A stretch of DNA of 64,000 bases from Hemiscyllium ocellatum. Taxonomy: Eukaryota. The notes below the pieces were generated by a model. It made no database searches and was not told the origin of the DNA. It saw only the letters and a program-made list of their open reading frames with translations. The translations under genes were made by a program, and so were the position numbers. Location of the stretch: assembly GCF_020745735.1 (NCBI RefSeq), contig NC_083416.1:79943131-80007130 (forward strand), read 5' to 3'. Shown here in pieces: positions 1-64,000 of this stretch; position 1 is the first letter of the stretch, and each line of letters begins with the position of its first letter.

Positions 1-841
1 ACTTCTTGTTGTGGTGGCCGTACTGTCCTATTAAAAACATTCATCAAGTTGGGATTGTATTTTCTGGTGTTTCAAAGAAGTGACCTTATTCAAACTCACA
101 ATAAATTAAAAGTATGGATAGGATAGATTTACATTTAAACTTTATTGTCACGAGTACTCAAGTGCTAAAGTACCCCAGTGCTGTGAAAAGTTTTCAATGT
201 AGTCGCACACAGTGGTGCCATCTTAAATACAAGTACTTAGGTACAAAACTTAAGAACGAGGTTGGAAGAAATAAAGCGCTAAGTTAGAAGTAAAATATTA
301 CAGTCACTACATCATTGATGCAGCAGAGATGATTCGCCTGCATGAAGATCCTCGTACCATTACGCACAATTGGAAAAAGAAGGATAGGTTATGTAGGTCG
401 AAGATGAGGAGCTTTTCATGAAACAGTGAACCGTTGCTACACATAGGGCTGTGGAAGCTCAATCTTTAAAGATGCTTCAACTACGTTGAAACAACATTTC
501 GAAATGAATTCTAGTTACCAAAGGGATAGAGGCTGATTGGGGATAAATGAACAAAAGACGTTATTTAGTAATGAGCGCGTTAAATAACATGACAGGCATG
601 GCAGACTGAATGGCGGACGCTTGCTCCTATGTTTCTACTCTCCAATCATTCAAAATACAACATTGCGAGTGCTGTGCGTTCCCGACTGCGTTCTCCTTTG
701 AGGAACTGCCTGTTGCTATCTGCTGGCAGTGACCTCATCATTGTCGTCCACGTTGTCTACCATCAAGGTGGAACGTTGCGATTTTCCCTCGAATTCTCAG
801 ATAAAATCTGAACATTTATGATTCTTCATCCATTTTAATCA

Positions 842-1006
842 TCACCACAGACCCCAGGAATCCCATCCAGGACAAGCATATAAATAGAGAGCAGGAGACA
901 TCAGCTTCGCTTCACTTGGAGGTCGCCACTAATGATGTTACCTAGCCAGGTAATGAAACGTCTGGATATCAAACCTGCAGCTCAGCGAGCAAACCTACAC
1001 CCTAAA
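842..1006 (+). mobile_element. Penelope-like terminal fragment
   Basis: Matches the reverse complement of 7740-7815 (GATGTTACCTAG..CAGCTCAGCGAGCAAACCTACA); absent from the paralogous flanks of genes 3-5. Confidence 0.75.
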
Positions 1007-1720
1007 CACCAACGATTTTGGCAGATATGATGATTTTCAGTTCGCTATGATTGTTGAATCTGTCAATCATATTCTTTATATTTTAACACAGGACTTCCTT
1101 ACTTTCTCAGAACACAGACGTAAAGTTAATGTTCTGGTCTTGACAAAATGGCAGTAGAAATTTCAAATGTTAGGTGCAGCACACTTATGTATTGGGTATA
1201 CAGTTTCTTGGAGATGGTCAGGATGGTGCTGTTTGCTCCTGGAAGAGGGGTGATAGATTTACCAGAAATATATTCAAATGACATTCAAAAAGTAGGTGCT
1301 CGTGCGTTAAAAAAAACTGATTTCGACTGTTAAGCGAGAGAGGGAAAATAATGTTACCAATTGAGAGATTGTTATTGTCATTTTAAAAAATGACAGGAAC
1401 AGCATTTGGGAAATAATGTTGGCCTTTTCAAGTCCTAGGGATATCTGGAACATTTTAGAATCACTATATTGTATTTAAGGCCTGGCAGTTTTGTAAAGTT
1501 GATAACCTAGTACCAATTTAAATTAAATCGTGGAATGACATTATATGGACTAAACATGGCCAATGATTGGTGGCTAGAATGATATAACTATGAGACAGCG
1601 CATGATTCCAATACACCACAATGTAAATAAAACCGAACTGTAAAATCGTTTTTGTCCGGACATTTTCAATTGTACACTTGTAATTTGACAAGATCTCCCA
1701 ACGGTTTAGCTTTAAGAATG

Positions 1721-1767
1721 GTTGCAGTTATTGGGGGAAACTCTTCGTGTCGCTGTCTACCAATAAG
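1721..1767 (+). promoter_or_regulatory. Pcdh conserved sequence element (CGCT box / CTCF site) plus CCAAT, gene 1 promoter
   Basis: TGCAG at 1723, GTGTCGCTG with CGCT at 1751 (28-nt offset, like CTCF upstream motif + core), CCAAT at 1760. Confidence 0.88.
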
Positions 1768-1969
1768 AATTCGAGACGTTGTGAGAGATCGACCGCCTCC
1801 TCCGTTAGACAAACAGAACGAAAAGGATAGTCGGTTTGTGCGTTGCTCGTCTGCAGTCACAGCAATAACGCTTCTCCGGTGGTATACCTGCGGTTATTAA
1901 CTTCATAAAATAAGATATTAATACGCAGCTAGCTTTTTTTTCTGTCAGAAGCAACGCATCAATATCACA

Positions 1970-4360
1970 ATGTCGACTCCACTGATTAGCCAGGTTTCCA
2001 TCATTTTTTCGCTATGCATTTCTGACCTGGTTTCCGAAAAGCTTCGCTACTCGATTCCCGAGGAAATGGAACGTGGAACCTTTGTTGGCAACGTCGCTGA
2101 CGATCTAGGATTAAAGGTTTGGGAATTATCAAGTCGCAAATTTCTGCTGATTTCTGATTACTCGAAGCAATTCATAGAGGTAAATGTAGAAAATGGTTTC
2201 TTGTTTGTTAATGAAAGAATCGACAGAGAACAGCTTTGTAGCAAAACCGCTGCATGTTCTCTCTTTTTCCAAATCACGCTTGCTGATCCTTTGGAAGTGT
2301 ATCCCGTTGAAGTGGAGATACGAGACATAAATGATAATTCACCCGTCTTTTCCAAAAAGGAATTCGATTTGCAAATCAATGAATTAAACGCGCTGGGAGC
2401 ACGTTTCCTTCTCGAGAGCGCGCGTGATCTGGACGTGGGTACAAATACAATCAACACATACCAGATCAGTCCGAACGAGCACTTCGGTATTAAAGTGCAG
2501 ACAAGAAGAGGTGGCAGTAAAAATGCCGAGCTGGTATTAAAGAGGTCTTTGGACCGTGAACAACAATCAATATTTACTCTGGTATTGACGGCTATCGATG
2601 GTGGGATTCCGCAGAGATCTGGCACAGCGCGGATCATCGTTAATGTCATGGACGCAAATGATAACTACCCCGTATTCGATCATGAAACTTACAGGACGTC
2701 AGTGCTAGAAAACATCGCGAATGGCTCTTTGGTGTTAAGGGTTCATGCTACTGATATAGATGAAGGAACAAACGCAGAGGTAACATATTCTTTCACACAT
2801 CACGTTAACCAAAATATTCGCGACTTGTTCAAATTGGACCCTGTGACTGGAGAGATTAGAGTTCAAGGAGTAATAGATTTTGAAGAAACAAATGCATATG
2901 AATTTGACATCCTGGCGGTGAATTCCGCTCCACCTGAATTGTCAGCCCATGCAAATGTTGCTATCGATGTCATTGACACTAATGATAATTGCCCTAACCT
3001 GCAAGTAACAATACTATCCAGTGCTGTGCAGGAAGATGCTGCTTCGGGGGTTAGTATAGCTCTGATCAGCGTAACGGATCGCGATTCTGGAGAATATGGG
3101 GAAGTTCAGTGTCAGATTCCAGACAGTATTCCGTTCAAGATCGAAAAATATCTGAAGGGCAACTACAAATTGATTACCGATGGCTTTCTGGATCATGAGA
3201 TTACCCCACTGTACAATATCTCCGTTTCAGCCTGGGACGGTGGATTTCCACCTCTTTCAATTAGTAAATCCATTGTGGTTTCAGTTATTGATGTAAATGA
3301 CAATGCACCTATATTTACTCAATCATCATATAACGTGTATCTGATGGAAAATAATACTCCCGGTGCTTCTATATTTGCTGTTAGTGCAAATGATGCTGAT
3401 TTGAATCAGAATGCGGAAGTATCTTATTCCATTTTAGACGATCAAAAGCACGAAATACCTTCTTCCGCGTACATCACGATTAACTCCAAAACCGGAAACA
3501 TTTACGCATTGCGCTCCTTCGACTATGAGCAACAGAAACATTTCCAGGTGGCAATTCAAGCTCAGGATGCTGGATCACCTCCACTGAGTAGCACTACCCT
3601 TGTAAACGTTATTATCCTGGATCAAAATGACAATGCACCCATTATTATTTCACCTTTAACTTGGAACACATCAGCAACAGTGGAGATCCTGCCCAAAGCA
3701 ACATCTCCAGGATACCTGGTCACCAAGGTACTTGCGTCTGACAAAGATTCTGGTCAGAACGCAAGGCTTTCCTACCAGTTATTGGAAGCCACTGACCCTG
3801 GCCTTTTTACTGTGGGACATCTCTCTGGAGAAATCAGAACAACACGAGCATTTAGTGATCAAGATATCAGTACAGAAAGATTGGTCCTCCGTGTGAAGGA
3901 TAATGGACAGCCAAGTCTTTCAACTACAGTTGCAATCTCATTTACCTTAATTACCAACGTAACTGAGAAATCGTTTGAACAAATTGATAAGCCTAGAAAA
4001 CTGGAATATTTTTCTGATATAAACAGCTACCTAATCATTATATTAGGATCAATTTCCTTTTTATTTCTCATGCTCATTGTTTGTTTGCTCATCCTGAAGT
4101 ATAGACAAGATAGAAATATTGCTGAAGATTACAGCCCCACTGTTTGTTGTTATCGTCAGGGTAATTCAGATGATGGCTTGAGTCGACCAACAGGACGCCA
4201 TCCTTTGAGTTATAGCGGGACCGTTCAGACTGAAACTTATCATTACAGTGTGTGTTTGTCACCAGAATCATCGAAGAGTGACTTTCTCTTTTTGAAACCT
4301 TGTCATCCTACGTTGCCTTTCAATGAAATGGTTGATCATGACAACAACGCAATGAACTAA
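1970..4360 (+). CDS. Clustered protocadherin variable exon (gene 1): signal peptide, 6 EC repeats, TM, cytoplasmic tail
   Basis: 796-aa intronless ORF with RYSIPEE start, EC1 C-X5-C (CSKTAAC), five DxNDNxP linkers, LDRE/DYE motifs, TM YLIIILGSISFLFLMLIVCLLIL and tail motif VCLSPESSKSDFLFLKPC; CSE 219 nt upstream. Confidence 0.97.
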   Translation: MSTPLISQVSIIFSLCISDLVSEKLRYSIPEEMERGTFVGNVADDLGLKVWELSSRKFLLISDYSKQFIEVNVENGFLFVNERIDREQLCSKTAACSLFFQITLADPLEVYPVEVEIRDINDNSPVFSKKEFDLQINELNALGARFLLESARDLDVGTNTINTYQISPNEHFGIKVQTRRGGSKNAELVLKRSLDREQQSIFTLVLTAIDGGIPQRSGTARIIVNVMDANDNYPVFDHETYRTSVLENIANGSLVLRVHATDIDEGTNAEVTYSFTHHVNQNIRDLFKLDPVTGEIRVQGVIDFEETNAYEFDILAVNSAPPELSAHANVAIDVIDTNDNCPNLQVTILSSAVQEDAASGVSIALISVTDRDSGEYGEVQCQIPDSIPFKIEKYLKGNYKLITDGFLDHEITPLYNISVSAWDGGFPPLSISKSIVVSVIDVNDNAPIFTQSSYNVYLMENNTPGASIFAVSANDADLNQNAEVSYSILDDQKHEIPSSAYITINSKTGNIYALRSFDYEQQKHFQVAIQAQDAGSPPLSSTTLVNVIILDQNDNAPIIISPLTWNTSATVEILPKATSPGYLVTKVLASDKDSGQNARLSYQLLEATDPGLFTVGHLSGEIRTTRAFSDQDISTERLVLRVKDNGQPSLSTTVAISFTLITNVTEKSFEQIDKPRKLEYFSDINSYLIIILGSISFLFLMLIVCLLILKYRQDRNIAEDYSPTVCCYRQGNSDDGLSRPTGRHPLSYSGTVQTETYHYSVCLSPESSKSDFLFLKPCHPTLPFNEMVDHDNNAMN

Positions 4361-4390
4361 TCTTTGCAGGCAATTAGATGCTCTGCGTGA

Positions 4391-4399
4391 CAGGTAATA
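4391..4399 (+). other. Putative 5' splice donor downstream of gene 1 stop
   Basis: CAG|GTAATA, GT at 4394, 33 nt after TAA; same position in genes 3-5. Confidence 0.6.
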
Positions 4400-5319
4400 C
4401 TTGCTGGCGAACAATTACTTACTCTGTGCTCATTTGTAGGTTAAACGTCCTGCTCACGCATTATTTAGTTGGTACTGCAAACATTAATGTACTCCAATTA
4501 ACAAGTACCCTTTGCCCGCTCCAGATGCATTCAATTACATTTATGCTTGTGTAAAAGTACAAAATTTAGAGCCATATTCTTAACATGAATGTTAAAATTC
4601 AATTTTGAACTTTTATTATTTATGGTTTGAAACAAAGAATTTCTGTATATTCATGTGCATGCAGTTAAATAAGGTAATGAAATCAAGTAATTGTGAGATG
4701 TTCTGAATTCCTCCCTGGAGTATTTCAGTAGTCTAAACTCATTTATTTTGAACAATCCCTATTTGTCCCAAAAAACCTGAAATTTCACATTAAACGATTA
4801 ATATATAAATGTTGTGACGAAGCCTGGGTTCAAGTCTGTGAAACAGTGATGGTTGCTAGTTGGATTTTTTTTTTGTTTTCATACAATTTGCATTAAATTG
4901 TCAGCTGTTGTGCATTTCGCTGTCTTCTCATCCGTTCGTTCTTCGAACGTCTGATGGATTTGCTTAGCCACAAATAGCTGCACACTCACCAAAGATGTTC
5001 AGTTATTATAATGTCGAGCCTTTAGCTGGCATTATGAAACGTTTCACTGTTACATTGTAAACCCATGAAGAAGGGAAAGTCTATTCTTTTCTCCAACATC
5101 AAAGTCTTAAGCAATGCTTAAACATGCTACTTATACAGCTATAACCCAATAATTTATTATTTCTGTAACATCAGCCCCAGACAATCTAAATAATGTCCTC
5201 GGCTCAGAGATCTTCATTTGCTTCATTAACATATCTCCCTCTTGGATAAATCCAGAAGTGGGTACGTTTGCTAATGTTTGTGCAAATTTCAGCACATTTC
5301 TGAAGTATACCTGGCACCG

Positions 5320-5740
5320 AAGTGGTCCATGCCCATCTGCAGAAAGACTTGGACAACATCAATTCTTGAACTGATAAGAAGCAAGCATGATTACACAACA
5401 CATACTATCGTCAGCAACTATTTCCAACAAGAGAATATCTAACCATGTAAACTTGAGTGGCATTGCATCACTGAATAACTCCACAATCAACAACCTGCAT
5501 CTTAGTATTGATTTGAAACGGAATTGATCAAGCTATAAAAAGACTGGTTTCAAGAACAGATCAGGCCTATGAATACTGCAGCAAGCAATTCTACTTATCC
5601 TCTCCCCAGAGCCCATCCAACATCCACAATGCACAAGTCAGGAACATGATGAAGTACTGTCTACACTGGTGCATAAGTGCAGCTCCAACAATATTCCTAA
5701 AGCAGCATAATTGATTCCCACCTTAGTTTCCACCTTCATT
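5320..5740 (+). mobile_element. L2/Crack-like LINE RT C-terminal fragment
   Basis: LQKDLDNI at ~5337 and a decayed AQVRNMMKY near 5630. Confidence 0.5.
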
Positions 5741-6299
5741 CCCCGTTGGGAGTATTCTGCCAGCAGGCTTTTCATACTTTCATGCGACACGGCCGTCATT
5801 GGAAAGTCAACATTTATTGCTCACATCTGATTACGCTTGAGAAGGAGGTTCTAAGCTACGTTTGTCAATTGCTGCAGTAATTTTGATGTAGTTGCACTGC
5901 AATGAATTGGAAAGGAACCTTGTAGCCACCATATTTATGTGACTTGTTCTGTTTTGATTCTGGTCAATGATACCCCCAGTATGTTGGCATTCCGGGCCTA
6001 GTGGACTGTAAAGCTGATTACGAGGTTCGATCTTGCTGAAGGTTGTCATGAAGGATTTGGATTTAACACTTGGGGCTTAACGATCAAAGCATATAGGTGA
6101 AATAAACAGGAACAGAGTATTGTGTTGCATGATCAGTCATTATCATAATTGATGGCAGAAAAATCAGGATAAAATTTCTGATAAGTTATTCCTACTCCTC
6201 GTTTCCTACTTTCTGTTGTCATTGTTAGTACAGTGTCGACCGAGAGGTCAGTCCACAAATTCTCCACCTCTTATTGTACTTGGGCATGGACAACTTCAC

Positions 6300-6650
6300 T
6301 ATCTGAGACATTGTGAAGGCACTAATGATTGTGTAATCATCAAAGAGCATTCACAATTCTGATCTTAAGATGGAGGGATGGTGATTGATGAAGAAGCTGA
6401 AGATGGTTGGTTCCAGGACAGCACAGTGAAGAGTTACTGAACTGTTGTGCTCGAATTGAGCTACCACAACCGTGCAACAACTGCAAGCATGTTTATTTGT
6501 TCCAGGTATGACTAAAATCAGTGGGCAGTTTCTCATTACTCCTCAATAGTTTTAATTGTACGATAACAACTTGATGTCACAATTGTTCAAGTGCAGCCTG
6601 GTGTAAAATGGCATAATTCCCAGTTCAACTCTGAAATTCAGTATTTACAT
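6300..6650 (-). mobile_element. L2/Crack-like LINE RT fragment
   Basis: Minus ORF VLEPTIFSFFINHHPSILRSE resembles QGSVLGPxLFxxFINDLP. Confidence 0.55.
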
Positions 6651-7735
6651 CTATAGAATGCAATGCACTAATGAAAAATGCCTTCTTCGCCAACACTTTC
6701 CACCGCATCATTCCTACGACTCAGAAATGGAAGGATGGCAGATCCATAGGGCAAGCATCATGAAGAGGATCAACTCGAAACCAGACAACATCCTAACATG
6801 AACCTCATATCCATTTCTTCATTTTTGCTGTGCCACAATACCTGACATTCCCTTATTCACAACACTGTGGATGTACATCTCCAATGACCGCAGAGTAGCA
6901 GCACAACGTGCAGTCTCCTCAGTCCAGGAGCCGAGAGATCCTCTACTCCGTTAAATTACTTGTTTATTTAATGCTTCCATTTATTATGGTACCTTATCTT
7001 CATTTAATGACTTGGCACAGGCCCAGCAAACACGTGGCGTTTGGAAGCCTGGAATAATAGGATCGATATGGCACCTGGCAGACCTGTCTTCTGGTTTCGT
7101 GGTCACCACGTGAGGTGGTGGTAAACAAGAGGGATAGTCTCAGCCTTGCATGACGGTCTTGTCCCGACATAGATATCTTCTTCCGTGGTATTCCAACAGC
7201 TGTCAAGAAGTCACAGCGTGGAGGTCTGGTCCAAGCCTTGATGTCTCGTCTCGGAATGGTAGGGCTGCGTCGTCCAAGTGTGGCCTTCTTGGCCCAGCCA
7301 AGTGTGGCTGCTTTGGATTGGCTTTTCAGCCTAACCAAGAACCGTTTATTGAACAGAGGTGAACTTTTCTTTTATTCATGTTTATAACTTCTGACATTAA
7401 TTTCGGTTGGTGATATGGCAACTTATAAAACTTTTCACAGTAGTCCTTTTTGAAAAATTCCCATGACGATAAATTGTTATTCAATTCGATTCTACATCTA
7501 CTTCATCAAGTGCAACAGTTCAACGATGGACCTGTACACCACTTTCTCAGCGATTGTGTGGGTAGTAAATCGTGACTTAACCATGAACAGTCACATTCTG
7601 TGAATTAACAAATGAAGTCAAAACATGCTCAATGCAATGGAGATTGATGCGTCTGTGCTCCATATGCAGTATGTTCAGAAATTCTTCGAAACCACGCAAT
7701 GAAAGCTTAGCGGAAAAGTTTGGAAATTGTTGATT

Positions 7736-8720
7736 CATGGATGTAGGTTTGCTCGCTGAGCTGGAAGGTTCATTTCCAGATGTTTTGTCACAACACTAGG
7801 TAACATCTTCAGTGAGCTTCTGCATTCCAGTCGGAATGTCATGCTTCTGGGAATTTTCGTGCCTGTCTCTGTTTGCCTTGTCCTAGGATGGATGTGTTGT
7901 CCCAGTCAAAGTGATTTACTTCCTCATCCATATGTAAGATACTAATTAGAGTGGGTCATGCCATTATGTGACGAGTTGATGTTCGTGACATCCTGGTGGC
8001 AGGTTTTCTGCCTGTTTGTCCAATGTAGTGTTTTACAGTTCTTGCAAGGTATTTTTTAAATGACATGAGTTTTGCTTGTCGTCTGTATGGGGTCTTTCAA
8101 GTTCATTAGCTGCTGTTTTGGTGGGTTTGTGAGCTACCGCGATGTCAAGGGGTCTGAGTCGTCTGGTATTCATTTGTGAGGTGTCTTTGATGTAGGAGAG
8201 ATTGGCTAGGGTTTCTGAATGTGTTTTGCCTGCTTGTTTGAGTTTTTGCTTGTATGTCAGCAGACTGTGTTCATTTGGTACCCGCTCTTTTTGAATGTAC
8301 CGTATAGGTGATTTTTTTTCCTCTCTGCTCTGCATAGTTCTTCTGTGCTGCAGTGTGTGGTGGCTCGTTCAAATACTTTTCTAATGCAGCTTTGTTTGCC
8401 GATGTTGGGATGATTGATTCAGTCATTCCATATTTAGGCTGTATGCGTTGTTTTCCAGCAGACACTGGTTTGAAATTCCCCATTAGCTGTTTGATCTACT
8501 GTAACATCTAGGAATGGCAGTTTGTTGTTGTTTTCATTCCCTGTAATGAATTTTATGTCAGTAAAGGTACTATTGATGGTCTTGAAAGTTTCATCTAGTT
8601 TGTTTCATTTAGGGATGATAAAGATGTCATTCACGTCGCGGACATGATGTTTGGATTGGGTAGTTGGCAGAGCTGTTTGTCTGAGTCTTTGCATTAGTGC
8701 CTCAGCCAAGAACCCTGATG
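7736..8720 (-). mobile_element. Penelope-like retroelement fragment (RT C-terminus + GIY-YIG endonuclease + 3' end)
   Basis: Minus strand VRDVNDIF (YVDD relic), LPFLDVTV, YIKDTSQMNTRRLRPLDIAVAHKPT, KHYIGQTGRK; end CCAGCTCAGCGAGCAAACCTACA shared with 978-998. Confidence 0.85.
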
Positions 8721-10019
8721 TCGATTCATATTGCATTTCATAAACCTGAGCATCACATCTTGGCTGGCATGACCGTTCAGTGCAGAAAGAACGCAGAACT
8801 GTTGGAAATGTAGCTTTAGGAAAGATGTTTTAAACTGAATTCCTGCCTACCCTGTCAGGTGTTACAAAATATTTCATCAACATTCTTTCAAAGAAAATAG
8901 AATGTCTGCATTACCTTTCATTCCTCAATATATATGTAATTAAAACAACATAGATTAACTCAGTCTTAACCTGATTCTGTTCCTTAATTACCACATTTAG
9001 TAAAATTGTATTGCTATCTTGAATTCAATAACTGCTTACTTTAAAGCTGATTTAGGGGCCACAGGGCCATGAAATAGACTGCAGAATTCCAATTCTTCTT
9101 TTGTAATAGCGGCTGGTTCCCTGAAATTCCAGCTTTTTAAAAAAAAAACAATGAAATATCTTCCACATAAAATGTCTAATTTTTATAATTTGGTGCTTGC
9201 TATTGATGGAATGAAGTAATTCATGCCTACATGCCAAGGCATTTCATTTCATAAAGTTGGCAGGCTGTACCACTCTCTTCGCACATATTTTTGAGAGAGA
9301 CCAAATGTTTCTTCTCTTTCTTTTTCAGACATGTGGATTGTTATGCTTTAAACTTTTAGCAGCCTACCACGAGCTGTCCAGAGATGGACAGAATAGAAAA
9401 AAAATCTGTTGTTGAAAACAAATGAATAAACATAGTAATTCTTTCTGATAAATCCTAATCAGCTAAAATCAATACCACTTTTGTTCAATTCAAAAGCCTT
9501 TCCTGGGACTATATGAACAGATAGTCATTAGGTAATCACATCTGCATTGTTACGTGAGCTGCAAGCATAGTGACATCGGGAAAACATCGACCCAAAACCC
9601 GACGAACGTTGGCCCAAATATTTGTGTTGGTGAAATAGGGTTTGAACATGGATCACTCTCGCAATATTGAAAAGTGAGTTCAATATCTTCAGGCTAATAT
9701 TCGCTTGAACAGTGCTTAGGTTAATTTTCTAGTGAGCTGCATAACTAGGATGGAAGATGACTTGAGCTGTGGGAATATTTAGTAGACTAAATCAAGAAGA
9801 TAAGACAAAAAAAAAGCAAAGTAGGAATGAGAGCAAAGTTGATCAATATGAGTGATAGGTAACAAATGGGACACAAAACTAATGGAGATTAGGAAAGTCT
9901 GAAATTAACAAATCAAGGTCACAGTATTTGAATGGATTTGGCATATTCCTGGAGATTTGGAAGCTCAGTATTAATATTACTGGACTCAAGTAAATCAAGC
10001 AGCACAAGATAATATTTTT

Positions 10020-10450
10020 TGCAACAAAAATAGGAATTATTAGAAAATCTCAGCCAGACTGCAACATCTGTGAAAAGAAAGCAAAGTTAACACTTTGGGG
10101 TCCACTAATACATCTTCAGAACGTTCTCGTTTCTAGATAAACTAATTCTTCTTCCTGATTTCTAATACCCAGGTCATTGTATCTTCATATATTGATGTCA
10201 GTCTAATTAACAAAATTACACTTCTATTTCGTCCTGGTTTTCTGCGCTTCTTAAATGTTTTGTTTGTTGTTAATACACAAATACAAATTTTGCCATCTTG
10301 TCGCCATCTTGCATTTCTCAAGGAGGGTACTGGATCCGAAATTTTAAGTCTGTTTTCTCTCAACAGACCCTGCCAGACCTGTTGAGTTTCTCCTGCATTT
10401 TCTGCTTTTATGTTGGATTTCCAGCATTGGCAGTTCTTCATTTTGTTCCA
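10020..10450. mobile_element. Inverted pair of short Penelope-like terminal repeats
   Basis: The left arm (aaaatctcagccagactgcaacatctgtgaaaagaaagcaaagttaac) is roughly the reverse complement of the right arm (aagtctgttttctctcaacagaccctgccagacctgttgagtttct); similar elements at ~24905-25090, ~39920-40100 and ~55285-55465. Confidence 0.5.
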
Positions 10451-12627
10451 TTATTTCAGATGTGAGTTTGAAATCCACCATGGCAGATGTGGAAATGCAA
10501 ATTCAATAAAAGTGCACATCTGGGATACAAAGCTGTTGTAAGGGTGACCATTTCGCCACTCTTACTTGTTTTAAATTTCTTTTGGTTCATTTATACATTT
10601 CATGGAAGGAAATTTGCCATACTCATTTAATCTGCTCTGGCCTCCATATGACTCCAGACTCTTAACTGTCTGCGGGGAAATTCAAAAAGAGCTATAAATA
10701 GTGGGCTAACCCATGACTGTGAAGTATTGTGAATGAATAAATGAGTTAATAATAATGATAATAATAACAAACTTTTAACAAAACCGATGGATTGACAGTG
10801 CAACAGGAAATACGTAAGTGTGATCTTCGAGCCATCGGACAGATGGAGCTGTGAGATAGGAAAATTAGGACCTGGGTATTCAAGATTACAATACATTTAA
10901 GAAGAACAGAATGATAGGTAAGGACTGAGGTGTATTTCTGTTAGTTGGAATCTCACCAATATACAGCAGCGTGATTGTCTCAGTACTTGAAATTAAGATG
11001 TCAAATTATTTTTTTCTGGAAATGAGAAATAAGAAAGGTTAAATGTAACATTTTGCACTGTTTCATAGACCCCCTAGCATTAACAACTCTGTAACTCTGT
11101 AACATTTAGTAGGGACTTGCGAGTGAAGCAGGCCAATAAACATGGAAGAGTTTTGTTTTACGTACAGATTTGATTAATCAGCTTAGCAACAGTAGCCTTG
11201 GTGATCAGTTAGTAGAGTTGCGCCGACAGTTACCCAGGGCCAATGGGCCAGTACTACGCTGCAATGCTCTGCTCTGTGTTCCAGAGTTCTTCAGACATCT
11301 TTGTAAGAGAAACGCCTATAGACCTAAGCAGGCAGCAGGCAATTTTTCGGTTATTGGTATGAACTTGTTAGAAATTAGCAGAAGAGACATTTGAAGACCA
11401 ATCACAAATGATTACAGGTGCCAGAAGCTAGAAATGCTATATCATCTAGCCTGATACGAAGCTTTCAATGTACAGACGACATCATATTAATAGGTATCAT
11501 CATGCAAGTGAGAACGGATGATCACTATATATTTTTAGTTTGTAAAAACTAATAAAATAACAACATATTCACAACTCTTTCATTTAACAAGCACTTATTT
11601 CATTTTCAGCAATTCTTATTCTGGCTAGGAAGTTCAATGGATTTCTGCTAATGTATTTGTACTGAAAACAAAAATCATAATGAAGGTTTAAAATATTAAA
11701 TTGATCGAAACTGCATATTATCCCAATTGATAAAGTTTATTTTGGCAGAAAACGTATTGTCAGAAGATAATTTTATTGACAGTCAGTTTGTGCATTTCAC
11801 TTAAGAAAGAAACAACATGAGTCAAGTATTTCGCCGAAATCATGAGTAGGTTGTGCAGCATAAAGATCTGAGGTTAACGAGAGGCATCTGAAAAACACAA
11901 CTCAATTCACATAATCCAATTATGATTACTAGACAGCAAGCATTGTCATGTCATGGGCTTCTTCCTATCCACCAGAAATCTTGTGACACAAACATAGATT
12001 TAAATGGCTTGAAAGGATACAAGATACTATGGAGTGTTAATGTGTGCATGCTATAATGTTACTTTGCAAGTTGTCGACAAATTAGATGTGTAATGCTTGC
12101 TTTATGTGTTTTCTCTTTAAATAGGTACTCAATAGTTAAAGCGTTACCTCATTATTCTGGAATCATTCTGTTGTTACCCTGGCAAAGAATCAACCTGGTG
12201 TTTCTAGCACTACAGCACTATTTCAATATTCACACTGTGTAAGTCATTAACGATTATAAGATTTACATTCCACATTTTTGAAACATGTCGATGTTTGGCA
12301 GGTATATACTCTACAACGCATTTTGCCATAATCATAGCTGTTTCACCAGTTCAAATATTGTCAAGTATTCTTTTTTTGAAAGAAACATTATGGGAAGCCT
12401 CTTGTATTAGTGTGACAAAACAATTTATAGATAAGTCCAGAAAATACTGAAAATGCTCAGTATCTGTGGCTGCAGAGTCAGAGCTGACATTGTGTGATAA
12501 GTTGAAATAAAACTGGACATTGCTCGAAATATATCAGCTTATACGTTGTGGAATTAATTGACATGCAATTTGAGTCCAGGTGCAGCTGAATGTGTCGCAG
12601 TAAGACATTCTAAATAACTACTGATTT

Positions 12628-12897
12628 GGTCCCTTTTGTGGTGCATTGATGGTATCCCTACCCGTAGACCAAGACATTTGGCTTCGAGTCCCACTTGCTC
12701 GAGAGGTCTGCAATAATATGTGAATCTGTTTGGTTCGAAAAAAAAACAGACTAAATTAAAAAAAAACACAACTATTTGTGAGGACCTCTTGTAATACAGT
12801 TGGAGAATCCCTACCTGTGAACGGGGATGCTCGGGTTCAAGCCCAACATGCTGCAAAGGGATGGACTATCATGTGTGAGTAGGTTGCTGAGAAAAAA
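12628..12897 (+). mobile_element. Two tandem short tRNA-derived SINE copies
   Basis: Direct repeats ~12628-12750 and ~12782-12897, each with ATCCCTACC, a degenerate B-box (GCTTCGAGTCCC / GGTTCAAGCCC) and an A-rich end. Confidence 0.65.
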
Positions 12898-13399
12898 TAG
12901 ATTAGATAATTTAAAACAATATGTAAAGGATTAACTTAATGACCTCAACCTAAATGCCAATTAGTATGCACACACCCTAAAGGTAAGCGAAGTCAAAGTT
13001 CAAAGACTGAACATGAAGTTTGATGATTGAATCTTTAATTATTTGTCAATGGGCAGGATCTACCTCCACTTATTTATCTTACATTAACCAAATAAACTGT
13101 TTATTAAACGTTCATTGCACAAAAGAAAACTATATAAACTTATTTATGTCAAAATAAAAATTAAAATGTTCGATCAGCAAAATTTAACACGTGAAAATGT
13201 GGCAACGTAAAACTGGTAATTAGTGATACCACAAACGTATTCCAGGAAATGTAATATTTTTTAATGCATGTCATACCTTAAGTTAGACGAACGTGTAATT
13301 GCACAATACACATAAATTATTGTACCTGCTAATTAGATTTTGGTTGCACACTTCTAAATGTATACAGTTTTCAGAAGGAGTGCAGCTTTAAGGCCGTTT

Positions 13400-13446
13400 G
13401 TTGCAGTTATTGGTTGCGACACTTTGTGTCGCTGTCCGCCAATAAG
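13400..13446 (+). promoter_or_regulatory. CSE/CTCF site plus CCAAT, gene 2 promoter
   Basis: TGCAG 13402, CGCT 13430 (28-nt offset), CCAAT 13439; conserved although the flanks are unrelated to the other genes. Confidence 0.9.
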
Positions 13447-13669
13447 GAGCTGAAACAGCGGTCGAGATCTACCCACCTCCTCTCGCAGGGATTGAAGAAG
13501 AAGATTGGTAATGTTCGAAACAGACTGTCGCTCCACTAATGCTGAAAGGACGTGTTACGAAGAGCTTGAATTTCTATCTCGCGCGTTTGTGTTAGAAATT
13601 AGATGAGATTGCCCTTCCTTTCAGAGGCGATAGAGGTAACTATTAGTGATTTAAAAATCAGAAAGAGCA

Positions 13670-16075
13670 ATGGCGAACATATTCGGCATCGGAGCGTCTT
13701 TCATTTTTCTGCACACCGTGTTGGAACTGGTTTTGGGGCAAATTCGCTACTCGATTCCCGAGGAATTGGAATATGGGGCCTTTGTTGGGAATATCGCTGA
13801 GGATTTGAGTCTAAACGTTCGGGAATTATCGGCCCGCAAATTTCGTATCGTCTCTGACAGCAGAAAGCAATATATGGAGGTAAATCTGAAAAATGGAATT
13901 TTGTTTGTTAGTGCAAGAATAGACAGAGAACAGCTCTGCAAAAAAGGCTCTACCTGCCTCCTTTCCGTCGAAATAGTGCTGGAAAATCCCTTGGAAATAC
14001 ATCGCGTTTCAGTGGAAATACTTGATATAAATGATAATGCACCGCGTTTTTCAAAGGACGAATATGTTTTACGGATTATTGAGGCGATTGCGCCAGGAAT
14101 GCGATTCCCTCTTGAGAGCGCTCACGACGCGGACGTAGGCAGAAATGCCGTCAGCATTTACCAGATCAGCGTAAACGAGCATTTCAGCCTCAAATTTCAG
14201 ACCAGAAATGATGCCAGTACAAGTGCCGAATTGCTGCTAGAAAAGCCTTTGGATCGTGAAGAACAGTCAAGCTTTGATCTTGTGCTTACTGCCATTGACG
14301 GTGGGGTGCCCCAGAGATCCGGTACTACTCGGATTCGAATTTACGTGATGGATGTCAATGACAACGCACCTGTGTTTGATCATGAAACATACAGAGTCAA
14401 TGTTGAAGAAAACACTCCTAAAGGTACTTTAGTTGTGAAACTTAATGCTGTTGATTCAGATGAAGGCACAAATGCTGAGCTAACATATTCTTTCACAAGT
14501 CACACTTCGCAAAAGGCTCGTGAGGTTTTCAAATTAAACCCGATAACTGGAGAAATCAGAGTTGAAGGAGCACTAGATTTTGAAGAATTGGCTGTTTATG
14601 AACTTGATGTAGAAACTGTGGATAAAGGTTCCTATCCATTGCTCGGACGTGCCAAAGTTATCGTCGAATTAATAGATACGAATGATAATGCCCCCGAGAT
14701 TGAGGTGACGTCATTATCCACTACAGTATCAGAAGATGCTCTACCTGGGACCAGGATAGCTACAATCAGTATAAGGGATGCTGACTCCAGTGAAAATGGA
14801 CAAACTCAATGTGATGTTGACATGGATGTACCATTTCAATTGCAGACGACTAAGAGCAACAATTATAAATTGGTCACTAGTCGTACTTTGGATCGGGAAA
14901 CAACACCAATGTACAATATATCAATTTTGGCTCGTGACAGAGGATCTCCGCCTCTGGCTACAAAGAAGCTTCTAATTGTGTCGGTTTCTGATGTAAACGA
15001 CAACGCTCCAAGATTTACGCAATCCTCATATAACGTGTTTGTAATGGAAAACAACAATCCTGGTGCTTCTATATTTGCCGTCACTGCTTCGGATGCAGAT
15101 TTGGATCAAAATGGGGAAGTGTCTTATCTTATCTTGAAAAAGCAAATAAAAGGTGGATCTTCCGCTCCTTATATTACAATTAACTCAAGGAGTGGAAATA
15201 TTAATGCTCTACTGTCATTCGACTATGAAAAGTTGAAGAACTTTGAGTTCAAAGTTCAAGCTCGCGACGCTGGAAATCCCCCATTGAGCAGTACTGCCAT
15301 TGTGAATGTCATTATTCTGGACCAAAATGACAATGCTCCTATTATTGTTTCGCCTTCAGCGTGGAATATTTCATCAGCTGTGAAGATTCTGAGCCAATCG
15401 CTATATCCGGGGAATTTGCTCACCAAGGTAATTGCAACCGATGCGGATTCAGGACAGAACATGCGGCTTTCCTTCAAAATTATTGAAGCCACTGATCCCA
15501 GTCTCCTCAGTATCGGCCTGTTCACTGGAGAAATAAAAGCAGTCCGCGGTTATAAGCAATACGACTCCACCACGCAAAGGGTAGTGATCCTGGTGAAGGA
15601 TAATGGACAGCCCAGTCTCTCCAGCTCGGCGACAGTCTACTTTTCAATCATGCCCAATGGTACAGATAAACTCTCTGTGTATAGTCACCAACCCAGAAAT
15701 CCAGAACAATTTTCGGATCTGAATGTTTATTTGATCATCATATTTGGTTCCACATCCTTTATGTTCCTTGTAATCATAATTTTCCTGGTGGCACTGAAGT
15801 GTAAACAAGCCAGAAGTTCAAATTACTACGAGTCCACAAATTATTGTTGCTGCAGCCAGAGGGAGTCGAATGCTGCTTTTAATCGAAGAGCTGTTCCGAA
15901 AGAAATGAACATTTATCCTCGTGGTCCTCTGACGCTCCCCATTGCTGAAGGAAATCAGTACACTCTCTGTTTATCTCCAGAATCATCCAAAAGTGATTTC
16001 TTATTCTTGAAGCCTTGCGAAGTAACGTTACCTCTTAATGATATCAATCTTCATGGAAGCAGTGTAGGAAAATAA
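13670..16075 (+). CDS. Clustered protocadherin variable exon (gene 2), divergent class
   Basis: 801-aa ORF with the same 6-EC/TM architecture, CKKGSTC in EC1 and tail LCLSPESSKSDFLFLKPC; clearly more diverged than the other four; CSE 240 nt upstream. Confidence 0.97.
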   Translation: MANIFGIGASFIFLHTVLELVLGQIRYSIPEELEYGAFVGNIAEDLSLNVRELSARKFRIVSDSRKQYMEVNLKNGILFVSARIDREQLCKKGSTCLLSVEIVLENPLEIHRVSVEILDINDNAPRFSKDEYVLRIIEAIAPGMRFPLESAHDADVGRNAVSIYQISVNEHFSLKFQTRNDASTSAELLLEKPLDREEQSSFDLVLTAIDGGVPQRSGTTRIRIYVMDVNDNAPVFDHETYRVNVEENTPKGTLVVKLNAVDSDEGTNAELTYSFTSHTSQKAREVFKLNPITGEIRVEGALDFEELAVYELDVETVDKGSYPLLGRAKVIVELIDTNDNAPEIEVTSLSTTVSEDALPGTRIATISIRDADSSENGQTQCDVDMDVPFQLQTTKSNNYKLVTSRTLDRETTPMYNISILARDRGSPPLATKKLLIVSVSDVNDNAPRFTQSSYNVFVMENNNPGASIFAVTASDADLDQNGEVSYLILKKQIKGGSSAPYITINSRSGNINALLSFDYEKLKNFEFKVQARDAGNPPLSSTAIVNVIILDQNDNAPIIVSPSAWNISSAVKILSQSLYPGNLLTKVIATDADSGQNMRLSFKIIEATDPSLLSIGLFTGEIKAVRGYKQYDSTTQRVVILVKDNGQPSLSSSATVYFSIMPNGTDKLSVYSHQPRNPEQFSDLNVYLIIIFGSTSFMFLVIIIFLVALKCKQARSSNYYESTNYCCCSQRESNAAFNRRAVPKEMNIYPRGPLTLPIAEGNQYTLCLSPESSKSDFLFLKPCEVTLPLNDINLHGSSVGK

Positions 16076-18002
16076 TAATTTTCTCCTGGAAATTATTGAT
16101 AACATTTTACTGTTGAGTGGAATTTATCTATTGTCCATTAGTTTTAAATGCACGTATGCACATAAACAACATTCATAAATGTATAAATATTAATCATCAT
16201 ATCTGTTAGTTTGATACGAATGCTTTGAATGGCTTTAGCAGAGCATGTTGGATAAATGCTAGAGCAAATAACTCTCTGCCAAACTGTTGCAATTTTTCTC
16301 TTGTCAAAGTTACTAAACATTTGGAATCAACATTCTTCCAGTAACTAGAAATATAGACAATGATGGGTCTAAAATATTTTTCTGGTCATTTTGATCCCTT
16401 AAAATCGTAGATTTTAGAGAAGAATATGTGAAGTACTTAGACATTTTAAAATAAGTATTTTTGCGTAATATTCTCAGATTTTATTCCTTGATGACGTACA
16501 TTGATTTTGAAAACCATAAAGTGAACATAAAACAAAGATCAAATGGACGTAATTTCACTTCTCATTTCGACTATTATGTAAAGTACTGGTCATTTTGTTA
16601 AGTCAACGTTTAAAACAAAGCATTTCCCGGGCAGGCCACCATAGAACGTGAGGATATCTTTAATCTATAATGAGTGTTTTGTTTTCATCCAAAACTCTTA
16701 AGTATAAAATTCTTTTTGCAGATATTGTGAAATAAAGCATTTTAAAATACTCCAATAACACATCAGCTTAAGAAAAAAGTGCCATGGCCTTGACAATTTT
16801 GGATTAACAGGTTGCAATCAATCGTAAACATTAATATAGAAAAACTATTCGAGGACAGCAATAGATTAGAAATTAATGCAGCAAAAGCTAATTCAAAATC
16901 ATATATTTCCAATGATAAACATACCCAAATAAATTTGTTTCATCACAGGCTCCAACCCGAGTCTATAATTATTCTGAACATTGGCAACTCTACTATAAAA
17001 TTTGTAACGCTCAGTCCTGTTTGCAATCAAAATTATTGCGACTTAGGTCATTGTGCTTGGTATTTTGGAGATACAGCTATTCACATTTATGTTTTGGAAT
17101 TTTGTCTCATTGTCAGTAAATCTGGCTATTAGCATGAATTGTGTTCCTACTGCTAATTTAGATAGAAGAGAAGCAATGGAAGAATGGATAAGAATATTTG
17201 ATTGAGGTCTTTAGAACTTTGTAATGCACACTCATACAGCACCTAAGATAGAAATTTGGGCGCGATAGTGAGAAGGCAAATTGTAACATTTTAAAGTTGT
17301 AACTTAAAGGAAAACATAGAAACTGATAAATGTTTGAATAATGGAGGCATTCACGAATACATGATAGATATGTTGAGGCATAAATGTTGTCTTAAGGTGC
17401 GTAAGAAAAAGAAATACGCCACAACTTATAAAATATATTACTCTTCCATACATTTTGAATTGTCTGATAATCTACTAATAGCCTAATTGTCATACAATCC
17501 TATAAATTACGTTAATTTTAACTTTACTAGACAGAGGTTCAGCATTGGGGAGCAGGTTATTTTGGATGATAATTATAATCATTTTCATGAGCAACCGAAG
17601 TGAGGATCCTGTGATAGGCAGAAAACCCCACCTCGTATATGAGGATGCATGGGAGGATTCCGAGATTGGAAGTTAACATACCCTTGAAAAGCATGCAGCG
17701 TGAGCACCTAGCAACACTTTGTAGGTATCGCCAAGAGGAATGGGTCAGTAGAGCACCTGTGCCAGACCATCAGTAACACCTGCAAGAACTGGCAAGTTGA
17801 GTGGACTGACATTTTTAGATAGAAATTGTCAATGGTAACTCTGAAAATAATTTGTGGAAGACACAACGACATTATAAAAATATGTTAACGAGTAAGCAAA
17901 GATTAACAAAGTTAATCTTTGTTAACAAATAAGTTGATATAATGAGGGAAATGTAAAATTGTCTATTTTAAGATGAAAAATATAGAAGAAGCAGGCAAAT
18001 AC

Positions 18003-19473
18003 AGTCACGGAATCATAAAGATGGACAGCATAGAGACAGACTCTTCAGTCCCCATCGTCCATGCTGACCAGGTATCCTAATCTCAGCCCATTTGGCAGCA
18101 ATCCCTCTAAACGCTTCCTATTCATATACTCTTCCAAATGCCTTTTAAATGTTGGTAATTGTACCAGTCTCCACCACTTCCTCTGCAGCTCATTCCATAC
18201 ACACACCACCCTCTGCCTGAAATAAATGCCCCTTAGGTCCATTTTTTATCTTTCCCCTCTCAATCTAAACTTAAGCCATCTAGTTCTGGATGCCCCCATC
18301 TCAGGGAAAATACTTTGCCTATTTCTTAATTCCCATGCCCCTCATGATTGTATAAACCAATGAGGTCACCCCTTAGCCTTCCAGGAAAAACAGCCCCAAC
18401 CTATTCACCCTCTCCTTATAACTCAAATCCTCCAACCCTGGCAACATCATGCAAATCTTGTCTGAATCCTTTCAAGTTTCACAACATCTTTCAGTTGGAA
18501 GGAGACCAGAGTTGCACGCAATATTCCCACTTCCTGTACAGCTGCAACATGGCCTCCCAACTCCGATACTCAATGCTCTGATCAATAAAGGAAAGCATAC
18601 CAAACGCCTTATTCACTATCCTATCGACAAGCGACTCTACTTTCAAGGAGCTATGAACCTGTACTCCAAGGTCTCTCTGCTCAGCAACACTCCCTAGAAC
18701 CTTACCATTAAGTGTATAACTCTTGCTAAGATTTGCTTTCCCAAAATGCAGCACCGCACATTTATCTAAATTAAACTCCATCTGCCATTCCTCAGCCCAT
18801 TGGCCCATCTGATCAACATCCCGTTGTGATCTGAGGTAACCTTCTTTTCTGTCCACTACTCCTTCAAGTTTGGAGTCATCAGCAAACTTACTAACAATAC
18901 CTCCTATGTTCATATCTAATTCATTTATATAAATGACGAAAGGTAGTGGACCCAGCGCTGATCCTTGTGGCACTCTACTCGTCAGAGGCCTCTAGTCTGA
19001 AAAAACAACCCTCCACCACTACCCTTTGTCTTCTACCTTTCAGCCAGTTCTGTATCGAAATAGGTAGTTCTCCCTGTATTCCATGAGAGCTAATCTTGCT
19101 AACCAGTTTCCCATGGGGAACCTTGTTGATAGCCTTACTGAAGTCCACATAGATCACGTCCACCGCTCTGCTCTCATCAGTCCTTTTTGTTACTTTGTTA
19201 CTTTTTCAAGCCAGTGAGACATGATTTCCCATGCACAAAGCCATGTTGACTATCGCTAATCAGTCCTTGCCTTTCCAAATCTGGGATTCCCTCCAACAAC
19301 TTGTCCACCACTGACGTCAGGCTCACTCATGTATAGTTCCCTGGCTCGTCCTTATCACCATTCCTAAGTAATGGTACGACTTCAGCCAGCCTTCAGTCTT
19401 CTGGCACCTCACCTGTGACTATCGATGATACAAATATCCAAGCAAGGGGGCCAGCAATCACTTCCCTAGCTTC
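18003..19473 (-). mobile_element. 5'-truncated CR1 LINE (RT region + 3' end)
   Basis: Minus ORFs DVIYVDFSKAINKVPH, PQGSALGP, SKFADD, FNLDKC; same family as the full-length copies. Confidence 0.9.
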
Positions 19474-19719
19474 TAATGAGAGATTGAAGAGTTCTAAGAT
19501 AAGCGTGCAAGAAGTTGGGTCAGAATTTAGGCCAATGACCATTTAGGCCAGTGAGTAAATGCCAACATTTGATAAGATCATAGGGTTTTTTCATAATCCT
19601 TAACTACACTTTCCTGCTTTATCCCCTTAACCCTAGACTCCCTTAATGAATACATGTCTTAGTATCTTCTGTAGATGCAGAATGTTCTGCATGCCCTTGC
19701 GAATATAGTGCAAAACGTT

Positions 19720-20345
19720 TCAAATGCAAATATTCATTTGCAGCAAATCATCCAGAAAACAAACAGGAAACTGAAAATTATCGTGGAGTTGTGGGTTTAG
19801 CACAAAACTAAGGAAGTTATGTTTCAATTTCACAGCGTTGTGGAACTGCATCTAGAATGCTTTACACAGTACTGGTCACTTTATATAAGGAACAATTTAA
19901 ATATGTTGGAGGAGGTTCATAAAGAGTTAGCGAAATCAATACCTTTAATGTGTGTGGTTTTGTCTTATGAGGCACGTTTCGACAGCTAGAACTCTACCCT
20001 TTTGATCTGGAAGAGTAAGCCGTGATTTGCTTCAGATATGTAAGACCATTGGTGATCTTGGTTTGGTAAATATGGAGAGCAGATTCATCTTATGGGAGAC
20101 TCTAGATCGGTGGGTGGGGGGTTGTCATAATTTTAATATTGGGGATCGTTTATTTAAAATAGAAATTAAGCAAAATGCTTTTTTCTGTGAGTACTGTAAA
20201 CCTTTCGAACTCTCTTTTTCAAAAGATCATGGAATCAGAGTGCTTGAATCTGTTTCAGAAAGCATGAATTATTGTTAATTCCAGAACTGAAAGGTTACCG
20301 GTGTAAGCAGAAATCTGGATTTGAGATTACATTGAGATCAGCTAT
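19720..20345 (+). mobile_element. Old degenerate CR1-type 3' fragment
   Basis: Decayed CR1 C-terminal/3'UTR-like sequence (e.g. catctagaatgc..cagtactggtcac..ttggaggaggttca); boundaries approximate. Confidence 0.5.
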
Positions 20346-21819
20346 TACTGATAGATAGTTCTGATAAAGAATCATATGAAACACGAATCGTTAACTCTGT
20401 TTTTCTCTCTGCAACTGCTGCTGGGTTTTGCGAATTTCCCCATTACTTTCTGCTCTTATTTCACAATTCCAACATGCAGTATTTTGATTTTAACCTAATT
20501 TACCGGCACGCTCGAGACCTAAATGACCAACTAGAGCTTCTAACCCGTGCAAAAGTACGTATTTTGAAATCGTTCTCGTATTATTTTGAACCGGTTTGCA
20601 TAGGCCATTGATGAGTTAGAGCGTATGACAACATGAAGATAAAACCCGCGTCTTCTGCTTTCAACAGCTACACCTCCAGCTTTTATGCGAACAGATACCA
20701 TGTTTCTCCACATTTCCGTCATAACAAAGGTCATGCAACCCAGGATAGGGAAGTCAGCAGGTCACTATATTGAGAGCAGTGCTATTGAAGGAAATCATGA
20801 ATTGGTCAAATTCATTTCGGATGTTGCCGATGATCAAGGTGTACTTTTATGTTTCTCTTAGATCGGTTGAACATTCTGAAATTGAATTTATTTACTTGTC
20901 ACGTTGACCACAGTTTTTCAACAATTACTTTATTAATTAATATTAAAACGAGAAAGGTAAATATTCAGTATGGGCACACCTTCTGAATCTGGTGGACAGT
21001 GGAAATTCTTCCGGTATGTTGTTTACCTGTGAAGGGTCGTTCTCTCTCAGAATCCCTGCTTCTTAGTGACCAGTGCCTCAACGAGTATCTGTAGTCTTCT
21101 AGCTAGACTCTTAAATTAATTATCATGGGGTCAACATGTGGTAAAATCGAAATCTATTAGCTTCGTGTGCAGGAAGTGGGCAACTTTGTTTGACAAGACG
21201 TGTAAAACATACTACCAGACAGCGGGTCAGCCCTGTTGTCAAAGGTCAACGCCAGCTAATTTTTTGTATCGAATTAAAATGACATTTCACCGTGCTTCAC
21301 ACAACTCTTCTATACTATTATTGGGAACAGACGAGCTTTTATTTTTCATTGATGATGTTAGGGCTTTAAATTCTGATCTTCACAAGAAGTGAAGTGATAA
21401 TCAGATGCAAGTGTACGTGGTCTGAGTCTATGTGCAGCAAGAGAACATTTTCCAGCTGAATTCCTTTGAACATGAGCCAGCAAAACATCACCAGATCCAC
21501 GTTAAAATCCAGGATGTTGAATCTCCACAATGAGCAGCATCATTTAAAATCAGTCAAGAGAAGTGAACTTCACAGGTTGTGTTGACATTCCTATTTGTTC
21601 TTGAGAAGATGATGGCGAGATGCCTGCTTGAATCGCATCAATCATTGGGTATTGTTTCATCAACAATGCGTTTAGGGAGGAAGTTCCAAGACTGAGACCC
21701 AGATGCAGTAAAGATGCGCTGAAATAGTTACAAGTGAAATGATTGCGAGTTGATTGATTTGGCAATGATTGCTACACGCGTGCAGGACATATTCAGGTCA
21801 TTTTACACATGGTTCTGCA

Positions 21820-22320
21820 ATTGTCACTGTTGCAGCTGTCCTGCAGTAGCTTGGTAAGCAGCAAGTTCCGGAGCAGACTTCATCAGTATTTTTGCTGGAA
21901 TGTTGTCAGGGTCCAATGCCTTCGCAATGTTCAGTGCCTCCATAAGTTTCTTGGTACTACGCGAAGTGAATTGAAATGGCTGTAGCCTGGCATCTGTGAT
22001 TGTTTGGATATCTGCAGGTGGTTGAGCTGAACCATACATTCAGCACTTCTGGAGGAATATTTTTGTAAAGCTTCAGACTCCTCTTTTGCAGTGATATTCT
22101 GCGTCTCCTATTATCCATGAGCATTGACATAATGATATTTGTGGAACCTCCTCTGCCTTGAAACGGTTCCTCATCATATACCTCCATTCAGGATTTCAAG
22201 TGGCAAGACCACAGACTGTTTCGTTCTGATTCAGACCTTCTGGAATTTCTTAACCTAAACTGCCGCAGCTTGCTGTTTGGTACATAAGCGTTGTTGCTTC
22301 ATCATTTTGTTGCTTCACCA
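21820..22320 (-). mobile_element. L2/Crack-like LINE fragment (RT N-terminus)
   Basis: Minus ORF KKLMEALNIAKALDPDNIPAKILMKSAPELAA, the KAxGPDxIP motif. Confidence 0.65.
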
Positions 22321-22326
22321 AGTTTG

Positions 22327-22639
22327 TAGGATTAGATCGAGTAAACAGTGAGAGCCTTTTCCTCGGATGGTGATGGCTAACACGAGGGGACATAGCTGTA
22401 AATTGAGGGGTGTCAGATATCAGAGGTAAGTTATTTATTCAGAGAGTAGTAAGGGCGTGGAATGTCCTGCCTGCAACTCGCCAACTTTCAGGGCATTTAC
22501 ATCGTAAGTGGATAAACATATGGATGATAATGAAATAGTGAAGTTAGATGGGCTTCTGATTGGTTTGTCAGGTTGGCTCAGCATCAAGAACCGAAGGGCC
22601 TGTACTACGCTGTATTGTTCTATGTTCTATGTTCTATGT
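22327..22639 (+). mobile_element. CR1 3' end with (TTCTATG)n tail, nested in an older LINE
   Basis: CR1-type 3' sequence ending GAAGGGCCTGTACTACGCTGTATTG(TTCTATG)3. Confidence 0.75.
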
Positions 22640-25286
22640 CCGATGTTGACACTTCACTTTTGGGTATGTTTGCTGCTATTCATGGTATGTCCTACATTTT
22701 GCATTGAAACTGGATTGATCCCCAAACTTAAAGGTTGGCTGGGCAGTATGCATTTTGAACCGAGAGCTATGATAGCAGTAAAAGGTTTACACGTTAATTT
22801 TCCAATATATCCAACATTGACCTTTAAAAGCGAAGAACTTCAACCATTGTCCGCGATCCAGAATCTCATAAATTACGTTCATATTAATTAGGGCAATGGT
22901 TCCAAAATTGTAAGCGTCGCCAAAACTATACAGTTCAATCTGTTGTCAGTTTTGCTTCAACATATGGTTTCATCGACAGCTTCCCGTATCAAAGCATTGT
23001 GTAACATGGGAGAGTAGCTCACAATTCTGCTTCAAATATTCACTAGAATTTTGAATGATAATATAATCTATCAAACTAGGATTTAACGTCGCTTATTACC
23101 AGGTTTTTAGACTCAGTAGTGTTTTAGTGATACCAGAGGGTCTTCAGCCATACAATGAGTATGCAGAAGCTAAGATTGTTCCTCTTAGACATTACCGAAC
23201 AGATATCTATCAGTCAGAGAAAAAAGTTCCTTGTTAAATCTTTTATGTGTACCAAATATGTCTATATCTCGCCCCGTTCGAATTTAGCTGGTGTAGCTCC
23301 TACAAAACGCAATGCAACTCTTTGTTAAGGTTTCCTTCCCAAAATCTTCCAAACATGTGACCTCAACGAGTTAGAAATTTAAAGACAGCAAATAAATGAT
23401 TAAACCACCATCTGCAATTTATTCACTAAAGCCACACATAATCCTGATTTGGAATTTCAGTGCTATTCCTTCACAGTTCCTATGTTAATGTCCCGGAAGT
23501 CCATTGCTAAAAGCATTGCGGGTCTGCTAAAAGTGATGGACTGCCATTTTTAAAAAATGCAATTTTGTGCCAGCTTCTCAAGAGTACGAAAAGTGAGCAA
23601 AGTGTTGGCCTTGCCTGAGATGCCAACATCCCATAAAAGAGTGCAAAGTCAATGTTTTTATCTCGCCCACTGCCTCCCCACCCCCCGCCCCCCTTCTGGA
23701 GAAGTCTATTTCAATACATTCCTGGCAATGTCCCAAATCTCATTTTCGATATGCTTAGAGCCATGCAAATCTCAAACGAATATCAAGATTTGTTCACTCA
23801 TCAGACCTGTGTTTGTTGATATAAATAGCACTCAGTGGACCAGTACGTCGATTTAAAAAATTTCTATGCTTCTTCAAATGCTACAAAAGCCTTGTGTCCC
23901 TCTATGTCTGTAAACACTTCGAGGACCATAGCCTTTCGAAGTGTCTGCACTGCTCCAATTCCGGTGATTTATTCATTCTTGATTTTAATTGCTCCATCAG
24001 TGGGAGACTTCCTGCACCTGCCTTGGACCTTGCTTGCTTAATAATTCAGAATCACTTTGGATAAATCTTAAAACTTGTCTTTTTTGCAAGCTTTTGGCAA
24101 TTTGGTACATTAAATACTGGCGTGATTAATTGCTGGTTTGTTTTTATACTTGCTTTTGATAATTGTTCCTGTGAGGTGCATGCCATGATTGGCTACCGTA
24201 ACTTGGAAAAAGTAAATGCAAATTGCTGGTTTTATAAAATTACATGTTAAATTTTGATATTGTGCTGCTCACCTGTGCTTATTAAACTGAAGAATGCTCC
24301 ATAGTCAGTTCCATCAGCACGCCAGTAAGTTATGCAGAATGAAAAAGAATGCGTTGGATTCACTCAAAAGAAATGGCAGTATTTGAAATGAGCGTAAGAA
24401 AGTTGATGTTTCGAATTGTGTTTCTGAACACAACAGGTTCCCATCCAAGTTCATGGCACGAAACGTTAACCCGATGGATATCCCCGACCCCTTCCCCACA
24501 ACTGTTGTTAGGGCTGTTGTGTTTTTACATCTTGTTCTGTTTTATTTCATATCAGGAGCTCCAGATCTAGAATTTTAATTTTGACTCAGTTATATGGCAT
24601 GGTCTATTGGCTAGGAGTATTTAGAGAGCAGAGTTGCAGATAAAATTTTTCACTTGGTGTCTACCCTCAGGTTAATTTTTATGCAAGTATGTTAATTCTT
24701 TAGATATATTGACAAATGCATTCCTAGTTTCCTGACGTAACCCAACAGCAAAATAATTATTCAGCCCGTCAACATGATCGTTCGGGTGATCTGCAAATAA
24801 TATCAGTGACCAACAAGTGAAACTGAATCACAATATGCTGTATGTTACTGGGAATAGTGTCACGGTTACAGTAGGCATTTGAGTCCTGGGCGATCAGGAA
24901 GTATTTGGAACAAAACAGCAAATGTTGGAGAAATGAAGCAGGTCTGGCAGCCTCTGTGCAGGGAAAACACTCAACACACTTTTTCTGAACTCGAAGCATT
25001 TCTCTCCACAAATGTTACCAGCTCTGCTGAATATTTAAGGATTTTTTTTTGTTTCAGATTTCCAGCATCCACAGTTCTTTGTTTTGCTTTGCGTATTAAT
25101 TGGATATAGGATTCTAAGGAGAGTCAGCCTTTCTGCTGCTAAAGAACATTATTCCGATTTTACAAAGAATACTTAAAAAAGGGCCATTGCTTGTGTTTGT
25201 AAAAGATTTTTGAATTGCACATGCATCATCCTTTCATTTCGAGCAGTTGCAATAAATCCTGAAACAACATACTGTTCAGGACAAAT

Positions 25287-25333
25287 GCTGCAGTTATTGT
25301 TTGAGGCTGTTCGTGTCGCTGTCTACCAATAAG
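25287..25333 (+). promoter_or_regulatory. Orphan CSE/CTCF site upstream of Pcdh relic A
   Basis: TGCAGTTATTG 25289, CGTGTCGCTGTCTACCAAT with CGCT 25317; same 28-nt offset. Confidence 0.82.
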
Positions 25334-25587
25334 AAACTGAAACGCTGCCCTGCATCTGCAGTGCTTCTTTCTCCAGCTAAAGGATCACGGCGAAGAAGCG
25401 ACAAGACCAACAGTGCCTGCCTATGTGTCGTGCAACCATGAACTGCCAATCTCCTCGCGTCTGTGTTTCGTTTACTTCCTCTCTTCCTTTTAAAGTTTTG
25501 ACATGCATCCGTATCATTGTCCTGTAAGAGACAAGATAAAATAATCGACTTGCCGATCTATTTTACAGCAACATTCACCTGAGAACA

Positions 25588-25797
25588 ATGGCAATAATGA
25601 CGGGCTTGTGCCGGACCTCTTTACGAGGTCTTTGATCGGTTCCCGAGCAGCAGGAACACACGCCCTTTGTTGAAAATATCGCTGAGTATTTGAGACCACG
25701 TATGTCGGAATTATCCACGTGGACATCTCGGCTGGTCTTTGATGAAATAAATTAGTACGTTGAGATTAATTTTGGAAATCTGAGTTATGTTTGCTAA
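25588..25797 (+). pseudogene. Protocadherin 5' relic A (start + first part of EC1)
   Basis: From 25636 it reads SVPEQQEHTPFVENIAEYLRPRMSELSTWTSRLVFDEIN*YVEINFGN, aligning to gene 2 SIPEELEYGAFVGNIAEDLSLNVRELSARKFRIVSDSRKQYMEVNLKN; ATG context gagaacaATGGC resembles gene 2 gagcaATGGC; internal stops. Confidence 0.85.
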
Positions 25798-25809
25798 TTA
25801 ACCGCTGAG

Positions 25810-26096
25810 AGTCGTAATGGGGAGACATTTGTGTGGAGGCAACCCAATGCTTTTGGGACGTGGGTTCGAATCCCACAGCGGGAGGTAAGTTTGAATTTAA
25901 AGTTAACGTGACGGCGAGAGTTGGCCTGATGGTAGGTTGATATACAAACCCATTCCTTACAGGGGAGGCAAACTACTGATCATAGCTGCTGCATGTGACT
26001 CCAGATGTACAGCAATATGGTTAGCAATTTATATGGATGGGCCATAAATGCTGACCAAGCTGATGAAGTCCCCGTCCAGCAGAGCAATAAAAAAAC
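25810..26096 (+). mobile_element. tRNA-derived SINE abutting relic A
   Basis: B-box GGTTCGAATCC 25863-25873, A-rich end at ~26090; boundaries approximate. Confidence 0.7.
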
Positions 26097-26149
26097 GGAT
26101 TCAGCCTACAGTCCTAAAGTTGCTGCAGTATGAAAGAGTGACAGAGGTG

Positions 26150-26278
26150 ATTCATGAAGAAGGGCTCATGTCCGTAACGTCGATTCTCCTGTTCCTTGGA
26201 TGCTGCCTGACCTGCTGCGCTTTTCCAGCAACACATTCTCAGCTCTGATCTCCAGCATCTGCAGTCCTCACTTTCTCC
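26150..26278 (+). mobile_element. Short Penelope-derived insertion unique to unit A
   Basis: Absent at 41165-41180 and 56528-56545; flanked by imperfect direct repeats aagagtgacag / aagagagaaag. Confidence 0.7.
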
Positions 26279-28835
26279 AAGAGAGAAAGAATGCCTGTTT
26301 CAGGCATCAGACATTCAAATTGTCATATATCTCGCCCATAGCCTTGCATGTTATGACGTCCACGTGTTCATTTAAATAGTTGTCTTTTGAGGTTTCCTGT
26401 TTCCACCACCGTTTAAGACAGTGAAGTCAAGATGTCCATAACCCCCTCGTTGAAGAAAAATCCTTAAATCAGTTCTAAATATCCTGATCCTTATGTTAAT
26501 ATTAACCCCTTTAAATTGGGGGAGAGTTTCTCTTTACCTTGGCTTTTATTGTCCCTCGGAACTTTGTATCCCTCAATCTCAATGTCTCCCATCCTTCTCT
26601 GCGGTAAGGGAATCAATCACAGTTTATCTCGGTTTTTTTTGCGTAGCTGAATCTCTTCAGTCAAGCCAACATTCTGGCGAATTTTTTTTTTCACTCCACC
26701 TTGAATAATCACATCCTTCGTCTGTTGTGGCGACCAGAATTGCACACAGTGCTCCTGCTGTGACCAAACCTAGGTTGCAGCCAGCTCAAATATCGTTACC
26801 TTGCTCTTGCATTCAGGCAGAGTAACCAGAGGACAGAGTTATGCACTGTTGCATACGTTCTCTTTGTTTGCTAATGCAAGTGGGTAATTATTTGAAAAAA
26901 GAACTCCTTGCTGCAGTGAGAATATTATATGTAGACGATTTCCAAATAACGACTTCAGTTGCAGTCGAGTCATTCAATTAAGCTATTGAAAAGCGAAAGA
27001 CCAGCTGCCAGTCCTAACATAATCAATGCTTCCTAGGTCTTTCCTAAGAGATGGCTTGGAGTCCCATTGCGACTGTGGTAGTATTAAAATTCAATAAAAA
27101 TCTGATCTCAACAACTAGTCGAATGGGGATGTAATTAATTCTGCGATATTATTACTTCGATGGCAAGAAGTTGCAAAGTGTCGATGTATAAAGAGATCTG
27201 GGTATCCTCATCAATGTGTCACTGAAATCTAACATACAGGTGCAGCCAGCTGCTAGGAAGGTTAAACGAATATTAATCTTCAATTCAAGAGGATTTGTGC
27301 TTGTAGATAATCGAGTACTGGTTCAATTTTGAAGAAGATAGCTTCCATGGCAGAGGCAGTATTTTACACAGTACCTGAAGAACGTTATCATTGACACAGA
27401 GGGAGCCCGGAACAGGACTTGATTCTCTGATGGCGTGACTGTCCTATGAAGAACATTGGGCAAATTGAAGATGTATTCTCTAGGGTTTAGAAGAAGTGAT
27501 CTCTTGAAACCTGCAGCATAATTAAAGGGAAGGACAAAATAGATTTGGGTTTTGTTTAGATTTTGTTGTCACGTGCACACAAATACAAATATAACCGAGC
27601 ATACTGAAAAGTTTTCAATGTTGCTACACACAATGGTTTATCTTAGGTACAAGTATCTCGATACAAAAAAGTTAAATACAATTGTAGAAAGATATAAGGA
27701 ACAAAGTTAAAAGTTAAATATTAAAATCACTGCATCACAGATGCAGGAGAGATGATTCCATTGGATGGGGATCCTAGTCCCATCAGGGACAATTAAAAAT
27801 AAGGAATACCAACGTTGGAATAAGGTGAGGAGATTTTTTGATTAAATCGTTGTAAACCCTTGGAATTCCGAACACAGAGTGCTGAAGAAGCTCAATCTTC
27901 AAGTATGGTTTAACTATGTTGAAAACATATGTTGACACTTCTCTCGCTACCAACGGGGTAGAGATTAGTGGGGATAGATAATGAAAGACATTAAAGTATT
28001 AGATTAGTAATGATCGCGCTAAATAATGTGAAAGGCTGAATGACCTACTCCTGCTTCCATGTTTCTCAGTCTGATCACTGAAAATACAACATTGCGCGTG
28101 CTGTGCGTTCCATGGACTGCGTTCTCTTTTGGGAAATCTTCTACTGTAATCTGCTACCAGTGGCGTCATCTTTGCTGTCCACGTTTGTCCACCATCGATG
28201 CCGATCGTTGCGATTTTACATCATATGTCGATCTACGTCTCTTCCTTCGAAATCTTACACAAAGCCTAACATTTAAACCATTTAGAATTTGTCACTCACT
28301 TTAACAGATTCGTTTTCGTTTTAAAAGCTATTACTGCCCCTTGTGCGTTTTTATGATGACGGCTCGAGATTCTCGCATTCTTACTCTTTTTCTATGTTTC
28401 CGTTCATTCTTCACCTTATGAATATAAACTGCACCCACGCCGCACTTCAACATCTGAGGCATCATGAGCATGATTCATGACTTGCGTTTACTTATGAGAT
28501 ATTAAAACACGATTTTCCTTAATCAAGTAAATTATTTTTAAAAGCAGATTGCGGTATAGAACATTCGAGTTCAGTGATGCTTCAATCTTGGAGCTATTCA
28601 GTTTGGTGTCGGTCTAGTTATCGGGCCATTTTCGCAGTGTTTAATAATTGTATATTCCGATTTGAGATGCTTCAAAAAGTCACTCACTAAAAGCCTACAA
28701 ACACCAAGGATTTGGGTCAATGTGATGATGGTCAGTTTGTTATGTTTATCAAAGAATATGAAAGGATATTCTGGATATTTTTAATTGTACACCCATAATC
28801 TGACAAGATCGCTGGAAGGTCTAGCTTTAAGAATA

Positions 28836-28882
28836 GTTGCAGTTATTGGGCGAAACTCCTCGTGTCGCTGTCGACCAATAAG
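28836..28882 (+). promoter_or_regulatory. CSE/CTCF site plus CCAAT, gene 3 promoter
   Basis: TGCAG 28838, CGCT 28866, CCAAT 28875. Confidence 0.88.
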
Positions 28883-29076
28883 AATTTGAGACGTTGGAAG
28901 AGATCGACCGCCTCCTCCTTGACAAACAGAACCATACGGGCAGTCGGTGTCTGCGTTTCTCGTGTACGGACACGGTCAGAAAAGCTCTCCAGGTGATATC
29001 CTTAACGTTGCTCTGTTCAAAAATAGGATATTGACATACAGCTAGTTATTTTTTCTGTTAGAATTGACGCATCAGT

Positions 29077-31476
29077 ATGACAATGGCGACTGTTGTGATG
29101 AGCCGAGTGTCCATTTTTTTGCTCTGCATTTCTGCCCTGGTTTCCGAACAACTTCGCTACTCGATTCCCGAGGAAATGGAACATGGAACCTTTGCTGGCA
29201 ACGTCGCTGACGATCTAGGATTAAGGGTTTGGGAGTTACCGACTCGCAAATTACTGCTGATTTCTGATTACTCGAAGAAATACATGGAGGTAAATGTAGA
29301 AAATGGTTTCCTTTTTGTTAATGAAAGAATCGACAGAGAACAGCTTTGTAGCAAAACCGCTGCATGTTCTCTTTCTTTCCAAATCACGCTCTATGATCCT
29401 TTGGAAATGTATCCCGTTGAAGTGGAAATACTAGACGTAAATGATAATTCACCCGTCTTTTCGAGGAAGGAATTCGATTTGCAAATTAATGAGTTAATTG
29501 CGCCGGGCGCTCGCTTCCCTCTCGAGAGCGCACGTGATCTGGACGTGGGTAAAAACACAATCAACACCTACCAGATCAATCCGAACGAGCACTTCGGTAT
29601 TAAAGTGCAGACAAGAAGAGGGGGGAATAAAAATGTCGAGCTGATATTAAAGAGGCATTTGGACCGTGAACAACAGTCAATGTTTACTCTAGTGTTGACG
29701 GCTATCGATGGTGGGATTCCGCAGAGATCTGGCACAGCGCGGATCATCATTAATGTCATGGACGCAAATGACAACACACCCGTATTCGATCATGAAACCT
29801 ACAGGGCGTCAGCGATTGAAAACATTGCGAATGGCACTTTAGTGCTAAGAGTTCATGCTACTGATATTGATGAAGGGACAAACGCGGAGATAACATATTC
29901 TTTCACTCATTACGTTTCCCAGAATATTCGTGATTTGTTCAAATTGGATCCTGTGTCTGGAGAAATCAGAGTTCGAGGTGTACTAGATTTTGAAGAAACA
30001 AATGTTTATGAATTTGACGTTCAAGCAATGAACTCCGCTCCACCTGAATTCTCAACTCTTGCAAATGTTGTCATTGATGTAATTGACACTAATGATAATA
30101 CTCCTGTGTTGCAAGTTACGATGGTGTCCAGTGCTGTGCGGGAAGATTCTTCTTCGGGAATTAGTGTAGCTCTGATCGGCGTCACGGATCGCGATTCTGG
30201 CGAATATGGGGAAGTTCATTGTCAAATCCCAGAGAATATTCCCTTCAAGATTGAAAAATCTTTGAAGGGCAACTACAAGTTGATTACCAATGGCTTTCTG
30301 GATCATGAGATTACCCCACTGTACAACATCTCCATTTCAGCCTGGGACGGTGGATTTCCTCCTCTTTCAGCGAGTACATTAATTGTGGTTTCAGTAATTG
30401 ATGTCAATGATAATTCACCAAGTTTTACGCAGTCGTCATATAACGTTTATCTGATGGAGAATAACGCACCCGGTGCTTCTATATTTGCTGTTAGTGCAAA
30501 TGATGCTGATTTGAATCAGAATGCAGAAGTCTCTTATTCCATTGTCGACAATCGACAGAAAGAAGAAATACCTTCCTCTGCGTACTTTACGATGAACTCC
30601 AAAAATGGGAACATTTACGCGCTTCGCTCCTTCGACTACGAGCAACAGAAACATTTCCAGGTGAAAGTTCAAGCTCAGGATAGTGGGTCGCCTCCATTGA
30701 CCAGCACTGCCTTTGTGAATGTTATTATTTTGGATCAAAATGACAATGCACCCATTATTGTTTCACCTTTAACATGGAACAGCTCAGCAATAGTGGAGGT
30801 AATACCCCTTTCAACATATCCAGGATATCTGGTCACCAAGGTAATTGCCACGGATGAAGACTCTGGTCAGAACGCAAGGCTTTCCTACGAGTTATTGGAA
30901 ACCACTGATCCAAGTCTTTTTACTGTTGGACATCTCTCTGGAGAAATTAGAGCAACGCGAGCATTTAGTGATCAAGATATCATTGACGTGCGCGTGGTCC
31001 TCAGCGTGAAGGACAATGGACAGCCGAGCCTTTCCAGCAGGGCCACAATATCCTTTATCGTAAAGTCCAATGTTACTGAGAAATCATTTGAACAACGTGA
31101 TGGACCCAGACACTCGGAATATTTTTCAGGTATAAATAGTTATCTAATCATAATTTTCGGATCCACTTCCTTTTTGTTTCTCATAATAATATTATTTTTG
31201 CTCACCCTGAAGTGCAGACAAGATAGAAATACTGCTGAAATTTATAGCTCTGCAGTCTGTTGTTGTAATGGGGGAAATTCGACTGATGCCTTTAATCGGA
31301 CACCAACAGGAAGGGATCCTTTGAATTATAGCGGGGCAGTTCAGACCGGAAGTTATCATTACAGTGTGTGCTTGTCACCGGAATCATCGAAGAGTGACTT
31401 TCTGTTTTTAAAACCTTGTCATCCTACGTTGCCTTTCAACGATCGGAGTGTTCGTGACAGCAACGCAAGAAACTAA
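29077..31476 (+). CDS. Clustered protocadherin variable exon (gene 3)
   Basis: 799-aa ORF, 6 EC + TM + tail; close paralog of genes 4/5; the start may be the second ATG (29083). Confidence 0.97.
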   Translation: MTMATVVMSRVSIFLLCISALVSEQLRYSIPEEMEHGTFAGNVADDLGLRVWELPTRKLLLISDYSKKYMEVNVENGFLFVNERIDREQLCSKTAACSLSFQITLYDPLEMYPVEVEILDVNDNSPVFSRKEFDLQINELIAPGARFPLESARDLDVGKNTINTYQINPNEHFGIKVQTRRGGNKNVELILKRHLDREQQSMFTLVLTAIDGGIPQRSGTARIIINVMDANDNTPVFDHETYRASAIENIANGTLVLRVHATDIDEGTNAEITYSFTHYVSQNIRDLFKLDPVSGEIRVRGVLDFEETNVYEFDVQAMNSAPPEFSTLANVVIDVIDTNDNTPVLQVTMVSSAVREDSSSGISVALIGVTDRDSGEYGEVHCQIPENIPFKIEKSLKGNYKLITNGFLDHEITPLYNISISAWDGGFPPLSASTLIVVSVIDVNDNSPSFTQSSYNVYLMENNAPGASIFAVSANDADLNQNAEVSYSIVDNRQKEEIPSSAYFTMNSKNGNIYALRSFDYEQQKHFQVKVQAQDSGSPPLTSTAFVNVIILDQNDNAPIIVSPLTWNSSAIVEVIPLSTYPGYLVTKVIATDEDSGQNARLSYELLETTDPSLFTVGHLSGEIRATRAFSDQDIIDVRVVLSVKDNGQPSLSSRATISFIVKSNVTEKSFEQRDGPRHSEYFSGINSYLIIIFGSTSFLFLIIILFLLTLKCRQDRNTAEIYSSAVCCCNGGNSTDAFNRTPTGRDPLNYSGAVQTGSYHYSVCLSPESSKSDFLFLKPCHPTLPFNDRSVRDSNARN

Positions 31477-31504
31477 CTTCGACAACAATATATTCTTTTT
31501 GTGG

Positions 31505-31513
31505 CAGGTAATT
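31505..31513 (+). other. Putative 5' splice donor downstream of gene 3 stop
   Basis: CAG|GTAATT, GT at 31508, 31 nt after TAA. Confidence 0.6.
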
Positions 31514-34500
31514 CTTGATGAATAATTACGTATTATGTTTTCAAGTGTAGAGTCCGAGTCACTGGTATACAGACAGGACTTTCATATTGATATTGGAAAA
31601 CTTATTGCACACGTTTCTCATTCCTGTTGCCGTCCTGCCAGAGGTTCTATAACAGTTATCCTTGTTTCATAATCTAATTTTTTTTCTGCTTTGAAAGTAT
31701 TTCTTTACCTGAAAATTATTACAATTTTTGCTTCCCCCCCCCCCCATCCTTTTAATGTTTCTGATTTTGATAACTGCTGTTTAAAAGTTTCAGAAGGCCA
31801 ATATTCCAACGGTGTCGAAAACCATTTACTTTGAACAGCTTGTATTTCTCTTCTCTTTGAAGACCGGAGGGCACCTTCATTTCAACGAATTGCAGGGAAG
31901 AAGACATTAATTTTGGACTTGAGAGTGCTCTGTGAAACAGTGATCCGAGAACAATATGTTAAAGTGTCAACTGTGGTTAATTTCACAGGTTTCTTACCAG
32001 ATTATCCCTCCAACGTCTGTCCGTTGTGCGCAACACGCTCGATGCGCTGCATGGCTGTTTATCCGTTGATGTGTTGGCCTTTGCTCCCCCACACAGCATA
32101 TCCGGCAATAGTTCACAATTACCCACTTTCACATCTTGGAGGATTGTTTGCGCTAGCCTCTAATTTAGAAGCTTCAAATCACAATCCAAAGCTTCTAAAC
32201 ATAAAATGCAAGCTGCATGTCGCGTGTAATTGAAATAGCGTGCTATACTGTTCGTGATGCGCAGCTCTGGTTCACAATAATACTTGGTATACGTTCAAAA
32301 GGAAATCCTATTTGTGATCCCATCTATGTCAAACCATTCCGACGCCACCGTTTCAAAGATTAGTTGAGTGTCCTTGTCACTATTCATGCCGACCTCAGTA
32401 AAACAATGATTAACTTTCTCTTGCCCCGCAGTTGTTTGTGGGATGGTAGAATCATAGACCCGGATATTACAGAAGAAGCCATTCAGCCATCGAATCTATC
32501 CAGCCATAAAATATACTAAATCTACACTCGCTCCACTTTCCAGCACTCGGCCCTGAACTTTGAATGTTATGATACTTCAAGTGTTCATCCAAGTACTGTT
32601 TTAAATGTTGTGAGATTACCATTGAAAGTTAACCTCGCAAGCAATTGATGTCAAAATTCGTCATACCACCATGTTATTTTCATTTGAAAGATTCGGACCT
32701 TTCATCAGAGGAATGTATTGTGAAATCACAATTTCTTCTCTGCTTTAACTATTGTTTTATGTTATCAAGTGGTTAATGCTTTGGACGTTATTAGTATTTT
32801 CCGGCTAATGTTCACTTATTAGTAAAATAGTTTTGAAATTGATATTGAGCAGGTGAATGTTTCATGTCCGCACCACAAGAAGCAGTATTTCAGAGTTTAC
32901 AACCACAATGTCCCTTATCTGTAATGCAGACCGACCACCGTTTTAGAGATATGTTAATTGTATCCATCAATGTCTTCCTGCCGGCTTACTGATTCTTTCA
33001 GCAGGCAACTATTTTGCTCTTCTGTTAAACGAACTGAGAAAGGAAGAACTGTTACATTGCTCACAGAGAGTCTGAAAAAACATAGCGACACTTTATAATA
33101 AGACTGGGATATTTAACAAAGTACAGACTGTTTTCATCTAATAATAAAAAATAATGAATTCAGACTTTCACCTCATGATTTTGACTGTTTGGTGGCACAT
33201 AAATTTAGATAGTCAGGAACTGAAGTACACTGCACTTCAAAAGCCAAATTTGAGGGATATCGTGGAACTTTTGTTTACAAATTTCACGATACCCCACCTT
33301 AAGCTTATTAAACGAAAGACTCGATGCTACCCAATTGTCCTTACACATGTGTTGTGTTGCTTCTGTCGTTGAGGTCTCAGAGATAAAGCTGTGCATCGTG
33401 AAATTTGAATACAAAAACGGTTCCACGATTTACTTCACCACGGCGGTAGGGCCATTGATGAAGTAGCTGAAGGTCAGTATTGACGATGATAGTGACGGCC
33501 TCTTGCTGGATTTTTTTCCATTTATTTCATTTAATTTTGTTCCAGCGTTCACTGAATTTCACTTGAGGATCTCTTTTGCCTAATCGCGATTGTTTTCAAT
33601 TTCCATAGAGCTTCTTAGTTCTATATTCGGAAAATGCAGCATTGCTATCAATCATGGCAGTTTATTTATCTCACCTTTTGAATGATGATGCTCGGTCAGA
33701 TTTAAACATTAGTTGTAAAGTTTAGCAGAGGGAGTGATGCTTGCAGAATCCTCACTTTGTCCCACGCATAGATTTGCTAATGAACAACTGTTCCTTAGTC
33801 CCACGACTGATGACAGGTTCCATTACCCTGATCCTGAATTATAGGTAGACCAACAGGGTGGGAGTTGGCTGGGTTGTGCTGCTTGTTTGAACAGAGCCAA
33901 TCGAGACAATTTTTCACATAGATGCTCGCCGTGTAGACGGTCTAAGGAAATTAAGGCCAGGGTGCATATTGTTTAAACGAAATATAGATGTCTTCCACGC
34001 TAGCTGAGGGTTTTGTCTGGTGCAATATCGGTCGCGTGTCCAGTGTGCGGTTTTATTACGTAGTGTCTCAAAGAGAGAATGCAATGTGTAAAATATTGTC
34101 CTGGACAGGAGTATTGATTTCAGCAAGATAAATGAGCAAACGTTAATTACTTACTTACGCTGATCATCATGGAGAATGAAAAATAAACGAAAGAAAGAGA
34201 AATATTTTATTTAAATATCACACCTTCATTTTTCAAAGTTTTTCAAAATCTTTAGAGCAAAACACACAGTTTTGTTCAATTTGGGAGACATTTATTGCTC
34301 GTCCCTAGTTGACCTTGAGAAGGCGCTGGTGAACTACATTCTTGAACTACTGCAGTCCATGCATTGTAGGTAGGCTCACAATATCACTCAGAACAGAATT
34401 TCATGATTTTGACGCAGCGACTGTGTTTGGCGACGTATTTCCAAATCAGGAAGACGACAGCCCTTGGAGAAAAACATGCAGGCCGTGGTGTCTCCAAACT

Positions 34501-35130
34501 TCTGCTGTCCTGGCCTATATGATGGAGGTTGGCGTGGGCTTGGAAGAAGCTGTATAGGGATCTACGACGAATTTCTGATCAGTAATTGAAGTTGCAAGCA
34601 GGAAGCACTGTAGTCGATTTGTGCCTACTCAGACCCCGAAAGCACCCATAACGATAATGGACAGAGTGTTGAGTGCATGTGGTGCTGTTTGAATAATTGA
34701 CCACCACTATCTAGGATTGCATTTGGCACGATTTATTTTAGTGCGGGGGGCATGGGGGCGTAATTTAGCTGAAGATCTAAACTTTCTTGCCATTTCGCAA
34801 AAGCTTCAAGTTTTAGCTTCACCGTGCTTATAGCTCGTTCAAAGTCTGCTAATGCAACTGGTGTATTTACGCAGACAGCATATTAATTCAGGTTTTCTAA
34901 TCTGAATTAATGGTAATGTATGGACGTGAGTAATTTAAAAGGCCTACAGATTGTGAAGCTACATATTGTGCTGTTTTACATATTTACTGCTGTTGCCCCA
35001 TATTACTAAATTAGTACTGATACTTTAATTCATCGATATTAGTTAAGATAGGAAGGCAAACAGCTCAAAGAGCCACTGTACCAGGCACTCCATCCAGTTT
35101 TGACTCGTCAATTGAGTCAAGTTCAATCGG

Positions 35131-35382
35131 ATGGTAATCCAAGATGGTGGTCTGAAGAAAATTTAGGCTTTAACAGGCTGCTCCTTTTTTGAGGAATTTT
35201 ACATGTTAGAGATGATTCCCTCAAATTGCTGGAGCAGGAATTGCTGTTTCATATGCTGTTGCGTTGCTTTGGAACTTTGCGGAAAAAAAAAGACGTCAAA
35301 GCAACATCACTTTTAAAAGGCAGAAGGACAGACAAAGGCAGCACATGATGATGTCAGCGCAGGAGAGAGAGAGAGAGAGAGG

Positions 35383-35419
<37 letters not shown>

Positions 35420-38400
35420 AGCCAACACTGCCAGCTGACACAGCTGTGAGCCTGCGCAGTTACTGCCTTTGCTGTTTGAATTCATGTATCGCTGGACATC
35501 AGAATGCATCTCGGAAAATTAACAAATAGTGCAATTCACAACAAATCTTTGAGGAACCTGTTTGGGAGAGGTCACAGCACAGAAAAGGATAAGTGAATAT
35601 TTTTCAGTCTGGCCCACAGAACATCTGCAGCAGTGAGTGGAGTCGGTTTTTTTCTTGATTGTATGTTTTTTTTAGATATGTATTTTATTTAAACTTAATG
35701 TATAAGCCACAAGTATTAAGTTAACCTGGAACAGTATGTTGTCGAGGAATAAGTCAATGCTATTTTCTGGGTCTGTAGACGAGAAGAAGCAAAAATGGCC
35801 TTTAGTAGAGTAATATGCTCTTCTTGTCAGATGTGGGAGTTTAGGAAGAGTTTATGTGTGAGTGAAGATTATATCTGCAATAAATGCTATTGTTTGCATA
35901 TCTTGTAAGATCGAATAATGAGTTGGAGAGACAGTTAGAAGGAGTGAGGGATTCACAAGAGCAGGGGATGTTATGAATGGCAGTTATAGGAAGGGAGAAC
36001 GTTGCAGATACAGTCACATAGGTGGGTTAACTCAAGGAAAGGTAAGAGAGGTAGTCAGATAATGCAGGAGTCTTCTGTGGCTATCACCATTTCCAACTAG
36101 TATGCTGGTTTGGAAAATGTAGGGGGTAATGGATTCTCAGGGGAATGTGGCACGAACAGCCAGGTTTCTGGTATCGAGACGAGCTCTATTGCAATGAGGA
36201 ACACGCCGAGGTACAAAAAGATCAATTGGATTAGGGGACTCTATCGTTTGAGGCGCAGATAGACGTTTCTGTGGCCAGCAGTGAAAAAACAGATTGGTAG
36301 ATTGCCTCCCTGATGTCAGGATCAATAATGTCTCAGAGAGGGTGCAAAATATACTTGGAACCGATGACATAGGAAGGCAAAAGGATGAGATTCTGAACGC
36401 AGAACGTAGAGAGTTAGGCAGGATTTTTTTAAAAAAAGGAGCTCCGCGAGAATAATAACACTGGATTTCGCCTGGTGTTGCGAGCGACTGAGGGTAGGAA
36501 TAGGAGGACAGAGCAGATGAATGGATTGCTGAGGAGCTGGTGCATGGGAGAAAGACACATTTTTGGATCATTGGAATGTCTTCTGGGGTAGAAGAGACCT
36601 GTATGAGAAGAACGGATTGCAGTTGAATTGGAAGGCGACTAATATACTGGCAGGGAGATTTGCCATAGCTGCTTGGGAGGATTTAAAATATTAAGATGGG
36701 GAGTGGGGTCGAGGGAGATAGTGAGGAAAGAGATCAATCAGAGACGTACCGTTGAGAAAAGAAGTGAGTCAAACAGTCAGGGCTGGCAGGGACAAAACAG
36801 AGAACAAGGTAAAATTGATAATTAAATTGCATTTATTTCAATGCAAGAGGCCTAATAGGGAAAGCAGATGCACTCACGGCATGGTTAAGAACTTGGGACT
36901 GGGATAGCGTAGCAATTACAGAAATATGGCTCAGGGATGGCAAAGGACTGTCAGCTTCATGTTCCAGGATACAAATGCTACAGGACGGACAGAAAGCGAG
37001 GCAAGTGGGGAAGGGTTGTGGCATTTTTCATAAGGGATAGCCTTACAGCTGTACTGAGGGAGGATATTCCTGGAAATACATCTAGGACACGTAGTTGGGT
37101 TGAAGTGAGAAATAAGAAATGGGTGATCACCTGTTTGGGATTGTATAATAGAACCCCTAATAGTCAGAAGTAAATTGAGAAACAGATGTGAAAGGATGGT
37201 GCAATGATCTGTAAGAATAATGGGGTAATTATGATAGGGGATTTTAACTTTCCGAACATAGACTGGGACTGCAACAGTGTTAAGTGCATACAAGTGAAGT
37301 TTCTCATTTAATATGTGGATGTACTTCTTAGAGAAGGTGCAAAACTTGACCTATTCTTGGGAAATAATTTCAGTTATCTGTACGAACAATAGGGCAGTTA
37401 TAGTAGGGGATTTTAACTTCCCAAACATAAATTGGGACTGCCATAGTGTTAAGGGTTTAGACGGAGAAGAATGTATTAGGTATATACAAGAAAAGTTTCT
37501 AATTCACTATATGGATGCACTTCCTGGAGAAGGTGCAAACCTTGAAGTACTCTTGGGAAATAAGGCAGGATAGGTGACTGAGGTGTCAGTGGGGGAGTAC
37601 TTTGGGGTCGGCGACCATAATTGTATTAGTTTAAAATAACAATGGAAAAGGATAGACCAGATCTAAAAGTTAAAGTTCTAAATTGGAGAAAGGGTAATTT
37701 TGACAAGAGTTGGCAAGAACTTTCAAAAAATGATTACAGGCAGATGATCGAGGGAAACGGACGACTGTGAAATGGGAAGCCTTCAGAAATGAGACAATGA
37801 GAGTCCAGAGACTGTATATTCCCATTAGCGTGAAAGGAAAGGCTGGGAGGTGTAAGGAGTGGTGAATGACGAAATAAATTGATGGTTTGGTTAAGAAGAA
37901 GAAGGGAGCATATTTCAGGTATAGGCAAGAAAGATCAAATGAATACTTGGAAGAGTATAAAGGCAGCTGGAGTATATTTAGAGGGAAATCAGCAGTGCAA
38001 AAAAAGGGACATGAGATAGCTTTGGTAGTACTGTCAAAGAGAATCCAAACAGTTTTAAAAATATATTAAGGACAAAAGGGCAACAACTGAGCGAATGGGA
38101 TCCCTCAAAGATCAGCAAGGCTGCCTTTGTGTGGGACCGCAGGAGATAGGGGAGATACTGAATGAATATTTTGCATCAGTGTTTACTGTGGAAAAGGACA
38201 TGAAAAGTATTGAATGCAAGGCAATAGATGTTGAAATTTTGGAAAATATCCATATTACAGAGGAGGAGATGCTGGATTTCTTGAAATGTGTAAAAGTGGA
38301 TAAATCCACAGGACCTGATGAGGTGTAGCCTAGAGCTCTGTGGGAAGCTAGGGAAGTGATTGCTGGGCCTCTTACTGAGATATTAGTATAATCAATAGTC

Positions 38401-39821
38401 ACAGTTGAGGTGCCAGAAGACTGGAGGTTGGCAAACGTGATGCCACTGTTTAAGAAAGGTGGTAAGGACAAGCCAGGGAGCTATAGACCATTGAGCTGAT
38501 GTCGGTGGTGGGCAAGTTGTTGGATGCAATTGTGAGGGATAGGCTGTACATGTATTTGGAAAGGCAAGGACTGATTAGGGATAGTCAACATGGCTTTGTG
38601 CGTGGGAAATTATGTCTCACAAACTTGATTGAGTTTTTTTTGACCAAGTAACAAGGAGGATTGATGAGGGTAGAGTGGTAGATGTGATCTATACAAATTT
38701 CAGTAAGACGTTCGACAAGGTTCCCCTTGGGAGAGTGGAGTGCAAGGTTAGATCTCATGGAATACAGGGAGAACTAGACATTTGGATTCAGAACTGGCTA
38801 AAAGGTACTTGTTTTTCAGACTAAAGGTCTGTGACCAGTGGAGTGCCACAAGGATTGGTGTTGGGTCCACTAATTTTCATCACATATAAATGATTTGGAT
38901 GTGAGCATCAGAGGTATAGTAAGTAAGTTTGCTGATGACAGAAAAATTGGAGATGTAGTGGACAGCAAAGAAGGTTACCTCAGATTAAAACGAGACCTTG
39001 ATCAGATGGTCCAATGGGCTGAGAAATGGCAGATGGAGCTTAATTTAGATAAATGTGAGGTGCTGCATTTTGGGAAAGCAAATCTTAGCAGGACTTATAT
39101 ACTTAATTGTAAGGTCTTAGGGAGTGCTGCTGAGCAAAGAGACATTGGAGTGCAGGCTCATAGCGTTTTGAAAGTGGAGTCGCAGATAGATAGGATAATG
39201 AAGAAGGCATTCTGTATGCTTTCCTTTTATTGGTCAGAGTATTGAGTACAGGATATTGGTTAGGTTACTGCAGGATTATTCCGTGGAATTCTGGTCTCCC
39301 TCCCATTGGAAAGGTGTTGTAAAACTTGAAAGAATTCAGAAAAGATTTGCAAGAATGTTTCCCGGGTTGGATGATTTGAGCTATGTGGAGAGGTTGAATA
39401 GGCTGGGCTGTTTTCCCTGGAGTGTTGGAGGCTGAGGGGTGACCTTATAGAGGTTTACAAAATCATGAGGGGCATGAACAGGATAAATAGACAAATCCTT
39501 TTCCCTGGAGTGCAGGAATTCTAGAACTAGAGCGCATAGGTTTAGGATGAGAGGGAAAAGATATAAAAGAGACTTAAGGGGTAACGTTTTCATGCAGAGG
39601 ATGTACCTGTATGGAATGAGCTGCCAGAGTAAGTGGTGGAGGCTAGCATAATTGCAACATTTAAAAGACATCTGTATGGCTATATGAAAAGGAAAAGTTT
39701 GGTGGAATATGGGTCAAGTACTGGCAGGTGGGACTTGATTGGGTTGGGATATCTCGTCGGCATGGACGAGTTGGACCAAAAGGTCGGATTCTGTGTTGTA
39801 CATCTCTATGGCTCTATGACT
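35131..39821 (+). mobile_element. Near full-length degenerate CR1 LINE (5'UTR, ORF1 zinc finger + esterase, ORF2 APE endonuclease + RT)
   Basis: ORF1 relic CSSCQMWE..YICNKC near 35800; endonuclease motifs YFNARGL, AITEIW, GDFNFPNINW; RT SKFADD, NLDKCEVLHFG; tail CTCTATGGCTCTATGACT; multiple stops; 5' boundary approximate. Confidence 0.9.
35363..35416. repeat. (GA)n microsatellite in CR1 5'UTR
   Basis: Directly visible; shorter counterpart at 50929-50956. Confidence 0.9.
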
Positions 39822-40299
39822 AAGTGAAACTGAATCACAATATGCTGTATGTTACTGGGAATATTGTCATGATAACAGTAGGCATTTATTGACCTGGACG
39901 ATCATGGATTACTTGGAATATAACAGCAAATGTTAGAGAAACGCAGTAGGCCTGGAAGCCTCGTGTGGAGAAAACATTCAACATTATTCTGAACTCGACC
40001 CATTAATTGTTTTCTCTCCACAAATGCTACCAGGTCTGCTAAATTTTCGGATTTGTTTTTGTTTCAGTTCTCTAGCATGCACAGTTCTTCGTTTTGCTTT
40101 GCTTATTAATTGGAAATACGATTCCAAGGAGAATCAGCCTTTCTACTGCGAAGGAACGTTATACCGATTTTGCAAAGAATACGAAAAAAAAGCATACTAT
40201 TATTTCTGTTTCTAAAGGATTCTGGAATTGCATATGCACAGTCCTTTCATTTCATGCAGAAGCAATAAATCTTGAAACAATATATCATTCAGGACTATT

Positions 40300-40346
40300 G
40301 TTGCAGTTATTGTTTGAGGCTGTTCGTGTCGCTGTCTACCAATCAG
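40300..40346 (+). promoter_or_regulatory. Orphan CSE/CTCF site upstream of Pcdh relic B
   Basis: TGCAG 40302, CGCT 40330, CCAAT 40339. Confidence 0.82.
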
Positions 40347-40601
40347 AAGCTGAAACGCTGCCCTGCATCTGCAGTGCCTCATTCTCCAGCTAAAGCACCA
40401 CAGCGAAAAAGCGACAAGACCAACAGTGACTGCCTATGTGCTGTGCAGCCATGAACTGCCAATCTCCTCGGGTCTGTGTTTCGTTTACTTCCTCTCTTCC
40501 ATATTAAAGTAATGACATGCATCCGTACCATTGTCCTGTAAGAGACTGGATAAGGTCATCGATTTGCCGATCTATTTTACAGCAACGTCCACCTGAGAAC
40601 A

Positions 40602-40816
40602 ATGGCAATAATGAGCGGGCCCGATTTGGACCTCTTTACGGTGCGAGCCCCTTGATCGTTCCCAAACAGCAGGAACAAAAACCCTTTGTTGAGAATATCG
40701 CTGTGTATTTGAGACTAAGTATGTGGGAATTATCCACGCAGGCATTTCGTCTTGTCTTTGATGGAAGACGTTAGTACATTGAAGTTAATTTGGAAATTTG
40801 AGGTGTATTTGTTAAT
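40602..40816 (+). pseudogene. Protocadherin 5' relic B
   Basis: The end of ORF 40517..40774 reads VPKQQEQKPFVENIAVYLRLSMWELSTQAFRLVFDGRR* and continues YIEVNLEI*GVFVN. Confidence 0.85.
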
Positions 40817-40829
40817 TAACCGCTGAGCG

Positions 40830-41127
40830 TCGCAATGGGGAGGTATTTGTGTAGATGTAATAGCAGTCAGAAATCTAATGCTCTGGGCCCGTGGGTTCGA
40901 ATCCCACTGCAGAAGGTGAGTTTTGAATTTAAAGCTGATGTGAAGTCGAGAGTTGGCCTGATGGTAGGTTGATGTTCAAACCCATTCCTTAGAAGGGTGG
41001 CAAACTACTGATCACAGCTGCTGCATGTGATTCCAGATGTACAGGAATATGGTTAGCAATTTATGTCGATGGGCCATAAATGCTGACCAAGTTGATGAAG
41101 TCCTCGTCCAGCAAAGCAACAAAAAAG
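40830..41127 (+). mobile_element. tRNA-derived SINE abutting relic B
   Basis: B-box GGTTCGAATCC 40894-40904; duplicate of the unit A copy. Confidence 0.7.
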
Positions 41128-44100
41128 CGGATTGAGCCGAGAGTCCTAAAGTTGCTGCAGTAGGAAAGAGAGACTGTGTGTCTGTTTTGGGCATCAGACA
41201 TTCAAATTCTCATATATCTCGCCTATAGCCTTGCATGTTACGACGTCCACGTGTTCATCTAAATAATTGTCTTTTGAGGTTTCCTGTTTCCACCAACGGT
41301 TAAGACAGTGAAATCAAGATGGCCACAAATCCCTCGTTGAAGAAGAAAAATCCTTAAATCAGTTCTAAATATCCTGATCCTTATGTTAATATGACGTCGT
41401 TTTGATTATTGACCCCTCTAAATAGGGGAAACGTTTCTCTCTACCTTGGTTTTTATTGTCCGTCGGAACGTTGTACCACTCAATCGTAATGACCCTCATC
41501 CTTCTCTGCGGTAAGAGAATCAATCACAGTTTACCTCTTTTTTTTTCGTATGAATCGCTGCAGTGAAGACAACACGCTCCCTTATTTAATCACATCCTTC
41601 GTACGTTGCAACCAGAATTGCACAATGCATCTCCCCTGACCAAACTCACGTTACAATCAGCTCAAACATAGTTACCTTGCTCTTGCATTCAGACAGAGCG
41701 ACCAGAGGACAGAATTATGCAGCGCTGTATCCGTTCTCTTTCTTTGTTAATAGATGTGGGTAATTATTAGAAAATACTCCCTGCTGCTGTGCGAATATTA
41801 TATGTAGTCGATTCCAAATGAAGATTTCAGTTGTAGCCCAGACATTCAATTTACTTGCTGAAAGATCACAAGACCAGATGCCGGTCCTAACACAATCAAT
41901 ACTTCCTAGATCTTTCTTAAGAAATGGCTTGGAGTCCCATTGCGACTGTGGGTGGCATTTTATCTAATCTCCATAACTAGTCGAATGGAGATGGAATTTA
42001 AAGTCTGTGATATTATTACTTCAATGGCACGAAATTGCAAAATGTCGATGTATAAGCAGATCTGGGTATCATCATCAATGTGTCACTAAAGTCTAACATA
42101 CAGGTGCAGCAAGCTGCTACGATGGCTTAACGAATATTTATCTTCAATTCAAGAGGATTTGTTTTATAGATAATTGAGTACTGGTTCAATTTTGTAGAAG
42201 GTAGCTTCAACGGCAAAGGTAGTATTTACACAGTACCTGAAGAACGTTATTATTGACACAGAGGGATTAGAGCACAGGTTCATCAGACTTGTTCCTCTGA
42301 TGGCATGACTGTCCTATGAAGAACATTGGGCAAATTGAAGGTGTATTCCCTAGGATTTAGAAGAAGTGATCTCATTGAAACCTGCAGCATAATTAAAGGG
42401 AAGGAGAAAACAGATTTAGATTTTGTTTGGATTTTATTGTCACGTGCACTCAAAAACAAATGCATCCGAGTATATTGAAAAGTTTTCACTGTCGCCACAC
42501 ACAATGGTCCGTATCTCGATACAAAACGTTAAGAATAAGGTAAAAAGAAATAAGGAACAAAGGTAAAAGTTAAATATTACAGTTACTACACTACAGATGC
42601 AGAAGAGATGATTCCCTTGGTTGGGGATCCTAGTCATTCCAGGGACAATTAATAATAAGGGATGCCCACGTTGGACGAGGATGAGGAGATTTTTTGATGA
42701 AATATTGCAAACCCTTGGAAATCCCAACACAGAGTGCTGTAGAAGCTCAATCCTCAAGGATGGTTTAACTATGCTTTAAACATATTTTGATTGTTTTCTA
42801 GCTACCAACGGGGTAGAGATTTGTGGGGATAAATGATGAAAGACGTTAAAGTGTTAGATTACTCATCATCGCATTAAATAACTTGACAGCCTGGCAGGCT
42901 GAATGACCTACTCCTGCTTCCATGTTTCTGGGTCCGATTACTGGAAATGCAACATTGGGCGTGCTGTGCGGTCCATGGACTGCATTCTCTTTTGAAAAAA
43001 TCTTCTATTGTAATCTGCTACCAGTGGCTTCATCTTCAGTGTTCACGTTGTCCACCATCGAGGCCGATCGTTCCGATGTTACATCCATATGTCGGTCCAC
43101 TTCCTTCGAATTCTTAGACAAAACCTAACATTTAAATCATTTAGGATTCGTCACTCATTTTAACAGATTTGTTTTCGTTTCAAAAGCTATTACTTCCCCT
43201 TGTGCGTTTTTATGATGATGGACCGAGATCCTCACATTCTAACTCTTTTTCTCTGTTTCCGTCCAACTCATTTTTCATTCTTAACCTCACGAATATAAAC
43301 AGTACCCACGCTGCACTTCAACATCTGCCGCTTCATGAGCATGTTTCATAACTCGCCTTTACTTCTGCGATGTTAAAGCATACTTTTCCTTAATCAGTGA
43401 CTTATTTTCAAAAGCAGATTGAGGTATAGAACAATCGAATTCGGTGATACTTCAATCTTGGAGCTATTCTGATGGTGTCGGTCTAGATATCGGGGCAATT
43501 TTTGCAGTGTTTAATGACTGTACAGTGAGATTTGAGATGCTTCAAACGTAACTCACTGAAAGGCTGCAAACACCAACGATTTTGGTTGATGCGATGATGT
43601 TCAGTTTGTTATGTTTATCGAAGAATATGAAAGGGTACATAGTTGCCTATCTCATTCTTTCCATGTAAACGCATGGGTTAATTAGTTTCTCGCAATACAG
43701 ACGTACAGGCATTTTCTTAGTTTCAACAGAATGCCAGCAGAATATCTAGATTTTGGATCAGCGCACCTAATTATTGGGCATATACTTTCTTAGAAACGGT
43801 CAGGGTGCCGCTGTTTGATTCTGGACGAGGGGTAATAGGTTCACCAGATGTGTATTCCAGAAACATTAAAAATGAGGTAGCGAAGGTGAAAAGAACGAAA
43901 TAAACTGATTTGTGAGGACTCCTGAGGGAGAGAAAAAAAATCAATTACCAACGTAGCGATTACTATCAGTGTTATTTAACAAAAGAAAATTAGTGTCTCG
44001 GAAATATTGTCAGCTTTTTCAAATACCAGCGATATCTACACACTTTTAGAATGATTAACTCGTATGTAAAGCCTAGAAATACTTGTAAATTTCGTAAGCT

Positions 44101-44308
44101 GTAATTTATTAAAATTAAGCCTTAGAATGACAATATAACAATTAAACATGAACAACCGTTGATGACGAGAATGATGTGATTACCAAATGGCTTGGGAATC
44201 CGATACAGCACATTGAAAATGCCATTTGTGAAATGCCAATTGTCCGGATATTTTTAATTGTACACCCATAATTTGACAAGACCACTGAAGGGTTTAGCTT
44301 TAATAATA

Positions 44309-44355
44309 GTTGCAGTTATTGGGCGAAACTCTTCGTGTCGCTGTCGACCAATAAG
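44309..44355 (+). promoter_or_regulatory. CSE/CTCF site plus CCAAT, gene 4 promoter
   Basis: TGCAG 44311, CGCT 44339, CCAAT 44348. Confidence 0.88.
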
Positions 44356-44550
44356 AATTCGAGACGTTGGAAGAGATCGACCGCCTCCTCCTTCACAAAC
44401 AGAACCATACGGGCAGTCTGCTGTCTGCGTTGCTCGTGTGCGGTCACGGTCAGAAAATCTCTCCAGGTGATATCCTTATCGTTGCTCAGTTCATAAATAG
44501 GATATTGATATACAGCTAGTTATTTTTTCTGTTAGAATTGACGCATCAGC

Positions 44551-46953
44551 ATGACAATGGCGACTATTCTGATGAGCCAAGTGTCCATCATTTTTTTGCT
44601 CTGCATTTCTGACCTGGTTTCCGAACAACTTCGCTACTCGATTCCCGAGGAAGTGGAGCGTGGAACATATGTTGGCAACGTCGCTGAAGATCTAGGATTA
44701 AAGGTTTGGGAATTATCGAGTCGCAAATTTCTTCTGATTTCTGATTACTCGAAGAAATACATGGAGGTAAACGTAGGAAATGGTTTCCTCTTTGTTAATG
44801 AAGGAATCGACAGAGAACAGCTTTGCAGCAAAACCGCAGCCTGTTCTCTCTCTTTCCAAATCACGCTCGATTATCCTTTGGAAATGTATCCCGTTGAAGT
44901 GGAGATACTAGACGTAAATGATAATTCACCCGTCTTTTCGAGGAAGGAATTCTATTTGCAAATCAATGAGTTAAATGCGCCGGGCGCTCGCCTCCCTCTC
45001 GAGAGCGCGCGTGATCTGGACGTGGGTACAAACACAATCAACACATACCAGATCAATCCGAACGAGCACTTTGATATTAAAGTGCAGACAAGAAGAGGAG
45101 GCAATAAACGTGCCGAACTGGTATTAAAGAGATCTTTGGACCGAGAACAACAATCAATATTTACTCTGGTATTGACGGCCATAGATGGTGGGATTCCGCA
45201 GAGATCTGGCACAGCGCGGATCATCATTAATGTCATGGACGCAAATGATAACGCCCCCGTATTCGATCATGAGACCTATAGGACGTCAACGGTAGAAAAC
45301 ACTGTGAATGGCACTTTGGTGATAAGAGTTCATGCTACTGATATTGATGAAGGGACAAACGCGGAGGTAACATATTCTTTCACGCATGACGTTTCCCAGA
45401 ATATTCGTGATTTGTTCAAATTGGATCCTGTATCTGGAGAAATCAGAGTTCGAGGTGTACTAGATTTTGAAGAAACAAATGTTTATGAGTTTGACGTCCA
45501 AGCAATGAACTCCGCTCCACCTGAATTGTCAACTCTTGCAAATGTTGTCATCGATGTTGTTGACACTAACGATAATCGTCCTGTTTTGCAAGTTACGATG
45601 GTGTCCGGTGCTGTGCGGGAAGATTCTTCTTCGGGAATTAGTATAGCACTGATCAGCATCACGGATCGCGATTCTGGCGAATATGGGGACGTTTATTGTG
45701 AGATCCCAGAGAATATTCCCTTCAAGATTGAAAAATCTTTGAAGGGCAACTACAAGTTGATTACCAATGGATTTCTGGATCATGAGATTTCCCCACTGTA
45801 CAACATCTCCATTTCAGCCTGGGACGGTGGATATCCTCCTCTTTCAGCGAGTACATTAATTGTGGTTTCAGTAATTGATGTCAATGATAATTCACCAAGT
45901 TTTACGCAGTCGTCATATAACGTGTATCTGACGGAGAATAATGCTCCCGGTGCATCTATATTTGCAGTTCGTGCAAATGATGCTGATTTGAATCAAAATG
46001 CGGAAATCTCTTATTCCATTCTCGACAATCGACAGCAAGAAGAAATGCCCTCCTCTGCGTACTTTGCGATGAACTCCAAAAATGGGAACATTTACGCCTT
46101 GCGCTCCTTCGACTACGAGCAACAAAAACATTTCCAGGTGAAAGTTCAAGCTCAGGATAGTGGGTCGCCTCCATTGACCAGCACTACCTTCGTGAATGTT
46201 ATTATTTTGGATCAAAATGACAATGCACCCATTATTCTTTCACCTTTAACATGGAACAGCTCAGCAACAGTGGAGGTAATACCCCATTCAACATATCCAG
46301 GATATCTGGTCACCAAGGTAATTGCCACGGATGAAGACTCTGGTCAGAACGCAAGGCTTTCCTACGAGTTATTGGAAACCACTGATCCTAGTCTTTTTAC
46401 TGTTGGACATCTCTCTGGAGAAATTAGAGCAACGCGAGCATTTAGTGATCAAGATATCATTGACGTGCGCGTGGTCCTCTGCGTGAAGGACAATGGACAG
46501 CCGAGCCTTTCTAGCAGCGCCACAATATCCTTTATCGTAATGTCCAATGTTACTGAGAAATCATTTGGACAACGTGATGAACCCAGATACTCGGAATATT
46601 TTTCAGGTATAAATAGTTATCTAATCATAATTTTCGGATCCACTTCCTTTTTGTTTCTCATAATAATATTATTTTTGCTCACCCTGAAGTGCAGACAAGA
46701 TAGAGATACTGCTGAAATTTATAACTCTGCAGTCTGTTGTTGTAATGGGAGAAATTCGACTGATGGCTTTAATCGGACACCAACAGGAAGGGATCCTTTG
46801 AATTATAGCGGGGCAGTTCAGGCCGGAAGTTATCATTACAGTGTGTGCTTGTCACCGGAATCATCGAAGAGTGACTTTCTGTTTTTAAAACCTTGTCATT
46901 CTACGTTGCCTTTCAACGATCGGAGAGTTCGTGACAGCAACGCAAGAAACTAA
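44551..46953 (+). CDS. Clustered protocadherin variable exon (gene 4)
   Basis: 800-aa ORF, 6 EC + TM + tail; tandem duplicate of genes 3/5. Confidence 0.97.
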   Translation: MTMATILMSQVSIIFLLCISDLVSEQLRYSIPEEVERGTYVGNVAEDLGLKVWELSSRKFLLISDYSKKYMEVNVGNGFLFVNEGIDREQLCSKTAACSLSFQITLDYPLEMYPVEVEILDVNDNSPVFSRKEFYLQINELNAPGARLPLESARDLDVGTNTINTYQINPNEHFDIKVQTRRGGNKRAELVLKRSLDREQQSIFTLVLTAIDGGIPQRSGTARIIINVMDANDNAPVFDHETYRTSTVENTVNGTLVIRVHATDIDEGTNAEVTYSFTHDVSQNIRDLFKLDPVSGEIRVRGVLDFEETNVYEFDVQAMNSAPPELSTLANVVIDVVDTNDNRPVLQVTMVSGAVREDSSSGISIALISITDRDSGEYGDVYCEIPENIPFKIEKSLKGNYKLITNGFLDHEISPLYNISISAWDGGYPPLSASTLIVVSVIDVNDNSPSFTQSSYNVYLTENNAPGASIFAVRANDADLNQNAEISYSILDNRQQEEMPSSAYFAMNSKNGNIYALRSFDYEQQKHFQVKVQAQDSGSPPLTSTTFVNVIILDQNDNAPIILSPLTWNSSATVEVIPHSTYPGYLVTKVIATDEDSGQNARLSYELLETTDPSLFTVGHLSGEIRATRAFSDQDIIDVRVVLCVKDNGQPSLSSSATISFIVMSNVTEKSFGQRDEPRYSEYFSGINSYLIIIFGSTSFLFLIIILFLLTLKCRQDRDTAEIYNSAVCCCNGRNSTDGFNRTPTGRDPLNYSGAVQAGSYHYSVCLSPESSKSDFLFLKPCHSTLPFNDRRVRDSNARN

Positions 46954-46981
46954 CTTCGACAACAATATATTCTTTCTGTGG

Positions 46982-46990
46982 CAGGTAATT
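46982..46990 (+). other. Putative 5' splice donor downstream of gene 4 stop
   Basis: CAG|GTAATT, GT at 46985, 31 nt after TAA. Confidence 0.6.
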
Positions 46991-49900
46991 CTTGATGAAT
47001 AATTACGTATTATGTTTTCAAGTATAGAGTCAGAGTCACTGGTATACAGCCAGGATTTTCAAATTGATATTGGAATACTTATTGCATAAGTTTCTCATTC
47101 CTGTTGCCATCCTGCCAGGGGTTGCATAATAGTTATCCTTGTTTCATAATCTAATTGTTTTCTGCTTTGAAAGTATTCCTTTACCTGGACGTTATTATAA
47201 TTTTTGTTTCTCACCCCCATCACCCCCCCAGCCCCCCAACAATCCTTTTAATGTTTCTGATTTTGATAACTGCTGTTCAAAAGTTTCAGAAGGCCAATAT
47301 TCTAACGGTATCGAAAACGATTTATTTTGAACAGCTTGTATTTCTCTTCTCTTTGAAAACCGGAGGGCAGCTTCATACCAACGCATTGCAGGGAAGAAGA
47401 CATTAATTTTGGACTTGAGAGTGCTCTGTGAAACAGTGATCAGAGAAGAAGATGTTATTTTTTGCAATCATACGCGTTAAGGTGTAACTGTGGTTAATTT
47501 CACAGAATTCTTACCAGATTATCCCTCCAACGTCTTTCCATAGTGCGCAATACGCTCGATGCTCTGCATGGCTTGTTTATCTTTTGATGAGGGCTCATGT
47601 GTTGGCCTTTCCTCCCCCACACAGCATATCTGGCGATAGTTCACAATTAATCACTTTCGAATCTCGGAGGAATATTTCAGCTAGCCTCGAATTTAGAAAA
47701 TTTAAATCATAATCCAAAGCTTCTAAACATAAAATGCAAGCTGCATGTCGCGGTCGTTCAAATGGCGAGATATACTGTTCGTGATGCCCAGCTCTGGAAA
47801 ACAAAAATACTTAGCATGCGTTAAAAAGGAAATCCTATTTTTGATCTCATGTATATTAAACCGTTCCTATGACACTATTTCAAAGAATACTAGAGTGTCC
47901 TTGTCACTATTCATCCCGAAATCTGTAAAACGCTGATTAACTTTCTCTTGCCTCGTAGCTGTTTGTGACATGGTAGAATCATAGAACCGGGTATTACAGA
48001 AGAGGCCATTCAGCCATCGAGTCTATCCAGCCAAAAAATAAATACTCGCTCCACTTTCCAGTAATAGGCCTGAACTTTGAATGTTACGATACTTCAAGTG
48101 TTCATCGAAGTAGTTTTCAATGTTGTGAGATTACCGTCGAAAGTTAACCTCGCAAGCAATTGATGTCAAAATTCGTCACACCACCATGTTATTTTCATTT
48201 GAATGGTTCGGCCTGAGTCGAAAAGCTCTTTTACGGACTCTGAATCAGAGAAATGTATTGTGAAATCACAATTTCTTCTCTGCTTTAACTATTGTTTGAT
48301 GTTATCAAGTGGTTAATGCTTTGGACGTTATTAGTATTTTCCGGTTAACGTTCACGTATTAATAAAATAGTTTGGAAATTGATATTGAGAAGGTGAATGT
48401 TTCATGTCCGCACCACAAGAAGCAGTATTTCCGAGTTTACAACCACAGTGTCCCTTATCTGCAATGCAGACCGACCACCGTTTTAGAGATATGTTTATTG
48501 TATCTATCAATGTCTTCCTGTCGGCTTACTGATTCTTTCAGCAGGCTGCTCTTCTGTTAAGCGAACTGAAAATGGAAGAACTGTTACATTGCTCACAGAG
48601 AGTCTGGGCAAACGTAGCGACACTGTATAATAAGTCCGGGATATTTAACATAGTACAGATTATTTTCATCGAATAATCGAAATTAAAGAATTCAGACTTT
48701 GTGCTCTCATGATTTTGACTGTTTGGTGGCACATAAATTTAGACAGTCAGGAACCGATATGCACTGCACTTCAAAAGCCTAATCTGAGATAAATCGTGGA
48801 AATTTCCTTTCCAGATTCCACGATACACAACCTTAAGCTTGTTAGACGAAAGTCTTGATGCTACTCAATTGTCGTTACACATGTGTTGTGTTGCTCCTGT
48901 CGTCGAGGACTCAGGAATAAAGCTGTGCATCGTGGAATTTGAATTAAAAAAAGGTTCCACGATTTACTTCATCACGGCGGGAGGGCCATTGATGAAGTAG
49001 CAGATGGTCAGTACTGACAATTATTGTGATGGCCTCTTGCCGATTTTTCCCGGGGTGAAAATGTTTGACGCATTTCATTTAATTTTGTTCCAGCGTTCAC
49101 TGAATTTCACTTGAGGATCTCTTTTACGTAATCGCGACTGTTTTCAGTTTCCATATAGATTCTTCGTTCTATATTCGGAGGACATCTATATTTCGTTGCT
49201 ATCAATCAGGACAGTTTATTCATCTCACCTTTTGAATGACGAACGCTCGGTCAGATTTAAATATTAGTTGTAAAGTTTAGCAGAGGGAGTGATGCTTGCA
49301 GAATCCTCACTCTGTACCACGCATAGATTTGCCAATGAAAAACTGTTGCTTAGTCCCACGACTGATGACAGATTCCATTCCCCTGATCCTGAATTATAGG
49401 TAGACCAACAGGGTGGGAGTTGGCTGGGTTGTGCTGCTTGTTTGAACAGAGTCAATCGAGACAATTTTTCACATAGATGTTAGCAGTGTAGACGGCCTAA
49501 GGAAATTAAGGCCAGGGTGCATATTGTTAAAACGAAATATAGATGTCCTCCATGCCAGCTGAGGGTTTTGTCTGGTGCAAAATCGGTCACGTGTCCAGTG
49601 TGCAGTTTTATTACGGAGTGTCACAAAGAGAGAATGCAATGTGTAAAATCTTGTCCTGGGCAGGAGTAGTGAGTTCAGGAAGATTAGTGAGCAAACTTTA
49701 ATTACTTACTGAATGGCTTTCTCGCTGCTCATCATGGAGAATGGAAAATAAATGAAAGAGAAATATTTTACTTAAATATCGCACCTTCATTTTTCCAAGT
49801 TTTTCAAAATCTTTAGAGCAAAACACACAGTTTTGTTCATTTTGGGAGACATTTATTGCTCGTCCCTAGTTGCCCTTGAGAAGGTGGTGGTGAACTACCT

Positions 49901-50683
49901 TCTTGAACTGCTGCAGTCCATGCACTGTATCATTAAGAACAGAATTTCATGATTTTGACCCAGCGACTGTGTTTGGCGACGTATTTCCAAACGTGGAAAA
50001 TGAGAGCCTTGGAGAAAAACATGCAGGCCGTGGTGTCCCCAAATATCTGCTGTACTGGCCTATATGATGGAGGTTGGCGTGGGCTTGGAAGAGGCTGTAT
50101 AGGGATCTAAGACGAATTTCTGATGAGTAATTGAAGTTGCAAGCAGGAAGCACTGTAGTCGATTTGTGCTCACTCAGGCCCCGAAACCACCCATAAGGAT
50201 AATGGACAGAGTGTTCAGTGCATGTGATGCTGTTTGAATAATTGACCCCCACTATCTAGGGTTGCATTTGGCACGATTTATTTTAGTGCGAGGGGAGGGG
50301 GGCATGGGGGCGCAATTTGTCTGAAGATCTAAACTGTCTTGCCATTTCGCAAAATCTTCAAGTTTTAGCTTCACCGAGCTTATAGCTCATTCGAAGTCTG
50401 CTAATGCAACTGGTGGATTTACACAGAGAGCATATTAATTCAGGTTTTCTAATCTGAATTAATGGTAATGTATGGACGTGAGTAATTTAAAAGGCCTACA
50501 GATTGTGAAGCTACATATTGTGCTGTTTTAAATATTTACTGCTGTTGCCCCATATTATCAAATTAGTACTGATACTTTAATTCATCGATCTTTGTTAAGA
50601 TAGGAAGGCAAACAGCTCAAATGATCCACTGTACCAGGCACTCCATCCAATTTTGACTAGTCAATTGAGTCAAGTTCAATCGG

Positions 50684-50928
50684 ATGGTAATCCAAGATGG
50701 AGGGCTGAAGAAAATTCAGGCTGTAGCAGGATGCTCATTTTTTGAAGTATTTTACTTGTTACAGATGATTCCCTCAAATTGCAGGTGCAGGAACTGGTGT
50801 TTTATGTGCTGTTGCGTTACGTTGGAACTTTGCGGAAAAAAAAGATGTCAAAGCAACAGCACTTTTAAAAGGGAGAAGGACAGACAAAGGCGGCACATGG
50901 TGAGGTTAATGCGGGGGAGGGGGGAGTG

Positions 50929-50960
<32 letters not shown>

Positions 50961-53900
50961 AAGCCAACACTGCCAACTGACACAGCAGTGAATCTGCGCA
51001 GGTACTGCCTTTGCTGTTTGAATTCATGTATCGCTGGACATTGGAATGCATCTCAGAAAATTAACAAATAGTGCAATTCACAACTAATCTTTGAGGAACC
51101 TGTTTGGGAGAGGTCACAGCACAGAAAAGGACAAGTGAATATTTTTCAGTGTGGCCTACAGAACATCTGCAGCAGTGAGTGGAGTCGGTTTTTTTCTTGA
51201 TTGTATTTTTTTTAGATATGTCTCTTGATTAAACTTAAAATATAAGCCACAAGTATTAAGTTAACCTTGAGCAGTATGTTGTCAAGGAATAAGACAATGC
51301 TACTTTCTGGGTCTGTAGACTAGAAGAAGCAAATATGGCCTTTAGTAGAGTGATATGCTCTTCCTGTAAGGTGTGGGAGTTTAGGAAGAGTTTACGTGTG
51401 AGTGAAGATTATATCTGCAATAAATGCCATTGTCTGAGTATCTTGTCAGATCGAATGATAAGTTGGAGAGACAGTTAGAAGGAATGAGGATTTCACAAGA
51501 GCAGGAGGATGTGATGAATGGCAGGTATAGGAAGGTTAAATTTTGCAGATACAGTCACATAGGTGGATTAACTCAAGGAAAGGTAAGAGAGGTAATGCAG
51601 GAGTCTTCTGTGGCTATCACCATTTCAAACCAGTATGCTGTTTTGGAAAATGTAGGGGGTGATGGATTCTCAGGGGAATGTGGCACGAACAGCCAGGTTT
51701 GTGGTATCGAGACTCGCTCTATTGCAATGAGGAGCACGTCGCAGTTCAAAAAGATCCGTTGGATTAGGGTACTCTCTCGTTTGAGGCACAGATAGACGTT
51801 TCTGTGGCCATCAGTGAAAAAAACAGATTGGTGGAATTCCTTCCTGATGTCAGGATCAAGAATGTCTCAGAGAGGGTGCAGAATGTTCTCAACAGTGAGA
51901 GAGAACAGCTGGAGGTCATTGTACACTTGGAACCGATGACATAGGAAGGCAAAAGGACGAGATTCTGAACGGAGAACGTAGAGAGTTAGGCAGGAATTTT
52001 TAAAAAAAGGAGATCCACGAGAGTAGTAACACTGGATTTCGCCTGGTGTTGCGAGCTACTGAGGGTAGGAAGATGAGGACAGAGCAGATGAGTGGATTGC
52101 TGAGGAGCTGGTGCATGGGAGAAAGACACATTTTTGGATCATTGGAATATACTGGCAGGGAGATTTGCCATAGCTTCTTAGGACGATTTAAAATATTAAG
52201 ATGGGGAGTGGGGCCGAGGCAGATAGTGAGGAAAGAGATCATCCAGAGACTGGTACAGTTGAGAAAAGAAGCGAGTCAAACAGTCAGGGCTGGCAGGGAC
52301 GAAACAGAGACCAAGGTAAAATTGATAATTAAATTGCATTTATTTCAATGAAAGCGCCTAACAGGGAAAGCAGATGCACTCACGGCATGGTTAAGAACTT
52401 GGGAATGGGATATCATAGCAATTACAGAAATATGGCTCAGGGATGGAAAGGACTGTCAGCTTAATGTTCCACGATACAAATGCTACAGGATGGACAGAAA
52501 GCGTGGCAAGTGAGGAAGGGTTGTGGCATTTTTCATAAGGGATAGCATTACAGTTGTACTGAGGGAGGGTATTCCTGGAAATACATCTAGGAAACGTATT
52601 TGGGTTGAAGTGAGAAATAAGAAACGGATGATTACCTGTTTGGAATTGTATTGTAGAACCCCTAATAGTCAGAGGGAAACTGAGAAACAGATGTGTAAGG
52701 ATATTTCAGTTATCTGTACGAATAATAGGGTGGCTATAGTAGGGGATTTTAACTTTCCAAACATAAATTGGGACTGCAATAGTGTTAACGGTTTAGATGG
52801 GGAAGAGTTTATTAAGTATATACAAGAAAAGTGTCTAATTCAATAAGTGGATGTACTTCTTGGAGAAGGTGCAAAACTTGAACTAATCTTGGGAAATAAG
52901 GCAGGGCAGGTGACTGAGGTGTCAATGGGGGAGTACTTTGGGGTCAGCGACCATAATTGTATAGTTTAAAGTAGCGATGGAAAAGGATAGACCAGATCTA
53001 AAAGTTAAAGTTCTAAATTGGAGAAAGGGTAATTTTGACAATATTTGGCAAGAACTTTCAAAAGATGATTACAGGCAGATGATAGAGAGAAACGGCCGAC
53101 TGTGAAATGGGAAGGCTTCAGAAATGAGATAATTGGAGTCTAGATACAGTACATTCCTATAAGGGTGAAAGGAAAGGCTGGTAGGTATAAGGAGTGGTGG
53201 ATGACGAAAGAAATTAATGTTTTGCTTCAGAAAAAGAAGGGAGCATATTTCTGGTATAGGCAAGACAGATCAAATGAATACTTGGAAGAGTATAAAGGCA
53301 GTTGGAGTATATTTAAGAGGGAAAGAGGCAATGCAAAAAGTGGACATGAGATAGCTTTGGTAATAGTGTTAAAGAGAATCCAAACAGTTTTACAAATATA
53401 TTAAGGACAAAAGGGCAACAACTGAGCGAATGGGACCCCTCAAAGATCAGCAAGGCTGCGTTTGTGTGGAACCGCAGGAGATGGGGGTGATACTGAATGA
53501 ATATTTTGCATCAGTTTTTACTGTGGAAAAGGACGTGAAAAGTAGAGAATGCAAGCCAATACATGTTGATATCTTGGAAAATATCCATATTACAGAGGAG
53601 GAGATGCTGGATTTCTTGAAATGTATAAAAGTGGGTAAATCCACAGGACCTGATGAGGTGTAGCCTAGAACTCTGTGGGAAGCTAGGGAAGTGATTGCTG
53701 GGCCTCTTATGGAGATATTTGTATAATCAATAGTCACTGTTGAGGTGCCAGAAGACTGGAGGTTGGCAAACGTGATGCCACTGTTTAAGAAAGGTGGTAA
53801 GGACAAGCCAGGGAGCTATAGACCATTGAGCTGATGTCGGTGTTGTGCAAGTTGTTGGACACAATCCTGAGGGATAGGCTGTACATGTATTTGGAAAGGC

Positions 53901-55186
53901 AAGGACTGATTAGGGATAGTCAACATGGCTTTGTGCGTGGGAAATCATGTCTCACAAACTTGATTGACTTTTTTTTGACGAAGTAACAAGGAGGATTCAT
54001 GAGGGCAGTGTGGTTGATGTGATCTATACAGATTTCAGTAAGACGTTCGACAAGGTTCCCCATGGGAGAGGGGAGTACAAGGTTAGATCTCATGGAATAC
54101 AGGGAGAACTAGCCATTTGGATACAGAACTGGCTAAAAGGAAGTTGTTTTTCAGACTGAAGGTCTGTGACCAGTGGAGTGCCACAAGGATTTGTGTTGGG
54201 TCCACTAATTTTCATCACATATAAATGATTTGGATGTGAGCATCAGAGTTATAGTTAGTAAGTTTGCTGATGACAGAAAAATTGGAGATGTAGTGAACAG
54301 CAAAGAAGGTTACCTCAGATTACAACGGGATCTTGATCAGATGGTCCAAGGGGCTGAGAAAAGGCAGATGGAGCTTAATTTAGATAAATGTGAGGTGCTG
54401 CATTTTGGGAAAGCAATTCTTAGCACGACTTATATACGTAATGGTAAGGTCCTAGGGAGTGATGCTGAGCAAAGAGACCTTGGAGTGCAGGCTCATAGCA
54501 TCTTGAAAGTGGAGTCGCAGGGAGACAGGATAATGAAGACGGCGTTCGGTATGCTTTCTCTTTATTGGTCAGAGTATTGAGTACAGTAGTTGGGAGGTCA
54601 TGTTGCGCCTGTACAGGACATTGGTTAGGCTACTGTAGGATTATTGCGTGGAATTCTGGTCTCCTTCTTATTGGAAAGTTGTTGTGAAACTTGAAAGAAT
54701 TCAGAAAAGATTTGCAAGAACGTCGGCAGGATTGGAGGATTTGAGCTATATGGAGAGGTTGAATAAGCTGGGGCTGTTTTCCCTAGAATGTTGGCGGCTG
54801 AGGGGTGACCTTATAGAGGTTTACAAAATCATGAGGGGCATGAATAGGATAAATAGACAAAGTCTTTTCCCTGGGTTGGGGAATGCTAGAACTAGAGCGT
54901 ATAGGTTTAAGGTGAGATGGGAAAGATATAAAAGAGTCCTAAGGGGTAACGTTTTCATGCAGAGGATGGTACCTGTATGGGATGAGCTGCCAGAGTAAGT
55001 GGTGGAGGCTAGCACAATTGCAACATTGAAAAAACTCTGTATGGCTATATCAAAAGGAAAGTTTGGCGGGATATGGGTCAGGTACTGGCAGGTGGGACTT
55101 GATTGGGTTGGGATATCTGGTCGACCATGGATGAGTTGGACCAAAGGGTCAGTTTCCGTGCTGTACATCTCTATGGCTCTATGACT
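50684..55186 (+). mobile_element. Near full-length degenerate CR1 LINE (duplicate of 35131-39821)
   Basis: Same motifs, tail and shared lesions (e.g. GAGGTGTAG stop at 53661, matching 38326). Confidence 0.9.
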
Positions 55187-55664
55187 AAGTGAAACTGAAT
55201 CACAATATGCTGTATGTTACTGGGAATATTGACATGATTACAGTAGGTATTTATTATCCTGGACGATCATGGATTACTTGGAATATAACAGCAAATGTTA
55301 GAGAAACACAGTAGGTCTGGCAGCCTCGTGCAAAGAAAACAATCAACATTCTTCTGAACTCGACCCATTAATTGTTTTCTCTCCACAAATGCTACCAGGT
55401 CTGCTAAATTTTCGGATTTTTTTTGTTTCAATTCTCTAGCATGCATAGTTCTTCATTTTGCTTTGCTTATTAATTGGAAATACGATTCTAAGAAGAATCA
55501 GCCTTTCTGCTGCAAAAGAACTTCATACCAATTTTGCAAAGAATACGAAAAGAAAACCATGCTCTTATTTGTGTTTCTAAAGGATTCTGGATTTGCATGT
55601 GTACCGTCCTTTCATTTCATGCAGAAGCAATAAATCTTGAAACAATATATCATTCAGGACTATT

Positions 55665-55711
55665 GTTGCAGTTATTGTTTGAGGCTGCTCGTGTCGCTGT
55701 CTACCAATCAG
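55665..55711 (+). promoter_or_regulatory. Orphan CSE/CTCF site upstream of Pcdh relic C
   Basis: TGCAG 55667, CGCT 55695, CCAAT 55704. Confidence 0.82.
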
Positions 55712-55966
55712 AAGCTGAAACGCTGCTCTGCATCTGCAGTGCCTCATTCTCCAGCTAAAGCACCACAGCGAAAAAGCGACAAGACCAACAGTGACTGCCT
55801 GTGTACCGTGCAGCCATGAACTGCCAATCTCCTCGCGTCTGTGTTTCGCTTACTTCCTCTCTTCCATATTGAAGTAATGACATGCATCCGTACCATTGTC
55901 CTGTAAGAGACAAGATAAGGTCATCGATTTGCCGCTCGATTTTACAGTAACGTCCACCTGAGAACA

Positions 55967-56180
55967 ATGGCAATTATGAGCGGGCCTGTGTCGGACCTCT
56001 ACGGGACTAGCCCTTTGATCGATTCCCGAACAGCAGGAACACAAACCCTTTGTTGAGAATATCGCTGAGTATTTGAGACCAAGTATGTGGGAATTATCCA
56101 CGCGGACATCTCGGCTGGTCTTTGATGAAAGACGTTAGTACATTGAGGTTAATTTGGAAATTTGAGTTGTATTTGTTAAT
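55967..56180 (+). pseudogene. Protocadherin 5' relic C
   Basis: Reads SIPEQQEHKPFVENIAEYLRPSMWELSTRTSRLVFDERR*YIEVNLEI*VVFVN. Confidence 0.85.
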
Positions 56181-56189
56181 TAATCGCTG

Positions 56190-56489
56190 AGAGTCGCAAT
56201 GGGGAGACATTTGTGTGGATGTGATAGCAGTCAGAAATCTAATGCTCTGGAGACGTGGGTTCGAATCCCACTGCGGGAGGTGAGTTTTGAATTTAAAGTT
56301 GATGTGAAGTGAGAGCTGGCCTGACGGTAGGTTGATGTACAAACCCATTCCTAGAGGGGTGGCAAACTACTGATCACAGCTGCTGCATGTGATACCAGAC
56401 GTACAGGAATATGGTTAGCAATTTATATGGATGGGCCAATAAATGCTTACCAAGCTGATGAAGTCCTCGTCCAGCAAAGCAACAAAAAA
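56190..56489 (+). mobile_element. tRNA-derived SINE abutting relic C
   Basis: B-box GGTTCGAATCC 56258-56268; duplicate of the unit A copy. Confidence 0.7.
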
Positions 56490-59459
56490 TGCAGATTGAG
56501 CCTAGAGTCCTAAAGTTGCTGCAGTAGGAAAGAGAGACAGTGTGTCTGTTTCGGGCATCAGACATTCAAATTCCTCAATATCTCGCCGATTGCCTTGCAT
56601 GTTACGACGTCCACGTGTTCATCTAAATAGTTGTCTTTTGAGGTTTCCTATTTCCACCACCGTTTAAGACAGTGAGGTCGATATGTCCACAACTCCCTCG
56701 TTGAAGAAGAAAAATCCTTAAATCAGTTCTAAATATCCTGACCCTTATGTTGATATTACGTCGTTTTGATTATTGACCCCTCTAAATAGGGGAAAAGTTT
56801 CTCTCTCCCTTGGCTTTTATTGTCCCTCGGAACGTTGTACCACTCAATCTCAATGCCCCTCATCCTACTCTGCGGTAAGAGAATCAATCACAGTTTACCT
56901 CTTCTTTTTTCGTTGCTGCATCACTGCAGTCAAGACAACACGCTCCCTTATTTAATCACATCCTTCGTACGTTGCAACCAGAATTGCACAATGCATCTCC
57001 CCTGACCAAACTCACGTTGCAATCAGATCAAACCTTGCTCTTGCATTCAGACAGATCGACCAGAGGACAGAGTTATGCAGCGCTGTATCCGTTCTCTTTC
57101 TTTGTTAATACAAGTGGATAATTATTAGAAAATACTCCTTGCTGCATTGCGAATATTATATGTAGTCGATTTCCAAATGAAGATTTCAGTTGTAGCCCAG
57201 ACATTCAATTTGCTTGATGAAAGATCACAAGACCAGATGCCGGTCCTAACACAGTCAATGCTTCCTAGATGTTTCTTAAAAGATGGGTTGGAGTCTGTGA
57301 CTGGGAGTGGTATTTTATCTAATCTCCATAATTAGTCGAATGGAGATGTAATTTAAAGTCTGTGATATCATTACTTGAATGGCATGAAATTGCAAAGTGT
57401 CGATGTATAAACAGATCTGGGTATCCTCATCAATGTGTCACTGAAGTCTAACATACAGGTGAAGCAATCTCCTACGAAGTCTAAACAAATATTAATCTTC
57501 ATTTCAAGAGGATTTGTTTTATAGATAATCGAGTACTGGTTCAATTTTATAGAAGGTAGCTTCCATGGCAAAGGCAGTACTGTGTAAAATATTGACACAG
57601 AGGGAGTACAGCACAGGTTCATCAGACTTGTTCCTCTGATGGCGTGACTGTCCTGTGAAGAACATTGGGCAAATTGAAGGTGTATTCCCTAGGATTTAGA
57701 AGAAGTGATCTCATTGAAACCTGCAGCATAATTAAAGGGAAGGAGAAAACAGATTTAGATTTTGTTTGGATTTTATTGTCACGTGCACTCAAAAACAAAT
57801 GCATCCAAGTATATTGATAAGTTTTCACTGTCGCCACACACAATGGTCCGTATCTCGATACAAAACATTGAGAATAAGTTGAAATGAAATAAGGAACAAA
57901 GGTAAAATTTAAATATTACAGTCACTACATTACAGACGCAGAAGAGATTATTCCCTTGGTTGGGGATCCTAGTCCTACCACGGCAATTAATAATAAGGAA
58001 TGCCCACGCTGGACGAGGATGAGGAGATCTTTTGATGAAATACTTGCAAACCCTTGGAAATCCCAACACAGAGTGCTGTAGAAGCTCAATCTTCAAGGAT
58101 GGTTTAACTATGCTTTAAACATATTTTGCTAGTTTTCTAGCTACCAACGGGGTAGAGATTTGTGGGGATAAATGATGAAAGACGTTAAAGTGTTAGATTA
58201 CTCATGATCGCGTTAAATAACTTGACAGCCTGGCAGGCTGAATGACCGACTCCTGTTTCCATGTTTCTGGGTCCGATTACTGAAAATGTAACATTGGGCG
58301 TGCTGTGCGGTCCATGGACTGCATTCTCTTTTGAAAACTCTTCTATTGTAATCTGCTACCAGTGGCCTCATCTTCGATGTTCACGTTGTCCATCATTGAG
58401 GCCGATCGTTGCGACGTTACATCCATATGTCGGTCTACTTTCTTCCTTCGAATTCTTAGAACAAACCCATCATTTAAACCATTTAGGATTCGTCACTCAT
58501 CTTAACAGATTTGTTTTCGTTTCAAAAGCTATTACTTCCCCTTGTGCGTTTTTATGATGATGGAATGAGATCCTCACATTCTAACTCTTTTTCTCTGTTT
58601 CCATCCAACTCATCTTTTCATTCTTAACCTCACCAATATAAACAGTACCCACGCCGCACTTCAACATCTGCAGCTTCATGAGCATGTTTCATAACTCGCA
58701 TTAACTTTTGCGATGTTAAAGCATACTTTTCCTTAATCAAGTGAATTATTTTCAAAAGCAGATTGAGGTATAGAACAATCGAATTCGGTGATACTTCAAT
58801 CTTGGAGCTATTCAGTTTGGCGTCGGTCTAGATATCGGGGCAATCTTTGCAGTGTTTAATGACTATATAGTGAGATTTGAGATGCTTCAAAACGTAACTC
58901 ACTAAAAGACTGCAAGCACCAACGATTTTGGTCGATGTGATGATGTTCAGTTTGTTCTGCTTATCGAAGAATGTGAAAGGGCATATAGTTGCCTATCTCA
59001 TTCTTACCATGTAACCGCATGGGTTAATTAGTTTCTCGTAATACAGACGTACAGGCATTTTCTTAGTTTCAACAGAATGCTAACAGAATATCTAAATTTT
59101 GGAGCAGCGCACCTAATTATTGGGCATATACTTTCTTAGAAACGGTCAGGGTGCGGCAGTTTGATTCTGGACGAGGGGTAATAGGTTCACCAGAAGTGTA
59201 TTCCAGTAACATTCAAAACGAGGTAGCGTAGGTGAAAAGAACCGCATAAACTGATTTGTGAATATTCCTGAGGGAGAGAAAAAAAAATCTGTTTCCAACG
59301 TAGCGATTACTATCAGTGTTATTTAACAAAAGAAAATTGGCGTCTCGGAAATATTGTTAACTTTTTGAAGTACTAGCGATATCTAAACACTTTTAGAATC
59401 ATTCACTCGTATGAGACGCCTAGAAATACTTGTAAATTTCGTACCCTACGATTTATTAA

Positions 59460-59539
59460 AATTACGCCATGGAATGACAAGATTACAACTAAACATGAAC
59501 AATTACGCCGTGGAATGACAAGATAACAACTAAACCTGA
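59460..59539 (+). repeat. 41-bp direct tandem duplication upstream of the gene 5 promoter
   Basis: ATTACGCCRTGGAATGACAAGATWACAACTAAAC at 59461 and 59502; single copy in unit B (~44114). Confidence 0.85.
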
Positions 59540-59685
59540 TGACGAGAATGATGTGATTGTCAAATGGCTCGGCAATCCGATACAGCACATTGAAATTGCC
59601 ATTTCTGAAATGCCATTTGTCTAGATATTTTTAATTGTACACCCATAATTTGACAAGACCACTGAAGGGTCTAGCTTTAAGAGTA

Positions 59686-59732
59686 GTTGCAGTTATTGGG
59701 CGAAACTCTTCGTGTCGCTGTCGACCAATAAG
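59686..59732 (+). promoter_or_regulatory. CSE/CTCF site plus CCAAT, gene 5 promoter
   Basis: TGCAG 59688, CGCT 59716, CCAAT 59725. Confidence 0.88.
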
Positions 59733-59928
59733 AATTCGAAACGTTGGAAGAGATCGACCGCCTCCTCCTTCACAAACAGAACCATACGGGCAGTCTAGTG
59801 TCTGCGTTGCTCGTGTGCGGTCACGGTCAGAAAAGCTCTCCAGGTGATATCCTTATTGTTGCTCATTTCAAAAATAGGATATTGATATACAGTTAGTTAT
59901 TTTTTTCTGTTAGAATTGACGCATCAGT

Positions 59929-62331
59929 ATGACAATGGGGACTGTTCTGATGAGCCGAGTGTCCATCATTTTTTTGCTCTGCATTTCTGCCCTTGTTTCC
60001 GAACAACTTCGCTACTCGATTCCCGAGGAAATGGAACGTGGAACATATGTTGGCAACGTAGCTGATGATCTAGGATTAAAGGTTTGGGAATTATCGAGTC
60101 GCAAATTTCTTCTGATTTCTGATTACTCGAAGAAGTACATGGAGGTAAACGTAGAAAATGGTTTCCTCTTTGTTAATGAAGGAATCGACAGAGAACAGCT
60201 TTGCAGCAAAACCGCGGCCTGTTCTCTCTCTTTCCAAATCACGCTCGATAATCCTTTGGAAATGTATCCCGTTAAAGTGGAGATACTAGACGTAAATGAT
60301 AATTCACCCGTCTTTTCGAGGAAGGAATTCTATTTGCAAATCAATGAGTTAATTGCGCCGGGCGCTCGCTTCCCTCTCGAGAGCGCGCGTGATCTGGACG
60401 TGGGTACAAACACAATCCACACATACCAGATCAATCCGAACGAGCACTTTGATATTAAAGTGCAGACAAGAAGAGGAGGCAGTAAACGGGCCGAACTGGT
60501 ATTAAAGAGATCTTTGGACCGTGAACAACAGTCAATGTTTACTCTGGTATTGACAGCCATCGATGGTGGGATTCCGCAGAGATCTGGCACAGCGCGGATC
60601 ATCATTAAGGTCATGGACGCAAATGATAACGCCCCCGTATTCGATCATGAAACTTACAGGACGTCAACGGTAGAAAACACCGTGAATGGCTCTTTGGTGC
60701 TAAGAGTTCATGCTACTGATATTGATGAAGGGACAAACGCGGAGGTAACATATTCTTTCACCCACGACGTTTCCCAGAATATTCGTGATTTGTTCAAATT
60801 GGATCCTGTGTCTGGAGAAATCAGAGTTCGAGGTGTACTAGATTTTGAAGAAACAAATGTTTATGAGTTTGAAGTCCAAGCAATGAACTCCGCTCCACCT
60901 GAATTGTCAAATCTTGCAAATGTTGTCATCGATGTTGTTGACACTAACGATAATCGTCCTGTTTTGCAAGTTACGATGGTGTCCGGTGCTGTGCGGGAAG
61001 ATGCTTCTTCGGGAATTTGTATAGCACTGATCAGCATCACGGATCGTGATTCTGGCGAATATGGGGAAGTTTATTGTGAGATCCCAGAGAATATTCCCTT
61101 CAAGATTGAAAAATCTTTGAAGGGCAACTATAAGTTGATTACCAATGGCTTTCTGGATCATGAGATTACCCCACTGTACAACATCTCCATTTCAGCCTGG
61201 GACGGTGGATTTCCTCCTCTTTCAGCAAGTAAATTCATTGTGGTTTCAGTAATTGATGTCAATGATAATTCACCAAGTTTTACGCAGTCGTCATATAACG
61301 TGTATCTGATGGAGAATAACGCTCCCGGTGCTTCTATATTTGCAGTTAGTGCAAATGATGCTGATTTGAATCAGAATGCGGAAATTTCTTATTCCATTGT
61401 CGATAATCGACAGAAAGAAGAAATACCCTCCTCTGCGTACTTTGCGATGAACTCCAAAAATGGGAACATTTATGCGTTGCGCTCCTTCGACTACGAGCAA
61501 CAGAAACATTTCCAGGTGAAAGTTCAAGCTCAGGATGCTGGGTCGCCTCCATTGACCAGCACTACCTTCATGAACGTTATTATTTTGGATCAAAATGACA
61601 ATGCACCCATTATTCTTTCACCTTTAACATGGAACAGCTCAGCAACAGTGGAGGTAATGCCCCATTCAACATATCCAGGATATCTGGTCACCAAGGTAAT
61701 TGCCACGGATGAAGACTCTGGTCAGAACGCAAGGCTTACCTACGAGTTATTGGAAACCACTGATACTAGTCTTTTTACTGTTGGACATCTCTCCGGAGAA
61801 ATTAGAGCAACGCGAGCATTTAGTGATCAAGATATCATTGACGTGCGCGTGGTCCTCTGCGTGAAGGACAATGGACAGCCGAGCCTTTCCAGCAGCGCCA
61901 CAATATCCTTTATCGTAATGTCCAATGTTACTGAGAAATCATTTGAACAACGTGATGAACCCAGACACTCGGAATATTTTTCAGGTATAAATAGTTATCT
62001 AATCATAATTTTCGGATCCACTTCCTTTTTGTTTCTCATAATAATATTATTTTTGCTCACCCTGAAGTGCAGACAAGATAGAGATACTGCTGAAATTTAT
62101 AACTCTGCAGTCTGTTGTTGTAATGGGAGAAATTCGACTGATGGCTTTAATCGGACACCAACAGGAAGGGATCCTTTGAATTATAGCGGGGCAGTTCAGG
62201 CCGGAAGTTATCATTACAGTGTGTGCTTGTCACCGGAATCATCGAAGAGTGACTTTCTGTTTTTAAAACCTTGTCATTCTACGTTGCCTTTCAACGATCG
62301 GAGTATTCATGATAGCAACGCAAGAAACTAA
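59929..62331 (+). CDS. Clustered protocadherin variable exon (gene 5)
   Basis: 800-aa ORF, 6 EC + TM + tail; tandem duplicate of genes 3/4. Confidence 0.97.
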   Translation: MTMGTVLMSRVSIIFLLCISALVSEQLRYSIPEEMERGTYVGNVADDLGLKVWELSSRKFLLISDYSKKYMEVNVENGFLFVNEGIDREQLCSKTAACSLSFQITLDNPLEMYPVKVEILDVNDNSPVFSRKEFYLQINELIAPGARFPLESARDLDVGTNTIHTYQINPNEHFDIKVQTRRGGSKRAELVLKRSLDREQQSMFTLVLTAIDGGIPQRSGTARIIIKVMDANDNAPVFDHETYRTSTVENTVNGSLVLRVHATDIDEGTNAEVTYSFTHDVSQNIRDLFKLDPVSGEIRVRGVLDFEETNVYEFEVQAMNSAPPELSNLANVVIDVVDTNDNRPVLQVTMVSGAVREDASSGICIALISITDRDSGEYGEVYCEIPENIPFKIEKSLKGNYKLITNGFLDHEITPLYNISISAWDGGFPPLSASKFIVVSVIDVNDNSPSFTQSSYNVYLMENNAPGASIFAVSANDADLNQNAEISYSIVDNRQKEEIPSSAYFAMNSKNGNIYALRSFDYEQQKHFQVKVQAQDAGSPPLTSTTFMNVIILDQNDNAPIILSPLTWNSSATVEVMPHSTYPGYLVTKVIATDEDSGQNARLTYELLETTDTSLFTVGHLSGEIRATRAFSDQDIIDVRVVLCVKDNGQPSLSSSATISFIVMSNVTEKSFEQRDEPRHSEYFSGINSYLIIIFGSTSFLFLIIILFLLTLKCRQDRDTAEIYNSAVCCCNGRNSTDGFNRTPTGRDPLNYSGAVQAGSYHYSVCLSPESSKSDFLFLKPCHSTLPFNDRSIHDSNARN

Positions 62332-62359
62332 CTTCGACAACAAACTATTCTGTCGGTGG

Positions 62360-62368
62360 CAGGTAATT
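62360..62368 (+). other. Putative 5' splice donor downstream of gene 5 stop
   Basis: CAG|GTAATT, GT at 62363, 31 nt after TAA. Confidence 0.6.
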
Positions 62369-64000
62369 CTTGATGAATAATTACGTATTATGTTTTCAAG
62401 TATAGAGTCAGAGTCACTTGTATACAGACAGGACTTTCATATTTATACTGGATAGATTATTGCACAATTTCTCATTCCTGTTGCCATCCTGCCAGGTGTT
62501 GTATAATAGCTATCCTTGTTTCATAATCTAATTTTTTTCTGCTTTGAAAGCATTTCTTCACCTGGAAGTTATTACAATTGTTGTTTCTCATCATCCCCCA
62601 CCCCCACCACAACCACCAATCTTTTTAATGTTCCTGATTTTGATAACTGCTGTTCAAAAGTTTCAGAAGGCCAATATTCTAACGGTATCGAAAACCGTTT
62701 ACTTTGAACAGCTTGTATTTCTCTTCTCTTTGAAGACCGGTGGACACCTTCATACCAACGCATTGCAGGAAAGAAGACATTAATTTTGGATTTGAGAGTG
62801 CTTTGTGAAACAGTGATCAGAGAACAAGATGTTATTCTTTTGCAATCATACGCGTTAAGGTGTCAACTGTGGTTAATTTCACAGAATTCTTGCCAGATTA
62901 TTCATCCAACGTCTGTCCGTTGTGCGCAATACGCTCGATGCACTACATGGCTTGTTTATCTTTTGATGTGGGCTCCCCCACACAGCATATCTGGCGATAG
63001 TTCACAATTAATCACTTTCGAATCTCGGAGGAATATTTGCGCTAGCCTCGAATTTAGAAAATTTAAATCATAATCCAAAGCTTTTAAACATAAAATGCAA
63101 GCTGCATGTCGCGGTCTTTCAAATGGCGAGATATACTGTTCGTGATGCCCAGCTCTGGATAACAAAGATACTTAGCATGCGTTAAAAAGGAAATCCTATT
63201 TTTGATCTCATGTATATCAAACCGTTATATGACACTATTTCAAAGAATGCTACAGTGTCCTTGTCACTATTCATCCCGAAATCAGTAAAACACTGATGTG
63301 TTTTACTGATTAACTTTCTCTTGCCTCGTAGCTGTTTGTGGCATGGTAGAATCATAGAAACGTGTATTACCGAAGAGGCCATTCAGCCATCGAGTCTATC
63401 CCGCCAAAAAAAATACTCGCTCAACTTTCGAGCAATTGGCCCTGAACTTTGAATGTTTCGATACTTCAAGTGTTCATCGAAGTAGTTTTCAATGTTGTGA
63501 GATTACCGTCGAAAGTTAACCTCGCAAGCAATTGATATCAAAATTCGTCACACCACCATGTTATTTTCATTTGAATGTTTCGGCCTGAGTCGAAAAGCTC
63601 TTTTGCGGCCTCTTAATCAGAGAAATGTATTATGAAATCACAATTTCTTCTCTGCTTTAACTATTGTTTTATGTTATCAGTTGGTTAATGCTTTGGACAT
63701 TATTAGTATTTTCCGGCTAACGTTCACGTGTTAATAAAATAGTTTGGAAATTGATATTGAGAAGGTGAATGTTTCATGTCCGCACCACAAGAAGCAGTAT
63801 TTCAGAGTTTACAACCACAGTGTCCCTTATCTGTAAAGCAGACCGACCACCGATTTAGAGTCATGTTTATTGTATCTATCAATGTCTTCCTGTCGGCTTA
63901 CTGATTCTTTTAGCAGGCTGCTCTTCTGTTAAGCGAACTGAAAATGGAAGAACTGTTACATTGCTCAGCGAGTGTCTGGGCAAACGTAGCGACACTGTAT

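Follow-up and report, generated by a model that had tools for sequence, protein, structure and literature searches.

Why does a protocadherin exon that already encodes a complete protein carry a splice donor directly behind its stop codon? This question is raised by four of the five genes in the window, the 64,000-nt stretch of Hemiscyllium ocellatum DNA analyzed here. An earlier note on this sequence had proposed a third arrangement of clustered protocadherins, in which complete beta-like proteins are spliced to a common 3′-UTR exon outside the window. The window contains five intact clustered-protocadherin ORFs of 796-801 aa each, all of which can be aligned end to end:

1970-4360, plus strand: gene 1, epsilon-type protocadherin, 796 aa, stop codon TAA at 4358-4360.
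13670-16075, plus strand: gene 2, epsilon-type of a different subfamily, 801 aa, without a post-stop donor.
29077-31476, plus strand: gene 3, 799 aa.
44551-46953, plus strand: gene 4, 800 aa.
59929-62331, plus strand: gene 5, 800 aa.

Each ORF fills a single exon of about 2.4 kb and has the architecture of a clustered protocadherin, with a Cadherin_2 N-terminal domain, six cadherin repeats, a transmembrane segment and a Cadherin_C_2 juxtamembrane segment; a Pfam scan of genes 1-3 returned Cadherin_2, five Cadherin repeats and Cadherin_C_2. The exact protein of gene 1 is present in the annotation of GCA_020745735.1. The genes form a tandem array in which each has its own promoter typical of the clustered family, with a CGCT-box (a conserved sequence element; GTGTCGCTGTC) and then CCAAT, about 200 nt 5′ of each ATG (at 1747, 13426, 28862, 44335 and 59712). 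The Pcdh-epsilon subcluster of cartilaginous fish lies between the delta and mu subclusters. In the elephant shark it was reportedly described by Yu et al. 2008, PNAS 105:3819. Elephant-shark Pcdh-epsilon proteins (B0YN63, B0YN64, B0YN69) resemble the window genes in domain order and in their length of about 800 aa, and the best named matches, Pcdh epsilon 8, 9 and 14 (P0069, P0073, P0108), share 54-59% identity with them. Their ORFs likewise end in the large exon soon after the motif SPESSKS(D/E)FL(F/Y)LKP, with no shared C-terminal peptide, and a donor-like site follows the stop after 43-55 nt, compared with 31-33 nt in the window. They differ from the window genes in species and subfamily, and their post-stop blocks show no significant homology. 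By these likenesses the five genes can be classed as epsilon-type clustered protocadherins of cartilaginous fish, an assignment that reflects similarity to the closest named elephant-shark proteins. The third arrangement is thus partly what we take Yu et al. 2008 to have described as the Pcdh-epsilon subcluster; its complete beta-like proteins stand, and its novelty in part does not. In the literature searched, which comprised sources other than that primary elephant-shark paper, we found no description of epsilon transcripts.

Among the known arrangements, one of the closest by protein structure is that of the mammalian, lizard and coelacanth Pcdh-beta genes, which also encode a one-exon protein without a constant cytoplasmic domain in a tandem array with individual promoters (PMC7811963, PMC2764143). 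Pcdh-beta genes are not orthologous to the window genes, epsilon being treated as absent from bony vertebrates (PMC2764143), and they are portrayed as simple genes of one exon; four of the five window genes, by contrast, retain a consensus-like donor just after the stop, and only gene 2 fits the donor-less beta type. The variable exons of Pcdh-alpha and Pcdh-gamma share with the window genes a large first exon, a CGCT-box promoter and a 5′ splice site at the 3′ end, at a comparable distance from the juxtamembrane motif. However, their ORF stays open through the donor into three coding constant exons. The window ORFs stop 31-33 nt before the donor and have no constant-region homology, and the proteins end within the variable exon as expected of epsilon, for which no constant exons are listed (Jiang et al. 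2009, PMC2764143, give them for no subcluster beyond alpha, gamma, delta, mu and nu).

The position of this stop is ancient. Shark and ray relatives, also about 800 aa long, share it (their proteins end in ...TLPFND..NAR(N/K) before the stop), with C-termini that differ past this point and hold no common constant peptide. An in-frame donor just upstream of the stop, which the earlier note had named as an outcome that would undo its proposal, was ruled out by a donor scan of the ORF ends: the last 60 nt of all five window ORFs hold no usable site (best 3.0 bits), and in-frame donors in the same stretch of other species' genes reach 4.8 bits at most.

Behind the stop, the claimed succession of a TAA, 33 or 31 nt and CAG/GTAAT (the slash marks the putative splice junction) is present in genes 1, 3, 4 and 5 at the coordinates expected, with scores in bits from a rough position-weight matrix:

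4361-4393, plus strand: non-coding spacer of gene 1, 33 nt long and containing another in-frame stop (TGA).
4391-4399, plus strand: gene 1 post-stop 5′ splice-site motif, CAG/GTAATA, GT at 4394, 6.6 bits.
31505-31513, plus strand: gene 3 post-stop donor, CAG/GTAATT, GT at 31508, 8.2 bits, 31-nt spacer.
46982-46990, plus strand: gene 4 post-stop donor, CAG/GTAATT, GT at 46985, 31-nt spacer.
62360-62368, plus strand: gene 5 post-stop donor, CAG/GTAATT, GT at 62363, 31-nt spacer.

In gene 2, no donor-like site of at least 6 bits occurs before +572. The spacer measures 31, 32 or 33 nt among relatives, a variation in length which argues that it is non-coding. A stop within 50-55 nt upstream of the last exon-exon junction is insensitive to nonsense-mediated decay (NMD). 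The distance of 31-33 nt to the would-be junction falls inside this limit, as the earlier note had pointed out, and is the geometry of ordinary NMD-insensitive 3′-UTR introns. Compared with these, the window donor apparently descends from the boundary of a coding exon and did not arise anew, and its splicing is putative.

Could such sites be a coincidence, without history or function? Donor-like 9-mers of at least 7 bits occur about once per 800 nt, even within ORFs. Against this, CAGGTAAT occurs five times on the plus strand of the window, where base composition predicts about 1.3 copies, and four of the five are the post-stop sites; by the rough position-weight matrix, only 3.8% of random 60-nt intergenic windows contain a donor of at least 8 bits. 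Cross-species alignment also speaks against coincidence, with the same 8-mer at a matching offset in two shark orders. The GT sites may therefore be regarded as consensus-like donors for which a chance origin is disfavored and, in our estimate, highly improbable.

Our preferred reading, to which we assign a probability of about 0.45, is that the donor was inherited from a variable exon, now lies behind an ancient stop, has been under selection in some lineages and is still spliced locally where it is kept. The GT sites would be the original 5′ splice sites of the variable exon, now preceded by the stop codon. They lie roughly where an alpha/gamma-type exon would be expected to end: the donor follows the SDFLFL motif by about 32 codon-lengths, and the gamma-A variable exon ends 39 residues past its EFNFL motif.

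The window by itself says little about selection. Genes 3-5 are recent copies (fourfold-site identity 0.91-0.95 among themselves), so that the window provides only two semi-independent observations, and since 76% of fourfold sites still agree between genes 1 and 3, survival of the 8-mer alone is unremarkable. The main support for conservation of the donor comes from other species rather than from the window copies. In the gene tree, gene 2 clusters with HpeE and Callorhinchus genes, and gene B of the sevengill shark Heptranchias falls within the sister group of the clade of gene 1, genes 3-5 and the whale-shark gene. Heptranchias gene B carries CAGGTAAT (CAG/GTAATT) 32 nt 3′ of its stop. On an 8-taxon tree, the donor 8-mer accumulated 0.38 changes per site, compared with 1.13 at fourfold sites, 1.80 in the spacer and 1.36 in the next 42 nt; the spacer of gene 1 evolves at or above the neutral rate. 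A conserved block spanning the whole 90 nt after the stop was also considered, and BLAST between gene 1 and Heptranchias gene B does extend to +92, but per-site counts fall below neutral only at the 8-mer. For part of the family, conservation of the motif exceeds what neutral evolution would leave.

These rates bear directly on a second reading, in which the donor is an unused fossil of the variable-exon architecture, transcripts run through it and end locally, and the motif survives only because shark DNA evolves slowly. Neutral divergence is indeed low: fourfold-site identity stands at 0.76 for genes 1 and 3, at 0.80 for gene 3 and its whale-shark counterpart, and at 0.58 for gene 1 and Heptranchias gene B. 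The flank of genes 3-5 is consistent with such a relic, as their first 100 nt after the stop are conserved no better than neutral DNA relative to the whale shark, an observation that also counts against the preferred reading. A relic is also consistent with the elephant shark, whose epsilon genes carry a donor-like ATG/GTAAGT or GTAACT in a motif that varies among paralogues at +4, +5 and +1 and is unexceptional among flank windows. On the other side, the 8-mer is the slowest of 73 windows in the 3′ flank, with three changes observed where about nine are expected, and lineages that keep the GT show no change at the six flanking donor positions, where roughly four to five are expected at the fourfold rate (a rough estimate). 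It is also hard to see how the spliceosome could ignore a strong donor 5′ of an acceptor used in a RefSeq model. We consider an unused relic possible but doubtful.

Other chondrichthyans, to which the earlier note had pointed for confirmation, give a divided answer: the donor is present in Heptranchias gene B but has been lost, with the ORF intact, from the whale-shark orthologue (G>A) and from three sevengill paralogues (G>A or deletion), and it is missing from one sawfish gene and one skate gene as it is from gene 2. No donor-like site lies within 600 nt of the stop in the whale shark, HpeC, HpeD or the skate gene. Such intact donor-less genes are what a relic would leave behind, and clean losses of this kind indicate that the donor is dispensable. 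The GT itself is disabled in three of six subfamily lineages, about the neutral expectation for those two sites, and no donor was found in the other epsilon subfamilies sampled. Both observations count against the preferred reading, under which selection would hold the donor in gene 1, genes 3-5 and sevengill gene B and a clean knock-out elsewhere would leave the ORF unharmed.

The losses also weigh on the proposal of the earlier note, that donor-bearing epsilon exons splice cluster-wide to one non-coding exon outside the window, so that the "constant region" is a 3′ UTR. A donor at the expected place and under some constraint agrees with it, as does a stop-to-junction distance that never exceeds 55 nt (31-33 nt in sharks, 43-55 nt at the elephant-shark donor-like sites). 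Furthermore, the 2.4 kb 3′ of genes 3-5 and their whale-shark counterpart contain no conserved canonical AATAAA or ATTAAA, and RefSeq and Ensembl models from four species join neighboring epsilon exons, a hint of read-through transcription. However, a cluster-wide exon is difficult to reconcile with so many intact members that lack a donor, which include two batoid genes, three sevengill paralogues, the whale-shark orthologue and, from this very array, gene 2. A tblastn search with the gamma constant region and other tails found no constant-region homology outside the ORFs in the window or the fetched loci, which speaks against relics of constant exons there, and no shared exon was detected in either. 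A constant region of several exons would moreover place junctions more than 50 nt past the stop and thereby invite NMD. Nearer acceptors exist and are used in RefSeq models; the only acceptor hints, P0005 and P0123 when mapped to the window, point nearby rather than to one common distal exon. We regard the cluster-wide exon as unlikely.

The nearby candidates are as follows:

31823-31838, plus strand: gene 3 putative local acceptor, catttactttgaacag ending at the junction; downstream exon from 31839; putative 3′-UTR intron 31508-31838, 331 nt.
47319-47334, plus strand: gene 4 putative local acceptor; putative intron 46985-47334, 350 nt.
62696-62711, plus strand: gene 5 putative local acceptor; putative intron 62363-62711, 349 nt.
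5175-5261, plus strand: candidate small non-coding exon 3′ of gene 1, preceded by an acceptor AG whose last base is 5174 and followed by a donor TGG/GTACGT with GT at 5262.
4740-4755, plus strand: counterpart in gene 1 of the 16-mer conserved about the local acceptor, CATTTATTTTGAACAA; the AG of genes 3-5 is AA here.
32200-32205 (gene 3), 47728-47733 (gene 4) and 63089-63094 (gene 5), plus strand: CATAAA, a variant poly(A)-signal-like hexamer, weak evidence.

The tail of the C. punctatum RefSeq isoform X2 of "protocadherin gamma-A1-like" (P0005) translates at 95% identity from 31839 onward, mapping exactly behind ttgaacag at 31838, 47334 and 62711 as well as in the whale shark. The C. plagiosum RefSeq model P0123, from a bamboo shark, departs from the gene 1 orthologue at its 3′ end and continues in exons that fall at 5175-5261 and beyond, part of its linker peptide matching 5175-5261 at 88% identity. 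Both RefSeq models may in part be ab initio predictions, and in P0123 two genes are fused. RefSeq models include C. plagiosum LOC122556972 and a 4556-aa H. ocellatum model whose end lies at window position 1900. In Heptranchias gene B, +210 to +226 match ACTCATTTATTTTGAAC at 17 of 17 positions, with GG as the dinucleotide. Because gene 1 has AA and Heptranchias gene B has GG in place of the AG, within 16-17 otherwise conserved nucleotides, the island may not be an acceptor at all, and the absent AG in these two genes counts against the preferred reading. CATAAA is the only poly(A)-signal-like hexamer found at one aligned position in genes 3, 4 and 5 and the whale shark, and it weakly favors a local 3′ end for genes 3-5. 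Exact-protein look-ups returned genome records and no transcript records. Logan contig L001 carries the promoter and upstream DNA and is therefore genomic, and annotated gene ranges otherwise always matched the CDS in length, so that they say nothing reliable about UTR exons. A complete mini-intron behind the stop (GT...Y-tract...TAG; 43-46 nt in sharks, 67 nt in the elephant shark) was rejected, its shark version being probably too short to splice.

Alternatively, CAG(G/A)TAAT could be a motif that only looks like a donor, either bound by a protein on DNA or RNA (it has a homeodomain-type TAAT core) or acting as a U1 site that modulates 3′-end formation. In two independent lineages the sole change is G>A at +1, with the remaining motif left nearly intact (whale shark, CAGATAAT; HpeC, CAGATATT); both also fit a non-splicing CAGRTAAT, a point that counts against the preferred reading. 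A second conserved island, GGCGAAyAATT(T)AC, lies 3′ of the 8-mer and recurs in a sawfish gene (p ~0.006). On the other hand, the position fits the end of a variable exon, RNA structure is unsupported (fold z-scores -0.66 to +1.25; consensus hairpin -1 kcal/mol) and Rfam gave no match. A GTAATT...AATTAC hairpin over the donor was likewise dismissed: it shows one apparent compensatory pair, but with a consensus energy no lower than -1 kcal/mol and without significant z-scores for single sequences. A motif with no role in splicing is, in our view, quite unlikely.

Under the preferred reading of local splicing, each gene would combine its own CGCT-box promoter with one 2.4-kb exon encoding the whole protein, and a surviving donor would probably be joined to non-coding sequence close by, not to a single constant exon used in common. 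What is shown directly is the set of sequences, how far they are conserved or lost, and where the stop lies; donor use and acceptor choice are inferred. Genes 3-5 may splice to the acceptor 331-350 nt downstream, giving each a private 3′-UTR intron and a local terminal exon, and gene 1 possibly splices to the small exon about 0.8 kb downstream. With the stop 31-33 nt 5′ of the junction, such local splicing would not trigger nonsense-mediated decay.

It is an open question whether beta-type protocadherins without constant domains arose through lost splicing ability or through lost constant exons (PMC7811963). The shark epsilon genes look like an intermediate stage, with a stop 5′ of an intact, partly constrained donor and sister copies that are donor-less. 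If the donor is unused, it would be a small evolutionary footnote. At the other extreme, and this we consider a long shot, epsilon donors might still be spliced cluster-wide to a shared non-coding exon or to the constant exons of the next subcluster, with the constant region serving only as 3′ UTR and donor-less paralogues already free-standing and beta-like; if so, living species would show the origin of single-exon protocadherin clusters. Donor-plus and donor-minus paralogues form a natural series in which it may be asked whether 3′-UTR splicing affects expression or isoform choice.

All five tandem protocadherin ORFs of the window are intact and 796-801 aa long, each matching Cadherin_2, five Cadherin domains and Cadherin_C_2, and a CGCT-box plus CCAAT promoter lies ~215-245 nt 5' of the ATG in every one of the five genes. 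Promoter cores of this type with no ORF behind them also occur at window 25313, 40326 and 55691, one per repeat unit. Judged from their sequences, genes 3-5 are recent tandem copies (mutual fourfold-site identity 0.91-0.95), to which gene 1 (0.76) is an older and gene 2 (0.44) a distant paralogue. The GCA_020745735.1 annotation includes the exact gene 1 protein, and the protein collection contains exact proteins of genes 1 and 2 and none of genes 3-5.

ORFs and post-stop donors of the window (a slash marks the splice junction)
1970-4360, + strand: gene 1 ORF, intact
4394, + strand: GT of gene 1 donor; TAA, 33 nt, CAG/GTAATA
13670-16075, + strand: gene 2 ORF, intact
29077-31476, + strand: gene 3 ORF, intact
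31508, + strand: GT of gene 3 donor; TAA, 31 nt, CAG/GTAATT
44551-46953, + strand: gene 4 ORF, intact
46985, + strand: GT of gene 4 donor; TAA, 31 nt, CAG/GTAATT
59929-62331, + strand: gene 5 ORF, intact
62363, + strand: GT of gene 5 donor; TAA, 31 nt, CAG/GTAATT

The closest proteins are shark and ray models of ~800 aa labelled 'protocadherin-10-like' or 'gamma-A-like'; in elephant shark, the relatives that bear a name are Pcdh epsilon 8, 9 and 14. Shark and ray relatives share a stop position (...SPESSKSDFLFLKPCHPTLPFND..NAR(N/K), then stop); elephant-shark epsilon proteins end four to a dozen residues beyond it, and no C-terminal tail is common to the shark, ray and elephant-shark relatives compared. 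The proposal of complete beta-like proteins is thus borne out, since the ORFs end inside the exon at a stop common to shark and ray relatives. This protein type is not new and corresponds to the published epsilon subcluster; the constant-exon tree of Jiang et al. 2009 contains only alpha, gamma, delta, mu and nu (PMC2764143), which fits an epsilon type without coding constant exons. The donor-bearing window genes resemble Pcdh-beta at the protein level, in making a complete protein, and alpha/gamma variable exons at the 3' boundary, in carrying a donor.

The spacing from TAA to CAG/GTAAT in genes 1, 3, 4 and 5 is exactly as first described; gene 2 has no comparable donor, its best site within 60 nt of the stop reaching 0 bits. 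On a rough donor matrix rather than MaxEntScan (consensus 12.4 bits), the post-stop donors score 8.2 and 6.6 bits; among random 60-nt windows of intergenic DNA, just 3.8% hold a donor of at least 8 bits. The + strand of the window holds five copies of CAGGTAAT against ~1.3 expected, four of them post-stop sites, and chance resemblance to a splice site is very improbable. The fifth copy (947-954), ~1 kb 5' of gene 1, sits within apparently repeat-derived sequence. An in-frame donor upstream of the stop, the arrangement that the earlier note had set against its own, was sought in the last 60 nt of all five ORFs, where none is usable. The position of the post-stop donor is a safe one as far as nonsense-mediated decay is concerned.

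The DNA fetched for comparison came from four other species, namely whale shark (L003), sharpnose sevengill shark Heptranchias (L004, L006, L007), smalltooth sawfish (L005) and elephant shark (L002), and from one skate-like genomic contig (L001). The protein tree unites gene 1, genes 3-5 and the whale-shark gene in a single clade (100/100 support), whose nearest relatives are sevengill genes A, B and C. Sevengill gene B shares the donor 8-mer and its offset from the stop (TAA, 32 nt, CAG/GTAATT), so the donor is older than the split between sevengill and carpet sharks (Hemiscyllium, whale shark). Within the gene 1/3-5 subfamily the donor was inactivated on three or more occasions with ORFs still intact: by substitution in whale shark (CAG/ATAATT) and sevengill gene C (CAG/ATATTT), and by a 7-8-nt deletion taking out GGTAATT in sevengill genes A and D. 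No donor lies near the stop in gene 2, sevengill gene E, the sawfish gene or the skate gene, and none of at least 6 bits occurs within 600 nt of the stop in whale shark, sevengill genes C and D or the skate gene. Among the chondrichthyan relatives fetched, the motif recurs in sevengill gene B and is lost or absent in many intact genes. At L004 13971-14072, 1.6 kb past the end of sevengill gene A, there is a relic duplicate of that gene's final 100 nt and 3' flank.

Six elephant-shark paralogues have a donor-like ATG/GTAAGT 43-55 nt after the stop that varies at +1, +4 and +5, is not exceptional among flank windows, and cannot be shown to be homologous to the shark site. Only the paralogue with its stop at 12484 has lost the GT; the AG of a Y-tract...TAG site 67 nt downstream is lost there too. 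In the same locus a 12-nt indel shifts the stop (TGA vs TAA) between paralogues, and 5/6 spacers conserve an AATAAA ~60 nt before the CGCT box of the following gene.

These losses bear on the earlier note's model, in which complete beta-like proteins are spliced to one shared non-coding 3'UTR exon outside the window. That exon is neither needed nor indicated, since many intact relatives, including one in this array, have no donor at all; no shared downstream exon was found within the window, and we consider the model improbable. What stands of that interpretation is the complete epsilon/beta-like protein and the inherited, partly constrained donor.

Fourfold-site identity, our neutral yardstick, is 0.80 between gene 3 and whale shark, 0.76 between genes 1 and 3, and 0.58-0.60 between Hemiscyllium and Heptranchias. 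Fitch counts on an 8-taxon tree gave 1.13 changes per site at fourfold degenerate sites, 1.80 in the stop-to-donor spacer, 0.38 in CAGGTAAT, 1.36 in the next 42 nt and 1.56 further downstream. Of 73 flank windows, the donor 8-mer has changed least (3 changes vs 8 in the next non-overlapping window). Between genes 3-5 and whale shark, conservation of the first 100 nt that follow the stop (0.72 and 0.55) does not exceed that of other intergenic DNA (~0.72). In lineages retaining GT, the six flanking donor positions show 0 changes, with an estimated ~4-5 expected at the fourfold rate; for GT itself, the number of changes is close to the neutral expectation. The post-stop donor is a real inherited, partly constrained splice-site motif, and our reading of these counts is that the constraint is genuine but dispensable. 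An unused relic is a possibility we take seriously as second choice; a conserved motif serving something other than splicing is a good deal less likely. A further element, TGGCGAAyAATT(T)ACTTA, lies 10-27 nt after the gene 1 donor (4404-4421) and recurs in L005 (12421-12439) after the stop of the donor-less sawfish gene (local alignment p ~0.006); it could be a separate conserved 3'-flank element.

Two RefSeq models give indirect hints to a partner for the donor. The first, C. punctatum 'gamma-A1-like' isoform X2 (P0005, 739 aa), exits the exon at ...SEFFS and continues ACISLLFEDRRAPSYQRIAGKK... Its tail translates directly behind ttgaacag/ at 31838, 47334 and 62711 and at the homologous whale-shark site. 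The X2 donor, TTTTCAG/GTATAA inside the ORF (GT at 31130, 46607, 61985), is weak and lineage-specific. X2 splicing is probably cryptic, given that genes 3-5 do not keep the tail at the protein level. X2 leaves the ORF shortly ahead of the transmembrane segment for an exon nearby downstream, which predicts an unanchored, secreted ectodomain; one sevengill-shark model (P0064, 683 aa) also ends directly after ...SEYFS. If the ttgaacag/ acceptor works, the far stronger post-stop donor 331-350 nt upstream is its natural partner, and the two would delimit a private 3'-UTR intron. The 16-17 nt around the acceptor are conserved in gene 1 and sevengill gene B (17/17 match), where AG is replaced by AA and GG, respectively, so the conserved island may not be an acceptor. 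Local 3'-UTR splicing of the inherited donor is tentatively our preferred reading (probability roughly 0.45).

The second hint comes from a model that connects neighboring genes. C. plagiosum LOC122556972 (P0123, 1716 aa; RefSeq) fuses the gene 1 and gene 2 orthologues through a linker that matches the window at 5189-5263 (exon 5175-5261, flanked by a good acceptor and a TGG/GTACGT donor), 12392-12484 and 13366-13506, which takes in the gene 2 promoter, and then crosses a small leader intron into gene 2. The intron so implied runs from AAGATTG/GTAATG (GT at 13508) to aaaaatcag/ ending at 13659. Three further models are chained (a 4556-aa H. ocellatum, a 3235-aa Callorhinchus and the Ensembl model P0084), and all four may reflect read-through transcription or gene-predictor artefacts. 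The 4556-aa product, annotated for the upstream neighbor of gene 1, terminates within the gene 1 5' leader at TAA 1898-1900, behind an acceptor, ctcgtctgcag/ at 1856 (region 1846-1900); this reflects either chaining of the gene model or read-through splicing that enters the leader of the following gene. In the 2.4 kb that follow genes 3-5 and the whale-shark gene, no AATAAA or ATTAAA is conserved, the only conserved poly(A)-signal variant being CATAAA at +724 to +775.

Whether beta genes lost splicing ability or constant exons has been called unresolved in a review (PMC7811963). The shark genes described here look like the loss-of-splicing route to beta genes, caught part-way.

What the first reader, a model, noticed from the sequence alone, without database searches (positions are those of the whole stretch)
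25287..25890. Orphan Pcdh promoter + EC1 relic + SINE-supplied splice donor: candidate 'null' variable exon in every repeat unit
Seen: an intact CSE (TGCAG..28 nt..CGCT, CCAAT) lies 271-272 nt before a relic ATG. The relic has stops, lacks most of the signal-peptide hydrophobic core and ends mid-EC1 where a SINE begins. That SINE has a consensus 5' splice site in all three copies: GAG|GTAAGT (GT 25885), AAG|GTGAGT (40916), GAG|GTGAGT (56280). A related-looking SINE at ~10462-10510 has no such donor. Established: clustered Pcdh isoforms are chosen through CTCF-bound CSE promoters, with splicing from the cap-proximal donor. Inference: promoter + short non-coding first exon + donor could be a selectable blank isoform, or a CTCF decoy/insulator that tunes choice of the gene ~3.5-4 kb downstream.
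Basis: partly seen in the sequence, partly recalled or inferred. Interest (0 to 1): 0.85.

Follow-up and report, generated by a model that had tools for sequence, protein, structure and literature searches.

The report
Dead protocadherin exon keeps conserved promoter core
Each repeat unit of this shark protocadherin cluster carries the stump of a long-dead gene copy in which only a roughly 50-base promoter core has stayed unchanged across four shark species, so that short DNA element, not the proposed "blank" transcript with its SINE splice site, is probably the working part.

Summary
The window, very likely Hemiscyllium ocellatum, has five intact protocadherin (Pcdh) variable exons and three "orphan" promoter cores (CSEs) at 25289, 40302 and 55667. 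Each is followed by an EC1 relic with stop codons, a tRNA-like SINE and a consensus splice donor.

The three copies are not independent. They are one ancestral locus carried along in a 15.4-kb tandem duplication.

I fetched orthologous loci from Chiloscyllium punctatum, Rhincodon typus and Stegostoma tigrinum. All have the same orphan, with a shared stop codon, so the exon was already dead before these families split.

The orphan CSE core holds the longest invariant run (48 nt) in a 4.6-kb four-species alignment. It changes at 0.125 steps per site against 0.467 in the background (P about 2e-6). The 5'UTR, relic, SINE and donor all evolve at the background rate.

The donor exists only in Hemiscylliidae. 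Whale shark and zebra shark have no comparable donor within 1 kb. The orphans have also lost a downstream block (AGAGATCNACC) found in every functional promoter examined, and their CpG content is close to background. No canonical CTCF motif is present at any CSE.

Verdict: this is a selected "solo CSE", most likely a DNA-level regulatory element. The SINE-donor "null exon" is not what is being conserved.

The parts
25285..25347 (+). Orphan CSE core, unit A. This is the ancestral copy, collinear with the whale-shark orphan.
   Evidence: 59 of 64 columns are invariant in the HocA/Cpun1/Rtyp/Stig alignment, against 0.66 in the background. A 48-nt invariant run starts at 25286. Collinearity with L001 is shown.
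40298..40360 (+). Orphan CSE core, unit B
   Evidence: Its 42-nt core is identical to A.
55663..55725 (+). Orphan CSE core, unit C
   Evidence: One T>C change within the 42-nt core.
25348..25587 (+). Former 5'UTR of the dead exon. It lacks the AGAGATCNACC block of functional promoters.
   Evidence: 0.466 steps per site, equal to background. Block absent. CpG o/e is 0.88 for the orphan A interval 25289-25588 (CSE to ATG), against 1.08-1.36 in functional promoters.
25588..25800 (+). EC1 relic, unit A: ATG, a signal peptide with a 19-nt deletion, and EC1 residues about 28-85 with stops
   Evidence: tblastn. The stop at the Q67 codon is shared with Rhincodon and Stegostoma. 0.493 steps per site.
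40602..40820 (+). EC1 relic, unit B
55967..56184 (+). EC1 relic, unit C
25804..26101 (+). Probable old tRNA-derived SINE, unit A (B box at 25863-25873, A-rich tail; 13 nt around the A box deleted)
   Evidence: nhmmer profile hit, B box, weak tRNA-clan hit. Present at the same site in all four species. Evolves neutrally.
40822..41133 (+). SINE, unit B
56186..56497 (+). SINE, unit C
25882..25890 (+). Consensus 5' splice site GAG|GTAAGT inside the SINE, unit A
   Evidence: PWM score 7.65. Found only in Hemiscylliidae.
40913..40921 (+). AAG|GTGAGT, unit B
   Evidence: PWM score 8.40
56277..56285 (+). GAG|GTGAGT, unit C
   Evidence: PWM score 7.53. An NCBI model exon ends at the paralogous position.
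28818..29076 (+). Functional promoter and 5'UTR of the downstream variable exon (g3), used as the comparator
   Evidence: The best 64-nt window here has 61 of 64 columns invariant. It has the TAGCTTTAAGAAT, ATTGG, core and AGAGATCGACC blocks.

Best explanation
The element is the stump of an ancient clustered-protocadherin variable exon. It keeps the promoter CSE, the 5'UTR and about 85 codons, and is cut off at an old tRNA-like SINE. The exon was already dead (shared stop codon, shared truncation, shared SINE) in the common ancestor of Hemiscylliidae and the whale-shark/zebra-shark lineage. In Hemiscylliidae it was then copied passively, together with the downstream intact exon, by a 15.4-kb tandem duplication.

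Shown: only a core of about 50-64 nt (TGCAGTTATTGTTTGAGGCTGTTCGTGTCGCTGTCTACCAATAAG...) is under purifying selection. Everything a transcript would contain evolves neutrally.

Inferred: the core survives as a 'solo CSE', a binding site for the factor(s) that recognise the CSE. It would act on the DNA and chromatin in cis, in one of three ways:
- competing with neighbouring promoters for the cluster's enhancer;
- insulating neighbouring promoters;
- serving as a distal tether for the exon 3.8-4.8 kb downstream.

On this reading it does not matter what RNA, if any, it starts. The SINE splice donor is a later, lineage-specific and so far neutral feature.
For: - Orthology and age: L001 2047-6181 is collinear with window 21739-26138. 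The orphan, relic and SINE are present in Chiloscyllium, Rhincodon and Stegostoma. A stop at the Q67 codon is shared across species.
- Selection on the core: the 42-nt CSE is identical in all four species, while the surrounding DNA is 72-75% identical between Hemiscyllium and Rhincodon or Stegostoma. The best 64-nt window has 60 of 64 columns invariant, against a maximum of 50 in 3,696 background windows. It equals the functional promoter at 61 of 64.
- Invariant run: the longest in the 4.6-kb alignment is 48 nt at 25286, longer than any in the functional promoter or at the start of the coding sequence. Binomial P is about 1e-6. Fitch counts give 0.125 steps per site against 0.467, Poisson P about 2e-6.
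- Neutral remainder: 5'UTR 0.466, relic 0.493, SINE head 0.463, SINE body 0.446, donor 9-mer 0.78 steps per site.
- No longer a full promoter: the AGAGATCNACC block is present 37 nt after the core in all 5 window promoters and in the promoters from Chiloscyllium, Rhincodon, Stegostoma and Heptranchias, but absent from all 7 orphans. CpG o/e is 0.65-0.88 in the orphans against 1.08-1.36 in functional promoters.
- Orphan-specific bases (ATTGT, GAGGCTGTT) are conserved, so the core has not been overwritten by the neighbouring g3-type promoters.
Against: - There are no expression, chromatin or binding data, so the mechanism is inferred from conservation alone.
- The factor is unknown. The CSE does not match the CTCF consensus.
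- Only four species from one order could be sampled, and only about 175 kb of shark sequence. A functional paralogue elsewhere in the cluster with an identical core could in principle act as a gene-conversion donor.
- The donor is among the strongest in the window and is kept in 4 of 4 hemiscylliid copies, with only consensus-compatible changes. An NCBI model uses it. So a transcript-level role in that family is not excluded.
Confidence: 0.6

Rival explanations
1. Null variable exon. The orphan promoter fires, the short non-coding exon is spliced from the SINE donor to the cluster's downstream exons, and a neuron that picks it makes a 'blank' isoform.
For: The CSE core is conserved. There is a very strong donor 596-614 nt downstream of the CSE in all four hemiscylliid copies. 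The changes within the donor (A or G at position -3, A or G at +3) keep the consensus.
Against: - The donor is absent in Rhincodon and Stegostoma, where the CSE is just as conserved.
- The donor, 5'UTR and relic evolve at the neutral rate.
- The orphans lack the AGAGATCNACC block of every functional promoter and have CpG content close to background.
- The functional exons end with their own stop codon, so a shared coding constant region is not evident.
- The only gene model that uses the donor joins it to the next variable exon, not to constant exons.
Confidence: 0.1
2. Distal alternative promoter or leader exon of the downstream gene. In Hemiscylliidae, transcripts that start at or run through the orphan are spliced from the SINE donor to an acceptor just upstream of the ATG of the next intact variable exon. 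This gives that exon a second, upstream CSE-driven start.
For: - NCBI model XP_060692627.1 (P0127) contains a 30-residue segment that is a translation of an orphan SINE head. It ends exactly at the SINE donor and is followed by residues from just upstream of the next exon's ATG.
- Polypyrimidine-AG sites (TTTTTTCTGTTAG, CATCAG) lie 1-25 nt before the ATG of the g1 and g3-g5 type exons in all four species.
- The orphan and the downstream exon are always duplicated together.
Against: - The model is an automated chimera of three variable exons and needs a non-GT donor before the stop codon. Whether RNA supports it is unknown.
- In that model the SINE exon is internal, not a first exon.
- Whale shark and zebra shark lack the donor but keep the CSE.
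- The leader sequence evolves neutrally.
Confidence: 0.15
3. Inert relic. The whole stump is junk, and the invariant core reflects gene conversion from functional CSEs or a local mutation cold spot.
For: Pcdh clusters are known for gene conversion (PMC4978886 summarises this). Identity between the units varies by region (82-90%). The CSE is a family-wide motif, so donors exist. The Heptranchias functional CSE is 90% identical to the orphan over 63 nt.
Against: - Conversion within a genome cannot keep four species identical unless the donor itself is constrained and identical. None of the 12 functional CSEs examined has the orphan's sequence.
- Orphan-specific bases are conserved.
- The conserved tract is only about 50-64 nt, with neutral DNA directly on both sides in every lineage.
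- The chance of a 48-49-nt invariant run is about 2e-9 at the background rate.
Confidence: 0.1

Closest known systems
Conserved sequence element (CSE, 'CGCT box') of clustered protocadherin promoters. In mammals it is a CTCF/cohesin site used in stochastic promoter choice and acts as an insulator for upstream promoters (reviewed in PMC7811963; PMC4978886).
   Same: It has the same core (GTGTCGCTGTC..CCAAT) as the five functional promoters of the window. It has the same orientation and sits at a similar distance from an ATG (271 nt from the CGCT box). It is as conserved across species as a functional CSE.
   Different: It is not followed by a usable exon. It lacks the AGAGATCNACC block and the CpG richness of functional promoters. 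Neither it nor the functional shark CSEs match the CTCF consensus, so the bound factor is unknown.
Pseudogenes and 'relics' of variable exons in human and mouse Pcdh clusters (Wu et al. 2001, cited from my own knowledge and not read here; pseudogenes are shown in the figure legend of PMC8787164).
   Same: It is a truncated, disabled variable exon lying between intact ones, a product of the birth-and-death evolution of the cluster.
   Different: Here one short part of the relic, the promoter core, is shown to be under purifying selection across shark families while the rest decays. I found no report of this for the mammalian relics in four of the five literature searches run.
Paired CTCF sites of Pcdh-alpha promoters (the CSE plus an exonic site about 700 bp downstream) and other non-promoter CTCF sites of the cluster (PMC7811963).
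   Same: It is an extra CSE-type site in the same orientation, placed near a promoter. It could work with or against that promoter in looping or insulation.
   Different: It lies 3.8-4.8 kb upstream rather than 0.7 kb downstream, derives from a dead exon, and no binding has been shown.
Exonised SINEs, where a repeat supplies a splice site (general knowledge).
   Same: A strong 5' splice site lies inside a tRNA-like SINE, downstream of a promoter-like element.
   Different: The donor is confined to one family and evolves neutrally. Its use is suggested only by an automated gene model.

Membership tests
Clustered Pcdh CSE-type promoter | CGCT-box core about 200-300 nt upstream of the start codon, in the same orientation as the exons | tested here: met
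   Core pattern with 0 mismatches at 25313, 40326 and 55691. 8 hits against 0.02 expected, all on the + strand. 271 nt from the CGCT box to the relic ATG.
Clustered Pcdh CSE-type promoter | Downstream promoter block AGAGATCNACC(N)CCTCC, shared by all functional promoters of this cluster type | tested here: not met
   Present in the 11 functional promoters checked for it (5 species), absent from all 7 orphans.
Clustered Pcdh CSE-type promoter | Drives an intact variable exon | tested here: not met
   Only EC1 residues about 28-85 remain, with stops and a frameshift.
Clustered Pcdh CSE-type promoter | CpG-rich promoter region | tested here: not met
   CpG o/e is 0.65-0.88 in the orphans, 1.08-1.36 in the functional promoters and 0.66 for the whole window.
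Clustered Pcdh CSE-type promoter | Transcription starts downstream of the CSE | not testable with these tools
   No RNA or CAGE data were available.
CTCF binding site | Match to the core consensus CCASYAGRKGGCRSY | tested here: not met
   Only one hit with 2 or fewer mismatches in the 64 kb, at 712-726 and not at any CSE.
Pcdh variable-exon pseudogene or relic | Homology to a variable exon, with disabling mutations | tested here: met
   tblastn E-values down to 1e-8 against the window's own proteins and 8e-17 against Heptranchias P0010. Stops are shared across species.
tRNA-derived SINE | tRNA-like head with A and B boxes, an A-rich tail, about 300 nt long | tested here: inconclusive
   The B box GGTTCGAATCC is exact and an A-rich tail lies at about 26090. 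There is only a sub-threshold tRNA-clan hit. ARAGORN finds no tRNA.
tRNA-derived SINE | Many dispersed copies in the genome | tested here: inconclusive
   The profile search finds only the orthologous and paralogous copies in about 153 kb. The whole genome was not searchable.
Functional 5' splice site | Consensus sequence | tested here: met
   PWM scores of 7.5-8.4. These are 3 of the 5 best + strand sites in the window.
Functional 5' splice site | Conservation across species above the neutral rate | tested here: not met
   Absent in Rhincodon and Stegostoma. 7 steps in 9 sites.
Functional 5' splice site | Use in transcripts | not testable with these tools
   The only evidence is the automated NCBI model, whose exon ends at the paralogous donor.

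The most novel reading that the evidence does not exclude
The conserved solo CSE is a built-in 'blank ticket' in stochastic promoter choice. When it is chosen in place of a neighbouring promoter, that allele expresses nothing useful from this part of the cluster. Selection therefore keeps such decoys to set how often, or in what combinations, the flanking isoforms are chosen. In Hemiscylliidae the decoy was multiplied together with each new exon copy.
Probability: 0.15. Interest if true: 0.85.

Novelty: new variant of a known kind. Interest (0 to 1): 0.55.

Why it matters
Protocadherin promoter choice gives each neuron its surface identity, and the CSE is its key cis element. Here a CSE core has been maintained after its exon died, across shark families that are 25-30% diverged at neutral sites. 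That shows a CSE can have a selectable function apart from making a protein isoform.

This gives a natural test case for whether CSE sites act as decoys, insulators or tethers. It also shows how tandem duplication spreads such elements together with new exons.

Finally, it is a caution. The eye-catching SINE splice donor is the part that is not conserved.

Tried and rejected
- SINE consensus test: an nhmmer profile of the six copies found no other family member in the window and loci L001-L004, about 153 kb. BLAST of the SINE against the window found only the three unit copies. So I could not decide whether the donor is the family's consensus state.
- The '10462 SINE' is not related by profile search and has no B box.
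- Deeper orthologues: no DNA could be fetched for the new Chiloscyllium punctatum assembly, C. plagiosum, Cetorhinus, Heterodontus, Scyliorhinus torazame or H. ocellatum itself. P0046 was not on record.
- The Heptranchias locus has only functional CSEs. A second whale-shark locus has one functional CSE of a different type and no orphan.
- CTCF consensus scan: nothing at any CSE.
- Rfam: nothing above threshold in the orphan region.
- Nearest living paralogue of the relic: none stands out. Identity is 50-60% to many proteins.
- Literature: four searches found no paper on conserved orphan CSEs or relic promoters. Yu et al. 2008 on the elephant-shark clusters is not held.
- Short relic ORFs were not looked up in transcript assemblies, because none is conserved.
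- The ATTGG>ATTGT change looked like an orphan-specific defect, but a functional whale-shark promoter also lacks ATTGG, so I dropped it as an argument.

Full report
**What the window is.** The window holds five intact ORFs of about 800 aa for clustered protocadherin variable exons, at 1970, 13670, 29077, 44551 and 59929. The closest proteins are from Chiloscyllium (89-90%) and Rhincodon (84%). The best family-level names are elephant-shark Pcdh epsilon. Two cluster members masked as 'own genome' match the g3 and g4 sequences read from their second Met by eye. They lie on the same 87.76-Mb contig as a named Hemiscyllium ocellatum protein. The window is therefore very likely H. ocellatum.

Self-comparison shows a tandem unit of about 15.4 kb: A 24815-39821, B 39822-55186, C 55187 to the end. 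A is 82-90% identical to B and C. B is about 92.7% identical to C.

**Checking the observation.**
- The CSE core pattern occurs 8 times, all on the + strand with no mismatches, against 0.02 expected (regex). Five sites lie 239-268 nt before the intact ATGs. Three are orphans.
- The orphan ATG is at 25588, 40602 and 55967.
- tblastn finds only EC1 residues about 28-85 after it, with in-frame stops. No further Pcdh homology occurs before the next promoter.
- A tRNA-like element of about 300 nt follows, at 25804-26101, 40822-41133 and 56186-56497. It has an exact B box and an A-rich tail.
They are 3 of only 5 + strand sites scoring 7 or more on an approximate 5' splice-site matrix.

The description is accurate. 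The three copies are paralogues from one duplication, so 'in every repeat unit' is one event, not three.

**Cross-species test.** I fetched the orthologous loci through the nearest proteins: Rhincodon typus (L001), Stegostoma tigrinum (L002) and Chiloscyllium punctatum (L003).
- All three carry the same orphan CSE, relic and SINE upstream of the orthologous intact exon.
- L001 2047-6181 is collinear with window 21739-26138. Unit A's orphan is therefore the ancestral one, and the duplication arose within Hemiscylliidae. The second C. punctatum copy groups with units B and C.
- A stop at the Q67 codon is shared by Hemiscyllium A, B and C, Rhincodon and Stegostoma. The truncation point and the SINE are shared by all four species. 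The exon was dead before these families separated.

**What is and is not conserved.** In a four-species alignment of 24815-29400:
- The orphan CSE block has 59 of 64 invariant columns, against 0.66 in ungapped background (binomial P about 1e-6).
- Its best 64-nt window scores 60 of 64, against a maximum of 50 in 3,696 background windows. The functional promoter scores 61 of 64.
- The longest invariant run in the whole alignment is the 48 nt starting at 25286. That is longer than any run in the functional promoter or in the first 320 nt of coding sequence.

Fitch counts on six orphan copies:

| Segment | Steps per site |
|---|---|
| CSE | 0.125 (Poisson P about 2e-6) |
| Background | 0.467 |
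| 5'UTR | 0.466 |
| Relic | 0.493 |
| SINE head | 0.463 |
| SINE body | 0.446 |
| Donor 9-mer | 0.78 (7 steps in 9 sites) |

Selection therefore acts on about 50-64 nt of DNA and on nothing a transcript would contain.

**The donor.** Hemiscyllium (three copies) and Chiloscyllium have GAG|GTRAGT. Rhincodon has GGTGGTGATGAAGT and Stegostoma has GGTCGTGGCGGAGT at the aligned place. Neither has any site scoring 5 or more within 1 kb downstream of the CSE. The donor is thus a hemiscylliid-specific state. Whether it was gained or lost cannot be decided without an outgroup or the SINE family consensus, which I could not obtain.

**Is the orphan still a promoter?** I aligned 10 functional promoters and 7 orphan promoters.
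- The 10 aligned functional promoters, including two from Heptranchias, share an upstream block (TAGCTTTAAGAAT), the core, and a downstream block AGAGATCGACCGCCTCCTCC.
- The orphans keep only the core.
- The downstream block sits 37 nt after the core in all five window promoters and at none of the orphans. It is also present in a more distant whale-shark promoter.
- CpG o/e is 1.08-1.36 in functional promoters, 0.65-0.88 in the orphans and 0.66 window-wide.

The orphan's distance from CSE to ATG (299 nt) and its start context (GAACAATGGC) match the Heptranchias functional genes (300-301 nt). Its CSE is 90% identical to theirs over 63 nt. It descends from that kind of exon.

**CTCF.** In mammals the CSE binds CTCF (PMC7811963, PMC4978886). 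No CSE in this window, functional or orphan, matches the 15-mer consensus with 2 or fewer mismatches. The identity of the factor is therefore open. The core does contain a CCAAT box.

**A gene model that uses the donor.** NCBI's automated model XP_060692627.1 (P0127, 2518 aa) chains g5 with the next two variable exons beyond the window.
- Its second linker is a translation of an orphan SINE head and ends exactly at the SINE donor. The paralogous window positions are 25821-25889, 40839-40895 and 56203-56281. The linker then continues with residues from just upstream of the next exon's ATG.
- Polypyrimidine-AG sites lie 1-25 nt before the ATG in all g1 and g3-type exons.
- This raises a rival use for the donor: a leader exon for the next variable exon rather than a 'blank'.
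- The model is a chimera, it needs a non-GT donor before the stop codon, and its RNA support is unknown.

**Conclusion.**
- Shown: this is an ancient dead exon whose promoter core alone is maintained by selection. The donor is lineage-specific and neutral.
- Inferred: the core works as a solo CSE at the DNA level, as a decoy, insulator or tether for neighbouring promoters.
- Gene conversion is an unlikely explanation. Orphan-specific bases are conserved, no identical functional CSE was found among 12 examined, and neutral DNA abuts the core in every lineage. Only part of the cluster could be examined, so it cannot be fully excluded.
- The null-isoform reading remains possible in Hemiscylliidae, but it is not what conservation supports.

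Noticed in passing
window 4361-4399, 31477-31515, 46954-46992, 62332-62370: Four of the five intact variable exons (all but g2) have an in-frame stop 31-33 nt before a conserved CAG|GTAAT donor (PWM 4.6 for the three g3-g5 sites). NCBI annotates them as proteins of 797-800 aa. Any downstream exons would be 3'UTR for these isoforms.
   Followed up: partly
window 34418-34529 and 49964-50074: A 111-nt 'mini-exon' with canonical AG|...|GT flanks lies about 3 kb downstream of each variable exon. The NCBI chimeric model XP_060692627.1 uses it as a linker. It could be a real 3' exon of the cluster.
   Followed up: partly
window 28985-29076 (also about 44460-44550 and 59838-59928): A possible short 5'UTR intron in the functional exons. 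The donor is CTCCAG|GTGATA and the acceptor is CATCAG|T, one base before the ATG. The NCBI model uses it. A polypyrimidine-TAG site lies about 25 nt before the ATG and is conserved in four species.
   Followed up: partly
window 26145-26278: A second SINE-like insertion (motif ...CCAGCATCTGCAGTCC...) is present in unit A and in the orthologous Chiloscyllium copy. It is absent from units B and C, Rhincodon and Stegostoma.
   Followed up: partly
window 18003-19473 (+) vs 38344-39821 and 53679-55186 (inverted): Inverted copies of a repeat about 1.5 kb long (76% identical) end exactly at the tandem-unit junctions.
   Followed up: no
window 25830-25845 vs 40848-40870: Unit A's SINE has lost about 13 nt (the A-box region TGTRATAGCAGTC) that all other copies and species keep.
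   Followed up: partly
L004 13788-14069 (Heptranchias perlo): A C-terminal relic of a variable exon (residues about 705-799) lies 1.4 kb downstream of an intact exon. This is another kind of Pcdh stump, without a CSE.
   Followed up: no
window 36000-40000 and 50000-55000: Strong positive GC skew (0.35-0.39) over the repeat-rich 3' part of each unit.
   Followed up: no
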